Part shown: positions 1-64,000 of the stretch, in pieces
Numbering within the stretch: position 1 is the stretch's first letter
Layout of the letters: every line of letters begins with the position of its first letter
Assembly (NCBI GenBank): GCA_965199855.1
Contig: OZ241326.1
Coordinates: 1,696,001 to 1,760,000 of the forward strand
Direction: 5' to 3'
From: a bacterium
GTDB lineage: Bacteria > UBA8248
DNA length: 64,000 nt
Position numbers and translations under genes: made by a program
Notes under the pieces: model-generated
Told to the model about the DNA's origin: nothing
Seen by the model: only the letters and a program-made list of their open reading frames with translations
The model's database searches: none

Positions 1-26
1 GAGCGCGTCGAAGCCGGGCCGTTCCG

Positions 27-53
27 ACTCCCCCGTCCCGGGGGAGTTTTTTT
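27..53 (+). terminator. Rho-independent terminator of an upstream gene outside the window
   Basis: Stem ACTCCCCCG-tcc-CGGGGGAGT followed by a T run. Confidence 0.7.
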
Positions 54-69
54 CGTCCGCGCGAACTCC

Positions 70-98
70 TTGACGCCGAAGGCGGGCTTGGGTAGCTT
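70..98 (+). promoter_or_regulatory. sigma70-like promoter for rel
   Basis: TTGACG-17 nt-TAGCTT, just after the terminator and upstream of the rel start. Confidence 0.55.
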
Positions 99-185
99 TC
101 CGGGCCGTGGCCGGATGGAGGGGGCGGCCCCGCTCTTTCCGGGGACGAGCCGCCGCCGGAGCCGGTCGAAAGAGGAGGGAATCCG

Positions 186-2411
186 TTGCCTCCGGTCTTG
201 ACGCCGCGTCCGCCCGCCCGGATCATGGACATCATCGATCTGGTCGAGGCGTATTCGCCCGACTGCTCGGAGATGCTCACCAGGGCCTATATCTTCACGG
301 CGAAAGTCCACAAGGGGCAGTCCCGCGTTTCCGGGGAGCCCTACATATCCCATCCCCTGGAGGTGGCCCGCATTCTGGCGGAACTGCGCCAGGACCCCGA
401 GACGGTATGCGCCGGCCTGCTGCACGACACCGTGGAGGACACCTCGACGACGCTCGGGGAGATTGACGAACACTTCGGGGAGCATGTCGCCGAGCTCGTG
501 GACGGCGTCACGAAGCTGGCGAAGATCGACAGCTCGAACACCCAGATCCGGCAGGCGGAAAGCTACCGCAAGATGCTGATCGCCATGTCGAGGGACATCC
601 GGGTCATCATCATCAAACTCGCCGACAGGCTCCACAACGCGCTGACCCTTCATCATCTCCCGCAAAAAAGGCGGGAGCGCATCGCTAGGGAGACGGCGGA
701 AATCTACGCCCCGCTTGCCAATCGCATCGGCCTCGGCTGGCTCAAGGGGGCGCTGGAGGACGTGGCGTTCAAGCATCTGCGCCCCAGGGAGTTCCTGGAG
801 ATTGACGAAATGCTCCGCGACGGCCTCGAGGACCGCGAAGCGTATATGGAGCGCGTCATCGCGGATCTGAACGAAAGCCTCGGGGAAGCGGGCGTCAGCG
901 CGGAGGCGTCCGCCAGATTCAAGCTTCACTCCAGCATCTACGAGAAGATGCAGACGCAGAATCTCGACTTCCACCAGGTGTATGACATTTGCGGCGTGCG
1001 CGTCATCGTGGACGACGCGAAGGACTGCTACGCGGTGCTGGGGGTTCTGCATTCGCGCTGGACGCCCATCCCCGGACGCTTCAAGGACTACATCGCCCTG
1101 CCCAAGGCGAATCTGTATCAGTCTCTTCACACCACCGTCCTGGGGCCGGCGGGGCAGAGGGTCGAATTCCAGATTCGCACGCGGGAGATGCACCGCGTGG
1201 CGGATGAGGGCATCGCCGCGCACTGGAAATACAAGGGAGGCGAGGAGGTCAACGACGACATGGCCGACAAGTTCGAGTGGCTCAGGAGAATCGTGGAAAG
1301 CCTGAGCGAAGAGGCCGATCCGCGCAATCTGGTCGATTCCGTGAAGGTCAATCTGTTTCAGGACGAGGTGTTCGTCTTCACACCCCGGGGAGATGTGAAG
1401 AGCTTCCCGCGCGGGGCGACGCCTGTCGATTTCGCCTTCTCGATCCATACGGATTTGGGCAGCCGCTGCGTGGGCGCCAAGATCAACGGGAAAATCGCGC
1501 CCTTGAGCAGGCTCCTCGAAAACGGCGACATCGTCGAGATATTCACGAATCAGCACCGAAAGCCCAGCGTGGACTGGATGAAGTTCGTCGTCACCGCCAG
1601 GGCGAAGCAGAAGATCAGAAACTGGATCAGGCAGGAGCAGCGGGAGCGCTCCCTCACGCTCGGCGAGGAGCTGCTCGAGCATGAGCTGAGCCGGTGCGTG
1701 AGGATTTCCTCGCCATACATGAGCCCCCGCGCCCTGCGGGAGGCGGCGCGCTTCTTCGGGGTTCAGAGCGACAAGGACCTTCTGGCGGGGATTGGCTTCG
1801 GGCGCGTATCCGCGCGCCAGGTCGCCTACAAGCTGCTGCCCGAGGAGCTCGTGCGCGAGCGGGAGAGGAAGGACAGGTCCCGCCTCAGGCGTCTGGTGCA
1901 CCGCGTGAGCCGCCACAGGAGCCGGCCGGGCATTCTCGTGAAGGATCAGGACGACGTGCTGGTTCGCTACGGAAAATGCTGCCAGCCGATTCCGGGCGAT
2001 GAGATCGTCGGCTTCATCACGCGCGGACGCGGCGTGACGGTGCACAACGAGGACTGCCCCAACATCAAGGCGCTGATGGACGAGCAGGAGCGCCTCGTGG
2101 AGGTTTCCTGGGGCGAGGTCGGCAGGGAGATGCACCTGGTGACGCTCGTGGTGGAGGCGCGGGACAGGCCGGGCGTGCTGGCGAGCCTGAGCGCCGCCAT
2201 CGCCGCGTGCGACGCGAACATCTCCCGCGTCTCGGCCGAGGCCTCCCACAAGAAGGCGGAGATTCGCCTGGACGTCCAGGTGCGCGATCTGGCCCACCTC
2301 AACGAGGTTCTCAAGAGGATTCACGAGGAGAAGTTCATCCTCTCCGTCAATCGAATCGCGCCCGAAGTCGCGCCCCGCAGGGGAGAGGTTCCGAAAATTC
2401 GCTCGGACTAG
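186..2411 (+). CDS. relA: Bifunctional (p)ppGpp synthetase/hydrolase (long RSH, Rel/SpoT)
   Basis: HD hydrolase motif LLHDTVED, IKLADRLHN, RFKDYI (RxKD type), YQSLHT, TGS domain (VFVFTPRG..GAKING), CCQPIPGD zinc finger, C-terminal ACT; TTG start with GAGGAG SD. Confidence 0.96.
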   Translation: MPPVLTPRPPARIMDIIDLVEAYSPDCSEMLTRAYIFTAKVHKGQSRVSGEPYISHPLEVARILAELRQDPETVCAGLLHDTVEDTSTTLGEIDEHFGEHVAELVDGVTKLAKIDSSNTQIRQAESYRKMLIAMSRDIRVIIIKLADRLHNALTLHHLPQKRRERIARETAEIYAPLANRIGLGWLKGALEDVAFKHLRPREFLEIDEMLRDGLEDREAYMERVIADLNESLGEAGVSAEASARFKLHSSIYEKMQTQNLDFHQVYDICGVRVIVDDAKDCYAVLGVLHSRWTPIPGRFKDYIALPKANLYQSLHTTVLGPAGQRVEFQIRTREMHRVADEGIAAHWKYKGGEEVNDDMADKFEWLRRIVESLSEEADPRNLVDSVKVNLFQDEVFVFTPRGDVKSFPRGATPVDFAFSIHTDLGSRCVGAKINGKIAPLSRLLENGDIVEIFTNQHRKPSVDWMKFVVTARAKQKIRNWIRQEQRERSLTLGEELLEHELSRCVRISSPYMSPRALREAARFFGVQSDKDLLAGIGFGRVSARQVAYKLLPEELVRERERKDRSRLRRLVHRVSRHRSRPGILVKDQDDVLVRYGKCCQPIPGDEIVGFITRGRGVTVHNEDCPNIKALMDEQERLVEVSWGEVGREMHLVTLVVEARDRPGVLASLSAAIAACDANISRVSAEASHKKAEIRLDVQVRDLAHLNEVLKRIHEEKFILSVNRIAPEVAPRRGEVPKIRSD

Positions 2412-2449
2412 GCGCGCTTCGCCCGAATCGGCGGCGGAGAGGACGCCTC

Positions 2450-3157
2450 ATGGCTCGCGGCGCATCCATGCCTGATTTGCTCGATCACCCCTGGGAAATC
2501 ACCCCCGCCGAGGCGATGCGGGTTCAAGGCGCGCTTCGGAAGCGTCTGGCGCGCCATCCGCTGGCCGCCCGGCCCAAAACAATCGCGGGCGCGGACGTCT
2601 CCTGCCCATGGCGCGGCGAATCCGGCGTCGGCGGGATGGTCGTTTTCTCCTGGCCCGACATGCGAATCGTCGATGAATCGTTCCATGCCGGAGCGCTGCG
2701 CTTTCCCTACGTCCCCGGTCTGCTCTCCTTTCGGGAGGGCTTTTTGCTCGAAAAAGCCTTTCTGGGTCTGCGGGAGAAGCCGGATCTCGTCATTTTCGAC
2801 GGTCAGGGAGCGGCGCACCCCCGGGGGTTCGGCATCGCCTCGCACCTGGGGCTGCGGCTGGGCCTGCCTTCCATAGGATGCGCCAAGAGCCGCCTGTTCG
2901 GCGACGCTCCCGAGGCGCCGGGCGAGGAGAAGGGGGATTGGCGGCGCCTCCGCTCCCCGGACGGGCGCGAGATAGGCGCGGTTCTCAGAACGAGGCGCGG
3001 CGTGAAGCCCGTGTATGTCTCTCCCGGCCACCGCATCGACATCGAGGATTCGGTTCGCTGGGTGCTGAAGACGACTTCCCGATACCGCCTGCCCGAGGTG
3101 ATTCGCGCGGCGCACAGGCGCGTGAACGAAGAGCGAGTGAGGCGAAAAATCACATAG
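2450..3157 (+). CDS. nfi: Endonuclease V (deoxyinosine 3' endonuclease)
   Basis: AGADVS, FPYVPGLLSFRE, DGQGAAHPRGFGIASHLG, IGCAKSRL, PVYVSPGH, RLPE; ATG 2450 with GGAGAGG SD. Confidence 0.95.
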   Translation: MARGASMPDLLDHPWEITPAEAMRVQGALRKRLARHPLAARPKTIAGADVSCPWRGESGVGGMVVFSWPDMRIVDESFHAGALRFPYVPGLLSFREGFLLEKAFLGLREKPDLVIFDGQGAAHPRGFGIASHLGLRLGLPSIGCAKSRLFGDAPEAPGEEKGDWRRLRSPDGREIGAVLRTRRGVKPVYVSPGHRIDIEDSVRWVLKTTSRYRLPEVIRAAHRRVNEERVRRKIT

Positions 3158-3214
3158 CGAAGAAAGAAGCCGCGCCCCGTCCCGGCGCTTCCGCGTCGAG
3201 CGGCCGCGCGGAGG

Positions 3215-6121
3215 CTACCCAGACGACGCGCCGCGCGGGGACGCCGCTTCGGGTTTTGCGGCCTGCGGCGCGCCGCCCTCCGCCCCGGGGGCGGGGACGA
3301 AGTTCTTCTCGATCATCAGGTAGTCCCGAATCGCGCGGATTTGGCGATACGCATCCCCTCCGAGCGTCTCCTCGTCGATGGGCTCGCCATGGCTCTCGAT
3401 GCTTCCCTTGCCGATGGTCTTTCCGAGATCGACGGGGGAGGAGATGATCATCTTTTTCTCATCCATGCTCATCACCCGGACAAGGTGGGCGCTCCCGCCG
3501 ATGCGCAGGGTGGCCAGCTGCTCCTCGGCCAGCTCGGCCTCTTTCGCGGTTTCCAGCTCGTAGGCGAAGCGGCCCTCCTCCTTCTCGCCCCGCGTCCCCT
3601 TGACGACTTCGGCCCGCGCCCCCGCGCCTTCAAAGAAATTCGGCATTCTGGTTCCCGGCTGAATCTTGCCCGGGTTCACAAGCCAGTCGAATATCCAGTC
3701 GGGACGCAGGCGGCTTTTGGTGAACAGGAGGTTCGGCGCGGTCGGGGGTTCCTGCCCCGCCGGGGGCGGCCACTCTCCATGACAGGAGAGGCATTCCGCC
3801 TTCGTGAACAGCTCCTTTCCGGCTTTCCGGCTTTCCGCGCTCACGTTCGCGGCGTCGAAATGGACGTAGGGGCGAAGTTTCGAGTCCAGCGCGGCGAAGT
3901 AGTCCACGAGCGCGGCGGCGTCCTCCTCGGGCATCTGGAAGCTGGGCATCCGCACCTTCAGCCAGGGCCTCAAGGTCACGACGTCGCGCAGGAAGCCGAA
4001 GAACCAGTCCGGCTGCACCTTCCTGCCCTCGCCGTTCAGCGGGGGCGGGCCTTTCGCCTTGTCCTGGTAGCGCCGGAGGAGGTCGCCGCCCCAGTTCTCG
4101 ATCACGTGGCAGCCGCTGCAGTTGTATTTTTCGATCATCCGGCGGCCTTTTTCGATGCGCCTCGCGCGATCGTCCAGCCTGACGTGGACGCTGTGCGGCG
4201 CGCCGTGCGGCGTCATGGAGCGGAGCAGGGTGCGTATGGCGGTGACTTCCGCGTCGCTGAGCTCGAAATTCGGCATCAGGAGGGCTTCGCGCTCCGTCTG
4301 GTAGATTTGCGGGTTCTTGAGCTTGCCGAAGGTCCACGCCTCCCATGTGTGCGGCGTATCGACCACGTTCCCGAACGAAAGCTCGAACGGCTTCTTGGCG
4401 GCGAAGCGGGTGAGGTCCGGCCCGATTTTGGAGAGCGCCTCCGTGCCGGGAATGACGTGGCAGCCGAAGCAGCCTCGCGTCGCCACGAGCTTCCTGCCCC
4501 GCTCGAAGGAGGCCGCGTCGCCCAGCTTCCGGGGCTTCGGCCGCTTGGACGGCGGCGTGAGGCTGATGAGGTAGGCCGTCACCGCGCTCGCCTCCTCATC
4601 CGAGAGGCGCAGACTGGGCATCTTCGTGTCGGGCCAATACGCCTTGGGGTTTTTCAGCCACCGGCGCAGCCAGTCGGGCCGCACCTTCGCGCCGATGTTC
4701 TGAAGGGCCGGGGCGAAGTCCCGGTTGCGATAGACGATGGGCCTTCCGTTCACGCCCTCGAGGGGCGGGCCGGGGTTCAGGTCGCCTTCGCCCCGGACGT
4801 GGCAGCCCAGGCACCCGACGGACTCGAAGACGGCTTTTCCCTTTTCAATCCGCGCGGGGTCGTCCAGGTTCGGAGCCTCGCCCGGCTCCGCCTTCCGCTT
4901 GCCCTGCCGCCAGACGTAGGTGGCGATGTCGAACGCCTCCTGATCCGTCAGGCTGAAATAGGGCATTCGGGTGCGCGGGTTGTAGTCTTTCGGCTTCTTG
5001 ATCCAGGAGACGAGCCAGGAGGGCGACACCTTTTCCTGAATTCTCGACAAGTCCGGCCCCGCCTTGCGCAGACCCTCTGTGCCCGGCAGGGTGTGGCAGC
5101 CGTTGCACCCCATCTCCCGCGCGAGGGAGATGCCGCGCGAGATTTGCGGCGCCCCGGGAATGTTGAACTGCTCCGCGTGGCAGCTTCTGCACTTGGTCTG
5201 GGTCTCGCTGCCGTACAGCATGGGGTCTTCCCAGAACTGCACGTGGCCGTGGGCCTTCTCCACGCTGGTGACGGCGGTTCCCTGTCCGCCGTGGCAGAGG
5301 GTGCAGCCGACCTTGTTGAATTCGTGCTTCGAGAGATAAAGGCGCCGGTCGGGGTGCGTGCGGAACGGCTGGGGCGCGTTTTCAAACCCCGCCCGGTTGA
5401 TTCCCAGGTGGCAGGTCTGGCACCGCTCCACCTTCATCACCGGCTCGTTGAAGTTGTTGCGCTCGTATTCGCGCAGGACGATCTGGTTGATCTCGTAGGG
5501 CCGGCCGGCGATGCCCTGGAGTCGCCGCTCCTGGAAGGAAATCGCGCTCGCGGCTTTTCGCCGCGCCGCCTCGAGCGCTTCCAGTTCCTTCCTCCTGGCT
5601 TCAATCTTCGCCTTTATCGCGTCCCTGGCGGCTTCCGCCTTCTCCGCGATCGGCTGTATCTGGTCGAGCTGGGCCTTGGCTTCATCGACTTCTTTTTGCT
5701 CGGCCTCCTTGTCGTGTCCCTGGCGAATGGCTTCCTGGAGGTAGAAATAGGACTGGTCGAAAAGGGCTTTTCGGAAGCCCAGCTCCTGGACTTTCTCGAA
5801 GGCGTCGAGCTCGCTTTCGGCGAACGCCTCCCTGAGCGCCTTCAGCTCCTCGTCGCTGGCGAGCTTCTGCTTTTGGGCGGCGATTTTCCGGTCGAGTTCG
5901 GAGATTCGGGAGCCGCTCGACGCCCTGAGGCCGGCGAGCTCCTTCTCCACGAGCGCCTTCTCGTAGGCGTTGAACTCTTTTTGATACTGCTTCCAGGGCC
6001 TGCGCGTGAACGCCTCGTCCCACACCGTCCAGAACGTGACGGCGACCATGACGAGCCCGAGAATGAAGAAGGGAACGGGACTGGTTTTCTCCTCCGGAGG
6101 CTTGAAGTCTCTACCTTGCAT
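3215..6121 (-). CDS. Membrane-anchored multiheme (octaheme) cytochrome c
   Basis: N-terminal TM helix, long coiled coil, eight CxxCH motifs (CQTCH, CTLCH, CRSCH, CNGCH, CLGCH, CFGCH, CSGCH, CLSCH) and repeated W..W...P....P.T.MP.F class I cytochrome units. Confidence 0.9.
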   Translation of the reverse strand: MQGRDFKPPEEKTSPVPFFILGLVMVAVTFWTVWDEAFTRRPWKQYQKEFNAYEKALVEKELAGLRASSGSRISELDRKIAAQKQKLASDEELKALREAFAESELDAFEKVQELGFRKALFDQSYFYLQEAIRQGHDKEAEQKEVDEAKAQLDQIQPIAEKAEAARDAIKAKIEARRKELEALEAARRKAASAISFQERRLQGIAGRPYEINQIVLREYERNNFNEPVMKVERCQTCHLGINRAGFENAPQPFRTHPDRRLYLSKHEFNKVGCTLCHGGQGTAVTSVEKAHGHVQFWEDPMLYGSETQTKCRSCHAEQFNIPGAPQISRGISLAREMGCNGCHTLPGTEGLRKAGPDLSRIQEKVSPSWLVSWIKKPKDYNPRTRMPYFSLTDQEAFDIATYVWRQGKRKAEPGEAPNLDDPARIEKGKAVFESVGCLGCHVRGEGDLNPGPPLEGVNGRPIVYRNRDFAPALQNIGAKVRPDWLRRWLKNPKAYWPDTKMPSLRLSDEEASAVTAYLISLTPPSKRPKPRKLGDAASFERGRKLVATRGCFGCHVIPGTEALSKIGPDLTRFAAKKPFELSFGNVVDTPHTWEAWTFGKLKNPQIYQTEREALLMPNFELSDAEVTAIRTLLRSMTPHGAPHSVHVRLDDRARRIEKGRRMIEKYNCSGCHVIENWGGDLLRRYQDKAKGPPPLNGEGRKVQPDWFFGFLRDVVTLRPWLKVRMPSFQMPEEDAAALVDYFAALDSKLRPYVHFDAANVSAESRKAGKELFTKAECLSCHGEWPPPAGQEPPTAPNLLFTKSRLRPDWIFDWLVNPGKIQPGTRMPNFFEGAGARAEVVKGTRGEKEEGRFAYELETAKEAELAEEQLATLRIGGSAHLVRVMSMDEKKMIISSPVDLGKTIGKGSIESHGEPIDEETLGGDAYRQIRAIRDYLMIEKNFVPAPGAEGGAPQAAKPEAASPRGASSG

Positions 6122-6189
6122 TGTGAAAAAACGCTCCCCCCGGCGTTTTGAGCGAAAATCGCGGGCGCTTCCCGTCTGAAATCGGGCTG

Positions 6190-6218
6190 ATTATAGGTAT
6201 GGGCAAAAGGGGCGTCAA
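6190..6218 (-). promoter_or_regulatory. sigma70-like promoter for the cytochrome c gene
   Basis: Minus strand TTGACG-17 nt-TATAAT, about 70 nt upstream of the ATG. Confidence 0.7.
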
Positions 6219-6262
6219 CCGCAGGGCGGATAGTTTTGACTCAAGGCGCGCCGCCGGCCGGT

Positions 6263-9200
6263 CTATCCGCTCTGGCCGCGAATGATGCTGGCGAGCTGGC
6301 GGATGATGGCGACGGAGATGGCGGGATGATCGTGGATCAGCTGCAAAAGCGGCTCTTTCTCGATGCCCAGCAGGGAGGCGTCCTTGCTGGCGCGCGCGCC
6401 CGCGCTTCTGCCTTCTTCGCCGAACAGTGCGATTTCTCCGAACGAGGTGGGCGGGCCGAGCGTGGCCAGTATCCTCGGCTCCCCGCTCGTCCGGCTCTGC
6501 GTGATCTCGATTTCCCCGTCCACGATGACGTAGAGGTAGTCGCAGGGGTCTCCCTGCTCGAAAAGAATTTTTCCCGCCGGCGCCTGGATTTCCCGCGAAA
6601 TGTTGCTCAGGATTTTGAGCTGCTCCGCGCTCATCGCCTCGAACATGTTGACGCCTTTGAGGAACAGGGCCTTTTCAATGGTCGAGAGCATGGCTTTCTC
6701 CTGTCGGGATGAGGTTTCTCCGGGCCTTCCGCGCCGGCCGAGCCCGCGGCGCGCCTGAATCCGCACCATTTCGCTTTCGTCATTCTTCGCGGCTCTCAAA
6801 GCCGCTTCAACGGCTTCTTCGTCCTGCAGGACGCCCGCCAGGGCGGCGACGGCGGCCTCGCGGATGAAGGGATCCTCATGCGAGGCGCGCGCCCCGAAGC
6901 GGGCGATCCACGCCGCCGCCGTCTCATGCGCCGCGCCCGCGAGGTATTTTCCCGCCGCGTCGATGGCGATGGCCTGAAGCCAGGCGTTGTCGGAATTCGC
7001 GTATGTCTCCAGCGCCTCGTCGATGGATGCGTCGGGTATTTCCCAGAGTTTTCTGCCCTCCGAGATTTTCTCCTCGGTCGATCTGCCCAGAAGCAGGGGC
7101 TCGAGAGCGAGGATGAGGATCCTCGCGCCGCCGGCGGAGGAGAAATCCGAGAGCGTCTCGATGGCGATCGCCCTTGATGAAGAAGAGCCGCCCCGGGCGA
7201 TGGATTCCGCCACGGTGTCCACCGTCTTCTCGTCTCCAATCACCCCCAGAAGATCCAGCAGCACCAGCTGCCTCTCTTCCACGGCGTCGCCCAGCGCCTT
7301 TCGCAGCATCGTGAAGGGGGCGGCGTTTTCCTGGCGTTCGATGGCGCGGAGATGGCTGATGACGGCATACGTCTCCTTGAGGCGCTCCACGGCGAACGAG
7401 GAGAGCGCCTCGACGATTTCCGCCGCGCCCATCTCCCGCTCGTCGCTTTTGGCGCTTTTGAGCAGAAGCGGCGCGAGAAACGAAGCCACGCCGGAGCCTT
7501 CGAGGGAGAGAGTTCCTTTTCGCTTCATCTTCTTCAGGGAATCGACGGCCTGGCTTCGCACCAGCGCGTCGGCGTCCGAGAGGGCGCGCAGGGCGCGCTC
7601 GAAGTTCTCCCTCGTTCCCCTCTCGCCGAGCTGCCGCACGCCCCTGCGCCGAATCGCCGCGCTCCTGTCCGCCGTGGCCGCGCGGAGGACTTCCTCCATC
7701 TTCTCCTCGTCCACGCCCTGGTTCATGGCCAGGGCCGCGATGGCCTCCAGGGCGGCTCCGCGGACCCTTTCCTCCTCCTGATGGAGATAGGGAATCAGCC
7801 GTCTGATGAACCGCGGGTTCCGGAGTTCTCCGATGCACCGCAGAGCGCAGACCCTGGCCGCCTCGTCTTCCTCGCTGAGCATCCGGTGCAGCGTTTGCAG
7901 GCCGTTGGCGAGCCAGAAGAGGTCGTCCGATCGCACGAGCAGCCGAATGGCGCGCGCCCTCGCTTCCGGGGAGCGGCTCTCCAGGCATTGGTGAACCAGG
8001 TCCGCCATCTCCTCGGTCAGCCCGACGGCTTCGGCCGCGTCCATGGCGGCGCATTGAACGGCCGGGTCTTCCGCCGCCAGGTATTCCGCGACCACGCTCC
8101 GCATTTTTTCGCTTTCCTTCGCCTCGGGCGCCCCGGCGAGGATTTTCAGCAGCCCGGCGGCCGCCTCCCCCCTTCTCCTGGGAATTTCCGCGAGAATCGC
8201 CTCGAACGCCTCGCCCCCGCCGGCGTCGGCCATCATCCGGGCGGCGAAGACGCAGGAGTCGTCATCCCCTTCGCGCACGTTCTTTTTCAGCATCGCCGCG
8301 CTGTCGGCGTCGATCGGGCCGAAGCCCTCCCGCGCGTAGCGATAGAGGCCCAGGCTCCGCTCCTCGAGCATCCTCCGCAGGGCGGCGCCGTATTCGCGGC
8401 GCACGAAGAAGCCGGCGGCGAGGTAGGCGAGGGCGATGAAAAGAGAGATGAGCGCCACTTGGCCGGGGCTCAGGGGGAAGAGGGCGAGGCCGGTCGGCTT
8501 GATGACGAGCAGGGCTGCGCCGCTGACGATGCTGGCCACGGCCACCACCTGCCCCGCGACGAACGCGCCGACCCGCGCGCGAATGGCCGGGGAGACCGCG
8601 TTGTAGAGCAGGGCGTTGATGGCGTTTCGGATGGACTCCTGAAGGTTCTTGTTGTTGAAGCGCAGGAAGACGGCCGAATAGAAGCCCGGCGAAATCGCCA
8701 TGCCGAGGAGTCCGACGATCGTGGTGAGCGGATAGATGAGGTTCGCCGTGCCCAGACCGAGCCGCTTGATGACGCGCGGGGTGATGAACGTTTGAACGAG
8801 AAGGGAGAAGGCGCTGCCGATGGCGGTGAAATACCCGAGGAACGAGGCGAGTTGCGCGCGATCCGGGAACGCTTCCCGGAAAACGAGGCTGTATTGAAAA
8901 TCCTGAAAACTTCTGAGGATGACCACGAGAAAGCTGAACAGGGCGAACGCGCAGACGTATCCATTCGTCCTGAGCAGCGTCAGATTCCCTTCTTTCGAGG
9001 CCGTTTTCGTCCTTTTGCGCTTTCGCGGCCCCGCGTCCTCGATGAGGTGCTCCCGAAGGCGCCATTCGGCGTATTGCACCGCCCCGATGCTGACGATGAT
9101 GGCGCCGATCCACACGTAGAGCAGATTCGTGACGCTTCCCAGGACGGGGATGAGCGCCGGGATGGACAGCCCCCCCAGGATGCCGCCGCAGCGTCCCCCC

Positions 9201-9673
9201 GTCAGGATGAGCGGAACCAGCCGCTTCGATTGCAGGACGTCGAGATATTGGCCGTAGAGGGCGCGGAAGTTGTTCGGCAGCATGTTCGTGAACATGACGA
9301 ACAGCGTGTGCAGGAGCGGAAATGCGATGGGCATCGCATAGGCGCGCACGTCGGCGAAGACGAGCAGCTGGATGCCGAGGATGAGCGCGATGAAGAAGGC
9401 CAGAACGGTCTTGAACATCGCGGGGATGGACAGTTTTTCGGTCAGCGAGGAATAGAAGGAGCTGATGAGGATGATGACGAGGGCGTTGAAGATATACATG
9501 TAGGGCAGGAAGCCCGGCCCGACCTCGGAGAGGAACAGCGCCTCGGACGCGGCGAGGCCGATGGAGAACTGCACTCCGATCAGAAAATAGAACAGGAAGA
9601 ACACGGAGAAAACGAGGATTTCTTCCCGCTGGATGTCGAACGCTTTTTTGAGGAGCCTGGCCATGTTGCTCAC
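6263..9673 (-). CDS. Npt1/Npt2 (TLC/NTT)-like MFS transporter fused to HEAT repeats and a C-terminal cyclic-nucleotide-binding domain
   Basis: About 430-aa multi-TM N-terminus (ALFLSEVGPGFLPYMY, KRLVPLI, LLYNAV); Ala/Arg-rich HEAT/PBS repeats (D.D..VR..A); cNMP domain (LFEQGD..LYVIVDG, FGEIALF..RSAGARA); start 9673 (GTG) or 9664 (ATG). Confidence 0.8.
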   Translation of the reverse strand: MSNMARLLKKAFDIQREEILVFSVFFLFYFLIGVQFSIGLAASEALFLSEVGPGFLPYMYIFNALVIILISSFYSSLTEKLSIPAMFKTVLAFFIALILGIQLLVFADVRAYAMPIAFPLLHTLFVMFTNMLPNNFRALYGQYLDVLQSKRLVPLILTGGRCGGILGGLSIPALIPVLGSVTNLLYVWIGAIIVSIGAVQYAEWRLREHLIEDAGPRKRKRTKTASKEGNLTLLRTNGYVCAFALFSFLVVILRSFQDFQYSLVFREAFPDRAQLASFLGYFTAIGSAFSLLVQTFITPRVIKRLGLGTANLIYPLTTIVGLLGMAISPGFYSAVFLRFNNKNLQESIRNAINALLYNAVSPAIRARVGAFVAGQVVAVASIVSGAALLVIKPTGLALFPLSPGQVALISLFIALAYLAAGFFVRREYGAALRRMLEERSLGLYRYAREGFGPIDADSAAMLKKNVREGDDDSCVFAARMMADAGGGEAFEAILAEIPRRRGEAAAGLLKILAGAPEAKESEKMRSVVAEYLAAEDPAVQCAAMDAAEAVGLTEEMADLVHQCLESRSPEARARAIRLLVRSDDLFWLANGLQTLHRMLSEEDEAARVCALRCIGELRNPRFIRRLIPYLHQEEERVRGAALEAIAALAMNQGVDEEKMEEVLRAATADRSAAIRRRGVRQLGERGTRENFERALRALSDADALVRSQAVDSLKKMKRKGTLSLEGSGVASFLAPLLLKSAKSDEREMGAAEIVEALSSFAVERLKETYAVISHLRAIERQENAAPFTMLRKALGDAVEERQLVLLDLLGVIGDEKTVDTVAESIARGGSSSSRAIAIETLSDFSSAGGARILILALEPLLLGRSTEEKISEGRKLWEIPDASIDEALETYANSDNAWLQAIAIDAAGKYLAGAAHETAAAWIARFGARASHEDPFIREAAVAALAGVLQDEEAVEAALRAAKNDESEMVRIQARRGLGRRGRPGETSSRQEKAMLSTIEKALFLKGVNMFEAMSAEQLKILSNISREIQAPAGKILFEQGDPCDYLYVIVDGEIEITQSRTSGEPRILATLGPPTSFGEIALFGEEGRSAGARASKDASLLGIEKEPLLQLIHDHPAISVAIIRQLASIIRGQSG

Positions 9674-9751
9674 TTGCGGAGCGAGACGCGCGCGCGCCTC
9701 GCCCTCGGGGGCGCGCGGGATGGGAGCGGTAGAGAATGCCCGGATTCTAGC

Positions 9752-11389
9752 CTAGAATTTTCGGGATTTCCAGGAATAGAACGCGAGGGCGTCCTCCGCC
9801 CACTGCGCGCAGTTTTCGCTGAAGCGCCGCCAGCGGCTGTTGGCGCACTGGGCGCGAACGGGGTCGGCGTTTCCCTCAGCGATCAGGCCGCTCAGGGGCG
9901 AGAGGTCGAATTCGGCGCGCACCGGCGTTCTGCCGCGCGCCTCGGCGTTGAGGAGGGACAAGAAGCGCGCGAACGCATGGAAGGCGCCGCGAATTTTCTC
10001 GCACAGCCGCTCCGCGCCTCCCGCGTATGCTACCAGGGGGGGAACCAGGGGAGCGTAGCGGTTGAGCTCCATGCCGCCTTCCGTGCGGTTCGTGATGCTG
10101 TCCACGCCGACGACGCCGATGGAATCGTCTGAAAATTCAATCGGGAACAGTCTGGCGTAGAGCGCCTCCACAACCGGGCCCGCGCGGCTGAGCCGAAGAT
10201 GAACGCGGACGCTGAACAGGCCGAAGTCGATCCAGTCGCATACCAGCGGAAGGTAGCGGACGCCGAACAGCTGCTCGTAGTTTTCGATGGCGTCCGCCAG
10301 AAGGCGGATGGCGTCCTTTCGGGGGCGGGAGGCTTCGCGCAGGCGGGTGCCGAGTCCGGGCGCGCAGTCGCGGAGCGTTCGCCGCAGGGCGTCCGGAGAG
10401 GCCGCGCCGGACGCCGAAGGGGCGGCTTCCCGGGTCTTGACGTAGGCTTCCGAGGTGGCCGGGCTGGCGCGGAAGCGGCGCATGAGCCAGTCCAGCGCCC
10501 GGAGGTGGTCGCCGTTTTCCGCGTCGAGCGAGAGGGGAAGGGGCATCGCGCTCTCCGCGGCGACGCCGAGTCTGCTCAAATCCGGAAGCCCGAACCCGTC
10601 GGGATGCGCGTCCAGGCGGAAGCATCCGCGCCCGCCGCCCCCTTCCTGGGGCTTGATGAAGAAGGTTGCGGCTCCCCACCGCTTCGCCAGGGCGGACGCG
10701 GTATCCAGAATGGCGGCGGCCGCGGCCTCAGGCCCTCCTCCGTTCAATTCCACCACCTCGTATCTGGCCGTCAGGCGGCTCCCCCGGCCGTCCTCTGCGG
10801 CGCCTCGCCCGTTCGCGCCGCTTCCGTTCAGAAGTTGATAGGTGGTTTTCTTGTTGGACAGCGGGCCGCCGGGGGCGGTGAGCGGCCCCGGCACGACGAC
10901 GACCCCCCGCGCCTCCAGCACCTGGGCCAGGCTCGCGTCGTAGAGGCTTCGCTGGGCGGCCTGGCTGATGACGAGAAGCTCTCCGGGCGCCTTGGCGGCG
11001 CGCGCCAGAAGCTCTTCGCGCCGGTTCAGCGCCTTGACGGGGATGGAAAGCCCCAGGCGGCTCAGATGCGCGCTCATCACCCGCGCCGTCTCCGCCGTGA
11101 GGGGCAGCCGGCTCGGGGAGCCGTCCAGCAGGAGGATTTCTCCCGGACGCCGACCGGGCGCTTCTTCCCGCTGAATGCGGAGGTCGGTGAATCGGGCGTC
11201 CCGGGACGCCCATTGGTTGAGGCGATCGATCAGGGTCTCGTTCAAATCGCCGGCGTTCGAGTCGAATTCCCGGCTCACGCGGCGCAAATCCCAGACGCCG
11301 CCGCTCGCGTCGGGCGTGAGCCCGTAGAGAGAAGGCTCCCGGTCGATGAGCGCGTGGTGGGCGCGGGCTGGGGTTTTCCGTCGGGCCAC
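9752..11389 (-). CDS. Hypothetical protein, divergent ATP-grasp fold
   Basis: LSNKKTTY, FFIKPQEGGGGRGCFRL (B-loop), AEFDL and IAEGN (E-x-N) in ATP-grasp order; start uncertain (GTG 11389; ORF open to 11452). Confidence 0.55.
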   Translation of the reverse strand: MARRKTPARAHHALIDREPSLYGLTPDASGGVWDLRRVSREFDSNAGDLNETLIDRLNQWASRDARFTDLRIQREEAPGRRPGEILLLDGSPSRLPLTAETARVMSAHLSRLGLSIPVKALNRREELLARAAKAPGELLVISQAAQRSLYDASLAQVLEARGVVVVPGPLTAPGGPLSNKKTTYQLLNGSGANGRGAAEDGRGSRLTARYEVVELNGGGPEAAAAAILDTASALAKRWGAATFFIKPQEGGGGRGCFRLDAHPDGFGLPDLSRLGVAAESAMPLPLSLDAENGDHLRALDWLMRRFRASPATSEAYVKTREAAPSASGAASPDALRRTLRDCAPGLGTRLREASRPRKDAIRLLADAIENYEQLFGVRYLPLVCDWIDFGLFSVRVHLRLSRAGPVVEALYARLFPIEFSDDSIGVVGVDSITNRTEGGMELNRYAPLVPPLVAYAGGAERLCEKIRGAFHAFARFLSLLNAEARGRTPVRAEFDLSPLSGLIAEGNADPVRAQCANSRWRRFSENCAQWAEDALAFYSWKSRKF

Positions 11390-11406
11390 GGCTTCGCTTC
11401 GGATTC

Positions 11407-12576
11407 CTAGATCGTGACTTTGCGCTGGCGCATGAAGTGCTTGACCACCCAATCCGCGATCGCGCCGCCCACGGCCTTCTCGCCGGCGAGGGAGGAGGGG
11501 CTCGGCTCCATGCAGCTCAGGGCGCGTATCCCCGTCATGCGGCGCGCCTCCTCGCGCGCGTCCTCTTCGTTGGCGAGTCTGCCGGAGATGAGCATATTCT
11601 CCTCCTCCACCGCCAGATGGCTGCGGATCCAGTGGACGATGAGCGTCGATTCCAGCGTATCACACGCGCAGACGACCAGGCCCCTGCGCGCGAGCCAGTC
11701 CTTGAGCCAGGGGTCGCTCGCCACGTGAAGGCTGGCGTCCGAACAGGGAGAGTCCGCCAGTTCCGCGATGACGATCTCTCCCTTCGCGCAGGCGTGGCGA
11801 AGCAGGTTCCGCGCGCATCGCCTGGCTTCGTTCCTGAAGACGGCGCAGGTGGAGGGCAGGCCCACGTCCACGAAATCCCACCCGAGTCGCGTGGAATCGA
11901 AAAACCCCAGCTGTCTTCCGTAGTTCACCTGCATCAGATCCCGCATCCGTCCCGTCCCGGTGAGCTTCGCGTATGAGGCGCGGATGCCCGAGGAGTGCAG
12001 GGAGGAGGCGAGAGAGGACGCGCAGGTCGTCTTGCCTACGTCCATCTCGGAGCCGGCGATGAGGACGATGGGCGCGCGCGGGATTCCCTCTTCATCGACG
12101 GGGCATCGGGTGTCGGGGATGACGGGCAGACGGGAGAGCCGGGCGGGCTTCCCGCGCAGCGGGACGCTTCCCTTCACCTCGATTTTCACGCACGGGGCCT
12201 GCGGGCTCCCGCACAGGCCGGAGACGCCGCCAACGTTCAGAAGATCCAGCGCGTCGCCCGGCATGACGGGCGCGTCCGGCTCCCGGCCCGAAATGCTCCG
12301 GTTCGCATACCGCCCGCCGATGGCGACGGCCACGCTCATTTTTTCGCGCAGGCGCACCTCGCTCGTCTTCCACGCTCCCTGCGTTCCGGGGAGGGGCTCC
12401 AGTATCTCCAGGCGATTGACGGGCGCGTTTTCGGGCGCGTCGGTAATCTCGCCCAAGGCGATGCCGCCGGGGGGAACGGGCTGCGGGTCGGACGTGAAAT
12501 CCGCCTGAAACGCATACGGGCTTTCCGGCGAGAGGAACAGGCCGCGGGCGGTGGATGCGAAAAAATCTACTTTCAA
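11407..12576 (-). CDS. DUF1611/DgcN-like P-loop protein
   Basis: GSEMDVGKTT Walker-A-like loop, AKLTGTGRMRD, DFVDVGLPST, ELAD; N-terminal GGRYA..G and LDLLNVGGVSG; TTG start overlaps the upstream stop (TTGA). Confidence 0.65.
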   Translation of the reverse strand: MKVDFFASTARGLFLSPESPYAFQADFTSDPQPVPPGGIALGEITDAPENAPVNRLEILEPLPGTQGAWKTSEVRLREKMSVAVAIGGRYANRSISGREPDAPVMPGDALDLLNVGGVSGLCGSPQAPCVKIEVKGSVPLRGKPARLSRLPVIPDTRCPVDEEGIPRAPIVLIAGSEMDVGKTTCASSLASSLHSSGIRASYAKLTGTGRMRDLMQVNYGRQLGFFDSTRLGWDFVDVGLPSTCAVFRNEARRCARNLLRHACAKGEIVIAELADSPCSDASLHVASDPWLKDWLARRGLVVCACDTLESTLIVHWIRSHLAVEEENMLISGRLANEEDAREEARRMTGIRALSCMEPSPSSLAGEKAVGGAIADWVVKHFMRQRKVTI

Positions 12577-14033
12577 CGCTTCTCCATGTCCCGGGAAGGC
12601 GAAAGAGCGAGATGCCGAGTGAACGCATCTATCATTTCGCGCGCGGAGGAGGATATCTGCGCCTCCCCTCCTTCATGGATGGAGGAAATCCCCTCCAGCT
12701 TGCAGAACGCCCCCCTCGGCTCCACTATCGCCCCTTTCGCCGGGGGAGAGCAAGTGACGAGAACCTCATCGCGCTCCCGAACCTCGTGCAGGCGGGAGCC
12801 TCGCCGGATGAATTCGAGGCTCCCGTTTCTGATGGCGTATACGCCGGGCGTCAGCGAGCGGCCGACCCTCACGCGCGCCGCGCTCGTGTTGCGAAGGATC
12901 AGCTGAAAGCCTGAGAGCTCCGGCTTGTCGAGGTCGGCGAGCAGGCCCCGGCGCTCGTCCATGGAGGCGCCCGGGTCGAGAAATTCGGCCAGATGCCAGT
13001 AGGTGGTGGGGGGGGCGCCGCCGCCCTGGATTTCCTCGAGCTCGGTCATCAGCTGCGTGGTTCCGAGCACGCGCGGGTTCAGCTCCAGGGCGTAGGGCCT
13101 GTCTTGGTGGACGATGAAATCGACGCCGTATATTCCCCGGTAGCCCGCGCCGGCTATCCACTCTCCGATTTTCAGGGTGGCTTCCTCGATTTTCCGCCGA
13201 CTCGCCGGAGAAACCCGCCGCCGATACGCCGCGTAGTCGCTGCCGGCGTAGTCGAAGCGGTGCATGGAGCAGCCGGGAATCCCGGTGAACATCACCGAGG
13301 GGTGGGACATCCAGGGCTTTCCGCCGCGAACGACTCCCGCCGCGCCGACGGCGGGGCCCTCTAGGAATTTGCTCGCTATCACGAGGGCGTCTCGCCCCAG
13401 TTTCTCGATGAGTTCGGCCCGCTTGCGCGAGAGTGCCCCGGGTGAGCCGATGAGGTGCGTCTGGTTGCCCGAGGAGCCGATGCGCTCGGAGACGATCATC
13501 GAGGGCCCGAATTCCTCAAGCTGCCTCGCGCCCAGCTCGCCCAGCGCCGTCGCTTCGCCCGGGGGAACGTCGAGACCGGCTTCGACGGCGCGGAGGCGAA
13601 ACGCTATCTTGTCGTCGAAGCGGGTTTTGATCTTCACCGGATTCGCCAGGACGCGGAGCCCGCCCCCGGCCCGCTCCGCGAGTTCGGCGAGAAATTCCGT
13701 GGAGCGATAGGGGATGACGCATCGCGGGCCCTCTCCTCGCGAGAGGTATTCCCGAATCTCCCGTCCCAGCGCGCCCGCGTATGCCTCCACCAGGGAGGCG
13801 TGCGTCCAGACGATGCGCCTGTTTTGGCCGCGCTCCACGGCGAAGTAGCGCAGGCGTCCGTCCCATTCGGGGCCGTCCAGTCCGTAGTCGCAGGCGATGA
13901 GAAAATCGAGGGGAACGATGTTCTCCACCGTGATGGAATCCGCCGCGCGCAGTCCCTGGAAGCCGAACGTCGCGCCCTCCGGAACGGCGGCGCGCAGCCT
14001 GTCGTAAAGCTCTTCTTTCGCGGGCCGGGCCAA
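12573..14033 (-). CDS. ATP-grasp domain protein (putative amide/peptide ligase)
   Basis: FDDKIAFR, IGSSGNQT, GYRGIYGVDFIV, LELNPR motifs; TTG start with GAAGGA upstream. Confidence 0.8.
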   Translation of the reverse strand: MARPAKEELYDRLRAAVPEGATFGFQGLRAADSITVENIVPLDFLIACDYGLDGPEWDGRLRYFAVERGQNRRIVWTHASLVEAYAGALGREIREYLSRGEGPRCVIPYRSTEFLAELAERAGGGLRVLANPVKIKTRFDDKIAFRLRAVEAGLDVPPGEATALGELGARQLEEFGPSMIVSERIGSSGNQTHLIGSPGALSRKRAELIEKLGRDALVIASKFLEGPAVGAAGVVRGGKPWMSHPSVMFTGIPGCSMHRFDYAGSDYAAYRRRVSPASRRKIEEATLKIGEWIAGAGYRGIYGVDFIVHQDRPYALELNPRVLGTTQLMTELEEIQGGGAPPTTYWHLAEFLDPGASMDERRGLLADLDKPELSGFQLILRNTSAARVRVGRSLTPGVYAIRNGSLEFIRRGSRLHEVRERDEVLVTCSPPAKGAIVEPRGAFCKLEGISSIHEGGEAQISSSAREMIDAFTRHLALSPSRDMEKR

Positions 14034-14090
14034 AAGGCGCGTTCCTTCGTCGGGAGATCGCCCGGAACGTCGGGGCGGCGGAAACGGCTG

Positions 14091-14119
14091 ATTCTAATCC
14101 GGCGGCTTCGCCGCATCAA
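14091..14119 (-). promoter_or_regulatory. sigma70-like promoter for the ATP-grasp operon
   Basis: Minus strand TTGATG-17 nt-TAGAAT, about 60 nt upstream of 14033. Confidence 0.55.
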
Positions 14120-14265
14120 ACGGCGCCCCGATGGTTCGCGGCGGGGGAGGACTCCGGGTGGGGGCTTCCGCGCCGCGCCGCGCCCTGTGATAGGATGCGC
14201 GGCGAACCATTTCCAGGAGCGCGGCGGCGAGGCGCGGAAGCTCGCGAACGCCGGGAGAGGGGCGA

Positions 14266-15180
14266 ATGCCGGAAACGGCTCTTGAGGCGGATGAATGCTC
14301 GGTGATCCCGGCGTCGGAGTCCGGAGGGGAGAAATTCCGGCGAAGCCTGATGCGCTCCAAGCCGGCGGTGCTCGGCGGTGCCTTCCTCGTTCTGCTCGTT
14401 CTCGTTTCTCTCGCCGCTCCCCTCATCGCGCCGCAAAACCCGAAGAAGGTGGACGTGCGCCTGCGCCTCAAGCCTCCCGCGTGGGCGGAGGGGGGAAACG
14501 CGAGCCATCTGCTGGGAACCGACGCGCTGGGCCGCGACGTCCTGAGCCGGCTCATGTACGGCGGGCGCGTCTCCATCGTGGTGGGCCTGAGTTCGGTGGT
14601 GATTTCGGGGGCGATCGGGGTCGTCCTCGGCCTCGTTTCCGGCTTTTTCGGCGGAAAGCTGGACGACCTCATCAGCGGATTCTCCGAAATTCAGCTGGCG
14701 TTTCCCTTCATCCTTCTGGCCATCACCATCATGGCGGTCATCGGGCCGGGGCTGCTCAACATCATTCTGGTGCTGGGCGTCAGCCGGTGGGTGGCATACG
14801 GCCGGGTGGTGAGGGGGCAGGTCATCTCGATTCGGGAGCGCGAATTCATCGAGGCCGCCCGCGCCCTGGGCTACCCTCTCCATCGCGTCCTGTTCATGCA
14901 GGTGCTGCCCAACGCGCTCTCCCCGCTCATCGTCATCGCCACGTTCGCCGTGGCGGGAAACATCATTTCCGAATCCTCGCTGAGCTTCCTGGGGCTCGGC
15001 GTTCCGCCCTCGGTCGTCACCTGGGGGGGAATGCTCTCCGAGGGGCGCGAGTATCTTCGCGGCGCCTGGTGGATGGCGACTTTCCCGGGGTTCGCCATCA
15101 TGGCGACGGTCCTGAGCATCAACCTGCTCGGCGACTGGCTGAGGGACTACATGGACCCCCGCCTCGGCGACGATTTGTAG
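14266..15180 (+). CDS. dppC: Peptide/nickel ABC transporter permease (DppC/OppC-like)
   Basis: HLLGTDALGRDVLSRLMYGGRVS, EAARALG (EAA loop), ESSLSFLGLG, NLLGDWLRD. Confidence 0.9.
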   Translation: MPETALEADECSVIPASESGGEKFRRSLMRSKPAVLGGAFLVLLVLVSLAAPLIAPQNPKKVDVRLRLKPPAWAEGGNASHLLGTDALGRDVLSRLMYGGRVSIVVGLSSVVISGAIGVVLGLVSGFFGGKLDDLISGFSEIQLAFPFILLAITIMAVIGPGLLNIILVLGVSRWVAYGRVVRGQVISIREREFIEAARALGYPLHRVLFMQVLPNALSPLIVIATFAVAGNIISESSLSFLGLGVPPSVVTWGGMLSEGREYLRGAWWMATFPGFAIMATVLSINLLGDWLRDYMDPRLGDDL

Positions 15181-15210
15181 GCTCTTTTCGCTTTCTCGGA
15201 GAAGGACGCG

Positions 15211-16758
15211 ATGAAGAAGGCCCTGCTGTGCGGATTCTGTCTGCTGGCTCTCGCCCTCGCCGCCTGCGGCCGCGAAGCGGGGGAGAAGCCGCTTACGGTT
15301 CTCCTCTCGGTGGAGGCGAACACGCTCGACCCCCATTTCGCCACCTCCACCATCGAGTGGTGCGTCCTGATGAACCTGTTCGACCCGCTCATCCACCGGC
15401 GCGACGACATGACGCTCGAACCGGCGCTCGCCGAGCGCTGGGAGGTGGACGAGACCAGGAAAGTCTGGACGTTTCACCTCCGCAAGGGGGTGAAGTTTCA
15501 CAACGGCGAGCCGTTCGACGCCGAATCCGTGCGATACACTTTCGAGCGGATGCGCGATGAGAGGCTCAGGCCCCGCATCACGGCGGCGCGAAGGATTTTC
15601 CTGGACAGGGTGGAGAAGGCGGACGCCCACACCGTGAGGATTCACACGAAGCGTCCGGTGGCGAACCTGCCGGTGTGGATGGTGAACGCCTTCATGCTGC
15701 CGCCGAAATACTATTCGTCCACGCCTCCGAAGGAGCTGCTGAGAAAGCCCGTGGGCACCGGCCCCTACAGGCTGGTGAAGTGGATCAAGGACGACCGGAT
15801 CGAGATGGAGGCCAACGGCGCCTGGTGGCGGGGCGGGCCGAAGATCGGGCGCGCGGTGTGGCGGCCGGTGCCCGAGGCCTCCGCGCGGATAGCGGAGCTG
15901 GAAACGGGCGGAGCCGACATCATCATGAACATCTCGCCCGATCAGGCGAAAACCATAAAGGCGAGCGCGGACGGCCTTCAGTTCATGGGGGTGCAGGGGG
16001 GGCGGCGGGTGTATATCGGGATTCGCGCCGACCACGGCGCGCTGGGCGATGAGCGCGTTCGCCGGGCGCTGAACTACGCGGTCGATTTCGACGCCATCGC
16101 CAAAAGCGTTCTCCTGGGGCACGGCTCCCGGATGGGCAGCGTCGTGAACGCCCCGAACAGCGCCCCGGACGTGAAGGCGTATCCCCACGATCCCGAAAAG
16201 GCCAGGGCGCTTCTCGCCGAGGCCGGCCTGGAGGATTCGGACGGAGACGGCGTTCTGGAGACGAACGGAGAGCCCTTCGAGCTCAGGCTCGACGTGCCCG
16301 CCGCCAGGTATCTCAAGGGCAAGGAGATAGCCGAATCCGTGGCGGCGAATTTCCGCGCCGTGGGCGTCAAAGTGGAGGTCATTCCCCTGGAATGGTCGGT
16401 TTTTCTCGCCAAGAGAAGAAAGAAGACGCTCGCGCCCCTGTATTTTCACGGGTTCAGCTCCGCCTTCAACGAGGAGCTCGACCTGGGCGCGCTGCGCCCC
16501 GACCTGTTCGCCAACCTCACCGCCTGGCGGAGCGAGGCGTTCATCAGGAACTACGAAAAACTCGGCCAGACGTTCGACCCCGCAGAGCGCAGGCGAATCA
16601 GCTACGCCATGCAGCGCATCGCGCGGGAGGCCAGCCCCTGGGTGTTTCTCTGGAGCCAGTATGATTTTTTCGGCGTCAGCGCGAGAGCCGCGTGGACGCC
16701 GAGGCCGGACGAGAGAATCTATCTGCCCTCCGTCCGTTTGAGGGAAGCGAAGGAATAA
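15211..16758 (+). CDS. Peptide ABC transporter substrate-binding lipoprotein (family 5)
   Basis: Lipobox LAAC; PALAERW..WTFHLRKGVKFHNGEPFDAESV; PVGTGPY; VRRALNYAVD. Confidence 0.9.
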   Translation: MKKALLCGFCLLALALAACGREAGEKPLTVLLSVEANTLDPHFATSTIEWCVLMNLFDPLIHRRDDMTLEPALAERWEVDETRKVWTFHLRKGVKFHNGEPFDAESVRYTFERMRDERLRPRITAARRIFLDRVEKADAHTVRIHTKRPVANLPVWMVNAFMLPPKYYSSTPPKELLRKPVGTGPYRLVKWIKDDRIEMEANGAWWRGGPKIGRAVWRPVPEASARIAELETGGADIIMNISPDQAKTIKASADGLQFMGVQGGRRVYIGIRADHGALGDERVRRALNYAVDFDAIAKSVLLGHGSRMGSVVNAPNSAPDVKAYPHDPEKARALLAEAGLEDSDGDGVLETNGEPFELRLDVPAARYLKGKEIAESVAANFRAVGVKVEVIPLEWSVFLAKRRKKTLAPLYFHGFSSAFNEELDLGALRPDLFANLTAWRSEAFIRNYEKLGQTFDPAERRRISYAMQRIAREASPWVFLWSQYDFFGVSARAAWTPRPDERIYLPSVRLREAKE

Positions 16759-16838
16759 TAAAGGGCGCGCGGGGGCGGGACGTCTCCGTTCGGGGCGGCG
16801 CGCCCGCGCTTCGGGCGGGATGAAGCCGGAGGGCGAGG

Positions 16839-17756
16839 ATGGGCGCCTATCTTTTCAGAAGGCTCGTCAGAGCCGTCGTGGTCGTGGCCGGCGTCAGCTT
16901 CATTTCGTTCGCCGTCCTGTTCCTCTCGGGCGATCCGACGGACACGATGGTGGGCGAGGACTGGACGGTCGAGGAGGTCGGGAATCTCCGCCGGGAGATG
17001 GGCCTGGACAAGCCCTGGTTCGCGCAATATGGGCTGTACGTGAGCCGGGCCGTTCGCGGCGATTTTGGAGAAAGCCTGCGCTACCGCCAGCCCGCGTTCG
17101 AGCTCATCATGGAGCGCCTGCCGGCGACCCTGGAGCTCGCCTTCACGGCGCTCATTCTATCCATCGTCCTGGCGTTTCCCGTGGGGGTCGTGAGCGCGGC
17201 GCGGCGCGGCTCGCCCTACGATCACGGGGGAATGCTCTTCGCGCTCCTGGGCCAGTCCGTCCCCGTTTTCTGGCTCGGCCTGATGCTGATCCTCATCTTC
17301 GGGGTGCATCTGCGGTGGCTGCCGATCAGCGGAAGGAGCGGGTGGGAGCATCTGCTTCTGCCCGCCGCCGCGCTCGCCACCTATTCGATCGCCCGAAACG
17401 CGCGGGTGGTGCGGAGCGCCATGCTGGAGGTTCTGCGGCACGAATACGTGAAGACCGCCCGGGCGAAGGGATTGCCCGAATGGGTCGTCATCAACCTGCA
17501 CGCGCTCAGAAATTCCCTGATTCCGGTGATCACGATCATCGGCCTCGAGTTCGGGCACCTGCTGGGCGGGGCGGTGATCGTCGAGACGATATTCGCCTGG
17601 CCGGGCGTGGGCAGGCTCATGATCCAGGCCGTCTATGCGAAGGATTTCCCCCTCGTGCAGGCTTCGGTGACCATCACCGCGCTGATGTTCGTCTCCCTGA
17701 ACCTCATCGTTGACCTGATGTATTCCGTCCTCGATCCGAGGGTCAGACTGCATTGA
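16839..17756 (+). CDS. dppB: Peptide/nickel ABC transporter permease (DppB/OppB-like)
   Basis: GLDKP..QY, GDFGES, RLPATLEL, TARAKGL, ETIFAWPGVG, DPRVR. Confidence 0.9.
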   Translation: MGAYLFRRLVRAVVVVAGVSFISFAVLFLSGDPTDTMVGEDWTVEEVGNLRREMGLDKPWFAQYGLYVSRAVRGDFGESLRYRQPAFELIMERLPATLELAFTALILSIVLAFPVGVVSAARRGSPYDHGGMLFALLGQSVPVFWLGLMLILIFGVHLRWLPISGRSGWEHLLLPAAALATYSIARNARVVRSAMLEVLRHEYVKTARAKGLPEWVVINLHALRNSLIPVITIIGLEFGHLLGGAVIVETIFAWPGVGRLMIQAVYAKDFPLVQASVTITALMFVSLNLIVDLMYSVLDPRVRLH

Positions 17757-18691
17757 GCGACATCGCGTATTTCTGGACGCCGGAATCCCTCCTGCACGAC
17801 AACGGCCGCCACGTGGAGAGCGTCGAGCGCGCCAGGCGCCTTGCGCCCGACAGGATCGCTCCGCAGGTTCCCTCGCTGAAGAATATGGCGGCCGCGCCCC
17901 ACGACGCCTCCGCGTGGGTGCTGAGGGTGCATGAGGAGGCGCACCACCGGTTCGTGCGCGAATCGTGCGCGAGGGGCCGCTGCGTTCTGGATCAGGGGGA
18001 CACCCGCGCCGGCCCCGGAAGCTACGAGGCCGCGCTCGCCGCCGTGGACGCGGCCCTCAGCGCGGCGGACGCCGTGATGACCGGACAGGCCGACGGCGCC
18101 TTTTGCGCCGCGAGGCCGCCGGGCCACCACGCTCTGCCCCATCAGTCGATGGGCTTCTGCCTGTTCGCCACCGTCTCCATTCTGGCGCGGTATCTGCAGG
18201 AGGAGCACGGCCTGCGAAGAATCGCCGTGGTCGATTGGGACGTGCACCACGGCAACGGCACCCAGCGCGTCTTCTGGCGCGACCCGGACGTGCTCTTCGT
18301 CTCCCTGCATCAGCATCCGCACTATCCGGGGACGGGCCTCGCCGGTGAAGCGGGAGAAGGGGCGGGCGCGGGCAAGACGCTGAACGTTCCCCTCGGGGCG
18401 GGGACGCCGGAGGCGGAATATCTGGCGAAATTCCGGGAGCTCGCGCTCCCCGCCGTCGAGGCGCACGCGCCGGAGGCGATCCTCATCTCGGCGGGCTTCG
18501 ACGCGCATCGCGATGATCCGCTCGGGGGTCTGACGCTGAGCGAGGCGGGATTCGCCGAATTGACCCGATGCGTCAGGGCGCTCTCGGAGGAGGTTTGCGA
18601 AGGGCGCGTCGTCAGCCTGCTCGAGGGCGGGTATGATCTCGACGCCCTGGAGCGCTCCGTCGTATCCCACCTGCGGGCGCTGTCCGCCTGA
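17753..18691 (+). CDS. Histone deacetylase family amidohydrolase
   Basis: RPPGHHA, GFC, DWDVHHGNGTQ, SAGFD, LEGGY; TTG start overlaps the dppB stop. Confidence 0.92.
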   Translation: MSDIAYFWTPESLLHDNGRHVESVERARRLAPDRIAPQVPSLKNMAAAPHDASAWVLRVHEEAHHRFVRESCARGRCVLDQGDTRAGPGSYEAALAAVDAALSAADAVMTGQADGAFCAARPPGHHALPHQSMGFCLFATVSILARYLQEEHGLRRIAVVDWDVHHGNGTQRVFWRDPDVLFVSLHQHPHYPGTGLAGEAGEGAGAGKTLNVPLGAGTPEAEYLAKFRELALPAVEAHAPEAILISAGFDAHRDDPLGGLTLSEAGFAELTRCVRALSEEVCEGRVVSLLEGGYDLDALERSVVSHLRALSA

Positions 18692-18730
18692 TGAGATCTT
18701 GCGGGGTTTTCCGGTGAAATTTCCGGATAT

Positions 18731-18750
18731 TTAGTTGTCTGACTAACTAA
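18731..18750. promoter_or_regulatory. Putative TetR operator
   Basis: AT-rich imperfect palindrome TTAGTT-gtctgact-AACTAA about 75 nt upstream of the TetR gene. Confidence 0.5.
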
Positions 18751-18824
18751 AAAGGTTTAATGTACTCACCTGTCCGGCTTCCGGCCGGCTTCGGGGAGCG
18801 AATGACGCGCGACGGGCGGAGACG

Positions 18825-19457
18825 ATGGAAGCGGCCGCGGCGGTTCCAAAAGAAACGAGAATGTCCGGAACGAGACGCAGGATCGTGGAGGCGGCCGCAA
18901 GGCTCGTCTATTACAAGGGTTTTCACGCCACCTCCCTGGACATGGTGGCGCGGGCCGCCCGCGTGAACCGGGGAAGTCTGTATTATTTCTTTCGCTCGAA
19001 GAAGAACCTGGGGCTGGCCGTCATCGATCACTATGAGTCCATGCTCCATGAGAGCTATCTTTCCCCCGCGCTCGGCGGAGCGGCGAAGGGGAGCGAGAAA
19101 ATGCGGCGTCTGGCGGAGCGCTACGCCCGGATGCCGGCCCAGGATTCTCCGTGCTGCGGATGCCCCATCGGGAACCTCTCGCTCGAGCTCAGCGGCCTGG
19201 ACGAGGAGATGCGCGTCCGCCTGAAAGCCGTCTGGGAGGGGGTTTTCGGGAAAATCGCCCTCGTTCTGGAGCAGTCGCGGGAGGAAGGGGAGCTTCCGGG
19301 AGATATCGACCCGCTCCTGTGCGCGCGCTCTTTCTTCTCGCAGATACAGGGGGCGCACATCATCGCGAGATGCTCCCGGGACGAGTCTTCCCTGCGCGCC
19401 GACTGCGGGCGCGCCGTCGCGAGCCTGCCCTGGGCGAAGAGGGGAGAGGGGAAATGA
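18825..19457 (+). CDS. TetR/AcrR family regulator (NemR-like, Cys-rich)
   Basis: HTH TRRRIVEAAARL..KGFHATSLDMVAR..GSLYYFFRSK; C-domain CCGCPIGNL; alternative start 18861. Confidence 0.9.
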   Translation: MEAAAAVPKETRMSGTRRRIVEAAARLVYYKGFHATSLDMVARAARVNRGSLYYFFRSKKNLGLAVIDHYESMLHESYLSPALGGAAKGSEKMRRLAERYARMPAQDSPCCGCPIGNLSLELSGLDEEMRVRLKAVWEGVFGKIALVLEQSREEGELPGDIDPLLCARSFFSQIQGAHIIARCSRDESSLRADCGRAVASLPWAKRGEGK

Positions 19458-20605
19458 ACGCGGAAGGGCGCGGGTTTCGACGCGGAAGCCCCCCCGGTTC
19501 GAGAGGGAGAGGCTGGCTCGTCTGGGCCGCTTTTCTGGCGGGGGCGGGGCTGGTCTGGCTGTTCACGGAGGGCTATTTCCAGAGGGTTCAGGATCCGGAC
19601 GCCGCGCCCCGCCCGGTCACGCCGCGCGGCGATCTGGCGGCCGAGGAGCAATCCAACATCGAGCTCTTTCGCGCCGCCTCCCCCTCGGTGGTCTATATCA
19701 CGAGGCTGGCGATGCGGCGGCGCGGGATGTTCAGCCTCAACCTGTTCGAGATTCCGCAGGGCACGGGCACGGGCTTCGTCTGGAACGACCGGGGCCACGT
19801 CATCACGAATCTGCACGTCATTCAGCGCGCGAGCGCCCTGCGCGTCACCCTGGCGGACGGCTCGGAGTGGGAGGCGCGCGTCGTGGGCGCGGCGCCGGAT
19901 CATGACCTGGCGGTTCTCTTCATCAACGCGCCGAAAAGACGCCTCAAGCCGATCTCCGTCGGCCGCTCCGCCAGCCTCCAGGTGGGCCAGAGGGTGTTCG
20001 CCATCGGCAATCCCTTCGGGCTGGATCAGACGCTCACGACGGGCATCATCAGCGCCCTGGGACGCGAGATCGACAGCGCCTCCGGCCGCAAGATCAGCGG
20101 CGTCATCCAGACGGACGCCGCCATCAATCCGGGCAATTCCGGGGGGCCGCTGCTGGACAGCGCCGCGCGCCTCATAGGCGTCAACACCGCCATTTTCAGC
20201 CCCTCGGGCTCCAGCGCGGGCATCGGCTTCGCCGTTCCCGTGGACACCGTGAACAGGGTCGTTCCCCAGCTGATTCGCCACGGCCGCGTCACGCGGCCGG
20301 GCCTCGGCGTCCACGTGGCCGATCGGGGAACGGCGGCGCGCTTCGGGGCGCGGGGGGTGCTGATCCTCCGCGTGCAGAAGGGCAGCGCCGCCGAGGCGGC
20401 GGGGCTGCGCGGCACGAGGAGAGGCGCGGGGGGGCGGCTTCTGCTCGGCGACGTCATCGTGGGCGTGGGGGCCGCGTCCGTCGCCTCGCCCGATGAGCTG
20501 CTGAACGCGCTCGACGCGCGCAAGGTGGGAGACGTCGTGGAGGTGCGCTTCACGCGCGGCGGAAAACAGATGAGCGTGAGCGTGAAGCTTCAGGCGCTCG
20601 GCTAG
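19454..20605 (+). CDS. htrA: HtrA/DegP-family serine protease with one PDZ domain
   Basis: GTGTGF, TNLHV, DLAVL, AIGNPFG, IQTDAAINPGNSGGPL, C-terminal PDZ; ATG overlaps the tetR stop (ATGA). Confidence 0.93.
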   Translation: MNAEGRGFRRGSPPGSRGRGWLVWAAFLAGAGLVWLFTEGYFQRVQDPDAAPRPVTPRGDLAAEEQSNIELFRAASPSVVYITRLAMRRRGMFSLNLFEIPQGTGTGFVWNDRGHVITNLHVIQRASALRVTLADGSEWEARVVGAAPDHDLAVLFINAPKRRLKPISVGRSASLQVGQRVFAIGNPFGLDQTLTTGIISALGREIDSASGRKISGVIQTDAAINPGNSGGPLLDSAARLIGVNTAIFSPSGSSAGIGFAVPVDTVNRVVPQLIRHGRVTRPGLGVHVADRGTAARFGARGVLILRVQKGSAAEAAGLRGTRRGAGGRLLLGDVIVGVGAASVASPDELLNALDARKVGDVVEVRFTRGGKQMSVSVKLQALG

Positions 20606-20620
20606 GAAGGAGGGTTCGCC

Positions 20621-23035
20621 GTGTCCGTTCATTCGATTCCCGAGAGTCTGGAAATTCCGGTCGAGGGCATGTCGTGCGCGGCGTGCTCCGCCAGACTGGA
20701 GAAGCGGCTGGGCGCGCTGGAGGGCGTTCTGCGCGCCCGCGTGAGCCTGGCCTCGGCGCGCGCGCGCGTCGAGTTCGTCCCCGCCCGGGTGTCGCCCGCC
20801 GATATCGCCGAAAGGGTGGAGAAGACGGGCTTCCGCGTTCCGAATGCGAGCTTGGGCCTCGCCATCGAGGGCATGAGCTGCGCCGCGTGCGCCGCCCGCG
20901 TGGAAAAGCGGCTGAACGATCTCGCGGGCGTCGTCGCCGCGAGCGTGAATTTCTCGGCGGGCCGGGGCCGGGTCGAGTTCCGGCCGGGGATCGCCTCGGC
21001 CGGGCGCATTCTCGAATGCGTGGCGCGGACGGGATATTCCGCCCGCGCCCTGGCGGACGGGGAGCGGGACGCGGAGCAGTCCGAGCGCGCGCGGCGGCTG
21101 AGGAGAAGCGCGCGCCTGCTCGCCGCCTCCGCGGTTTTGTCCGCGCCCTTCCTGGCGGGGATGCTCGCCATGCTCATCGACGCGCCGGGCTGGGAGCTTC
21201 CCCGATGGTGGCAATTCGCGCTCGCCACGCCCGTGCAGTTCGTCGCGGGCTGGCGGTTCTATCGGGGGGCGTATCATTCGCTTCGGGGCGGCGGCGCGAA
21301 CATGGACGTTCTCGTCGCTCTGGGCACGAGCGCGGCCTGGCTGCACAGCAGCGTCGTGACCCTGGGGGGGCTGAGCGCGCATCACGTGTATTTCGAGGCG
21401 TCCGCGATGCTGATCACGCTCATCCTGCTCGGGAAAACCCTCGAGGAGCGCGCGATGGGCAGGACGTCCGAGGCGATCAGGAAACTGATGGACCTTCGGC
21501 CGAGGACGGCGCGCGTCCTGCGCGGCGGAGAGGAGCGCGAGGTCCCCGTGGACGAGGTGCGGGTGGGCGATATCGTCATGGTGCGGCCGGGGGAGAAATA
21601 CCCCGTGGACGGAATCATCGTGGAGGGCGCCACCTCCGTGGATGAGTCCATGCTGACGGGCGAGAGCGTTCCCGTGGAAAAGGGCGTGGGGGACGCCGTC
21701 GCCGGTGCCTCCATCAACATCGACGGGGCGGTGCGGTTCGAGGCCGCGAAGGTGGGAGCGGAAACCCTGCTCGCGCGGATCATCTGGATGGTGGAGCGGG
21801 CGCAGATCTCCCGGGCGCCGATTCAGCGCGCGGCGGATCGGGTTTCGGGCGTGTTCGTTCCCTGCGCGCTGGGAATCGCCGCGCTCACGTTCGCCGTCTG
21901 GTACGCGCTGGGGGAGTTCGCCCCCGCGCTGATAAACGCCGCCGCCGTTCTGGTCATCGCCTGTCCGTGCGCCCTGGGGCTGGCGACGCCCACGGCCATC
22001 ATGGTGGGCGCGGGGAAGGGCGCCGAGACGGGCATCCTCATCAAGGGCGGCGAGTCTCTGGAGACGGCCCACAAAATAGACGCCCTCATCATGGACAAGA
22101 CGGGGACGCTGACCACCGGAAAGCCCGTCGTGACGGACGTCCTGCCGTTTGGCGATCTGCGGGAGGAGGAGCTGCTCCGGCTGGCGGCGAGCGCGGAGCG
22201 CGGCTCGGAGCATCCCCTGGGCAGGGCGCTGGTGGAGGAGAGCGAGGCGCGCGGGACGGCGCCGCTCGACATGAGCGATTTCCGCGCCCTCCCGGGGCGC
22301 GGCGTCGAGGCGAGAGTGGCGGGGCGGAAAATCTGTCTCGGCAACGAGAAACTCATGGCGGAGCGCGGCGTGGACGCGGGTCGCCACGCCGCCGCCGTTC
22401 GGCGTCTCGAAGCCGAGGGCAAAACCGTGGCGCTCCTCGCCGACGAGGGGGGGGCGGCGCTGGGCGCCCTTGCGGTCGCCGACTCCCTGAAGGAGGGCGC
22501 GGCGGAGGCCGTTTCGTCCCTCCGGGGTCTGGGGATGGAAATTTACATGATGACCGGGGACAACGAGCGAACGGCGCGCGCCGCCGCGGCGCGGGCGGGC
22601 ATCTCCCGCGTGATGGCGGACGTGATGCCGGACCAAAAAGCGGCCATGGTGGAGCGGCTCAGGCGGGATGGCGCGAAGGTGGGCATGGTGGGCGACGGCA
22701 TCAACGACGCCCCGGCGCTCGCCGCCGCCGACGTGGGGTTCGCCGTCGGCGGCGGGACGGACATCGCCATGGAAGCGGCCGACGTCACGCTGATTCAGGG
22801 CGATCTGGCGGGCGTCCCGGCCGCCATTCAGCTTTCGAGAGCCACGATGCGGAAAATCCGCCAGAACCTTTTCTGGGCGTTTTTCTACAACGTTCTCGGC
22901 ATCCCCCTGGCGGCGCTGGGATTTCTGAACCCCGTCTTCGCCGGCGCGGCCATGGCGTTCAGTTCGGTGTCCGTCGTGTCGAACGCCCTCCTGCTGCGAA
23001 GATGGAAGCCGGACCGCCCGGGGAGCGCGGATTAG
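20621..23035 (+). CDS. copA: Cu(I)-translocating P1B-type ATPase
   Basis: Two GMSCAAC metal-binding domains, [26 protein letters not shown] and MxxSS motifs. Confidence 0.94.
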
Positions 23036-23097
23036 ATTTTCGGGGAGCCTTCTCGCCCTGCGCGCCGCGATTGAGGACGCCTCTTTGACCGGCGCGC

Positions 23098-23166
23098 GTC
23101 ATTCCGGCGAAAGCCGGAATCCGGTGTTTTCCGTGAGTTGCGGATTGTCGCCTTCGCCGCAATGAC
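23098..23166. repeat. Palindromic REP/dRS3-like miniature element
   Basis: GTCATTCCGGCGAAAGCCGGAATCC (23098-23122) and an imperfect inverted copy (23142-23166) between convergent genes. Confidence 0.65.
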
Positions 23167-23313
23167 GGCGAAAACGACGGGGAGGTCTCTCGCTTTTAAT
23201 ATATTCAATAACAATACGTTGGATTTGGTTGTCTGATGTATTTTCTCTGAAAATTCCGGAAATTCGCTCCCCCTTCCGTGAAGCGCGAAATACGCCGTCG
23301 CCTTCCGACGAGC

Positions 23314-23937
23314 CTACCTCGGCTGTCCGTCCTCGAAACTCCTTTCCAGAAACTCGCCGAGCGCGCACTGCCAGAAGCCGTTGAGGCGGCCGATGGGCGC
23401 GAGCTTTTTCATGTCGATGTACGCGCCCGTCATCACCTCCGGGCTGACGTGGAAATAGACGACCTCCCCAATGAGCAGGGGGTGCCTGTTCGACCCCAGC
23501 TCGAATACCTTGTGGGTCTCGCACTCGAAATGAATGGGCGCGTCCTTGACGCGGGGCGCCTTCACCTTCCTGGCGGGGGCGGGCGTGAGGCCGGTGGCCT
23601 CGAATTCGCTCTCTTCGGCGGGAATGCCGTTCGCCGTGTCCACCATCTGCTTCCAGTGCCGCTCGGTGACCACGTTGAAGCAGAACTCTCCGGTCTCCTC
23701 CGCGTTGATGAGGGTGTGCTTTTTCGTTCCGTCGGGGTTTCGCGCCACGGTGAGGGAGATCATCGGCGGCGCCACGCACACGCAGGTGAAGAAGCTGAAG
23801 GGCGCGATGTTGTGAATCCCGTCCCTGCTGATGGAGGACGCCCAGCCGATGGGGCGCGGAACGATGGAGCCGGTGAGCAGGCGATAGATCTCGCGCCGCT
23901 CCAGTTCGTCGGGGTCGAATTCCAGGTAATCGCTCAT
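23314..23937 (-). CDS. Flavin reductase-like family protein
   Basis: IVPRPIGW, NIAPFSFF, KHTLIN..TGEFCFN, PRV...PIHFEC, IGRLNG. Confidence 0.9.
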   Translation of the reverse strand: MSDYLEFDPDELERREIYRLLTGSIVPRPIGWASSISRDGIHNIAPFSFFTCVCVAPPMISLTVARNPDGTKKHTLINAEETGEFCFNVVTERHWKQMVDTANGIPAEESEFEATGLTPAPARKVKAPRVKDAPIHFECETHKVFELGSNRHPLLIGEVVYFHVSPEVMTGAYIDMKKLAPIGRLNGFWQCALGEFLERSFEDGQPR

Positions 23938-23983
23938 CGGGAACCTCAAAGGCTGTGGGGGCGTCGGCGTCCTCTCGCGGCGG

Positions 23984-24751
23984 CTACGCCATGAAGCGGC
24001 CCGCGTTCACGGCGATGGTCTGGCCCGTGAGGTAGGCCGATTCGGGCGACGCCAGCATGAGCACCCAGCCCACGACGTCCTCCACCTCGGCGACGCGGCC
24101 GAGGAGCGTGCCCTTGCCGATCATCTCGCGCTGCTCCTCGGAGCGAACCGCGACGACGCGCTCGGTCAGGGTGGTTCCCGGCGCGATGGCGTTGACGCGG
24201 ACGTTGAACTTTCCCAGGTCGTAGGCGAGCACGCGGGTGAGGGCGTGGACGCCCGCCTTGGCCGCCGCGTAGGGCGGGGAGGAGGGCTGGAGGGTGGTGA
24301 GTCCCGACATGGAGCCCAGGCTGATCACGCAGCCGCCGTTCTGCTTCTCGAAGACGGGCGTCAGGTATTTCGAGGTGAGAAAAACGCTTTTGAGATTCCT
24401 GTCCACCACCGCGTCCCATTCCTCCTCCGGGGTGTCGCCCATCGAGAGCTGCTGATGGAAGCCGCCCGCGCAGTTGACGAAAATGTCGATGCGGCCTCCC
24501 TCGCCCGCCGCCCGCTCTATCATTCGCCTGACGGCCGCCGAATCGGTGAGGTCGCAGGCGATGAAGGCGGCGTCGCCCCCCCTGCCGCGAATGCCGGCGG
24601 CCGCGGCCTCTCCCGGCTCCCTGTCGATGTCCACGAGATAGGCCTTGGCGCCCGCCTCGGCGAACGCCTCCGCGGAGGCCTTGCCGATGCCGCGCGACGC
24701 GCCGGTGACGACGGCGACCTGCCCTGAAAAATCAAATCTCGTCTTGCCCAT
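23984..24751 (-). CDS. Classical SDR oxidoreductase
   Basis: TGASRGIG, VNCAG, YAAAK, VNAIAPG; true start is the ATG at 24751 inside a longer ORF. Confidence 0.9.
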   Translation of the reverse strand: MGKTRFDFSGQVAVVTGASRGIGKASAEAFAEAGAKAYLVDIDREPGEAAAAGIRGRGGDAAFIACDLTDSAAVRRMIERAAGEGGRIDIFVNCAGGFHQQLSMGDTPEEEWDAVVDRNLKSVFLTSKYLTPVFEKQNGGCVISLGSMSGLTTLQPSSPPYAAAKAGVHALTRVLAYDLGKFNVRVNAIAPGTTLTERVVAVRSEEQREMIGKGTLLGRVAEVEDVVGWVLMLASPESAYLTGQTIAVNAGRFMA

Positions 24752-24972
24752 GAAGCCCCCTCCCCGGAGGATGATGCGCCTTGACCGGCTTTCGGAATGG
24801 AAGCGCGCGCCTCGCAAGCTCCGCTCCCGCCGGGCCGCGCGGCAGGCGCCCGGAGCGATGCGCAGTTCTGCACGGGGGGCGGCCTTTTGGCAAGCGCGCC
24901 GGCGTTTTGCGGGCGGCGGACGCCCCTCGTCCCGCGAAATGAGGACAAGGCGGCCGGCCCGGCGGGCGGGGT

Positions 24973-25131
24973 TCAGCCGCCTCCCTTGATGAGGCGCGCG
25001 ATCGTGTCGATGATGCCGTTGTCGAAAAGCGTCCACGCCGTAACCACCACGACGAGCGCGAGGACGCCCAGCAGCAGATACTCGAGCAGGCCGTGTCCGG
25101 CGGCGGGCTTGCGGGTGGGGTTTTTCGCCAT
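24973..25131 (-). CDS. Small Flp/Fap pilin-like protein (52 aa, absent from the ORF track)
   Basis: MAKNPTRKPAAG|HGLLEYLLLGVLALVVVVTAWTLFDNGIIDTIARLIKGGG: basic leader, G|xxxxEY motif, hydrophobic helix; TATAAT on the minus strand at 25182-25187. Confidence 0.6.
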   Translation of the reverse strand: MAKNPTRKPAAGHGLLEYLLLGVLALVVVVTAWTLFDNGIIDTIARLIKGGG

Positions 25132-25315
25132 GCGGGGGATTCTCGCGCCATCGGGGAGAACGGGGGCGGCCGGCTCCCGGGATTATATTCGCAATTCCCC
25201 GCCCGTGAAACCCGAAGCGGCGGGGAAGAAGACGGGAATGGACAAGGGGGCGGCATCCGTTTATGGTAAGTTCGAGAGCCGCCCTCTCCTCTCGTCCCGG
25301 AGCCTTGTGATTCGG

Positions 25316-25879
25316 ATGGACTCTGCGAAAAACAATTTCGGCGAGGCCGAAAAAATACGCACGGAAGCGATTGGCGTCGCGGGCAAGAGGATTTTTCGCA
25401 TCCTGATCGATTGCCCCTCCAGGGCGGCCGCCACGCTCTGGTTGGAAAAAGAGCAGGTCTATGGCCTTTCGATGGCGATAAGGAAGATGATGGAGGAGAA
25501 GGGCGGGGACGAGCGGCGTCGGGATCAGGAGGCGGATTTTCCCGACGTCGCCGAGATCGATTCCGCGCCCGTGAGTTCGGGCGGCGCGCTCGAGTTCAAG
25601 GTGAGCCGCCTGGGGCTGGCGTATGGCCCGGGCGACGGCCGCGTCACCATCTTCTTCCACGACGAGCGCGACGAGGCGGCCGAGGGCGGGGAGGAGGACG
25701 AGGAAGCCGTCGGCCCCGCCGCGCTCCAGGTGAGCCTCGCGCGCGAGCAGATGGATGCGTTCGTCATGCAGAGCCTGGAGGAATGCTCATCCGGCCGGGG
25801 AACGGACGCGCTCTCCCGCCAAGCCATGGTGGTCACCGGCAAGGTGGACCCCGGCGCGAACGGGCATTTTCATCATTAG
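25316..25879 (+). CDS. DUF3090 family protein
   Basis: AIGVAGKRIFRI, LWLEKEQV, EFKVSRLGLAY, C-terminal GR...NGH; adjacent to a SCO1664-family gene. Confidence 0.75.
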   Translation: MDSAKNNFGEAEKIRTEAIGVAGKRIFRILIDCPSRAAATLWLEKEQVYGLSMAIRKMMEEKGGDERRRDQEADFPDVAEIDSAPVSSGGALEFKVSRLGLAYGPGDGRVTIFFHDERDEAAEGGEEDEEAVGPAALQVSLAREQMDAFVMQSLEECSSGRGTDALSRQAMVVTGKVDPGANGHFHH

Positions 25880-25916
25880 CCCGCGGCGCTTATCGCCTAT
25901 CCGACAGGAACGCCCC

Positions 25917-26705
25917 GTGTCCCGCAAATCTCCATCCGGTAGCGCGCCCCCCGAAGCGCGGGAGCCGCCGGAGGCGCGCGCCCGCAGGTTCGAGCCCGGC
26001 GAGATCGAGAATCTTCTTCTCGCTTCGGAATTTCTGGGCGGCGAGCTGGTGCCGCAGGGCTCGAACTATACCTTCGCCGTGAAGATGGCGGCGGCGGATT
26101 TTCAGTTCTGGGCCATATACAAGCCGGCGAGCGGGGAGTGCCCCCTTTGGGATTTTCCCTACGGGACGCTCCATTTCCGCGAAAGGTGCTCCTTTCTGGT
26201 GAGCCGTCATCTGGGGTGGCATCTGGTTCCCCCGACGGTGATTCGGGAAGGCCCCCACGGCGAGGGCTCCCTGCAGCTCTGCGCGCCCTACGACGGGAAG
26301 TCGAACTATTTTACGCTCCGGGCGGAGACGCGCCCCGAACTGCTCCTGCTCGCGGCCTTCGACATCATGGTGAACAACGCGGACCGCAAGGGCGGGCACT
26401 GCTTCAGGGCGGAGGACGGCCGCGTCTGGGGGATCGACCACGGCCTCACGTTCCACGCCGAGCCGAAGCTGCGAACCGTCATCTGGGACTTCGCGGGGTT
26501 CTCCCTGCCCGAGGAGCGGGTGAGCGACGTCATGCGTCTCGAGGAGAGCCTGGGGAATCCCGACGACCCCCTGCGGCGCGAGATGGACGCGCTGCTGGCG
26601 CCCGAGGAAATGGAGGTTTTTCGGGAGAGGGTGGCGAAGTTCAGGGGAAAGCCGTGCCTGCCGACGCCGGAGGAGTATCGGCGCGTTCACTGGCCCTTTG
26701 AGTAG
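25917..26705 (+). CDS. SCO1664 family protein (PI3/PI4-kinase-like fold)
   Basis: GSNYTF, AIYKPASGECPLWDFPYGTL, LVPPTV.REGP.G.GSLQ, FD..VNNADRKGGH, GIDHGLTFH..KLRTVIW; GTG start with AGGA SD. Confidence 0.88.
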   Translation: MSRKSPSGSAPPEAREPPEARARRFEPGEIENLLLASEFLGGELVPQGSNYTFAVKMAAADFQFWAIYKPASGECPLWDFPYGTLHFRERCSFLVSRHLGWHLVPPTVIREGPHGEGSLQLCAPYDGKSNYFTLRAETRPELLLLAAFDIMVNNADRKGGHCFRAEDGRVWGIDHGLTFHAEPKLRTVIWDFAGFSLPEERVSDVMRLEESLGNPDDPLRREMDALLAPEEMEVFRERVAKFRGKPCLPTPEEYRRVHWPFE

Positions 26706-26751
26706 GCCGGGCGGCGCGCTCCAGAATGTCCGGGACGCCGGGAGGGAGGCG

Positions 26752-28083
26752 ATGAGAGCCTGCGGGAGCGCGGCGCGGAGCCTTCCGGCGCTTTTTCTCG
26801 CCTCTCTCGCCGTCTGCGCGGCGCCTGCCGGGTGCGGCCTCCAATATGGCCTGCCCTGGGCGGAGAGGACGGCGGGCGAGAGGCTGGCCGAGAAGCGCGC
26901 GTTCATCGCCAAAAACCCCGGCCATCCCCGGGCGAGGCGATTCCTTCGGGAGCTGGACGCCCCCGATTTTCAAAAAGCCTCCCGAATCCATACGGCCGCG
27001 GCCTACGACGAGTATCTGAAGGCGCACCCCTCGGGGAGGTACGCCCCCCGGGCGCGCCGCCGGGCGGAGCGGCTGGCGTATGACGACGCGCTCGCCTCGA
27101 AGAATCCCGCCGCCCTCGATAATTTTCTGAAGCGCTTTCCCGAAAGCCGGCTTCTGTCGGGCGCCGGGGCCGGCCCTCAGCGGGGCGAATACGAGGCCGC
27201 CAGGAAAAAAGACGACGTTCGCTCCTACAGGGCGTTCATCGCCAAATACAGGAGCGCGCGAAGCCCGTGGACCCAGGCGGCGACCCGGCGCCTGGAGCGC
27301 CTGCTGCTCGACGCGGCGAAGAAGTCCCGAAGCGTCCTGGAGCTCGAAAGATACGTCTTTGACAATCCCGGAAGCCCCTATCTCCCTGAAGCGCGCGGCG
27401 CCCTGCGCGCGGCGAGGTTCGAGCGGGCGATGCGCTCCGGCAGGAAGGCGGAGCGGGAAGCGTTTGTCCGCGAATACGAAGGCTCGAAAGAGGCCGCTCT
27501 CATGCGGCGGCGCATGGAGGAGCAGGCGCTGCGGGGCGCCGAGCGTTCCGGCCGCGTCTCGGCGCTCGAGCGGTATCTCGCGCGCTATCCGCGTTCGCCC
27601 CACAGAAAGCGGATTCTCTCCTCCATCGCCGTGATGGCGCGGGAGAGGAATCGCCAGGCCCATCGGTGGGTGCGCGCGCGCGACGCCGAAATCGAGGCGT
27701 TCAGGAAGCGCAAGTGCAAGTCCTGCAAGCCCTATCTGCGCGTCCGGGGCGCGCTGCTCAACACCGACCCCGACTTCTCCTTCGACGTGGTGGTGCAGGT
27801 TCAGCTCATCGAGAAGGGCCGGCGGTGCTGCCGCGTCAGGCGCCGGGTAAAGCATCTGCGGCCCGGGGAGAGCCGCCCGTTCTCGTTTCCCGTGCGCGGC
27901 AGAGCGCCGAAAGAGGGCCGGCCGCTTCCCCGCTATGAAGTCAGGATCGTGTCCGGCTCCGCCTACCGCGATCCGCAGGCGGAGAAGGGCGGGAGGATAG
28001 AGGGGCTGGACGGGGGCGGGGAGGGCCCTCCGGCGGATCGGTTCGCGCCGGTGCGGGTGCCGGATTTATCGCCCGTAAAATAA
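26752..28083 (+). CDS. Putative lipoprotein with TPR-like repeats and a C-terminal FxLYD-like beta domain
   Basis: Signal peptide ending PAGC; about 7 repeats of Y..(Y/F)L..(Y/H)P.S/G..A; VRGALLN..V.V...LRPGESRPFSF. Confidence 0.6.
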   Translation: MRACGSAARSLPALFLASLAVCAAPAGCGLQYGLPWAERTAGERLAEKRAFIAKNPGHPRARRFLRELDAPDFQKASRIHTAAAYDEYLKAHPSGRYAPRARRRAERLAYDDALASKNPAALDNFLKRFPESRLLSGAGAGPQRGEYEAARKKDDVRSYRAFIAKYRSARSPWTQAATRRLERLLLDAAKKSRSVLELERYVFDNPGSPYLPEARGALRAARFERAMRSGRKAEREAFVREYEGSKEAALMRRRMEEQALRGAERSGRVSALERYLARYPRSPHRKRILSSIAVMARERNRQAHRWVRARDAEIEAFRKRKCKSCKPYLRVRGALLNTDPDFSFDVVVQVQLIEKGRRCCRVRRRVKHLRPGESRPFSFPVRGRAPKEGRPLPRYEVRIVSGSAYRDPQAEKGGRIEGLDGGGEGPPADRFAPVRVPDLSPVK

Positions 28084-28150
28084 TGAATATCAATAAGTTG
28101 TATAAATAAACTCAAGTTGAATCGAGGCGCGTTCCGCCCTCGCTCGCCGC

Positions 28151-29059
28151 TCAGCGTCTCCCGTTCGCGCGCCAGAGCCGGGGGCGGTTCACCTTTTTGA
28201 GGTTGGCCGCGATGTATTTGGCGAGGCCGGGATTGCCGATGAGGAGGGACTGGCGCCACGCGCGCGCGGCGTCCAGGTTCTTGGGGGAGTTCTCCTCCGG
28301 AAAGAAAGTCTCCAGCTCCCGCCATTGATCCGCGCGGCGGCTTCGGGCGAGCGTCGCCCCTCCCGCCTCCTTCACGATGACGGCGCCCGCCGCCACGTCC
28401 CAGATGCTCGGGGCGCCGAAGATCGCGTAGTGCATCCCTCCGCGCGCCACGAGCGCCTGCTCGTAGCACATGGAGCCGGTGGAGCGCACCTCGCCCAGGC
28501 TGCTCCTGAGCGGGCCGGTGGGGCGAAACTGCGTCCAGTAGGAGCCGGGCAGGGCGGCGATGCGCCTTCCCGTCGGCTTCTCCTCCCGCGCCGCCTCGAT
28601 GGGGCGCTCGTTGCGAAACGCTCCGCCCCCCTCGCAGGCGCGATAGACGGCGCCCCCGTCCTCGGGCGTGAAGATGGCGCCCGCGACGGAGCGCCCGCGC
28701 CTGAGAACCCCCACGGAGCAGCCCCAGACGGGCAGGCCGTTCAGGAAGTTCTTCGTCCCGTCCAGAGGGTCGAGAACCCACAGATAGTCGGGCACCTCCC
28801 GCGCGCCCTGCTCCCTGGCCTCGTCCTCGTCCTTCGGCTTCTCCTCGCCCAGGACGCCGTGGGCGGGGAAGCGCTCGCTGATCCGCTTCGTCAGAAACGC
28901 CTGGCTCGCGCGGTCGGCCTCGCTCACCGGGTCGGTTTTCGCCTTGTTCTTGTAGTCCACCTCCACCCGTTCGCCGAAAAGCCCCATCAGGATTTCGCCG
29001 GCCTCCCTGGCGAATTCCGCGGCGGCCCGGGCCAAGTCCGGTGGGGCGGCGCCGCTCAC
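28151..29059 (-). CDS. suhB: Inositol monophosphatase family protein
   Basis: DPVSEAD, GEE, WVLDPLDGTKNF, WDVAAG; GTG start overlaps the Ldh_2 stop. Confidence 0.85.
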   Translation of the reverse strand: MSGAAPPDLARAAAEFAREAGEILMGLFGERVEVDYKNKAKTDPVSEADRASQAFLTKRISERFPAHGVLGEEKPKDEDEAREQGAREVPDYLWVLDPLDGTKNFLNGLPVWGCSVGVLRRGRSVAGAIFTPEDGGAVYRACEGGGAFRNERPIEAAREEKPTGRRIAALPGSYWTQFRPTGPLRSSLGEVRSTGSMCYEQALVARGGMHYAIFGAPSIWDVAAGAVIVKEAGGATLARSRRADQWRELETFFPEENSPKNLDAARAWRQSLLIGNPGLAKYIAANLKKVNRPRLWRANGRR

Positions 29060-30105
29060 GCTCCGCGCTCCAGGAGGGGCAGGTCGAGCCTTCGGGCGAT
29101 TTCGTCCAATTCGGCGAGCCGCTCGGGCGGCAGCTCCAGGCCGTCTCGCCTGCGCGACGCCTCGCTCTCGCGCTCGATTTCGCCCGGCGCGTAGATGCGC
29201 TCGACGCCCGCCGCCTTCGGCGTCGCCTTGATGACGGAGATGAAGGCGTTGGCGGCCGCCCTGAATTTCGAGAGGGGAAGCAGCGCCTCGACGTTCACCG
29301 CCGCGAAAACGCTCGTCACGCGGCTCTTGCCGGTGAACTCGTTGATGCCCACGATCTCGTGGCTGTAGCCTCCGCCGGCGAACGAGCCCAGAATGGCGTC
29401 GATGACGATGGAGAGGCCGCTTCCCTTGTAGCCCGCAATCGGGCACAGGAGGGAGCTCTCCAGCACCTGACGGGGGTCGGTGGTGGGCCTTCCCTCGCCG
29501 TCCAGCCCCCAGCCCTCGGGGATGTCCCTGCCCGCGCGCGCCGCCTCGATGATGTAGCCCCGGGCGACGACGGAGAGCGCCATGTCCAGCACGATGGGCG
29601 GGTCGCCCGGCAGGGCGATGGAGACGGGATTGTTGCCGAGCCTGGCCTCTTTGGCTCCCGCCGGCGGCAGGACGCGCAGCGTGTTCGTCGTCACGAGGCC
29701 CACCATGCCCGCATCCGGCGCCATGGCCGCATACGCCGCGGCGGCGCCGAAGTGGTTGCTCTCCTTCAGGAAGACGACGCCCACGTTGTGGCTCCGGGCG
29801 CGGGCGAGGGCCTCCTCCATCGCGCGCCTGGAGACCACCTGGCCCATGCCGTTGTCGCCGTCGGCGAGGGCGAGGGCGCCCGCGTCCCTGACGACGCGGA
29901 AGTTCGGGGTCGGGTTCGCCAGGCTGATTTCCAGACGCTTGACGTAGTGGGGCATCCGAATCACGCCGTGGCTGGTCACGCCGCGCAGCTCGGACATCAC
30001 CAGGGTCCGCGCCGTCCAGTCGGCGTCCTCCCCGGGCAGGCCCAGCTTGGCGAAAACGCGATGCAGGAAAGCGTGGAGCTTCTCGCCCGTGGTGCGTTCG
30101 CTCAT
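29056..30105 (-). CDS. Ldh_2 family (malate/L-lactate/sulfolactate-type) oxidoreductase
   Basis: ELRGVTSHG, DGDNGMG, SNHFG, GNNP, LDMA.S, GYKGSGL, APGE. Confidence 0.9.
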   Translation of the reverse strand: MSERTTGEKLHAFLHRVFAKLGLPGEDADWTARTLVMSELRGVTSHGVIRMPHYVKRLEISLANPTPNFRVVRDAGALALADGDNGMGQVVSRRAMEEALARARSHNVGVVFLKESNHFGAAAAYAAMAPDAGMVGLVTTNTLRVLPPAGAKEARLGNNPVSIALPGDPPIVLDMALSVVARGYIIEAARAGRDIPEGWGLDGEGRPTTDPRQVLESSLLCPIAGYKGSGLSIVIDAILGSFAGGGYSHEIVGINEFTGKSRVTSVFAAVNVEALLPLSKFRAAANAFISVIKATPKAAGVERIYAPGEIERESEASRRRDGLELPPERLAELDEIARRLDLPLLERGA

Positions 30106-30678
30106 TCAGCCCTCGCGCTCGAGCAGATAGGCCGTTCCGCGCCGGACGTGCTCGCCCGAATCCACGCCGTCCAGAAAATCGGCGCGGGAAACCGACCAGC
30201 GGTTCGCCTCGCGCAGCTCCCGCGCGCGCCAGCCGGGGGCGTCCAGGAGCGCCTCGACCCCGGAATAGCCGGGCCCCCTTTGCGCCACCGCCAGATACCA
30301 GCGGGGGCTCGCCGCGCGCAATATCGCCTCCTGGGCGCCCGAGTCGAACGGCAGCCAGCAGGAGAAGACGAAATCGGGCGCGTAGGCGCCGAGCGCGCCT
30401 TTCGCGTCCAGCGCCTCGACGCCGGGCCCTCCGCGCGGGTCGGTGAGCCGCAGGCTCACGCCGCCCGCCCGCAGGGCTTTCCCGATCGCGCCGCCGCCGG
30501 CGCCCACCTCAAGGGGCGCTTCGGGGGCGAGGCCGGAAATTTCCCCTGTCAGCGCGTCCAGCCATTCGATGACGGGAAGCTGATAGACGTTCCTCTCCTC
30601 GCAGAAGGCGAGCCAGCCGTCGCCGCGCTCCTCCTCGGCGAGCCTCCGGATGGCCTCGGCGTAGGGCAGGGGATTCAC
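30106..30678 (-). CDS. Hypothetical protein, SAM-dependent methyltransferase-like
   Basis: LEVGAGGG motif I, LTDP, VEALDA, FSCWLP. Confidence 0.55.
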   Translation of the reverse strand: MNPLPYAEAIRRLAEEERGDGWLAFCEERNVYQLPVIEWLDALTGEISGLAPEAPLEVGAGGGAIGKALRAGGVSLRLTDPRGGPGVEALDAKGALGAYAPDFVFSCWLPFDSGAQEAILRAASPRWYLAVAQRGPGYSGVEALLDAPGWRARELREANRWSVSRADFLDGVDSGEHVRRGTAYLLEREG

Positions 30679-30821
30679 CCGAAAAACTCCGCGTGAGCGC
30701 GCCTTTCGCGGTCTCCCGCGGGGAATCGGGCGGCTCCCGAAGGCGCGGGACGAACGCGCTCTGCGCCCCGCCGCGGAAGGAGTTTTCCGGCGCCTTCGCC
30801 GGGGCCGGCGGCGCCCCGCCC

Positions 30822-32033
30822 CTAGACGCTGGGCCCGTTCCTGTTGATGGCGAAGGCGTTGTCCTCGCGCAGGATTTCGGCTTTCGTCATTTTCCCGCTC
30901 GCGACGTCGAGCACCTCGTCATAGACGCGGCGTCCCGCCGTCTCGATGGTCGCGCCCTCGAAGATGTCCGTCACGTCCACGTCCGTCGTGTCGGCCTGGA
31001 GCCTCGCCGAGAGCGGGTTGCCCGTGATGCGGATGGTGCTCATCAGGGGGTGGTTGATGGTGTGGCCCCCGCCCGTGGAGAAGATGAGCGTCTGCGCCCC
31101 GCCCGCGGCGATGCCGGTGATGGACTCTCCGCCGTGCCCCGGGGTGTCCATCACGTGGAGGCCGCTTTTGCGCCCCGCCCGCTTCGCCCAGGGGATCACG
31201 TCCACGATGGGGGCGGAGCCCGCCTTCTGGATGGCGCCGAGGGACTTCTCCTCGATGGTGGTCAGGCCGCCCTCCATGTTGTCGCCCGTGGGCTGGCTGC
31301 CCCGCAGATCGACGCCGCAGGCGAGGATGCGCGCCTCCATTTCCTCCACCATCCGCCAGATGCGCCTGCCGAGGGCGGGCCGCGCGCACTTGGCGGCCAG
31401 CACGCCCTCGCCGCCCATCATCTCGGTGGTTTCGGCGAGAAGCGCCCGCCCGCCCTGGCCGACGACCTGATCCGTCACCCAGCCGGCGGCCTTGTTGTGG
31501 GAGAGCCCCGAAGTCGTGTCCGAGGTGCCGCAGTTCAGGCCCAGCAGGAGCTTGCTCACGGGAACTTCCCGGCGGTGCTCGTTCGTGAGGTCTCTGAGCA
31601 TCTCCATGCCGAGGCGCGTGGCCTTGGCGGTGGCGTCTATCGCCCCGCCGTCCTCGCGGATGTTGATCGCCTCGACCCGCTTGCCCGTTCCGGCGATTTC
31701 ATGGGCGATCTCCTCCGCCGTGCAGCCCTCCTCGCGGTGGTGGTCGATGACGATGACGGCGCCCGCGTTGGCGTTTTTCCCGTGCCCGACGAGGGTCTCG
31801 AACGTGCGCTGGATGTCGGGGCCGATCTGGCAGCGTCCCAGGGGGTGGGTGAGGGCGACGCTGTGCCGCAGGGTTCGGGCGACGCGCTCGCAGGTCGGGT
31901 TGGCGTAGAGCGTGCCGCTCAGCAGGAGCAGGTAATTTCTGGCGCCCACGTCGCCGTTCTCGCGGGGGTATCCCCACCAGGTTTTTCTCATGCGTCCGGG
32001 CGCCTTCGCGCGGCTTGCGCTTCTCCTGGCCAT
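30822..32033 (-). CDS. UxaA/SuyB family hydro-lyase large subunit
   Basis: GYPRENGDVGARNY, HPLGRCQIG, CGTSDTTSG, ETTE, GGLTTIEEKSLGA, FSTG.G. Confidence 0.88.
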   Translation of the reverse strand: MARRSASRAKAPGRMRKTWWGYPRENGDVGARNYLLLLSGTLYANPTCERVARTLRHSVALTHPLGRCQIGPDIQRTFETLVGHGKNANAGAVIVIDHHREEGCTAEEIAHEIAGTGKRVEAINIREDGGAIDATAKATRLGMEMLRDLTNEHRREVPVSKLLLGLNCGTSDTTSGLSHNKAAGWVTDQVVGQGGRALLAETTEMMGGEGVLAAKCARPALGRRIWRMVEEMEARILACGVDLRGSQPTGDNMEGGLTTIEEKSLGAIQKAGSAPIVDVIPWAKRAGRKSGLHVMDTPGHGGESITGIAAGGAQTLIFSTGGGHTINHPLMSTIRITGNPLSARLQADTTDVDVTDIFEGATIETAGRRVYDEVLDVASGKMTKAEILREDNAFAINRNGPSV

Positions 32034-32047
32034 GATGTCCCCCTCCC

Positions 32048-32341
32048 CTAGGCGAGGTCGCCGCGGCCGCGGGCGCTCTCTATGTTGTGAACGTGAATGT
32101 AGTCGCCCGCCTGGATGTCCCTGCTCGCCACCCCGATGGAGAGGCCGTATTTCATGCAATGCTCGCCCTTTTTGAGGGGCTTGACGCAGATTTTGTGAAT
32201 GTAGGGAATCGCCTGGTTCGCCTTGAGCGTCCTGCCCATCTTTCCGTTGAGCATCAGGCGCACCGACCCTCCCTTCTCCACCGCCTCGAGGCAGGTGGCT
32301 ACGTTGTCTCCCTTTTCGATGACCATGGCGGTTGCCGGCAT
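32048..32341 (-). CDS. UxaA/SuyA family small subunit (SAF domain)
   Basis: DNVA, IP..HKI, KYG..IG.A..DI..G..IHVHNI.S.RG. Confidence 0.88.
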   Translation of the reverse strand: MPATAMVIEKGDNVATCLEAVEKGGSVRLMLNGKMGRTLKANQAIPYIHKICVKPLKKGEHCMKYGLSIGVASRDIQAGDYIHVHNIESARGRGDLA

Positions 32342-32449
32342 GTCTCCTCCTTCGTGAACCCGGATTGCGGGGGCGCTTCCCGTCGGCGAACCGCAAACCT
32401 AGCGCATGGCGGGCCGCGATTCAACGAACGCGGGCGTTTCTCGCCCGAA

Positions 32450-33499
32450 TCAGCCTCTCGCCAGCGGCTGCGCGCCGACTTCCTCCGCTATGCGGTCCAG
32501 GTCCCGGACGAGGGCCTCCTTGAGCGCGACGCCCTCGGCCAGGGCGGCGCGGTATCTGCGGTGCGCCCCCTCGCCCGGAATGCGGATTTCATCGAAGCCG
32601 GGCGCCAGGCCCGACGCCTTGATTCGCGCGATCGCCGCGTCGACCGCCGCCCTGTAGTCGCCGCCCAGGCACCTGTCCGGGTCTATCGCCAGGGCGAACA
32701 TCGGCAGGCCGAAGGGCTCCTCCTTCTCCAGCCAGTCGGGCTGGTCGGCGTCGAAGCCGTTGCCGGAGAGCGCCCCCGTCAGAAAGGTGAACATGAGCGC
32801 GAGGCCGTAGCCCTTGTGTTCGGCCAGGGGCAGCATCGTCCCCCGGGCGGCGAGGGCGGCGTCCGTGGTCGGGCTGCCGGAGGGGTCGAGCGCCCAGCCC
32901 TCGGGAATCGGCTCGCCCGCCTTCGCCGCCAGCAGGACGTAGCCTCTCGCCACCCTGGAGGTGGCGATGTCGAAGAGGACGGGATATTCCTGCCCGGAGG
33001 GGATGGCGAAGGCCACCGGGTTGTTGCCGATCATTCTCTCGGCGCCGCCCCAGGGGGCGAGGTTTCCCACCGCGCCGCTGATGACCACGCCGATCATGCC
33101 GTGCTCGAGCGCCATGGCGGCGAAGTAGCCGACGTGGCCCGTGTGGGAGGACCTGCGGATGGCGGCCGCGCCGACGCCGCCGGCCTTCGCCTTCTCGATG
33201 GCGGCGCGCATGGCGCGGCGGGCGACGACGGCGCTCATGCCGTAGTCGCCGTCGAGCAGCGAGAAGGCGGGCAGGTCGGTGATGGTCCGCACGCGCGGCC
33301 TCGGGTTCGCCGTTCCGTTCCGGAGGCGCTCCACGAAGACCCCGAAGCGGACGCAGCCGTGCGAGCTCACCCCCCTGAGCTCGGCGTCCACGAGCTGGGC
33401 CGCGCACGCGCCCGCGTCCGGCGCGGAGAGGCCGAGGGCCTCATAGACGCGCGAGAGATATTGAAGAAGCTCCTCCGCGTCCACCCTGACGTCCGGCAT
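32450..33499 (-). CDS. Ldh_2 family oxidoreductase
   Basis: ELRGVSSHG, SSH.G, GNNP, FDIATS, HKGYGL, IPGE; true start is the ATG at 33499. Confidence 0.9.
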   Translation of the reverse strand: MPDVRVDAEELLQYLSRVYEALGLSAPDAGACAAQLVDAELRGVSSHGCVRFGVFVERLRNGTANPRPRVRTITDLPAFSLLDGDYGMSAVVARRAMRAAIEKAKAGGVGAAAIRRSSHTGHVGYFAAMALEHGMIGVVISGAVGNLAPWGGAERMIGNNPVAFAIPSGQEYPVLFDIATSRVARGYVLLAAKAGEPIPEGWALDPSGSPTTDAALAARGTMLPLAEHKGYGLALMFTFLTGALSGNGFDADQPDWLEKEEPFGLPMFALAIDPDRCLGGDYRAAVDAAIARIKASGLAPGFDEIRIPGEGAHRRYRAALAEGVALKEALVRDLDRIAEEVGAQPLARG

Positions 33500-33619
33500 G
33501 CCGCCTCCCCGCGCGGGCGGGAAGCCGCGCGCGAGCCCCGGCGCCTCTTGGCGAGGGGGCGAAAGAGTGCTAAGAGCTGTTTCGCTCAAGTGTGCTTTAC
33601 GCCAGGAGGATTCGCAAGG

Positions 33620-34717
33620 GTGAAAGCGTGGCGCTTCTACGCCTTCGGCGACATGCGGCTGGACGAGGTGCCCGACCCCGATGTGCGGCCGGGGTGGGCG
33701 CTGTGCAGGGTGCGGCGGGCGCAGCCGAGCATCACCGACGTCCAGAGGGCGCTGGGCGTGGGAACCATCAACTCCGCGCTTTTGCGGGAAATGCTCGAAA
33801 AACACGCTCCCGTTCAGCTGCTGGGCCACGAGATGAGCGCGGAGGTCGTCGAGGTGGGCGAGGGCGTCTCGACCCTGAAGCCGGGCGACAGGGTGTGCAC
33901 CTCCGGCCACGTCCCCTGCCTCGCGTGCGCCTTCTGCCGCGAGGGCCGGGAGATGTATTGCGCCGACAAGCTCCACGTGGGCATCAACACCCCGGGGGCG
34001 TTCGCCGAGTACGTCTGCCTTCCGGCGCACGGCCTCGTGAAGCCGCCCCAGAGCCTCGACGACGCCTCCATCGCCTGCCTCCAGCCCCTCTCCTCCACGG
34101 TCGCCGCCATGCGGGACGCGAATATCCGCCCCGGCGAGACGGCGGCCATCACCGGCCAGGGGGTCATGGGCCTCTACGCGCTCCAGGCGGCGCGCACCTG
34201 CGGGGCGGGCGCCGTCTGCGTCAGCGACGTGAAGGAGGAGGCGCTCGCCCTGAGCCGCCGGTTCGGGGCGGACGAGGTCATCGACGCGAGGGCGGACGAC
34301 CCGGTCGAGCGGGTGCTGGAGGCGACCGGGGGACGGGGGGCGGACGTCGTCTTCGAGTGCGCCGGCGGGAACGCGGACCAGGGGCTTTCGGGCCACGCCA
34401 CGCTTCATCAGGCGACGCGGATGCTGCGCATCGGCGGGCGCGTCATCCAGATAGCGGGCCTCGTCGGGGAGGCGCGGTTCGACCCGGTGTTCATGCGCTC
34501 GCGGGGGATTCGGTGGATTTTCCCCGAGGGGCACGGCGCGGACACCGTGGCCCTGGGCGGGAGGTGGGTGGCGAGCGGCAGAATCGACGTGCGCTCTCTC
34601 ATCACGCATGAGGAGCGCGGCATCGAGAGCCTGCCCCGCGTGATGGAGATTACGAACGACAAGGCCGGGCATCGGGCCACGAACCCCTGCCAGCTCGTCC
34701 TGGCGGAGGAGGACTGA
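33620..34717 (+). CDS. Medium-chain (zinc-binding-type) alcohol dehydrogenase
   Basis: LGHE, CLACAFC..G...C structural Zn site, GAFAEY, GQGVMG; GTG start with AGGAGG SD. Confidence 0.88.
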   Translation: MKAWRFYAFGDMRLDEVPDPDVRPGWALCRVRRAQPSITDVQRALGVGTINSALLREMLEKHAPVQLLGHEMSAEVVEVGEGVSTLKPGDRVCTSGHVPCLACAFCREGREMYCADKLHVGINTPGAFAEYVCLPAHGLVKPPQSLDDASIACLQPLSSTVAAMRDANIRPGETAAITGQGVMGLYALQAARTCGAGAVCVSDVKEEALALSRRFGADEVIDARADDPVERVLEATGGRGADVVFECAGGNADQGLSGHATLHQATRMLRIGGRVIQIAGLVGEARFDPVFMRSRGIRWIFPEGHGADTVALGGRWVASGRIDVRSLITHEERGIESLPRVMEITNDKAGHRATNPCQLVLAEED

Positions 34718-34898
34718 GCCGGAAGGCCGGGCCGGGCGCCGCGCCCGATGACGCCGGCCGGAATCCGAAAAACCTTTGCGTTTCCATGATTCCCGCGCAT
34801 GGCCGGTTGCGCGTGTAAAGGCCGGGGAGCCGGCGGCGCCGGGCGGGCCGGGCGCGCGAATCGCCGCTTTTTTCATCATTTTCAGAGGAGGAGCGAGG

Positions 34899-35687
34899 AT
34901 GGATCTGGGTCTAAAGGGAAAAATCGCCATCGTGACGGGCGCGAGCCGGGGCATCGGCCGCGAATGCGCCCTCGCGCTGGCGAAGGAGGGCGCCCGCGTG
35001 TGCGTGACGGCGCGCGACGAGGCGCTGCTGGCGAAGGCGGCGGAGGACGTGAACGCCGCCGGGGGCGAGGGGATGTTCGTCTCCTCCGATCTGACGACGC
35101 AGGCCGGCTGCGAGAAGGCGGTCGAGGCGTGCGCGGAGCGCTTCGGCGGCGTGGACGTTCTCGTCAACAGCGCCGGCGCGGCGCGGGGCGGAGACATCCT
35201 GACGCTCGACGCGGAGTTCATCACCGAGGCGCTCGCGCTCAAGACCTACGGCTACCTCCGCATGTCCCAGCTCGTCATCCCCCACATGCGGAAGAGCGGC
35301 TGGGGCCGCATCGTGAACGTCGCGGGCGGGGCGGGGACGAGCCCGGCGCGGGGGAACATTCCCACGAGCGCGGCGAACGTCACGGTGCTCAACAACACGC
35401 GGGCGCTCTCCGACGCCGTGGCGGGGGAGGGCATCCAGGTGAACGCCGTCTGCCCGGGCATGACGAACACGCGGCGCGCGCGCGACCTCATGCGGGCGCC
35501 CGCGGAGAAGGCGGGCAAGGACGTGGAGGAGTTTCTGAAGGAGGTGGGCGCCAGGACGCCCGCGGGCAGAATCGCCGAGCCGGAGGAGGTGGCGAACGTC
35601 GTCGTCTTCCTGGCCTCGGCCGCCTGCTCCTACGTGAACGGCAGCTCCATCTACATGGACGGCGGCGCCCGCCGGGGAACGCCCTAG
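34899..35687 (+). CDS. Atypical SDR oxidoreductase
   Basis: TGASRGIG, VNSAG, VNAVCPG; the YxxxK position reads TSAAN. Confidence 0.85.
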   Translation: MDLGLKGKIAIVTGASRGIGRECALALAKEGARVCVTARDEALLAKAAEDVNAAGGEGMFVSSDLTTQAGCEKAVEACAERFGGVDVLVNSAGAARGGDILTLDAEFITEALALKTYGYLRMSQLVIPHMRKSGWGRIVNVAGGAGTSPARGNIPTSAANVTVLNNTRALSDAVAGEGIQVNAVCPGMTNTRRARDLMRAPAEKAGKDVEEFLKEVGARTPAGRIAEPEEVANVVVFLASAACSYVNGSSIYMDGGARRGTP

Positions 35688-35820
35688 CCGCCGCGCCTTC
35701 TCCGCGGCCCGGGTTCCGCGAAACCAGCGCCCCGCCGATCTTCCCTCCCGGTTTCCGGCGCGGGCGGAGACGGGCCGCGCCCGCTGAATCGCTCCCGGAC
35801 GGGCCGGCTCTTCCGTGAAG

Positions 35821-35850
35821 TTGACAGGGCGGAGGAGCGCGTGCTGTAAT
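35821..35850 (+). promoter_or_regulatory. sigma70-like promoter for the Liv-type ABC operon
   Basis: TTGACA-18 nt-TGTAAT with a TG extension. Confidence 0.5.
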
Positions 35851-35910
35851 TCAACCTTCCATAGCATGGACATCGGATTTCCAGTTTTCACCCACGCGGA
35901 GGAGAAGGCG

Positions 35911-37095
35911 ATGAACCATGTCCTTTTGCGAGTTTCGAGACGGGCTTTCTTCTGCGCCGCGCTCGCCGCGGCGATGGGCTTGCTGGGCGGGCCATTCGCC
36001 GCAGAAGCGCCGGCGCAGGGCAAGAAGCCGCTCCGCTTCGGGGTCGCCGACCCCCTGACCGGGCCAGCGGCGATTTTCGGCAAGGATCAGATGCAGGCGG
36101 TGCGCTGGGCGGTCGAGGACATCAACGCCAAAGGCGGCGTCAACGGCCATCCGCTGGAAGCCGTCATCCTGGATCATCAGGCGAAGCCCGAGGTCGGCAT
36201 AGCGATGGTCAACCGCCTCGTCCATGTGGAGAAGGTGCCGGTGTTCATCACCGCGTTCAGCAACGTCGTCAAGGCGGTCGCCCCCATCGCCAACCGCGAG
36301 AAGGTGCTCATGCTGAGCGTCGGGGCGAACGCGCCGGCCATCGCGCGGCTGGGCGACTACGTTTATACGACTTTCCCGCTGGCGGACGTGGACATGAAGG
36401 CGCTGGGCAAATACGCCTTTCAGAAGATGGGCAAGCGCCGCGCCGCCGTCCTCTACGTGAACCACGAGACGGGCCGGGACGGCGCGAAGGTCTTCCGCGA
36501 CAATTTCGTGAAGGCCGGCGGAAAGATCGCCGTCTATGAGTCCTACGAGCAGGAGCGCTCGGACTTCACCGGCCTGGTGCTCAAGGTGAAGTCGGCCAAC
36601 CCCGACATCATCCACATCCACAGCGTCATCCGGGACTTCACGGCCATTGTCGCGCAAATGCGCCAGCTCGGCGTGAAAACCCAGATCACCAGCTACCAGA
36701 CGGCCTTCAACCCGAAGATGATCGAGCAGCTGGGCAAGGGCGCGGAAGGCATCATCGTAACCGCGCTGGCCCCCAGCGTGGAGGACAACAAGAACCTGCC
36801 CGCCTATCTCGAGCGCTGGAAGAAGGCGCATAACCGCACCCCCATCGGGCTGCCCTATACCCAGTATTTCTACGACGCGCCCTACATCGTCGCGGCGCTC
36901 TACAAATGGGTGCTGGACAGGAAGCTGCCGATCACCGGCGAGAACATGCGCAAGGCGCTGATCGCGCAGAAGACGTTCGAGCAGCCCTTGACCAACACAG
37001 TCACCATCAACGACGACCACACGGTCAAAAAGCCGGTCTATTTCTGGCAGGTGAGGGGAGGCAGGTTCACGCTGATCGGATCCCAAAAGGACTGA
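35911..37095 (+). CDS. Branched-chain amino acid-type ABC substrate-binding protein
   Basis: Tat-like SRRAFF signal; PLTGPAAIFG, AVEDINAKGGVNG, DFT....KVK..NPD. Confidence 0.88.
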   Translation: MNHVLLRVSRRAFFCAALAAAMGLLGGPFAAEAPAQGKKPLRFGVADPLTGPAAIFGKDQMQAVRWAVEDINAKGGVNGHPLEAVILDHQAKPEVGIAMVNRLVHVEKVPVFITAFSNVVKAVAPIANREKVLMLSVGANAPAIARLGDYVYTTFPLADVDMKALGKYAFQKMGKRRAAVLYVNHETGRDGAKVFRDNFVKAGGKIAVYESYEQERSDFTGLVLKVKSANPDIIHIHSVIRDFTAIVAQMRQLGVKTQITSYQTAFNPKMIEQLGKGAEGIIVTALAPSVEDNKNLPAYLERWKKAHNRTPIGLPYTQYFYDAPYIVAALYKWVLDRKLPITGENMRKALIAQKTFEQPLTNTVTINDDHTVKKPVYFWQVRGGRFTLIGSQKD

Positions 37096-37158
37096 TCCGA
37101 TCATGCCTCCTCCGGGCGGGCGCGCCCGCCGCAGCGCCGCGCCGGGCGGGGCCGGTTC

Positions 37159-38103
37159 ATGCTGAGCTGGGGGATTGCGGGGCAGCTCCTGTGGACGGGG
37201 CTCGCCGCCGCGACCTATTACTGCCTCTTCGCGGTCGCGTTCGCGCTCGTTCTCAAGGTCAACAAAATATGGAACTTCGCCCAGGCCGGGGTGATGGTGT
37301 TCTCCTACTACGCCCTGCTCGCGGCGTTCCGGCGCTGGGATTTGCCGTTGCTGCCCGCCCTGGCCTTCGGCCTCGCGGTAACGCTCGCCGTCTCGCTCGC
37401 TCTCGAGCGTTGCGCCTTCATGGTTTTCCGCGATCGCAATTCGTCGATCCTGACGCTGTTCATCTTCACCATCGTGTTTTCCGAGTTTTCCGTCTATCTC
37501 ACCGAGCTCGTCTTCGGCACCGAGCCGCAGACGCTCTACGCGAGCCTGCTGTGGCCCGTCGGGTTCTACGCCGGCATCGCGGTGAGTCATTGGGATTTGA
37601 TGGCGATCTCGGTGACGGCGGCGCTGATGCTCGCCCTCTACCTGTTCATCCATCGGACGCGCTACGGACAGCATCTGGTCGCCGTCGCCGACAACGACAG
37701 CCTCGCGGAAATATACGGAATCAGCCGAAAGCGCGCCTACGCCGTTTCGATCTCCATCGCCGCGGTGCTCATCACCGCCGGCATGTATCTTTTCGGAACC
37801 AAGGCGGCGCTGTTTCCCTCCACGCCCCTGCAGCATCTGCTGATCTTCGCCGTCATCGCGACAATTCTCGCCGGCATCGGCAACGTCTTTCGCGCCGGAA
37901 TCGCGGCGGTCGCGCTGGGGCTGATACAGGCCTTCAGCATTCTCGTCATCGCCTCCAAGTGGCAGGCGCTGCTGGCGTATATCCTGATTTTCGTCGTCAT
38001 CATCTTTTTTCCTCGCGGATTCGTCCTGCCGCGCCGGTTGAGAGGCCTGGCGAGGCCGTCGGGCCGCGCGGCTGCGGCGGCCGCCGACGCCGCGGCCGAC
38101 TGA
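37159..38103 (+). CDS. livH: Branched-chain amino acid ABC permease (LivH-like)
   Basis: NFAQ, TRYG..L.AVADN..LA...GI, AGIG; hydrophobic. Confidence 0.82.
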   Translation: MLSWGIAGQLLWTGLAAATYYCLFAVAFALVLKVNKIWNFAQAGVMVFSYYALLAAFRRWDLPLLPALAFGLAVTLAVSLALERCAFMVFRDRNSSILTLFIFTIVFSEFSVYLTELVFGTEPQTLYASLLWPVGFYAGIAVSHWDLMAISVTAALMLALYLFIHRTRYGQHLVAVADNDSLAEIYGISRKRAYAVSISIAAVLITAGMYLFGTKAALFPSTPLQHLLIFAVIATILAGIGNVFRAGIAAVALGLIQAFSILVIASKWQALLAYILIFVVIIFFPRGFVLPRRLRGLARPSGRAAAAAADAAAD

Positions 38104-38110
38104 GCGCGGC

Positions 38111-39025
38111 GTGGAATATCTCCTGACCGTGGTCGTGCTGATCGGGATCAACGTGATCCTCGCCGCGAGCTTCAACCTGATCCTGGGCTACGGCGGCCTG
38201 ATGAGCGTCGCCCACCCCGTCTTCTACGCTATCGGCGCCTATTGCTCCGGCCTGCTGGCGATTCACCTCGGGGTTCCGGTCGCGCTGGCGATCCTGACGG
38301 GCGCACTGGTCGCGACGGCGCTCTCGGTCGGCGTGTCGCTGCCCTCGCTTCGCGTGTCGGGAGATTATCTCGTCATCGCCAGCATCGGCTTCCAGCTGGG
38401 CGTCCTGCACGTCATCAACAACCTCGACTTCACGGGCGCGGCCGGGGGACTGACCAACATTCCGGTGCTGACCGAAGGGCCGGCCCGAAGCCTCGTCTTC
38501 GCGCTGATCGTCGCGGCCGCCGCCGCCGGCTCGGTTCTCCTGGTGGGCTGGATCGTCGAGGGGGACTACGGGCGGGCCATCACCGCCATGCGCAACGACG
38601 AGGAGGCTTTCAGCGCCCTGGGCCGCAGCGCGATAAACGCCAAAATCGTCCTGTTCGCCATCGGTTCGGGCATGGCCGGGCTGGCCGGCGCGCTTTACGC
38701 CCACTACTTCGCCTATGTCACGCCCGAGCAGTTCGGCATCTTCACCTCCGCGGCCCTGCTTACGATGGTGGTCGTGGGCGGTGCCGCCACGACGTGGGGC
38801 CCGCCGGTGGGCGCCGCGCTCCTGACCGCCCTTCCGCAGGGCATCACGTTTCTCGACCTGCCCGTCTCCGTCATGGCGCCGCTCCAGGGCGTCATCTATA
38901 CCTCGCTCGTCATATTTTTTCTCTTCGCGCGGCCCCAGGGACTCATGGGGGGTAGCCGCGGCGGCGGGGGACTCGACGCCTGGAGCGCGAGCGCGGCCTT
39001 CAAGGCGCGGAGGCGGCCGAAATGA
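38111..39025 (+). CDS. livM: Branched-chain amino acid ABC permease (LivM-like)
   Basis: NLILGYGG..S..H..F.AIGAY, LRVSGDYL, GR...AMRNDE, MVVVGG. Confidence 0.85.
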   Translation: MEYLLTVVVLIGINVILAASFNLILGYGGLMSVAHPVFYAIGAYCSGLLAIHLGVPVALAILTGALVATALSVGVSLPSLRVSGDYLVIASIGFQLGVLHVINNLDFTGAAGGLTNIPVLTEGPARSLVFALIVAAAAAGSVLLVGWIVEGDYGRAITAMRNDEEAFSALGRSAINAKIVLFAIGSGMAGLAGALYAHYFAYVTPEQFGIFTSAALLTMVVVGGAATTWGPPVGAALLTALPQGITFLDLPVSVMAPLQGVIYTSLVIFFLFARPQGLMGGSRGGGGLDAWSASAAFKARRRPK

Positions 39026-39780
39026 GCGCGATCATGGAAGTAGAGAAGCTTCGCAAGAGTTTCGGGGGAATCGTGGTTGCGGACGGCGTCAGCCTGAGCC
39101 TGGAGGCGGGGGAGATCGTCGGTCTGATCGGTCCCAACGGCGCGGGGAAAACGTCGCTGTTCAACCTGATCTCCGGGGTGATTCCCCCTGACGCGGGCTC
39201 GATAATCCTGAACGGCCAGCGCGTGGAGCGGATGCCCATGCACCGCCGGGCGCGGATCGGCCTCGCCCGCACCTGGCAGAACACCCGTATGTTTCACTCG
39301 ATGTCGGTGCTCGACAACCTGCTGATAGCGACGCGCCGGTATCCGGGAGAATCCCTGGCGCGCATCATGCTGCGCCGCCGCTCGGTGGACGCCTTTCGCC
39401 GGGACTCGACGCGGAAGGCCGAGGCCCTTCTCGAACGGGTGGGACTCGCGGACAAGACGAACGAAATGGCGGTTGAGCTCTCCTACGGCCAGCAGAAGCG
39501 GATCAGCCTGGCGCGGGCGCTGATGAGCGACGCGGCCTGCCTGCTGCTGGACGAGCCCATGGCGGGCGTCGAGGGACAGACCTACGAGACGATCGTCCGC
39601 GTCATCCGGGAGGAGGCCCGCGCCGGCCGCGCCGTTTGCGTGGTGGAGCACAACATCTCCTTCATCCGCGACATTAGCGACCGGACGGTATTCATGTTCA
39701 ACGGCTGCGTTCTGGCGAGCGGCTCCGTCGATGAACTGACGCGTAGCCGGCAGCTCACGGATCTGTATTTCGGCGCCTGA
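39022..39780 (+). CDS. livG: ABC ATP-binding protein (LivG-like)
   Basis: GPNGAGKTS, ARTWQ, LSYGQQK, LLLDEP, VEH. Confidence 0.88.
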   Translation: MSAIMEVEKLRKSFGGIVVADGVSLSLEAGEIVGLIGPNGAGKTSLFNLISGVIPPDAGSIILNGQRVERMPMHRRARIGLARTWQNTRMFHSMSVLDNLLIATRRYPGESLARIMLRRRSVDAFRRDSTRKAEALLERVGLADKTNEMAVELSYGQQKRISLARALMSDAACLLLDEPMAGVEGQTYETIVRVIREEARAGRAVCVVEHNISFIRDISDRTVFMFNGCVLASGSVDELTRSRQLTDLYFGA

Positions 39781-39813
39781 TTCCGGGCGCTCTCGAGGGA
39801 GCGGGAGAATCCG

Positions 39814-40497
39814 GTGTTTGAAATCCGCGGCCTCACCGCCCGCTACGGCCCGCTGATCGCCGTGAACGGCGTCTCTCTTTCCTTCGGGCCCGGAGAGCGA
39901 ACGGGGATTTTCGGCCATAATGGTTCGGGCAAATCGACGCTGCTCAAATGCCTGGTCGGCGGCCTGAGCGACGTTTCCGGCGAGGTGACCTTCGACGCGG
40001 CGCCCATCGTTCCCGATCAGGTGTATCGCAACGTTATGCTGGGCATCGGTCTGGTGCCGCAGACCCGGAACGTTTTTCCGAACCTCACGGTTGAGCAGAA
40101 CCTTCGCGTCGCAGGCTCGAAGTCCGGTTCCTCGCTTCTGGAGGAGGTCTATGCCCTGTTCCCGCTGCTGCGGGAGCGCCGGGAGCAGCTCGCGGGATCG
40201 ATGAGCGGCGGAGAGCAGCAGATGCTCGCCGTCTCGCTGGCGCTGATGACCCGGCCGCGCGTCCTTCTGCTCGACGAGCCGACCGCCGGCCTCGCTCCGG
40301 CGGTCGTGAAGGACGTGCTGGAGTCGGTTTCCCGCGTCAACCGGGAGCTTGGCACCGGGCTGATCATCGTCGAGCAGAACGTGCTCGCCGCGCTGGAGAT
40401 CGTGAGCCGCGCGATAGTGCTGAAGGGCGGTCGCGTCGCGTTCGACGGCCCCGGCGAGGAGTTGCGGGCGAAAGAGGATTTGTGGGCCTGGTTCTGA
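39814..40497 (+). CDS. livF: ABC ATP-binding protein (LivF-like)
   Basis: GHNGSGKST, MSGGEQQMLA, LLDEPTAGLAP, VEQN. Confidence 0.88.
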   Translation: MFEIRGLTARYGPLIAVNGVSLSFGPGERTGIFGHNGSGKSTLLKCLVGGLSDVSGEVTFDAAPIVPDQVYRNVMLGIGLVPQTRNVFPNLTVEQNLRVAGSKSGSSLLEEVYALFPLLRERREQLAGSMSGGEQQMLAVSLALMTRPRVLLLDEPTAGLAPAVVKDVLESVSRVNRELGTGLIIVEQNVLAALEIVSRAIVLKGGRVAFDGPGEELRAKEDLWAWF

Positions 40498-40545
40498 GCG
40501 GGCGGGAGGAGCCTTTTCGGAACGGCGGAGAAGGCGCGGCCGCCC

Positions 40546-41919
40546 TCACGGCTTCATGCCGATGGCCTCAATTTGCACCAGCGCGTCCGAAACCGGGCCG
40601 GGGCCATGCACGATCACGCACTCGAACGCGGGGAGATTCTCGTCGAGGAAGGTCTCGCGGACCGCTTCATAGACCCGCAGGTCCTCCGGCTCCGACAGAT
40701 AGACCGTCGTCTTGACGAGGTCCGCCAGCTCCATCTCGGCCGCGGCGGCGGCCTCGCGCAGCCGCTCCCACGCCATCCAGCACTGCGCGGCGAGTCCCGG
40801 ACGCCGCTCATCCTCCCGCAGCCGCGACACGGCGCGACGCCCCGCCTCCGGGAGCGCCTCCGCGCTTCGCGAGATCGTCCCCGCCGCATCTACGCCCGGC
40901 GTCCCGGAAAAGAAGAGCAGGGGCCCCGCTCGCGTGACGGCGGGGGCGGCGAAGGGCGCCGTCCCCGGCCACGGGATGGATTGGCGGACGAGTCCGCCGC
41001 TCTTCTCCATGACGGTGACCTCGATTTCGACGCGCGTGCCGCGGTGTCCCACCTCGTCGAACCCCACGACGCAGAGCGACGGACGGGTTTCGGGGAAGAA
41101 ATGGGCGTGCACTCGATGGAAGGTCGGGAAATCGCGCAGATCGCCCAGAAAAACCGTCGCGTGGATGACGTCTTCGAGCGCCATGCCGCCGCCCTCGAGC
41201 GTGCGGCGTACCTCGTGGTAGATGTACCAGGACTGCGAGGCGATCGGGCCATGCCGGCTGTCCGGATGGCTGCGCCCCGTCGCCAGGAAGCGGCCTTCTT
41301 CAGGAATGTCGGCGTAGGAGTTGACGAGCGGCATCCCGGGCTCGGCGGTCTTGATGGCGATATGGCCGGCGAGGAAGGCGAACGGGCCCGATCTTATCGC
41401 CTGCGAGTAGTGCGAGGCCGAAGGCAGGTCCGGGTTATAGACGTCCGTCAGAACCTCGCGGTCGCCGAATACGCCGCCGTTTTCCGGGCAGACGGCGATG
41501 GCGTCGATCCCGATCCAGCAGTCCGTGCGCCCGGCGACGGATTTCACCCCCAGGCCGCTGCTGGGCGCGGGCGTGGGCTGCCAGTGCACGCGGATGTGCT
41601 CGTAGCTGGGGAAAAAGCGCTTGTCGCGCTGCCAGATGTGCTGGCGCAGCACCTGATCGCCGCGCGTTCCGGCCGCGGAGAGAACTTTTTCGAGGCTGTC
41701 GTGGACCGCCCAGGAGTCGGCGCTGACCCGGCCTTCCATGAGGTCGGGCAGGTGATAGCCCTGCATCTGTTCGCGCCCCGCCTCCGGCAGATCCGCGAAT
41801 CCCGCCGGGCCGCCGGGCCGCAGTCCTGATATGAACAGAAGCTCGCCGGCCCTGACCGCCGTTGGATAGGGCGGAAAAGCGCAGGCGACGGTCTCACAGG
41901 CAATCGGGGTCTTTTTCAT
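40546..41919 (-). CDS. Protein with three tandem RidA/YjgF-like domains
   Basis: Three units, each starting A(V/I)R.G..(L/F)F.(S/A)G and ending IGIDAIA, VEIEVTV or VQIEAIG; start 41919 or 41928. Confidence 0.8.
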   Translation of the reverse strand: MKKTPIACETVACAFPPYPTAVRAGELLFISGLRPGGPAGFADLPEAGREQMQGYHLPDLMEGRVSADSWAVHDSLEKVLSAAGTRGDQVLRQHIWQRDKRFFPSYEHIRVHWQPTPAPSSGLGVKSVAGRTDCWIGIDAIAVCPENGGVFGDREVLTDVYNPDLPSASHYSQAIRSGPFAFLAGHIAIKTAEPGMPLVNSYADIPEEGRFLATGRSHPDSRHGPIASQSWYIYHEVRRTLEGGGMALEDVIHATVFLGDLRDFPTFHRVHAHFFPETRPSLCVVGFDEVGHRGTRVEIEVTVMEKSGGLVRQSIPWPGTAPFAAPAVTRAGPLLFFSGTPGVDAAGTISRSAEALPEAGRRAVSRLREDERRPGLAAQCWMAWERLREAAAAAEMELADLVKTTVYLSEPEDLRVYEAVRETFLDENLPAFECVIVHGPGPVSDALVQIEAIGMKP

Positions 41920-41964
41920 CCTTGACAAGTCCTCCGCGGCCCGGCCGCGCGGCGGGCGAGGCGG

Positions 41965-42726
41965 CTACATCGCCAGCGTCCCGCCGTCGCACGAAATGAA
42001 GGCGCCGTTCATGAAGTCGTTCTCCTCGGAGACGAGGAAGAGCGAGACTTCGGCCATCTCCTCGGGGCTGGCGAAGCGGTTCACGGGAATGCGGGGCAGC
42101 TTCGCCCTGGCGCGCTCGGGCTCGTCGACGTGTATCCGCCGCACGCGCTCGCTCTCGGTGGTGCCCGGCATGAGGCAGTTGACGCGCAGGCCCATGGGGC
42201 CGAGCTCCACGGCCAGCGCCCGCGTCAGGTTGTGCATCGAGGTCTTGGTGGCGCAGTAGAGCGCGTTGCCGGAGACGCCGCGCTCGCCGTCGATGGAGCC
42301 GATCATCAGGATTCTGCCCCTGCCCCGGGGCGCCATGGCCCGCGCCGCCTCGCGCGTGGCGATGAAAACGGATTTCGCGTTGACTTCGTAGAGATCGTCG
42401 ATCTCCTCGTCCGTGAAGTCCAGGAAGCGCTTGTGCCCCCGCATGGCGGCGCAGTTCACCAGGACGTCAAGGCCGCCCAGCCGCGCCAGGCCGTCGCGCA
42501 CGAGGTCGTTCGCCTTTCCCGAATCCCTGAGGTCGTAGCACCGGCCGTCGATGCGGCCGCCTCCCGCCCCGCAGTCGGCGATGAGCTTCTCGAGGCGCTC
42601 CCGGTTGAAGCCGCCCGCCGCCCAGAGGGACGCGCCCTCCGCGCTGAACCTGCGCGCGATGGCCGCCCCGATGCCGGAGGAGGCGCCCGTGATGATGACC
42701 CTCTTTCCCGCCAGCCTGCCCGCCAT
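41965..42726 (-). CDS. Classical SDR oxidoreductase
   Basis: TGASSGIG, VNCA, YCATK, VNCLMPG. Confidence 0.9.
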   Translation of the reverse strand: MAGRLAGKRVIITGASSGIGAAIARRFSAEGASLWAAGGFNRERLEKLIADCGAGGGRIDGRCYDLRDSGKANDLVRDGLARLGGLDVLVNCAAMRGHKRFLDFTDEEIDDLYEVNAKSVFIATREAARAMAPRGRGRILMIGSIDGERGVSGNALYCATKTSMHNLTRALAVELGPMGLRVNCLMPGTTESERVRRIHVDEPERARAKLPRIPVNRFASPEEMAEVSLFLVSEENDFMNGAFISCDGGTLAM

Positions 42727-42749
42727 GCCTTCCTCCCCTGCGTGAAGAA

Positions 42750-43637
42750 TCAGCCTTCCTCGTCCGGCAGCAGCGCGGACTCCCCCAGCGAGCGCGGGTC
42801 GCGCGTCGGCCATCGGCCGGCGTCCACCTCGGTGATGAAGTCGAGAACGATCCGGTTGAACATGGCGGGCTCCTCGAGATTGATGAGGTGGCCCGCGTTC
42901 GGGAAGGTGACGAGGGCGGCCGTCGGAATCGCGCGCTTCATGAACAGGGCGGGCTCCAGGCAGGGATAGTCCTCGTCTCCCGTGAGGATGAGCGTGGGCA
43001 CGGCGCAGCTCTTCATCGACTCCTCGAGCTCATAGACGGAGGGCCGCGCGCTCTGCACCCCGCGCATCGTGTTGGCGCAGCCCAGGGGGGAGTGGCTCAT
43101 GAAGTGGTCGATGAATTTCCGGTAGGCGAGGGCGTCCTTGCGCTTGAGCTGCATCCGGGTGGGGCCTGCGGTATAGACGGGGCCGAAGCCCTCCATGCCC
43201 TCGTTCAGAAACCGGTCGGCCACCTCGTTCGCCTCTTTCTGAAACCGCGCGCGCCCGTCGGGCTCGGAGCCGTAGCCGCACCCGGCCACGACGATGGAGC
43301 GGGCGAGCTCCGGGTGGCGCAGCCCCAGGTGGAGGCTCGCGTAGCCGCCCATCGAGAGGCCCACGACGTGGGCGGGGGCGAGGTTCAGCCCCCGGATGAG
43401 GCCGGCCAGGTCGTCCACGGCGATGTCCTGGCCGTATTGCCCCGGGTCCTCGGGCACCTCGGAGGGCGGGAAGCCCCTGGCGTTGTAGGCGACGACCCTG
43501 TATCTGCGGTTGAAATACCGCGTCTGATCCTCCCAGCTGCGGCAGTCGCCCGCGAATTCATGGACGAAGACGATGGGCGCGCCCTCGCCGCTGGCTTCGT
43601 AATGCAGGCTGACGCCGTTCGTTTTCAGTTCGGGCAT
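42750..43637 (-). CDS. Alpha/beta fold hydrolase
   Basis: LHYEASGEG, FVHEFAG, ARGFPPS, GLSMGG nucleophile elbow, GDED, GHLINLEEP; true start is the ATG at 43637. Confidence 0.9.
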   Translation of the reverse strand: MPELKTNGVSLHYEASGEGAPIVFVHEFAGDCRSWEDQTRYFNRRYRVVAYNARGFPPSEVPEDPGQYGQDIAVDDLAGLIRGLNLAPAHVVGLSMGGYASLHLGLRHPELARSIVVAGCGYGSEPDGRARFQKEANEVADRFLNEGMEGFGPVYTAGPTRMQLKRKDALAYRKFIDHFMSHSPLGCANTMRGVQSARPSVYELEESMKSCAVPTLILTGDEDYPCLEPALFMKRAIPTAALVTFPNAGHLINLEEPAMFNRIVLDFITEVDAGRWPTRDPRSLGESALLPDEEG

Positions 43638-43943
43638 GGCGTTTCCCTCGCAGGATGGCGCGCGAGCGCGCGGTTCGCCTCTCATGGACGGGTCAAAACT
43701 ACGGGAGAACGGGGAAAATGACAACGCGCGGCGGCGCGTTGTCCCGCGCTTTCGCCCCGCCGCCCCGCTTTGCCGGCGATCTTCCCGGGGGCGGGGTTGC
43801 TTTCCGCGCGCCCCTGGCGCATCATAACGCGAACGATTGACCCGGCCCCGGCTTGACAGGCCCGCCCGAGCGAAAGCATAACTGCCCGAAGCGAAACTCC
43901 GGGATTCTGTCCTGACGCGCTGCCTCACCATGGGGGAACACAC

Positions 43944-45350
43944 TTGTCCACGGCTCAGAAGAAGCCCAGCCTCGCCATTCACAGAAAAGAGGAGCGCAAG
44001 CTCCAGTGGGAGACGATTTTCATCATCGGCCTGATTCACCTGCTCGCCCTGATGGCGTTCGACGCGGACTACTTCAGCGTCTCCGGCCTCGTGGTGGGCG
44101 TCGTCATGTACTTCGTGGCGGGGATGCTGGGGGTGACCATCTGCTATCACCGCCTCCTGACGCACCGCAGCTTCCAGACGCGCAAGCCGATAGAGTATTT
44201 CCTGACGTTCTGCGCCTGCCAGGCGCTCCAGAGCGGCCCCATCGAGTGGGTGGCGATGCACCGCATCCACCACAAGGAGTCGGACGAGGAGCCCGACCCC
44301 CACTCCCCGCTCGTGAGCTTCCTGTGGGCGCACGCCGGCTGGCTTTTCGTCAGCCTGCCGGACGCGCACACCTACGAGGAGTATTCGCGCTTCGCCAGGG
44401 ATTTGCACCGGGACCGGTGGCACCGCTTCTTCAACCGCTACTTCTTCGTGATTTACCTCGCGACGGCGGCGGCCATCTACCTCGCCGGCGAGCTCTACGG
44501 CGGCCTGGGAACGTCCTGGCTCGTCTGGGGCGTATTCGTGCGGACGGTCTTCCTGTGGCACAACACCTGGGCGGTGAATTCGGTGACGCACACCTTCGGC
44601 TACCGCAACTACGACACCGACGAGGAGAGCACGAACAACTGGCTCGTCGCGCTCCTCTCCTTCGGCGAGGGGTGGCACAACAACCACCACGCGGACCAGC
44701 GCTCGGCGGCGCACGGCCAGCGGTGGTTCGAGGTCGATATCACCTACCGCTTCATCAAGGCCATGGAGTTCTTCGGCCTGGCGTGGCGGGTGATGGAGCC
44801 GCGCCAGCGGGTGGTGGCGAAGCGGCTCGACATCATGGTGGACGAGGAGGCGGTGCGCGCCGCCGACGCCAGAGGGCCGGCTTCGGCGGAGGCGCGCCCC
44901 GAAACGCTTCACACGATGACCGACCCGACGCTCCCCCTCCAGGTGCCGCAGATGCCCTCGCTGGCGGAGGCGAGCGAGGCGGCGGCGAAGTCGGCGCAGC
45001 GGGCGATGGAATCCGTGGACGCGGCGCTCGCCCACGCCGCCGACGCCCTCCGGCACAAGAAGGACGAGGCCGACCAGGCCGTTCGCCAGATGCTGGAGAA
45101 GGGCAAGGACCTGGCGATGGCGGCCGTCGAGCAGGCGAAATACGCGGCGGACGAGGCCGTCGAGTTCTCCGCCCAGGCGAGCGCGTATCTGGCGGACGCG
45201 AAGGAGGGGGCGGTGGAGTCCGCCCATCAGGCGGCCGAGAGGGCGAAGTCGCTCGCGCAGGAGGCGGCCGAGGCGGCCTCGAAGGCGGCCGACGAAACCG
45301 CGCGCGCGTTCAAGGGGGTCGAGAGGCCCGTCATCACCTCGACGATATAG
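43944..45350 (+). CDS. Acyl-CoA (delta-9-type) fatty acid desaturase with an Ala/Glu-rich C-terminal extension
   Basis: His boxes HRLLTHRS, HRIHH, GEGWHNNHH; DPHSP; C-terminal helical repeat tail. Confidence 0.9.
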   Translation: MSTAQKKPSLAIHRKEERKLQWETIFIIGLIHLLALMAFDADYFSVSGLVVGVVMYFVAGMLGVTICYHRLLTHRSFQTRKPIEYFLTFCACQALQSGPIEWVAMHRIHHKESDEEPDPHSPLVSFLWAHAGWLFVSLPDAHTYEEYSRFARDLHRDRWHRFFNRYFFVIYLATAAAIYLAGELYGGLGTSWLVWGVFVRTVFLWHNTWAVNSVTHTFGYRNYDTDEESTNNWLVALLSFGEGWHNNHHADQRSAAHGQRWFEVDITYRFIKAMEFFGLAWRVMEPRQRVVAKRLDIMVDEEAVRAADARGPASAEARPETLHTMTDPTLPLQVPQMPSLAEASEAAAKSAQRAMESVDAALAHAADALRHKKDEADQAVRQMLEKGKDLAMAAVEQAKYAADEAVEFSAQASAYLADAKEGAVESAHQAAERAKSLAQEAAEAASKAADETARAFKGVERPVITSTI

Positions 45351-45354
45351 ACGC

Positions 45355-45393
45355 CGCGAAAAAGCCGGAGCGCGCCGCTTCGGCTTTTTCGCG
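45355..45393. terminator. Strong hairpin / intrinsic terminator after the desaturase
   Basis: CGCGAAAAAGCCGGAGCG-cgc-CGCTTCGGCTTTTTCGCG inverted repeat immediately after the stop. Confidence 0.7.
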
Positions 45394-45587
45394 CCTCCCC
45401 GGCCGCGCCTCGAGCCGGGGGAAGTCCCGACGCCGGGATTCGCGGCTCCCGGATCGAGACTCTCTCCTCCGGCGGTTTTTCGAGAGAAGCCGGCTTGCTT
45501 TCGAGCGCGGGGCGCGCCCCGCCTGTTTGACGATGGGTTTTTCGACGGCGCGCGGCGGACGCCGCGCATCCTGGAGGGCCAAGGGCC

Positions 45588-46625
45588 ATGAGCGAAGCGA
45601 ACGAGGACCAGTTGCTGAAAGACCTGAAAATCTACTACGACGCCGACGCTGACCTGAACCTGCTGCAGAACAGAAAGATCGCCGTCATCGGCTACGGGAG
45701 CCAGGGGCGCGCCCACGCGCTGAACCTCCAGGACAGCGGCGCGGACGTCGTCGTGGGCCTGCGGAAGTCCTCTCCCCGCTGGAAGCAGGCGGAGGAGGAG
45801 GGCCTCGAGGTGATGGAGACGGCGGAGGCGGCGAAGGCGGGGGCGCTGGTGGTCATCCTCACGCAGGATCATCTCCAGCCCGCGATCTGGAAGGAGGACA
45901 TCGCCCCCGGCATGAAGGACGGCGACGCCCTCGTGGTCGCCCACGGCTTCAACCTGAACTACGGGCAGATTCTTCCGCCGGACAACATCGACGTCGTGAT
46001 GATCGCCCCCAAGAGCCCGGGCCACACCATGCGCTTCCAGTATGAGGACGGGCGCGGGGTGCCGGGCCTCGTGGCCGTCTTCCAGGACGCCACGGGGAAG
46101 GCGAGGGACTACGCCCTGGCCTACGGCAAGGCGGTGGGCTGCGCCCGCGCCGGCATCATCGAGACGACCATCGAGGAGGAGACCGAAACCGACCTCTTCG
46201 GCGAGCAGGCCGTGCTGTGCGGCGGCATCACCGAGCTGATTCGCGTGGCGTTCGAGACGCTCGTGGAGGCGGGCTACCAGCCCGCGCTGGCCTATTTCGA
46301 GTGCCTGCACGAGGTGAAGCTGATTACCGACCTCATCTACCAGGGCGGCATCACCATGATGCGCTACTCGGTTTCGGACACCGCCGAGTACGGCGACATC
46401 ACGCGGGGCAAGGTCGTCATCGACGACGCGACCCGCGAGCGGATGCGGGGCATCCTCAAGGACATCCAGACCGGGAAGTTCGCCAGCGAGTGGATCAACG
46501 AGAACATGGTGAACCGGCCGACCTTCAACACGGTGGTGCGCAAGGAGAAGGAGCACGCCATCGAGGTGGTCGGCCGCCGTCTGCGCGCGATGATGCCCTG
46601 GATCGAGGAGCGGGCGGTGAGGTAG
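45588..46625 (+). CDS. ilvC: Ketol-acid reductoisomerase (class I)
   Basis: [56 protein letters not shown]. Confidence 0.97.
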
Positions 46626-46684
46626 GGGGATATTTTCGGGAGGGGCGACCCGCTCCGCGCGGCCCGCCGCTCCGCCGCCTTGCC

Positions 46685-46745
46685 CGGGCGGTTCGGGGAA
46701 GCCCCCCGCGGCCGTCCTTTCGTAGGGGCGGTTCGGGAACCGCCC
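46685..46745. repeat. GTAG-type REP-like palindromes (degenerate)
   Basis: GTAGGGGCGGTTCGGGAACCGCCC at 46722-46745 and the related GGGCGGTTCGGGGAAGCCCC at about 46686. Confidence 0.5.
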
Positions 46746-47366
46746 GCTTTCGAGGGCGTTCGCGTCGGAAAAAGGGGGCGAGAACGCTCCCCGAGGGGAG
46801 GGCGGCGTCGGGTCGCCGGGACGCCTTCCATTCCCGCCTTCGCTCTCCGGCCCCGTCACAAAGTTCGCGGGGGGAGGAGGGGACTTTTCGGGCGTCCGGA
46901 GAGGTTCCGCGCGCGCCGCGAAAGCCGCGGATGAACGTCTGCGAATTTCGACAAAAACAGACAAATTCACGGCCTTATCCTGCAAATACGCAGCTGTTTT
47001 CCACCCTTTTTCCACCCTTTTGACGCCCTCTTTTGCTCCCCGATTCGCCGCCTTCTTTCTCCCCGCGGGCGCATCTCTCCCGCGTCCGGGAATGTATCGC
47101 AGGCCGACCCGCTCCCACAGCCGCAAATGCGGGCAGATGCGGGCAAACGCGCGCGACTGTCATTTTCGGGGCGCGATTTTTCGGCGAGAAGCCTCTTTTT
47201 CGAGGCGATCCGCGCCCTTCCGGTGAGGCTTTCGCCCGGTTTTCAGGGGCGACCCGCCGGCTTCTCGCCGGATGAGGCGGCGCGGCGCCCTTCGTCTCGC
47301 TTGAAAGAAGCGGGCGGACGGCGTATTCTTGCGGAACGCTTGTCGCTCGCCGCCGCGAGGGGACGG

Positions 47367-47846
47367 ATGAGGGTTCGGAAAATCAAGTTTCTCATCGCAG
47401 GCGCCGTCATCCTGAGCGCGTTCGCCTGGCTGGGCGTATCGGGGTTTCAGAGCGAGAATCTCGTCTATTTCCTGACCGTGGACGAGGCGTCGCGCAAAGC
47501 GCCGACCCTGGGCGGCCGCGGCGTCCGCGTGCAGGGGAAGATTGTCCCGCGAACGCTCCTGAAGAATCCCGACGCCATGCAGCTCGCCTTTCACATGCAG
47601 GGGGAGAACCGCACCCTGGCGGTAAGCTACAGGGGGGTTCCCCCCGATTTGCTCGAAAACGGATTTCCGGTCATCGCCGAGGGCAGGTTCAACGAGAAGG
47701 GCGTCCTGGTGGCGAAGAATCTGATGGTCGCGTGCCCCTCGAAATTCGAGGAGATGAAGGAGGCGGGCGAGAGCATTCCGGCGAATCACGGGAATTTGAT
47801 GGAAGAGGCCGGGAAGCGAAAGGCCGCGCCGCCCGCCGCCCGATAG
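47367..47846 (+). CDS. ccmE: Cytochrome c maturation heme chaperone CcmE (Cys variant)
   Basis: N-terminal TM, VYFLTV, VRVQG, V.YRG.PPD, VIAEG, ACPSKF. Confidence 0.9.
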   Translation: MRVRKIKFLIAGAVILSAFAWLGVSGFQSENLVYFLTVDEASRKAPTLGGRGVRVQGKIVPRTLLKNPDAMQLAFHMQGENRTLAVSYRGVPPDLLENGFPVIAEGRFNEKGVLVAKNLMVACPSKFEEMKEAGESIPANHGNLMEEAGKRKAAPPAAR

Positions 47847-47926
47847 GCCCGGCCTCCCGCTGAAGGGCCCTTGCGAAGCCTTCTGCGGCGCGCTGAGAGT
47901 CCGCTCCCCCCGGAGGTTTTGTTTCG

Positions 47927-49891
47927 TTGCTCGCCATTCAGTTCGGACACTACGGCCTGCTGGCGTCGTTCGTCCTGGCCGCGTTCGGCGTCTGCGCCTC
48001 CGTCGTCGGCGCGCGAAGGTGCAGGGCCCGCCTCGTCGCCGCGGGCCGAAACGCCGCCGTCTGCGTTTTCGCGCTGGTGAGCGGCGCGAGCGCGGCGCTC
48101 GTCTGGCTTCTCATGGCGCGGGACTACCGCGTCGAGTACGTGGCGGGGCACGTCAACAACACGCTGAACGGCTTCTACCGCTTCAGCGCGTTCTGGGGAG
48201 GGCAGGAGGGCAGCCTCCTCCTCTGGCTTCTGCTCCTGTGCGCGTATTCGTTCATCGTCATCCGTCAGAACCGCGACAGGAACCTGGAACTGATGCCCTA
48301 TGTGACGGCCACGCTCATGGTCACGGCGCTGTTCTTCCTGGTCATCCTGAACTTCGTCACTCCGCCCTTCGATACGCTCGCCGCCCCGCCGGCGGACGGG
48401 CGCGGCCTGAACCCCCTCCTTCAGGACTGGGGGATGGTCATCCACCCGCCCAACCTGTATCTGGGCTACGTGGGCTTCGCCGTGCCCTTCGCCTTCTGCA
48501 TCGGCGCGCTGGCCAGCGGCAGGCTCGACGCCGACTGGATCGCCGCGACGCGCCGCTGGACGCTGTTCGCCTGGTTCTTCAACGGGACGGGCATTCTGCT
48601 GGGCGGCGCCTGGGCCTACAAGGAACTGGGCTGGGGCGGATACTGGGCGTGGGACCCGGTGGAGAACGCGAGCCTCATGCCCTGGCTCACGGGAACCGCC
48701 TTTCTCCACTCGGTGATGATTCAGGAGAAGCGCGGGATGCTCAAGGTCTGGAACGTCTCGCTCATCATCATCACCTACGGGCTTACGATATTCGGCACCT
48801 TTCTGACGAGAAGCGGCATCATCTCGAGCGTGCACGCATTCGCGAACTCCTCGTTCGGCTGGGCGTTTCTGGTCTATCTGTTGGCGGCGCTGATCGTCTC
48901 CTTCGGGCTGATGATATGGCGTCTGCCCCTCCTCCAGAGCGAGCACGAGATGGAGAGCTTCTTCTCGCGCGAGGCGAGCTTTCTGCTCAACAACGTCGTG
49001 CTCGTGGGCATGACGTTCGCCGTCTTCTGGGGGACGATTTTTCCGGTCGTCTCCGAAGCCGTGAAGGGCGTCAAGGTCACCGTCGGGCCGCCCTTTTTCA
49101 ATCAGGTGAACGCGCCCATCGGCCTTTTGCTGATCCTCCTCTGCGGCGCGGGCCCCCTTTTCGCGTGGCGCAAAACGTCCCGAAGGCAGATGAACCGGAG
49201 CTTCGCCTATCCCTCGGCGGCGGCCGTGGGCGCTCTTCTCACGCTCGCGCTCTTCGGGGTCCGGCACGTCTATGCGGCGCTCGCCTTCTCCCTTTGCGCG
49301 TTCGTGGCGGGGACGATTCTCCTCGAGTATTGGAGGGGCGTCGCCTCGCGCGCGCGCCATCATGGGGAGGGCGTCGTCCGGGGCGCGTGGGAGCTCACCA
49401 TGCGCAACAAGCGGCGCTTCGGGGGCTACATCGTCCATCTGGGCATGGCGATATTGTTCGTGGGCGTGGCGGCCTCCTCCGCCTATCAGGAGGTGGGCGA
49501 GGTGCGCCTGCGCCTGGGCGAGAGCTTCGCCCTCGACGGCGTGCGGATGCGCTACGAGGGGATTCGCGAGAGCGCGACGCCGCAATACCGCTCTGCCTTC
49601 GCGCGCCTGGGCGTCTATCGGGCGGGGCGCCGCATCGGGGAGGTGGAGCCGGAGAAAAGGCTCTACTTCACGCCCCCGCAGCCGACGACGGAGCCGGGCA
49701 TCCGGCGCGGGGCGCGCTCGGACATCTACGCCGTCTTCGCCGAGGCGGATCGGGACGGGGCGGCCACGTTCAAGTTCATGGTCAACCCGCTGGTCAACTG
49801 GGTGTGGGCGGGCGGTGTGGTCTTCGCTCTCGGCTCGCTCGTCTGCTTCCTGCCCGAACGCTGGGGACGGCGGAGGAAAAGGATCGTCTGA
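47927..49891 (+). CDS. ccmF: Cytochrome c heme lyase CcmF
   Basis: WGGQEGSLLLW, GLNPLLQ, IHPP, WGGYWAWDPVENASLMPWL, SVHAF, NPLVNWVW. Confidence 0.95.
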   Translation: MLAIQFGHYGLLASFVLAAFGVCASVVGARRCRARLVAAGRNAAVCVFALVSGASAALVWLLMARDYRVEYVAGHVNNTLNGFYRFSAFWGGQEGSLLLWLLLLCAYSFIVIRQNRDRNLELMPYVTATLMVTALFFLVILNFVTPPFDTLAAPPADGRGLNPLLQDWGMVIHPPNLYLGYVGFAVPFAFCIGALASGRLDADWIAATRRWTLFAWFFNGTGILLGGAWAYKELGWGGYWAWDPVENASLMPWLTGTAFLHSVMIQEKRGMLKVWNVSLIIITYGLTIFGTFLTRSGIISSVHAFANSSFGWAFLVYLLAALIVSFGLMIWRLPLLQSEHEMESFFSREASFLLNNVVLVGMTFAVFWGTIFPVVSEAVKGVKVTVGPPFFNQVNAPIGLLLILLCGAGPLFAWRKTSRRQMNRSFAYPSAAAVGALLTLALFGVRHVYAALAFSLCAFVAGTILLEYWRGVASRARHHGEGVVRGAWELTMRNKRRFGGYIVHLGMAILFVGVAASSAYQEVGEVRLRLGESFALDGVRMRYEGIRESATPQYRSAFARLGVYRAGRRIGEVEPEKRLYFTPPQPTTEPGIRRGARSDIYAVFAEADRDGAATFKFMVNPLVNWVWAGGVVFALGSLVCFLPERWGRRRKRIV

Positions 49892-49894
49892 AGG

Positions 49895-50503
49895 ATGGAG
49901 ATTCTGACCTTCCTCATCGTGGGCGGGGCCATCGGCGGCGCCTTTCTCTATACCGTCTGGCCCATCGCGCGTCCGCAGGCGGCCGCGGGCGTCCTGCCGG
50001 ACGAGGAGGGCGCGGGGCCGCCTTCGCGCCGGGAGCTGGCGCGCCTGCTGATGGACAGGGAGCAGGCCTACCGGAACATCATGGACATCGAGTTCGACAG
50101 GGAGATGGGAAAGCTCTCGGATGAGGATTACGCCGGAATGATGGCGCCCGCCCGCGCCCGGGCGGTGGAGGCGCTCAGACGCCTCGACGCCAGAGGCGTG
50201 AAGGAGGGGATGACGCCCCTGCGTCTGAACGAGCGCGAGGCGGCGCAGGCGGCCGACCGAATCGAGGGAGCCCCCCCGCTCGCCTTGAGGGGCGGCGCGG
50301 TCGAACAATCGCTCGACGAGCGGCTGGAGGCGGAGATTCTTCAATACAGAAGGACCCCGGACGAGGCGGGGCGCTTCTCATCCGGGGACGCTCCGCCGGA
50401 CGATAGGGATGAGAAAAAGAAGCGGCGGTTTTGCGCCTCATGCGGGCGCGCCGCGACCGAAGCGGACAATTTCTGCGCCGCCTGCGGACATCGGCTGAAT
50501 TGA
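49895..50503 (+). CDS. CcmI-N-like membrane protein with a C-terminal zinc ribbon
   Basis: N-terminal TM; I.DIEFD.EMGKLS.EDY motif; FCASCG...NFCAACG. Confidence 0.7.
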   Translation: MEILTFLIVGGAIGGAFLYTVWPIARPQAAAGVLPDEEGAGPPSRRELARLLMDREQAYRNIMDIEFDREMGKLSDEDYAGMMAPARARAVEALRRLDARGVKEGMTPLRLNEREAAQAADRIEGAPPLALRGGAVEQSLDERLEAEILQYRRTPDEAGRFSSGDAPPDDRDEKKKRRFCASCGRAATEADNFCAACGHRLN

Positions 50504-51402
50504 AGCGCGTCCGTCTCGTCCGAATCGCTATCGCCCTGTCGCTGCCCCTCGTCGGCGCGCACTGGGGGTTCTCCCACGCGCAGCCGGCGAAGCTCGATGC
50601 CGCCCCTCCCCGCGGGAAGGCCGAAAGCCCCGCCGCCGAGACGACGGACCTCTCCCGACTCAGGCTCAGGAGCAACGTTCTCGCCATCCGGCTGGAGAAG
50701 GGGTTTTTCGAGGTGGTGGAGATGCTGGATTTCGAGAACGAGGGAAGCGCCGCCATCGTCTCGAAAGACGGCGCGCCCACGCTCAGGTTCGCCCTGCCCA
50801 GAAGCAGCAATATAAGGAATCCCAGGGCGCGCTGGAGCGCGGCGCCCGTCGGCCTCGACCAGAAATTCCTCACGTCCGCCGGGGATGAGCTGCGGACGAG
50901 CGAGCCGATCCCCCCGGGGCGGAAATTCGTCGTCCTCACCTATCGGCTGGCGGATGAGTTCGGCGGCATCCGCGTGGAGAAGCCGATTCTCTACGACACG
51001 GGGAACTTCGCCGTTCTGCCCGAGAAGGGGCTCGTGCAGGCCTCCGTACCGGGCTTTTCCGCCGCGCCCGCCCTGACGCTTCAGAACAGGGAATACGAGC
51101 GCTTCGCCGGGGCCGTCAGAACCGGCGCGGTCGTGCGCATCGACATGCAGGCGCCGGATTCGACGGGCGGCTTGGGAATTTTCTACGTTGTGGGCGGCCT
51201 CGCGGCCGCGTCGGGTCTGGGGCTGGGCTTCTATATCCGGAAGAGGAGGAGCGCGGCCCTCTCCGCGCAGGCGGAGCGCGAGGAGACGCTGCGCGCCATC
51301 GCCCTGCTCGACGATCGCTTGGCCCAAGGGGAGATTTCTCCCGATGAGCACGCCCGCGCGCGCGCGCCGCGCTTCGAGCGCCTCCGGGAACTCTCCGCCT
51401 GA
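50500..51402 (+). CDS. Hypothetical exported/membrane protein in the ccm cluster
   Basis: Signal-like N-terminus, beta-rich middle, C-terminal TM then IALLDD.L..GEISPDEH; TTG start overlaps the previous stop. Confidence 0.65.
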   Translation: MKRVRLVRIAIALSLPLVGAHWGFSHAQPAKLDAAPPRGKAESPAAETTDLSRLRLRSNVLAIRLEKGFFEVVEMLDFENEGSAAIVSKDGAPTLRFALPRSSNIRNPRARWSAAPVGLDQKFLTSAGDELRTSEPIPPGRKFVVLTYRLADEFGGIRVEKPILYDTGNFAVLPEKGLVQASVPGFSAAPALTLQNREYERFAGAVRTGAVVRIDMQAPDSTGGLGIFYVVGGLAAASGLGLGFYIRKRRSAALSAQAEREETLRAIALLDDRLAQGEISPDEHARARAPRFERLRELSA

Positions 51403-51415
51403 GAGGGCGAACGCC

Positions 51416-52120
51416 ATGCTGGAGGCTCTGGGCGTATCCAGACGATACGGATGGCGGTGGGCGCTCCGGGACGCGAGCCTCGCCCTCGCTCCCGGCGAGA
51501 CGCTCGCCGTTCTGGGAAAAAACGGATCGGGCAAGACCACGCTTCTCAAAACGCTCGCCGGCCTGCTGCGGCCCACGCGGGGGGAGGTGCGCGTCGGCGG
51601 CGAGCCGCTTTCGCGCGGGGCGAAGGCGCGCATCGGCCTGCTCTCGCACGAGCCCATGCTCTACGAGGGGCTGACGATGCGGGAGAACCTCGCATACGCC
51701 GCCAGGCTCTTCGGGGTGGGACGCGCGGAGGCCCGGGAGCGGATGAACGCCCTGGCGGAGGCGCTCGGCGTCTCGGAGCGCCTCGACGAGCCCGCGCGCG
51801 CCCTGAGCCGGGGCCTTGCGCAGAGGGCGGCGCTCGCTCGCGCGCTTTTGCACGAGCCCGACGTCGTGTTGCTCGATGAGCCTTTTTCGGGCTTGGACCC
51901 GGAGGCCGCCGGACGCCTGGAGGGCGTCGCGCGCGCCCTTTGCGGGCGCGAGGGGCGCGTCGTGGCGTTCACGACGCACGACGTTTCGAGAGCCTTCGGG
52001 ATGGCGGACAGAATCGTCGTTTTGGCCGGAGGACGCCTCGTCCATGACGCGGAAGCCGGGGATTCCGGACGGGAGGAAGCCCTGTCCGCGTTCGATGAAC
52101 GCCCTGCGAGCGCGGGATGA
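51416..52120 (+). CDS. ccmA: Heme exporter ATP-binding protein CcmA
   Basis: GKNGSGKTT, LSRGLAQR, LLDEPFSGLD, TTH; ccm context. Confidence 0.9.
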   Translation: MLEALGVSRRYGWRWALRDASLALAPGETLAVLGKNGSGKTTLLKTLAGLLRPTRGEVRVGGEPLSRGAKARIGLLSHEPMLYEGLTMRENLAYAARLFGVGRAEARERMNALAEALGVSERLDEPARALSRGLAQRAALARALLHEPDVVLLDEPFSGLDPEAAGRLEGVARALCGREGRVVAFTTHDVSRAFGMADRIVVLAGGRLVHDAEAGDSGREEALSAFDERPASAG

Positions 52121-52806
52121 AACGCTTTTTCTCCGTCTTTTTCGCGGCGGCGGAGAAAGATTTGCGCCTCGAGTGGCGGACGAGGGAGAGCGTCCTCCTC
52201 ATGGCGGTTTTCGCGCTCTTGACGCTCACGCTTTTCAGTTTCGCGCTCGGCCCGGGCGGAGGGGGGACGGAAGGGGCGCGCGCCGCGCAGGCGGGGGTTT
52301 TGTGGATAGCGTTTTTGTTCGCCTGCGTCCTCGGGCTTTCGCGCTCGATGGGCGTGGAGCGCGAAAGCGCGGGATTCTCGCTCATGCGCGCCAGCCCGGC
52401 CGAGCCCGCCGCGCTGTATCTGGGCAAGGTGGCGTCGATGGTCGTTCTGATGGGGGTCATGGAGCTGGCGGGCTTCGTCGCTCTCGCCGTTCTCTACCGG
52501 GCGGACGCCTGGAGCTCGGCGGGCGCGCTCGCTCTCGTCTCGGCCGCCGCCACCCCTGGAATCGCGGGCGCGGGCGCCCTGTTCTCCGCCATGAGCGCGC
52601 GGACGCGAACGCGCGAGGCGCTGCTGCCCGTTTTGATGTTTCCCGCCCTCGTTCCCGTTCTGATCGCCTCCGTGAAGGCGACCGAAGCCCATCTGGGCGG
52701 CGGCGGATGGGCGGACGCGAAGGATTGGCTTCGTCTGATCCTGGTGTATGATGCCGTGGTGCTGGTGGCCGCCTCGATGCTTTTTGAATATATTTTAGAG
52801 GAATAG
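52117..52806 (+). CDS. ccmB: Heme exporter permease CcmB
   Basis: KDLRLEWR, GVLWIA, LYLGK, LLPVL.FP..VPVLI. Confidence 0.92.
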   Translation: MKRFFSVFFAAAEKDLRLEWRTRESVLLMAVFALLTLTLFSFALGPGGGGTEGARAAQAGVLWIAFLFACVLGLSRSMGVERESAGFSLMRASPAEPAALYLGKVASMVVLMGVMELAGFVALAVLYRADAWSSAGALALVSAAATPGIAGAGALFSAMSARTRTREALLPVLMFPALVPVLIASVKATEAHLGGGGWADAKDWLRLILVYDAVVLVAASMLFEYILEE

Positions 52807-52900
52807 CATCAATGGATTGCGGGGCGGCTGCCCTAAAAACGCCTCATGTATCCGCGCAGGCGCCTCTCCGCAGGCCGGCCGCCGGCGGGAGGAGCGCCTG

Positions 52901-53596
52901 ATGCCCCGAAACGAGCGGGGAGCGCTCGCGTGGCTGCCGCCTCTCGCCCTGTGCCTGCTCGCCTTCGCCATTTTCGCGGATTTGTTCATCGCCGGAACGG
53001 ACAGGCTCCAGGGGCCTCCGCAGCGCATTTTCTACGTCCACGTTCCCTCGGCCTGGGTCGCGTTTTTCGCCTTTTTCCTGGTGTTCGTCTTCTCGATCAA
53101 ATATCTCGCCGCGCGGAAGAGGGACGACGACGTCCGGGCGCACGCCTGCGCGGAGGCGGGTGTCGTCTTCTGCACGCTGGTGCTGATCACCGGCCCGATA
53201 TGGGCGCGCCCGGTCTGGGGCGTGTGGTGGACGTGGGACGCGCGGCTCACCACCACGCTCATCCTGTGGATGATGTATGTGGGATACCTGATGCTGCGCG
53301 CCTACATGACGGAGCCGGAGCAGAGGGCGCGGTTCGCCGCCGTGCTGGGGATCGTCGCCTTCCTGAACGTGCCCATCGTGCACATGTCGGTGGAATGGTG
53401 GCGCACGCTGCATCCCGGGCCGGTGGTGATGCGCTCGGGCGGTCTCGGCGATCTGCCCGGCTCCATGCACGTCGCGCTGTGGAGCTCCCTGCTGGCCTTC
53501 GCGCTCCTGTTCGCGTGCTTCGTCCGGAAGCGCGCGCGAATCGAGCGCCTCAACGTTCGGGTGGAGGAGGCGCGCGCCGCGCGGGAGGGAGGCTGA
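52901..53596 (+). CDS. ccmC: Heme exporter/delivery protein CcmC
   Basis: RIFYVHVPSAW, WARPVWGVWWTWDARLT (WWD domain), WWRTLHP. Confidence 0.94.
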   Translation: MPRNERGALAWLPPLALCLLAFAIFADLFIAGTDRLQGPPQRIFYVHVPSAWVAFFAFFLVFVFSIKYLAARKRDDDVRAHACAEAGVVFCTLVLITGPIWARPVWGVWWTWDARLTTTLILWMMYVGYLMLRAYMTEPEQRARFAAVLGIVAFLNVPIVHMSVEWWRTLHPGPVVMRSGGLGDLPGSMHVALWSSLLAFALLFACFVRKRARIERLNVRVEEARAAREGG

Positions 53597-53727
53597 TGGG
53601 CTACGTGACGGCGGCCTACGTCGTCGTTCTGGGCGGGTTCGCGCTTTACTGGTGGACGCTCAGGGCGCGGATGGATGCCTTGCGGGAGGAGGAGAGGAAG
53701 CTCGGGAGCAAGGGAGGCTCCAGGTGA
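53596..53727 (+). CDS. ccmD: CcmD-like small membrane protein (43 aa)
   Basis: MGYVTAAYVVVLGGFALYWWTLRAR..., hydrophobic then charged; overlaps the ccmC stop and ccmH start. Confidence 0.8.
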   Translation: MGYVTAAYVVVLGGFALYWWTLRARMDALREEERKLGSKGGSR

Positions 53728-54212
53728 CGCGTTTCTGGATCGTCCTGTGTCTGCTGGCCGTCTTGTGTCCGTCCCCGACGGCGGGGGCCGCCTCGCCGGG
53801 GGCGAAGACGACTTTCTCCGAGGTGGCGGGCGCCCTTATGAGTCCCGTCTGTCCGGGGAAGCTGCTGGGCGACTGCCCGAGCAGCGAGGGGGCGCAGCTG
53901 CGCGAGCTCGTGCGCCGCAAGATATTCGCCGGGGAGACGAAAGAGCAGATCGTTCGGTATTTCGTCGAAGTCTATGGCCGGGAGGTCCTGCCGAAGCCGC
54001 CGGCGGAGGGCTTTTATCTGACCGCCTGGCTTCTTCCCGCCGCCGGTCTGCTGGCCGGCTTCGGCGTAGTGATCGTTCTGGTGAGGGCGTGGGCGAGACG
54101 CCCGGAAGAGGGGCGGCAAGGCGAGGGGAGGAGTGAGGCTCCGCAAGAGGCCGCTTCGGACGATTCCCTGGAAAGCCGCCTGCGGCGCGAACTGCGCGAT
54201 TTCGAGGCCTGA
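53724..54212 (+). CDS. ccmH: CcmH-like cytochrome c biogenesis protein
   Basis: Signal peptide, LMSPVCPG..L.DCPS, G.T.EQI..YFV..YG..VL..PP..G...AW.LP. Confidence 0.82.
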   Translation: MTRFWIVLCLLAVLCPSPTAGAASPGAKTTFSEVAGALMSPVCPGKLLGDCPSSEGAQLRELVRRKIFAGETKEQIVRYFVEVYGREVLPKPPAEGFYLTAWLLPAAGLLAGFGVVIVLVRAWARRPEEGRQGEGRSEAPQEAASDDSLESRLRRELRDFEA

Positions 54213-54248
54213 GCCGCCGTTCTCCCCCGATCCGCCCGGAGTTTTTCG

Positions 54249-54956
54249 ATGCCCTACGTTCCCAAAGCCGAAATCGCCAGAAATATCGACGGCATGGACA
54301 GGTCCCGCCGGGAGCGATCCCGCCGAATCTCCGCGTGGAGGCTCATCGGCATGTGCTTGAGCCTCGTTCTCGTGGTTTGGGCGATGACGCATTTCGGGGA
54401 ATGGGGTCGGCGAACCGAAGCGCCCGCGCCGAAAACGGAGCGAAAGCGGGAGGCGGCCAGGCAGGCGGCGCCTCGGGCGGACGACGCCGACCTGTTCCGG
54501 GACATGAGCTTTCTGAGGCAGGCGAAGCGCGCCGAAGCTCCGGGCGTTTTTCTGAAAACGCTGGACGGGGGCGAGCGTTCCCCGGCGCGGCAGGAGGGAA
54601 AGATCGTCCTGATCAATTTCTGGGCGACGTGGTGCCAGCCCTGCGTTCGGGAGATGCCCTCCATCGAGCGGCTTTATCGCAAATACAAGGCGCGGGGGCT
54701 TGAAATCGTGGCGGTGTCGCTGGATCAGGGCGGGGCGGAGGAGGTGCGCGCGTTCGCCGGGAAGCTCGGGCTCACGTTTCCCATTCTCCTCGACCCCGGA
54801 CACGAGGCGAGGGCGCTTTACAAGGTTCGGGGCCTGCCGACGACCTATCTCGTGGACAGAAAGGGTCGGGTGGCGGGATACGGCATCGGGCCGCGCGAGT
54901 GGGACAGCGAGGCCGCCTACGCTCTGGTGGGGCATCTGTTGGATGAGAAAGGCTGA
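54249..54956 (+). CDS. TlpA/ResA (CcmG-like) thiol-disulfide oxidoreductase
   Basis: INFWATWCQPCVREMP, GLPTTYLVD. Confidence 0.9.
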   Translation: MPYVPKAEIARNIDGMDRSRRERSRRISAWRLIGMCLSLVLVVWAMTHFGEWGRRTEAPAPKTERKREAARQAAPRADDADLFRDMSFLRQAKRAEAPGVFLKTLDGGERSPARQEGKIVLINFWATWCQPCVREMPSIERLYRKYKARGLEIVAVSLDQGGAEEVRAFAGKLGLTFPILLDPGHEARALYKVRGLPTTYLVDRKGRVAGYGIGPREWDSEAAYALVGHLLDEKG

Positions 54957-55554
54957 AAGCGCTTCCGAAAATTCGGCGACCGCCCAGCGAAGGGCGAAGC
55001 GGCTGGCCGCTTCGTTCATTCTGGCGCCCGCGCTGCTCACGTTGCTCTGGGGGATGGGCGAGCGCCTGGCGACGGAGCGCGTCGAAAAAGCGCCCGCGCC
55101 CGCTCCCGAAATCGGCGGACCGGCGCCGCCGTTCGAGTATCCGCTTCTGGGCGGGGGACGCGCCTCTCTGGCGGGGCAGAGGGGCAAGGCGGCGCTCGTC
55201 AACGTGTGGGCTACCTGGTGCGCCCCGTGCCTGGAGGAAATGCCGGACCTGCAGCGCCTCTACGAGAGGATGAAGCGGGAGGGCGCGCCCTTCGAGATAC
55301 TGGCGGTGAGCATCGACGCCCTGGGCGCGGACGCGGTGGCGGGGTTCGTAGAGCGCTTCGGCCTCACGTTTCCGGTTCTCCTCGACCCGCGCGGAAGCAT
55401 CAGGAAGCTCTACCGCACCACCGGCGTGCCGGAAACCTTCATCGTGGACGCCCGGGGCCGCCTCCTGCGGAAAATCATCGGCGTCCGCAAGTGGGACGCT
55501 CCGGCTGTCGTCTCCTATCTCAAGCGGGCGGCCCGACTCGGCGAAAACTCATAG
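54943..55554 (+). CDS. TlpA/ResA (CcmG-like) thiol-disulfide oxidoreductase
   Basis: VNVWATWCAPCLEEMP, GVPETFIVD. Confidence 0.9.
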   Translation: MRKAESASENSATAQRRAKRLAASFILAPALLTLLWGMGERLATERVEKAPAPAPEIGGPAPPFEYPLLGGGRASLAGQRGKAALVNVWATWCAPCLEEMPDLQRLYERMKREGAPFEILAVSIDALGADAVAGFVERFGLTFPVLLDPRGSIRKLYRTTGVPETFIVDARGRLLRKIIGVRKWDAPAVVSYLKRAARLGENS

Positions 55555-55695
55555 CATCGCCGCTCCGCTGGCGGGAGAGGGCGGAAAGGCTCCGCGCCTT
55601 CCGGACGCCAGTCTGGTCGTCGTCCCTTCGCCTTCGCCGGACGGCGGAGGATTCTCCCGGCGCGGCGGCGAAACTCCCGCGCGCCCGTGAAGCGC

Positions 55696-56793
55696 CTACA
55701 GCTCGAAGCCCAGCCGCAGCTCCTCGTTCAGCCTTCGCATCTGCTCCAGGACGGCGGGCGTGATGGGGACGCCGATGCGCCTGTTCTCCTCCTCCGCCAT
55801 CGCCTCGGGCTCCCCGTGAATGTAGATGCGATCATGGCCGGGGGCTTTTTTCGCCCCCCGGATGGTCTCGAAAAGCCGCGCCATGTCCCCGAACGTGGCG
55901 GATGCGTCCCGGAAGCCGGACACCTTGATGGCGCCCATGAAGTGGCCCGTGGCGGATTTCGCCGCGCCGGCGGCCCCCGCCATGCGGCTCTCCAGCCCCG
56001 CGCCCGAGAGCGCGCCACAGAGAAGCTCGACCATCAGCTGGAGGCCGTAGCCCTTGTGGCCCCCGGTTTCGTCTCCCTCGCCGCCCAGAGGCGCCAGCGG
56101 CACCTCGTAGTTCAGGATGCTCTTCTCGTTCAGGGTGGGCGTCCCCATCGAGGAGAGCACCCAGCCCTCGGGGATTTCGCGGCCCTCCCGAAGCGCCGTC
56201 TCGATTTTGCCGACGGCGGTGACGGAGGTGGCCATGTCGAGGTGGAAATCGGTTCCTCCCGGCCCTCCGGGTATCGCCACGCTCATCGGGTTGGTGCCGA
56301 AGAGCGCCTCCGCCCCGAAGGTGGGGGCGGTGCGGCGTCCGCCGTTCGTCATGCTGATGCCGATGAAGCCCGCCTCCATCGCTTTCTTCGCCCAGTAGCC
56401 CGCGTAGCCGAAGTGGCTGCTGTTGCGGACGGTCACGAAGCCCGAGCCGCGCTTCTCCGCCATGGCGAGGGCCTCGTCCATCGCGCGGCTGGAGGCCACG
56501 ATGCCGATGGCGTCGTCCGCGTCGAGGAGGCCGGTGGTGTCGCTCCCCCGGTGGAACTTCATGTCGGGTCTGGCGTTCAGCACACCGTTCTCCAGCCGCA
56601 CCATGAAGAAGCTCAGGCGCGCCGCCCCGTGGCTGCGGATGCCCCGCAAATCGGCGCTCACGAGGACTTTCGCCACCAGCCTGGCGTCGTCCTCGGGCAC
56701 GTCCCTGTTGCGGAACAGGGCATAGACGAACTCTTCGATGACCTGCGCGGGAAAGCGCGCGGTGCCTTCTGGCAGCGGGCCGGACTCAACCAT
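55696..56793 (-). CDS. Ldh_2 family oxidoreductase
   Basis: ADLRGIRSHG, NSSHFG, GTNP, LDMATS, GHKGYGL. Confidence 0.9.
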   Translation of the reverse strand: MVESGPLPEGTARFPAQVIEEFVYALFRNRDVPEDDARLVAKVLVSADLRGIRSHGAARLSFFMVRLENGVLNARPDMKFHRGSDTTGLLDADDAIGIVASSRAMDEALAMAEKRGSGFVTVRNSSHFGYAGYWAKKAMEAGFIGISMTNGGRRTAPTFGAEALFGTNPMSVAIPGGPGGTDFHLDMATSVTAVGKIETALREGREIPEGWVLSSMGTPTLNEKSILNYEVPLAPLGGEGDETGGHKGYGLQLMVELLCGALSGAGLESRMAGAAGAAKSATGHFMGAIKVSGFRDASATFGDMARLFETIRGAKKAPGHDRIYIHGEPEAMAEEENRRIGVPITPAVLEQMRRLNEELRLGFEL

Positions 56794-56970
56794 GAACCTC
56801 TCCTCGAAAATTTTCGGAATTTTTCGCCGACATGGTGAACGAGCCGCATCTTAGCCCGTTTCCGCGGCTTTCGGGAAGCCGCCGCCCCGCCGCGTCCCTC
56901 CTTGCGGGTCTCTCGCCTGTTTTGTCAAAATGCGCTTCTTTTCGCGGAATGCGACAGGGAAGGGAGTGCT

Positions 56971-58023
56971 ATGAAAGCGGCCCGCATAGCGGTGGTGCGC
57001 GGAGACGGCATAGCGAACGAGGTGATGCCCGAGGCCGAGGAGACGCTGCAGGCGGCGGCCGGGGCGGCTTCCTTTCCGGTGGCGTTTGAATACTTCGACT
57101 GGGGTAGCGAGCGCTACTTGAGAGAGGGCCGGGGGATGCCCGAGGATGGGTGCGAGACGCTCCGGGGGTTTGACGCCGTGTTCCAGGGGGCGATCGGCGA
57201 CCCGCGCGTTCCGGGGTCGATCGTGCAGGAGCAGGTCATTCTGGGCGTCCGCTTCGGCCTCGACCTCTACGCCAACATCCGCCCCTGCCGGCTCTATCAT
57301 GCGGATTTGACGCCGCTCAAGAGCATGGGGGCGGGAGATATCGACCACGTCGTGGTTCGGGAGAACACCGAGGGGCTGTTCGTGAACGTGGGCGGCTTCT
57401 TCAAGCGGGGGACGAAGGACGAGGTCGCCCTTCAGGAGGAGGTTCACACCTACAAGGGGGTGGAGCGCGTCATCCGCGCCTCGTTCGAGTTCGCTAGGCG
57501 GCATGGGAGGCGAAAGGTCACCATGGCGGATAAGGCGAGCGGGCTGCGCTATGCGGGAGGCATCTGGCGCCGCGTGTTCGAGGAGGCGCGGGCGAATTTC
57601 CCCGAAGTCGAATCCGAGGCCACGCACATCGACGCGGTGGCGATGGAGATGATCCGCCGTCCGGCCGAGTTCGACGTCATCGTCACGAACAATATGTTCG
57701 GCGACATCCTGAGCGACGTCGCCTCCGCCCTCGTGGGCGGTCTGGGGCTCGCGGCGTCGGCGAACGTGAACATGGGGGGCGTCTCGATGTTCGAGCCGGT
57801 GCACGGCACGGCCCCCGACATCTGCGGGCGGGGAATCGCCAACCCCATGGCCGCCATCCTGACGGGCGCGCTCCTGCTGGAGCATCTCGGCTGCGGGGCG
57901 GGCGCCGCGTCCATCCGGCGCGCCGTGGAGGAGGCCATCGCGCGCGGGGAGCGCACGCGGGACCTGGGCGGCGCGCTGACCACCAAAGAATGCGGAGACG
58001 CCATACGAAGCAGACTGGCCTAG
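56971..58023 (+). CDS. Isocitrate/isopropylmalate/tartrate dehydrogenase family protein
   Basis: GDGIA.EV, YANIRP, VRENTEG, NMFGDILSD, MFEPVHGTAPDI.G.GIANP. Confidence 0.9.
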   Translation: MKAARIAVVRGDGIANEVMPEAEETLQAAAGAASFPVAFEYFDWGSERYLREGRGMPEDGCETLRGFDAVFQGAIGDPRVPGSIVQEQVILGVRFGLDLYANIRPCRLYHADLTPLKSMGAGDIDHVVVRENTEGLFVNVGGFFKRGTKDEVALQEEVHTYKGVERVIRASFEFARRHGRRKVTMADKASGLRYAGGIWRRVFEEARANFPEVESEATHIDAVAMEMIRRPAEFDVIVTNNMFGDILSDVASALVGGLGLAASANVNMGGVSMFEPVHGTAPDICGRGIANPMAAILTGALLLEHLGCGAGAASIRRAVEEAIARGERTRDLGGALTTKECGDAIRSRLA

Positions 58024-58077
58024 AAATGCTCGCGCCGAATTGCGAAGCGAAAAATGAACCTGGGGGAGGGAGGGAAA

Positions 58078-58437
58078 ATGCCCGAAAAATCAGTCGTGGA
58101 CGTCGAGAAGGCGCCTTTCAGGATCGTCGAGTGGGGGCGGACGAAAATTCTGGTGAGTCCCTATGTGAACGGCTCCGAGCACGTGCGCGTGGGGCTCACC
58201 GAATACCACCCCGACACCCCGCACGAGCCGCACGCCCATCCCGGCCAGGAGGAGGTCATCTGGGTGCTGAGCGGCAGGGGCTACACGCAGACGGGCGAGG
58301 AGAAGATCGACCTCTACCCCGGGGCGGTGGCGTTCATCCCCGCCGGGATGGAGCACAAGACGGCGGCGGTGGAGGAGAAGATGCGGGCGATCATCATCAA
58401 GGGCCCCGTCCGAGACGCCGACGGCGTGATGAGCTAG
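58078..58437 (+). CDS. Cupin domain protein
   Basis: HAHPGQEEVIWVLSGRG and PGAVAFIPAGMEH cupin motifs. Confidence 0.88.
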   Translation: MPEKSVVDVEKAPFRIVEWGRTKILVSPYVNGSEHVRVGLTEYHPDTPHEPHAHPGQEEVIWVLSGRGYTQTGEEKIDLYPGAVAFIPAGMEHKTAAVEEKMRAIIIKGPVRDADGVMS

Positions 58438-58579
58438 GGGGAGGCTTCGTCCCCTATGAGGCCGGCTTCCGCCCGCCGTTTTCGCAGAAGGGGTTTGATT
58501 TTTTCCGTCGCCGCTGGTCGTTTTTTACTCCGCCGCCCCGGCTTTGCAGTAGTGAAGAATGCGTCGGCAGGTTGCCCCA

Positions 58580-59626
58580 TCACGGCGGGAGCAGCATCAC
58601 CCGCTCGCCCTTGACCTCTATCTTCGTCCCGAAGGGTTCGTTCAGCGTCTCCATGACTTCCGTGATTCTGCGGCCCGCGCCCCGTTTCGGGGAATGGATA
58701 CGGGGCTTCGAGAAGACGCCCGCCGTCGCGGGGATGAGATAGGGATCCTCCACGCCCGATTTCGTCAGGACGCAGCCGAAGAGGAAGGTGTCGCGGGTTT
58801 CCTCCGTGAAGAAAGGGATATCGAAGTCGAAGATCAGGTTTCCCATGCTGTAGATGATGGGCGCGCCCTTGTGGAACTCGACCGCCTGGAGGACGTGCGG
58901 GTGGCCGCCCAGCGCCAGATGCGCGCCCGCGTCGATGGAGGCGCGGGCGATTTCGCGCTCGAAGTCCATGACCTCATGCGTCATGCTCACCCCCCAGTGG
59001 TGGTTCACCACCACGACGTCGGCCTTTTTCCGCAAATTCCGGATGTCGCGCTTCATGCGCGCGAGGTGGGCGGGTTCGGCCCAGGTGTCGATTCTGGGGG
59101 CGGTGCCCGGATATTCGGAAAGGTCGCGCCAGGGGCGATAGGCCGTGTGGACGCGCAGGGGGTTCACGCCCGGCGCGGCGGCGGCCGCCTCGAACCCCCG
59201 CGGGATGATGGAGGAATACGCCAGAAAGCCGACCGAGAGGCCCCCGCGCTCGAGGATGACCGGCTTTCTCGCCGCTCGCAGGTTCGCGCCCCCGCCCACG
59301 AGGGGAATTTTCAGAGAATCCATGAGCGCGAGGGTTTCCGCGAAGGCTTCCTCCCCGTAGTCGAGCGCGTGATTGTTGGCGAAGGCCATGGCGTCGAAGC
59401 CCGCCTCGGCGAGGGCCCGGGCCATCTCCGGCGCGCCGCGCAGGAGGATTTTCTCGGGAGCCGGCTTTCCGCCGCGGGAGAGGGGGAGTTCCAGGTTGGC
59501 GAAGGCTATGTCCGCTTCCCGGAAGAGGGGAGCGAGCCCGCCGAAGGCGCCTTTGGCCTCCGCGCGATTGACGGCGATGTCGCCTCCCGCGAGAAGCGTC
59601 GGCCTGCCTGCGGCGCGGGAGGGCAC
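58580..59626 (-). CDS. CapA/PgsA-family metallophosphoesterase-like protein
   Basis: GD, ANLE, ANNHALDYG, HWG, GHPHV.Q, YSMGN. Confidence 0.88.
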   Translation of the reverse strand: MPSRAAGRPTLLAGGDIAVNRAEAKGAFGGLAPLFREADIAFANLELPLSRGGKPAPEKILLRGAPEMARALAEAGFDAMAFANNHALDYGEEAFAETLALMDSLKIPLVGGGANLRAARKPVILERGGLSVGFLAYSSIIPRGFEAAAAAPGVNPLRVHTAYRPWRDLSEYPGTAPRIDTWAEPAHLARMKRDIRNLRKKADVVVVNHHWGVSMTHEVMDFEREIARASIDAGAHLALGGHPHVLQAVEFHKGAPIIYSMGNLIFDFDIPFFTEETRDTFLFGCVLTKSGVEDPYLIPATAGVFSKPRIHSPKRGAGRRITEVMETLNEPFGTKIEVKGERVMLLPP

Positions 59627-59630
59627 GGGG

Positions 59631-60728
59631 CTATTCGGTGAGGCAGAGGCCGTGATCCGGCGTGAAGGAGAGATAGACCTTCTGACCGGGGGCGAGCTGC
59701 TCGAAATGGTCGATTTGCACGCCCACCTCGTGGGGGCCGACCCGGACTTGGCAGTCCAGAAAATTGCCCAGATAGACGGTGTCGATGACCTCGCCCTCCA
59801 TCAGGTTCGACGCCTCGGCCGGCTTTTCGACGTGAAGCAGGATGTCCTCGGGGCGGACGCTCAGGATGATTCTTCCGCCTGCGGGCGCGTCCTCGGCGCC
59901 CGTGGCCCGGAGGCGCAGGGGCGCGCTCTCCCCGCCGAGGGGAATCTCCACGTCCGCCGCGCCCCCGTCCCGGCCGAGCAGCTTTCCCTCCAGGAGGTTC
60001 GCCACTCCGATGAAGTTCGCCACGAAGGCGTTGGTCGGCTCGGCGTAGATGGTCTCCGGGTCGCCGATTTGCTGGATCACGCCCTTGTCCATCACCACCA
60101 CCCTGTCGCTCATGACGAGCGCCTCGGTCTGGTCGTGCGTGACGTAGATCGAGGTGATGCCCATGTCGTGCTGGAGGCGGGTGAGCTCGATGCGCATCTG
60201 CTCGCGCAGTTTGGCGTCAAGGTTGCTCAGGGGCTCGTCGAAGAGCACCACCTTCGGGTTATAGACGATGGCGCGGGCGAGGGCGACGCGCTGGCGCTGG
60301 CCGCCGGAGAGATTGGTGGCGTAGCGCCTGGCGAAGGGAGCCAGCCCCACGAGCCGGAGCGCCTTCGTCGTCTTCTCCTTGATGGCGGCCTTGGATTCGC
60401 GGCGGACGCGCAGGCCGTAGGCCACGTTGTCGAACACCGTCATGTGCGGCCAGACGGCGTAGCTCTGGAACACCATGCCGAGGTTTCTCTCCTCGGGCGT
60501 GAGGAAAATCTCGCCGGCTACGGAGGTGACGTAGTCACCCTCGATCCGGATGTCGCCGCTGTCGGGGTGCTCCAGGCCGGCGATGCACCGCAGCGTCGTG
60601 GTTTTTCCGCAGCCCGAGGGCCCCAGAAGGGTTACGAACTCTCCCTGCTCGACGGAGAGGTCGACGCCCGCCACGGCCACTTCGGGGCCGAACGACTTCA
60701 CCAATTCGCTGATCTCGACGAACGACAC
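59631..60728 (-). CDS. ABC ATP-binding protein (PotA/FbpC-like, TOBE domain)
   Basis: GPSGCGKTT, LSGGQRQR, FDEPLSNLD, YVTHDQ; GTG start 60728. Confidence 0.92.
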   Translation of the reverse strand: MSFVEISELVKSFGPEVAVAGVDLSVEQGEFVTLLGPSGCGKTTTLRCIAGLEHPDSGDIRIEGDYVTSVAGEIFLTPEERNLGMVFQSYAVWPHMTVFDNVAYGLRVRRESKAAIKEKTTKALRLVGLAPFARRYATNLSGGQRQRVALARAIVYNPKVVLFDEPLSNLDAKLREQMRIELTRLQHDMGITSIYVTHDQTEALVMSDRVVVMDKGVIQQIGDPETIYAEPTNAFVANFIGVANLLEGKLLGRDGGAADVEIPLGGESAPLRLRATGAEDAPAGGRIILSVRPEDILLHVEKPAEASNLMEGEVIDTVYLGNFLDCQVRVGPHEVGVQIDHFEQLAPGQKVYLSFTPDHGLCLTE

Positions 60729-60739
60729 CCGGGAGCCTC

Positions 60740-61831
60740 CTACGGCCGGACGGCCAGCGTGTGATCGGGATCCAGACGCACATAGACCTTCTCGCCCACG
60801 CGCAGGCGTTCGCGCGCGTGCGCCAGCACCTTCCACTCGAAATCGCCCCACTTCACCCGGCAGTCGAGGCAGTTGCCCAGAAAGACGGACTGAATCACCT
60901 CGCCCTCGATGCGGGGGCCCTCCCCCGGCTCGCGCGAGGCGTCCACGTTCTCGGGGCGGACGGAGAGGTAGGCGTCGTCGCCCTCCGAGAGGCCGTCGGC
61001 GAGCAGGCATGGCAGGCGCGCGCTTTCGCCGCCCCGGGAGATTTCGATGGCGCCCTCGCCGCCGTTCGGGACGACGCGGCCCTTCGCCAGGTTCGCCACG
61101 CCGATGAAGTCGCTCACGAACCTGTTGACGGGCCGCGCGTAGATGGAATGAGGGTCGCCCGACTGCTCGATGTTCCCCTTGCTCATCACGATGATCTTGT
61201 CGCTCATCACGAGGGCTTCGGCCTGGTCGTGCGTCACGTAGACGGAGGTGATGCCGATTTCGTGCTGAATGCGCTTGAGCTCGACGCGCATCTGCTCCCT
61301 GAGCTTGAGGTCGAGGTTGCTCAGCGGCTCGTCGAAGAGCAGAAGGCGCGGCTGAAATACCATGGCGCGCGCGAGCGCCGCCCTTTGCTGCTGGCCGCCC
61401 GAGAGCTGCGTGGCCATCTTGTCCGCCATGTCGGAGAGGCCGACGATTCTCAGCGCGTCGGCGACGCGGTCGTCGATTTCAGACTGCGCGATGTCGCGTA
61501 TCTCCAGGGGATAGGCGACGTTCTGCGTCACGTTCATGTGCGGCCAGATGGCGTAGCTCTGGAACACCATGCCGATGTCGCGCTTCTCGGGAGCGACGTT
61601 GACGCGCTCGCTCACCGAGGTGACCGGCTCCTCCCCGATGCGGATCTCGCCCGCGTCCGGCTTGTGGAGGCCGGCGATGCACATGAGGGTGGTCGTCTTG
61701 CCGCAGCCCGAGGGGCCGAGCAGGGTGAGGAACTTCCCCTTGGGAATTCCGAAGGAGATGCCGTCCACGGCGCGGTCGTCGCCGAAGTATTTGATGAGGT
61801 TCTCGACTTCGAGATAGTTGGCTTCGTTCAT
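60740..61831 (-). CDS. ABC ATP-binding protein (PotA/FbpC-like, TOBE domain)
   Basis: GPSGCGKTT, LSGGQQQR, FDEPLSNLD, YVTHDQ. Confidence 0.92.
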   Translation of the reverse strand: MNEANYLEVENLIKYFGDDRAVDGISFGIPKGKFLTLLGPSGCGKTTTLMCIAGLHKPDAGEIRIGEEPVTSVSERVNVAPEKRDIGMVFQSYAIWPHMNVTQNVAYPLEIRDIAQSEIDDRVADALRIVGLSDMADKMATQLSGGQQQRAALARAMVFQPRLLLFDEPLSNLDLKLREQMRVELKRIQHEIGITSVYVTHDQAEALVMSDKIIVMSKGNIEQSGDPHSIYARPVNRFVSDFIGVANLAKGRVVPNGGEGAIEISRGGESARLPCLLADGLSEGDDAYLSVRPENVDASREPGEGPRIEGEVIQSVFLGNCLDCRVKWGDFEWKVLAHARERLRVGEKVYVRLDPDHTLAVRP

Positions 61832-61835
61832 CGTC

Positions 61836-63584
61836 CTACGCGGTGAGCGCCTCTTTGCCGGCGACTTTTCGGAAAATGACGACGCATGCCAGCAGCGCGA
61901 CCGTCTGCGCGATGGAAAGGGCGGACGTCATGGGCTCGTTCTCGAAGTTCGAGAGGTAATACACGCCGACGGAGAGCGTCTCCGTGCCGGCGGAGTAGAG
62001 GATGATGGAGATGGAGAGCTCCCGCAGGAAGATGACGAACAGCAGAATCCACCCGGCGAAGATGCCCGGCTTGAGAAGCGGAATGGTGATTCTTCTCAGG
62101 GTCGTGAGCCAGGAGGCGCCCGCCATGCGCGAACTCTGGTCGAGCTCCTCGGAGACGGCCATCATGATGGAGGATATGTTCCTCTGCCCGTAGGGGAAGA
62201 AGCGCGTGATGTAGCCGAGCAGGAGAATCCAGAGCGTGGCGTAGATGGGCGTCTTGATGTAGGTGACGAGAACGCCCATCGCCAGGACGATGCCGGGGAA
62301 GCCGATGGGGATGACGCTCAGAAAATCGAGCGCCCGCGCGCCGAAGCCCTTCGTGCGGTGGATCATGTAGCTCACGACGATGGCCACCACCATGGCGAGG
62401 GAGGCGCCGCCGAACGCGAGGATGAAGCTGTTGATGATGCCGTTGGTGGCCGCCTGGATGCTCTCGGGCCACCAGAAGAAGAGCACCTTCTGGTAGTTCC
62501 AGAAGGTGAGCTCCGACCAGATGATGCGCCCCGACCATATCTTGTGCAGGCTCACGAAGAAAAGGCAGACGATGGGAAGCACCACGGCGACGAACACGTA
62601 GAACAGGTTGTAGGCGAAGGCGAGCCACTTCCATCCGCCCAGGTCGATGAGGTTCGGCCGGAAGCCCTTGCCCGTGACCGTCGTGTAGGAGCGGGGCGCG
62701 ATGATTCTGTGCTGAATCCAGATGAAGAAGGCCGTCGTCGCTCCCACCACCATGCTCATGGCGGAGCCGAGGTAGTGGTTCGCGTCGTCGCCCACCGCCT
62801 TGGTGAAAATCTGCGTGGTCAGCGTCTCCCAGCCGAAGGGGGCGGAGAGCTTGAAGGGGACGCCGAACTCCCCGGCCGTCGTCACGAACACGATGATGGC
62901 GCCCGATAGAATCGCGGGCGTCACCAGGGGCAGCGTGATGGTCATGGTGGTCCGGAACAGGCCGGCGCCCGTCGTCCGCGCGCTGTCCTCGAGCGAGGGG
63001 TCCATGCGCCGGAGCGAACCCACCACGAACAGATAGACGAGGGGGGCGAAGAAGATGCCCGTCACCCAGATGACGCCCCACAGGTTGTTGACGTTGAACA
63101 GGGGGAAGGAGATGCCGAAGGCGGCCTTCGCCATGTTGTTGAGGATGCCGATTTTGGGAGAGGCCAGGTTGTGCCAGGCGATGGCGCCGACGAAGGGACT
63201 CAGGAAGAAGGGAATGAGATTGAAGGGCTCGAGCTTCTCCCTGGCCGGGCAGTTGGTTCGCGCGTTGATCCACGCGAGCGACACGCCCAGGAGCGTGGCC
63301 AGAACCGTGCAGCCCGTGCTGATGATGGCGGTGTTGATGAGCGCCTTGCGGATGACGCGGCCCTTGAATATCTCCCGGTAGTTCTCGAGGCCCCATTCGG
63401 TGTCGAAGCCCAGATCGTCGAGCACGAGAAAACTGTTGATGACGAGCGCGCAAAGGGGCAGGATGACCGCCACCGCCACGATGAGGCCGACGACGGTCGT
63501 GGTGATGTTCTCCTGCGTGAACCAGGCGCGCCAGCGGCTCGGAGGAGAAACCTCGAATCGGGGCGCGGCGGTGTCCGTGGCCAT
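61836..63584 (-). CDS. Fe3+/thiamine-type ABC permease (FbpB-like, two fused TM domains)
   Basis: Two EAA-like loops (LEDSARTTGA, LDQSSRMAGA), VTGKG.RP linker; likely start ATG 63584. Confidence 0.9.
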   Translation of the reverse strand: MATDTAAPRFEVSPPSRWRAWFTQENITTTVVGLIVAVAVILPLCALVINSFLVLDDLGFDTEWGLENYREIFKGRVIRKALINTAIISTGCTVLATLLGVSLAWINARTNCPAREKLEPFNLIPFFLSPFVGAIAWHNLASPKIGILNNMAKAAFGISFPLFNVNNLWGVIWVTGIFFAPLVYLFVVGSLRRMDPSLEDSARTTGAGLFRTTMTITLPLVTPAILSGAIIVFVTTAGEFGVPFKLSAPFGWETLTTQIFTKAVGDDANHYLGSAMSMVVGATTAFFIWIQHRIIAPRSYTTVTGKGFRPNLIDLGGWKWLAFAYNLFYVFVAVVLPIVCLFFVSLHKIWSGRIIWSELTFWNYQKVLFFWWPESIQAATNGIINSFILAFGGASLAMVVAIVVSYMIHRTKGFGARALDFLSVIPIGFPGIVLAMGVLVTYIKTPIYATLWILLLGYITRFFPYGQRNISSIMMAVSEELDQSSRMAGASWLTTLRRITIPLLKPGIFAGWILLFVIFLRELSISIILYSAGTETLSVGVYYLSNFENEPMTSALSIAQTVALLACVVIFRKVAGKEALTA

Positions 63585-63820
63585 GGCCTTCCCGGTCCAA
63601 TCCTCGCGGCGTCGGGCGCCGCCTTCGAGGCCGCTCGTCCCCGGAGCCTGCTCGCGGGGAGAACTCCCGCTTCTGAGAACAGAAAAAAGAAAAATATAAA
63701 TGCGGCGCGTCATCGCGCCCGCGCGCCGCCCCGGGCCTTCCGGGCGTTTATCTCATACGCCCCGGCGGCGGGAGCGCCCCGCCCCGTCAATTTTCGCGCC
63801 TGACGCCTCGCCGCCGGAAA

Positions 63821-63848
63821 GGCGGGAGTCCGGCGAAGGACTCCCGCC
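63821..63848. terminator. Intergenic hairpin after the binding-protein gene
   Basis: GGCGGGAGTCC-ggcgaa-GGACTCCCGCC perfect 11-bp stem; no clear U tract, so it may be an mRNA-stabilising hairpin. Confidence 0.5.
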
Positions 63849-63873
63849 CGTTCCGCGCGGCGGCGATGCCGCT

Positions 63874-64000
63874 CTACTTGAAGCGCTTGATGAAGCCCGC
63901 GCGCACCTTCTTGAACTGCTTCTGCGCGCCCACCCAGTCCTTGAGGCCCAGCAGCTTGTGCTTGCTCAGGTCGAGAAGGTAGGGACGCACCGCCGCGGGC
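63874..64000 (-). CDS. 3' end of a gene, probably the ABC substrate-binding protein (partial)
   Basis: Open frame ...PAAVRPYLLDLSKHKLLGLKDWVGAQKQFKKVRAGFIKRFK* upstream of the permease; product inferred from position. Confidence 0.55.
   Translation of the reverse strand, partial: PAAVRPYLLDLSKHKLLGLKDWVGAQKQFKKVRAGFIKRFK

Follow-up and report, generated by a model that had tools for sequence, protein, structure and literature searches.

We identify four co-oriented genes, g1 to g4, on the minus strand (positions 6263–14033) of the 64,000-nucleotide stretch of DNA analysed here (the window), and judge them to be a real, lineage-restricted and so far undescribed variant of a ligase-type biosynthetic operon. 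They encode two unrelated predicted ATP-grasp ligases, a two-domain P-loop protein and a permease-HEAT-cNMP-binding protein, and the conserved set probably makes and moves a peptide-like small compound that is not yet described. The arrangement, first noted in a preliminary description of the window, was confirmed, and a literature search found no described pathway with this combination of genes, in agreement with that description. The specific reading we prefer, with slightly less than even confidence, is that this lineage-restricted operon serves the synthesis of a small, amide-linked metabolite resembling a peptide.

Organisation of the locus

The genes and sites at the locus are the following.

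g1, 12573..14033, minus strand: ORF of 486 aa with a TTG start; predicted ATP-grasp carboxylate-amine ligase
g2, 11407..12576, minus strand: ORF of 389 aa with a TTG start; two-domain P-loop protein
g3, 9752..11389, minus strand: 545 aa from GTG 11389 (the gene callers' start); highly divergent predicted ATP-grasp ligase
g4, 6263..9664, minus strand: 1133 aa from the conserved ATG start at 9664; permease-HEAT-cNMP-binding protein
Sigma-70-like promoter of g1, 14091..14119, minus strand: TTGATG-17-TAGAAT (scan and alignment)
Second promoter-like site, 9744..9772, minus strand: TGGAAA-17-TAGAAT, in the last g3 codons and the start of the g3-g4 spacer (scan)
DppC/OppC-like permease, 14266-15180, plus strand (family matches)
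Family-5 solute-binding protein (peptide/nickel/opine), 15211-16758, plus strand (family matches)
DppB/NikB-like permease, 16839-17756, plus strand (family matches)

The ORF coordinates bear out the overlap and gaps first reported, with corrected starts for g3 and g4. The stop of g1 and the start of g2 overlap (TTGA), and 17 nt separate g2 from g3 (g2 stop TAG at 11407-11409, g3 GTG at 11389). The longest ORFs listed were 9752-11452 (566 aa) for g3 and 6263-9673 (1136 aa, GTG start) for g4; an alignment of 16 genomes places the conserved start of g4 at ATG 9664, with the sequence MA(R/K)LLKK. The gap between g3 and g4 is accordingly 87 nt, or 78 nt if measured to GTG 9673. A site scan found no terminator-like site between the genes, the g3-g4 gap included, and g1 to g4 may therefore be co-transcribed. 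All four are under purifying selection, with dN/dS values of 0.15-0.23 against two genus relatives (0.10-0.18 for five neighbouring genes in the same comparison).

A promoter scan of positions 5800-14600 returned 4 sites, compared with 0.8 +/- 0.9 in shuffled sequences. The genes had been placed behind one sigma70-like promoter, and the site at 14091-14119 is indeed conserved: its -10 hexamer reads TAGAAT in 12 of 15 aligned genomes and differs at a single base in the remaining 3, and within the genus the alignment keeps both the g1 TTG start and a ribosome-binding site resembling GAAGGA. That it is the only promoter is less clear given the second site at the end of g3 (9772-9744), where TGGAAA is invariant in 16 aligned genomes, though coding for W-K, and a -10-like hexamer lies at the same spacing throughout that alignment. 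Thus g4 may have its own promoter besides that of g1, and this conserved element counts against reading the four genes as a joint operon.

On the opposite strand upstream of g1, the start of an ABC permease gene at 14266 defines a shared intergenic region of 232 nt, in which alignment revealed no conserved ORF. The ABC block spans 14266..17756 (plus strand), and no ATPase gene was found within it.

Conservation and loss of the gene set

Of 51 phylum genomes, 35 contain the complete set, with g4 at full length, and 15 lack every one of the four genes. The remaining genome, G014, has an intact g2 and internally deleted g1 fragments, without g3 and g4. The suggestion that the genes are co-conserved across genomes thus holds within the lineage. 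The 29 loci examined (of 30 genome loci returned) all agree in gene order: 26 carry the complete set, and the other 3 are contigs ending inside the cluster; where contigs allow, g4 always lies on the same contig directly after g3. The four genes are still adjacent at 34-39% identity in G026, and in a more divergent contig (L071) g2 (36%) adjoins g3 (35%). The bacteria that carry the set are uncultured, form a small group and are marine or sponge-associated; runs labelled as sponge metagenomes contain the stretch.

The deletions that removed g1 to g4 genes in G014 and G057 also took the ABC genes, and the scars in these two genomes show that the set was lost as a block with the three ABC genes; in G057 a single deletion runs from the middle of g4 to the DppB-like permease. 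The locus also lacks the ABC genes in G024 and G049, where the deacetylase gene directly adjoins the cytochrome gene.

Other observations count against a joint unit. The neighbourhood running from RelA, EndoV and the cytochrome gene to the deacetylase gene is wholly syntenic across the clade and all of the conservation is vertical, so adjacency alone is weak evidence there. The intact g2 of G014 points the same way. A g2 homologue (53% identity) also stands alone between FAA-hydrolase and amidase genes in metagenome contigs L079 and L083, which may derive from the same organism. The linkage first proposed is therefore kept in the phylum, but is qualified by these two contigs and by vertical descent within one syntenic clade.

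g4 and its probable role in cyclic-nucleotide signalling

The hydropathy profile of g4 displays ~11-12 hydrophobic segments in residues 19-424, followed by a HEAT-repeat solenoid (~480-990) and a cNMP-binding domain (~1005-1130). Both of the latter, as originally assigned, score in Pfam (HEAT_2, 83.2 bits; cNMP_binding, 75.4 bits). The evidence for the membrane part, which had been called NTT-like, is indirect. The TLC Pfam model matched neither g4 nor 4 orthologues and MFS_1 gave only 17.1 bits, but the nearest Atlas clusters (protein-language-model neighbours) bear TLC, MFS_1 and HEAT_2 domains, and 393 residues of g4 can be aligned (E 5e-16) to a stand-alone paralogue scoring above the TLC cut-off. 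A TLC/MFS-like assignment is consistent with these likenesses. The order of domains, from multi-pass membrane region to HEAT to cNBD, is that of the NTT-HEAT-cNBD fusions of Major et al. 2017 (PMC5381601), from which g4 and 4 orthologues differ in going unscored by the TLC model. The available part of that paper describes the architecture as widespread in bacteria outside the phylum, gives no member with a known substrate and reports no link to ligase genes. This spread in other phyla counts against the joint-operon reading.

In the genome of the window (G000) there are 2 cyclase matches and a single PF00027 match, which is g4. It is likewise the sole PF00027 match above cut-off in G001, G008, G019 and G020, the other members of the five genus genomes tested. 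G014, the only genus genome without g4, has 0 PF00027 matches; it is also alone among 22 genus genomes in having 0 cyclase matches. With no other cNMP receptor of Pfam type found in the genus, the two class III cyclases of the genome probably signal via g4.

The best surviving alternative, which we consider unlikely, treats g4 as an unrelated neighbour of a small ligase operon made up of g1-g3. In this case g4 would be a cNMP-regulated protein (an NTT-HEAT-type transporter or a signalling protein) that is transcribed on its own, has a separate role, for instance in nucleotide or cofactor exchange, and remains alongside simply because rearrangements of the region are rare in the clade. The conserved element at the end of g3 with the 87-nt spacer and the family-wide synteny of the neighbourhood would fit this, as would the stand-alone NTT-like and stand-alone cNMP-binding paralogues in other genera of the clade. 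The NTT-HEAT and NTT-HEAT-cNBD fusions are, moreover, described in the available text of PMC5381601 as monophyletic, widely distributed and without known function. Against it, full-length g4 is found in exactly the 35 genomes with g1-g3 (directly after g3 where contigs allow), is lost or truncated whenever these are lost (in at least 2 separate deletions, scarred in G014 and G057), and is not separated from g3 by a terminator-like site. In G026, moreover, the adjacency of g4 is kept at 38% identity where the cytochrome gene was not found beside it.

Two predicted ATP-grasp proteins

Sequence comparison identifies g1 as a predicted ATP-grasp ligase, as first described: it passes the Pfam cut-off for ATP-grasp_3 (PF02655; 28.1 bits, cut-off 23.2), and the motifs GYRGIYGVDF and ELNPR are present in its translation. 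In NCBIfam the protein is collinear with NF005096 over 92-424, at 58.7 bits far under the cut-off of 684, and has a local match to BesA, which is also its closest solved sequence (8yi6, E 6.1e-5). Residues invariant in the orthologue alignment include D305 in the VDF stretch and E317, N319, P320 and R321 in ELNPR.

No match to g3 was found in Pfam or NCBIfam, and the earlier assignment of a second, very divergent ATP-grasp, a fold that no sequence model detects, is upheld by the predicted structure. The AlphaFold2 model (pLDDT 83.9, pTM 0.87) is clearly that of an ATP-grasp protein, with large helical insertions outside the core. VIA-align superposes it on ArgX with Z 20.4 (275/282 residues aligned, rmsd 3.1), followed by LysX (19.9), DcsG (19.8; a D-cycloserine synthetase by its structure-entry titles), RimK (18.1) and Ddl (18.0). 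Invariant in 24 sequences are K246, P247, G250-G253 and G255 of the KPQEGGGGRG stretch, together with D495, E505 and N507 in a D...E-x-N pattern. The match to LysX/ArgX/RimK-type ligases covers almost the whole of these known enzymes, but g3 has no detectable sequence similarity to them and is almost twice as long, and the cluster has no LysW-like carrier gene.

The P-loop protein and its distant relatives

The g2 protein comprises a beta-rich N-terminal domain of 165 residues and a SIMIBI-type nucleotide-binding domain with the motifs GSEMDVGKTT (reported previously and present in the translation), KLTGTGR, DFVD and AELAD. Across 40 distant relatives the Walker-A lysine and the second lysine (KLTG) are invariant and an acidic ELxD motif is kept. 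Known families are only remotely similar. Against TIGR00347 (BioD) g2 scores 19.5 (cut-off 83.3), the likeness being confined to ~45 residues around the P-loop, and the match to AAA_26 is sub-threshold; BioD is nevertheless the best PDB sequence match of the g2 profiles (E 2.7e-4 with the g2 profile and 5.7e-7 with that of the wide family). Foldseek searches with the AlphaFold2 model (pLDDT 82.4) best matched the CTP synthase ligase domain and BioD. The fold and the P-loop-plus-second-lysine pattern of the C-terminal domain are those of BioD and the CTP synthase N-terminal ligase domain, but g2 has the additional N-terminal domain and no glutaminase domain.

The label DUF1611-like expresses a remote resemblance only. 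DUF1611/DgcN proteins (PDB 2g0t, 2obn, 7xrj) share the two-domain build and similar size, and their structures can be superposed on g2 into the N-terminal domain, from model residues 70-97 on (Z 11.8-12.3). However, g2 scores 17.2 bits against PF07755 (cut-off 25), over 42 residues only, and 0 of 24 relatives scanned pass this cut-off; the wide-family profile matches 2g0t at E 0.094, with DgcN not listed, and in VIA-align Cfd1, BioD, DUF1611 and DgcN tie at Z ~12. Because the structure matches tie, g2 could instead be a CoA-dependent acyltransferase like DgcN (an N-acetyltransferase by the title of 7xrj) and not an ATP-dependent ligase.

The profile search placed g2 in an unnamed family of proteins of ~350 aa with 761 clusters at E<=1e-3 and 388 at E<=1e-10, some distant members of which are annotated by NCBI as 'DUF1611 domain-containing protein'. 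The best plasmid matches of g2 itself lie in clusters of Bacillus paranthracis and Priestia megaterium, with genes for PEP mutase, split phosphonopyruvate decarboxylase-type proteins, 1-2 ATP-grasps, a carbamoyltransferase and an MFS transporter. The ATP-grasp genes did not match the g1 and g3 profiles, so this is a parallel of kind and not orthology. On three Rhodobacterales plasmids an ABC exporter gene directly follows the g2 relative (overlapping in two, 5 nt away in the third), and in metagenome loci g2 relatives adjoin M20 peptidases, carbamoyltransferases, an MFS gene and a GCS2-type ligase. By analogy, these contexts may bear on g1-g4.

A candidate pathway and its alternatives

The closest known systems are ATP-grasp amino-acid and peptide ligase clusters, such as that of BesA (L-propargylglycine-L-glutamate ligase), which combine 1-2 ATP-grasps with a dedicated transporter, as here; such ligases in phosphonate natural-product clusters are discussed in the accessible part of a preprint (bioRxiv 10.1101/2021.04.07.438883). 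The local similarity of g1 to BesA and the g2 homologues of the two Bacillaceae plasmid clusters connect the two. The present set differs in lacking PEP mutase, carbamoyltransferase or any other scaffold-forming gene, in its non-orthologous ATP-grasps, and in a transporter that is an NTT/MFS-like-HEAT-cNBD fusion and not a plain MFS or ABC exporter. In the biosynthetic reading, g1 and g3 would each convert a carboxylate to an acyl-phosphate that is then joined to an amine, and g2, with its BioD/CTP-synthase-ligase-like active-site layout, would carry out a third reaction, also nucleotide-dependent, on the same scaffold of amino-acid type: amidation, ring closure or N-acylation. The putative NTT/MFS-like permease g4, with its HEAT solenoid in the cytoplasm and its canonical domain for cNMP binding, would carry the product, or else a precursor, through the membrane under the control of cyclic nucleotides, the signal probably coming from the two cyclases.

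It is distinctly improbable, in our estimate, that the ligases (g3 and perhaps g1) instead modify a protein or carrier-bound intermediate, adding amino acids to the C-terminus or a side chain of a target protein. The gene for this target might lie outside the cluster, or the target might be g4 itself, in its HEAT or C-terminal portion. LysX and ArgX act on the carrier LysW and RimK on ribosomal protein S6, and as top matches of g3 these enzymes of protein C-termini suggest such a role, as do its RimK, YheC/D and TTL-type Atlas neighbours and its helical insertions, which could dock a protein. HEAT repeats, too, are protein-interaction modules in the account of PMC5381601, as far as its available text goes. 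Yet DcsG ties with ArgX and LysX, with Ddl next, and the operon leaves no space for a gene encoding a carrier or precursor, the 232-nt spacer included. DcsG and Ddl act on small molecules. Further points against protein modification are that g1 has a ligase of free amino acids as its nearest solved relative and that distant g2 relatives reside in small-molecule clusters.

Given the joint loss of the ABC genes and g1-g4, the importer and the four genes may be one functional unit, and the divergent peptide/opine-type importer may re-import or supply a compound related to the product. The least probable alternative takes all seven genes as an uptake-and-conversion module, in which the three enzymes would re-ligate, recycle or detoxify a peptide, opine or N-acyl compound taken up from the sponge host or seawater, with g4 sensing or exchanging a metabolite related to it. 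The losses in G014, G057, G024 and G049, the family of the solute-binding protein and the sponge-metagenome runs fit such a module, as do the ABC paralogues left in G024, G049, G050 and G056, which are distant (<=35% identity only). It is disfavoured by the absence of an ATPase gene from the ABC block and of a hydrolase from the operon, by three ATP-consuming ligase-type enzymes that fit synthesis better than catabolism, by the possibility that co-deletion of adjacent genes is a by-product of single large deletions, and by the adjacent deacetylase-family gene, which is retained where the block has been deleted.

Organisation of the proposed g1–g4 operon

The genome that carries the window is a single contig of 3.04 Mb with about 65% G+C. 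Within it, the genes g1–g4 encode an ATP-grasp protein, a P-loop protein, a divergent ATP-grasp protein and a permease-HEAT-cNMP fusion. The explanation best supported by the evidence is a lineage-restricted operon in which three nucleotide-dependent enzymes (g1–g3) would assemble a small amide-linked metabolite, with g4 acting as a cNMP-controlled NTT/MFS-like permease coupled to that metabolite. The features of the locus are as follows (window coordinates).

12573–14033, minus strand: g1, ORF for an ATP-grasp protein
11407–12576, minus strand: g2, ORF for a P-loop protein
GTG start at 11389, minus strand: g3, 545 aa, start as in the protein collection
6263–9664, minus strand: g4, from the ATG at 9664, a start kept in 16 aligned genomes
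9772–9744, minus strand: second promoter-like site from the promoter scan, spanning the end of g3
3215–6121, minus strand: multihaem cytochrome c of 968 aa with Cytochrom_C, Cytochrome_CBB3 and FixO-like matches, downstream of g4
14266–17756, plus strand: DppC/OppC-like permease, family-5 solute-binding protein and DppB/NikB-like permease, upstream of g1
17753–18691, plus strand: histone-deacetylase-family gene, overlapping the stop of the DppB-like permease gene by 4 nt

The genes g1 and g2 overlap in the sequence TTGA. The most likely start of g3 is the GTG at 11389, 17 nt past the g2 stop, and that of g4 is most likely the ATG at 9664, the GTG at 9673 being a less likely choice; successive genes are thus separated by 0, 17 and 87 nt. 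A promoter-like site at 14119–14091, named in the preliminary description, proved to be real as a pattern in a promoter scan, and of the 15 aligned genomes 12 have its exact -10 hexamer and 3 differ from it by one base. The TTG start of g1 and its purine-rich ribosome-binding site are likewise kept in the genus rows of the alignment. A pattern scan of the region found no terminator-like site between the four genes, and an Rfam scan of 5800–15300 at E ≤ 0.1 returned no RNA family; the spacer between g3 and g4 therefore contains no known riboswitch. Of the 21 listed runs that contain the stretch, none is an RNA run. Judged from its layout, the g1–g4 unit would be co-transcribed. Measured against two genus relatives, dN/dS is 0.15–0.23 for g1–g4 and 0.10–0.18 for five neighbouring genes.

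The main rival explanation is that g4 is an independent neighbour of g1–g3, in which case the locus would be an ordinary lineage-specific ligase operon beside an unrelated transporter. The second promoter-like site (9772–9744) bears on this reading: its TGGAAA is invariant in the aligned genomes, with a -10-like hexamer following at the same spacing, and the same six bases also code for W-K. On the other side stand the shared distribution and shared loss of the four genes.

Distribution and loss of the gene block

A word-based search of 5.8 billion proteins returned 53 clusters for g1, 56 for g2 and 53 for g3; the named clusters all come from this bacterial group, with relatives labelled Nitrospinae, Nitrospinota or 'Tectomicrobia'. 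Scanning 185,579 species genomes for the pattern of the g3 alignment gave 30 loci, 29 of which were examined: g1–g4 stand in the same order in 26, and the other 3 are contigs that end inside the cluster. Within the phylum, g1 and g2 are each matched in 36 of 51 genomes, and g3 and g4 (full-length or contig-split) each in 35. All four genes occur in the same 35 of the 51 and none in 15, counts that overstate independence, given that these are related genomes with synteny across the whole region. The 36th genome for g1 and g2 is G014, a genus member which retains an intact g2 and two g1 fragments and has lost g3 and g4.

In the related genome G057 a single deletion begins midway through g4 and takes in everything up to the end of the DppB-like permease gene, and in two others (G024 and G049) the deacetylase gene directly adjoins the cytochrome gene. 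From these scars the lost unit is therefore seven genes, g1–g4 and the three ABC genes, and this block has been lost in at least two, possibly more, separate scarred deletion events. The cytochrome gene is kept in genomes that lost g1–g4; the promoter-like site in front of it (6218–6190) is the best match of the region (11/12). The deacetylase gene, for which NCBIfam gave no family at E ≤ 1e-10, survives every block deletion (G014, G057, G024 and G049). No ATPase gene lies near the peptide/nickel/opine-type ABC block, which comprises two permeases and a binding protein only, and four genomes without the block hold only binding-protein paralogues of at most 35% identity. On another contig of G057, which lost the block, there is a 60%-identical copy of the solute-binding-protein gene split over two frames (L054, G057:C112:7350–8851), either a pseudogene or an assembly error.

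A metagenome scan with alignment A6, which is narrower than the 40-sequence alignment A3, gave 33 loci, and the g2 profile was the best match in 15. Within the limits of their contigs, twelve of the 15 have g1 and/or g3 and g4 beside g2 (L080 and L081 among them look like one sequence filed twice), and one contig is too short to judge. In the loci L079 and L083 a 53%-identical g2 homologue stands alone between an FAA-hydrolase gene and an amidase gene, and the available flanks (L079, about 7.8 kb on each side; L083, 2.7–3.6 kb, up to where the contig stops) contain none of g1, g3 and g4. A more divergent contig, L071, carries g2 and g3 side by side at 35–36% identity.

Two dissimilar ATP-grasp proteins

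g1 is an ATP-grasp protein by its sequence, scoring 28.1 bits against PF02655 (ATP-grasp_3; cut-off 23.2) over residues 151–325, and the motifs first quoted for g1 (GYRGIYGVDF and ELNPR) and g2 (GSEMDVGKTT) are present in the translations. Against the 'biotin carboxylase' equivalog NF005096 / PRK06524 it reaches 58.7 bits, with a cut-off of 684, and is thus only a distant relative despite a collinear alignment (92–424 against 95–425 of 493). Among solved sequences the nearest to g1 is the amino-acid ligase BesA (E 6.1e-5), and the g1 profile also picks up biotin carboxylase, carbamoyl-phosphate synthetase and PurD domains.

g3 matches no family in Pfam or NCBIfam at E ≤ 0.1, the ATP-grasp sequence models included, and its profile finds no ATP-grasp protein among the PDB sequences at E ≤ 1. 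Its AlphaFold2 model (24 sequences; pLDDT 83.9, pTM 0.87) has the three-domain ATP-grasp fold: 679 of 1000 chains match at Z ≥ 8, and ArgX aligns over 275 of 282 residues (Z 20.4, rmsd 3.1), with further matches to LysX, DcsG, RimK and Ddl. Foldseek returned 271 matches at E ≤ 0.001. ATP-grasp enzymes are marked by a glycine-rich nucleotide loop and by a pattern of acidic and Asn metal ligands. Invariant in the 24 g3 sequences are K246, P247, G250–G253 and G255 of a KPQEGGGGRG stretch, together with D495, E505 and N507 in a D...E-x-N pattern, candidate positions for this loop and these metal ligands. g1 and g3 are not recognisable as duplicates of one another (hhalign probability 0.1%).

The rival explanation ranked next has the ligases working on a protein or carrier, the kind of target used by the closest structural relatives of g3; no LysW-type small carrier gene with an acidic C-terminus was found inside the cluster. 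A ribosomal peptide of the graspetide or microviridin type was rejected, as there is no precursor ORF, the gaps being those of 0, 17 and 87 nt, and the 232-nt upstream spacer has no conserved ORF, its conserved elements being promoter elements only.

g2 and its wide family

The initial reading of g2 as DUF1611-like comes down to a remote resemblance. In sequence, g2 scores 17.2 bits against DUF1611 (PF07755; gathering cut-off 25) over residues 168–209 only, and 19.5 bits against the BioD model TIGR00347 (cut-off 83.3) over residues 172–213; its matches to DUF1611, AAA_26 and BioD all lie around the P-loop and are sub-threshold. None of 24 g2 relatives scanned passes the DUF1611 cut-off, the best reaching 22.4 bits. 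The structural model (pLDDT 82.4) combines a beta-rich N-terminal domain with a SIMIBI-type nucleotide-binding domain, and Foldseek places the CTP synthase ligase domain and BioD in its top ranks. A structure search independent of Foldseek ends in a tie between Cfd1 (Z 12.8), BioD (12.6–11.8) the two DUF1611 structures 2g0t (12.3) and 2obn (12.0), and DgcN (7xrj, 11.8), and the alignments to DUF1611/DgcN extend further into the N-terminal domain than the other structure matches. In other organisms, acyltransferases paired with ATP-grasp ligases make N-acetylated di- and tripeptides, and a DgcN-like g2 would be consistent with such a pairing.

When 1.84 billion representatives were searched with a profile, g2 fell into a wide family: 761 clusters match at E ≤ 1e-3, of which 388 remain at E ≤ 1e-10, and the usual length is about 340–380 aa. 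Among 24 wide-family members scanned, no P-loop family cut-off was passed except that of MobB, in one; MobB is also the label of the sole named cluster member, and plasmid records label their g2 relatives dethiobiotin synthase, DUF1611 domain-containing protein or hypothetical protein. The literature searched on DUF1611 and phosphonate/ATP-grasp topics holds no characterised member.

Plasmid contexts were examined for seven of nine matches, leaving out H1 and H3, whose records have no annotation. On three Rhodobacterales plasmids the g2 relative is preceded by an alpha/beta-hydrolase or hypothetical gene and has an ABC exporter gene immediately after it, which overlaps it on two plasmids and lies 5 nt away on the third. 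On plasmids of Bacillus paranthracis and Priestia megaterium, which carry the best plasmid matches of g2 itself (67–79 bits with a g2-only profile), it lies in clusters with genes for PEP mutase, a split TPP-dependent decarboxylase, one or two ATP-grasp proteins, a carbamoyltransferase and an MFS transporter. Two further plasmid contexts were uninformative. For metagenome loci of the wide family, a scan covered 60 of the 91 candidate ORFs: in four loci of one syntenic lineage the start of the g2 relative is overlapped by an M20 peptidase gene, in one locus a GCS2-type ligase gene follows it, and two further loci have a carbamoyltransferase gene next to it or close by, together with an MFS gene in one of the two. 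Going by these plasmid and metagenome neighbours, the g2 family behaves like an enzyme of amino-acid-derived small-molecule pathways. A storage polymer of the cyanophycin type was dropped, the one sign of it being a weak cyanophycin synthetase match in 1 of 40 wide-family members.

The phosphonate-type Bacillaceae plasmid clusters, with a g2-family gene, a carbamoyltransferase gene and ATP-grasp genes, are the loci L059 (NZ_CP116206.1) and L060 (NZ_CP085446.1), and the pairing of a carbamoyltransferase gene with a g2-like gene recurs in the metagenome loci L087 and L091.

g4 and cyclic-nucleotide signalling

The order of domains in g4, a membrane domain followed by HEAT repeats and then a C-terminal cNMP domain, is that of the NTT-HEAT-cNBD fusions described in PMC5381601. 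Such NTT-HEAT(-cNBD) proteins occur in many bacteria and in oomycetes, with no known substrate according to the passages of PMC5381601 that deal with them. All hydrophobic segments of g4 fall within residues 19–424 by hydropathy, HEAT_2 matches in four stretches (83.2 bits) and the cNMP_binding domain at 1030–1115 (75.4 bits). The nucleotide transporter family TLC (PF03219; cut-off 21 bits) gave no match at E ≤ 10 for residues 1–470 of g4, and none at E ≤ 1 in four orthologues. The NTT-like label comes instead from two other observations. The nearest clusters in the Atlas, in which protein clusters are compared by a protein language model, have TLC in 30–87% of their members, along with MFS_1 and HEAT_2; and a 427-aa stand-alone paralogue in a related genome, alignable to g4 across 393 residues (23% identity, E 5e-16), passes the TLC cut-off (22.2 against 21), yet scores 31.5 for MFS_1. 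On plasmids, a tblastn search with g4 matched nothing beyond the cNMP domain, over no more than 16% of the query. Large cNMP-domain ORFs in three more distant genomes (L061–L063) have only the cNMP domain in common with g4 and added nothing on gene context.

The genome of the window encodes two class III cyclases outside the window.

G000:C1:794284–796509 (L069:1784–4009): class III cyclase with a HAMP domain
G000:C1:106309–108060 (L070:1810–3561): class III cyclase with a 2Fe-2S ferredoxin domain

The ferredoxin domain of the latter suggests a redox input into cNMP signalling. The genome has one match to PF00027, the g4 C-terminus, and g4 is also the only PF00027 protein above the Pfam cut-off in four other genus members tested. 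In G014 (97% completeness), which lost g3 and g4, neither PF00027 nor a cyclase (PF00211) is matched, and the rest of the 22 genus genomes all have a cyclase match; the whole cNMP signalling pathway of G014 seems to have gone along with g4. This loss is a single event, yet it fits a role of g4 as the main cNMP effector in the genus.

Elsewhere in the clade, other genera have numerous cyclases, and they also have stand-alone cNMP-binding paralogues with 55–66% identity to the g4 C-terminus. Paralogues of this kind with 55–63% identity, in open frames of 228–324 aa, lie on the contigs G023:C53, G045:C64, G046:C120, G054:C21, G055:C80, G056:C483 and G057:C164, and four of the seven genomes also have stand-alone NTT-like paralogues of about 430–445 aa.

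Functional interpretation

The superfamilies of the parts are already known, as is 'ligases plus a transporter' as a kind of cluster. Three features are new: the way the genes are combined, the unnamed g2 family, and a partner of the NTT-HEAT-cNBD type that is the sole cNMP receptor seen in the genus genomes tested. Literature searches on NTT-HEAT, DUF1611, DgcN, phosphonate/ATP-grasp/carbamoyltransferase and Nitrospinota/sponge/ATP-grasp topics turned up no description of this gene set.

The data show the families and folds of the proteins, the gene order, the joint occurrence and joint loss of the genes and the selection on them; for a metabolite operon with a coupled permease, we infer co-transcription, the chemistry, the substrate and the direction of transport. 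A bolder joint reading, which we consider unlikely as a whole, would make g1–g4 the first functional context for NTT-HEAT-cNBD transporters, with g4 as a cNMP-gated conduit dedicated to the product of the three-enzyme ligase set and as the sole cNMP output in the genus. In it, g2 would represent a new, widely distributed family (388 clusters at E ≤ 1e-10; the 24 members scanned pass no Pfam model) whose members use ATP to form an amide or ureido group on scaffolds derived from amino acids, in many cryptic clusters that include the Bacillaceae phosphonate clusters.

The locus is valuable chiefly for opening the function of both NTT-HEAT-cNBD proteins and the g2 family to direct testing. A clade that ties an NTT-HEAT-cNBD-type protein strictly to three ligase-type enzymes offers a testable handle on the cargo of that family and, with g4 as the only cNMP receptor found, on its control by cyclic nucleotides. 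The g2 family, a large one that lacks a model of its own, turns up repeatedly in small-molecule clusters, and establishing its reaction would annotate hundreds of genes. The organisms are uncultured, and the window stretch was found in runs labelled as sponge metagenomes; a dedicated metabolite, whether secreted or stored, could thus be relevant to symbiosis.
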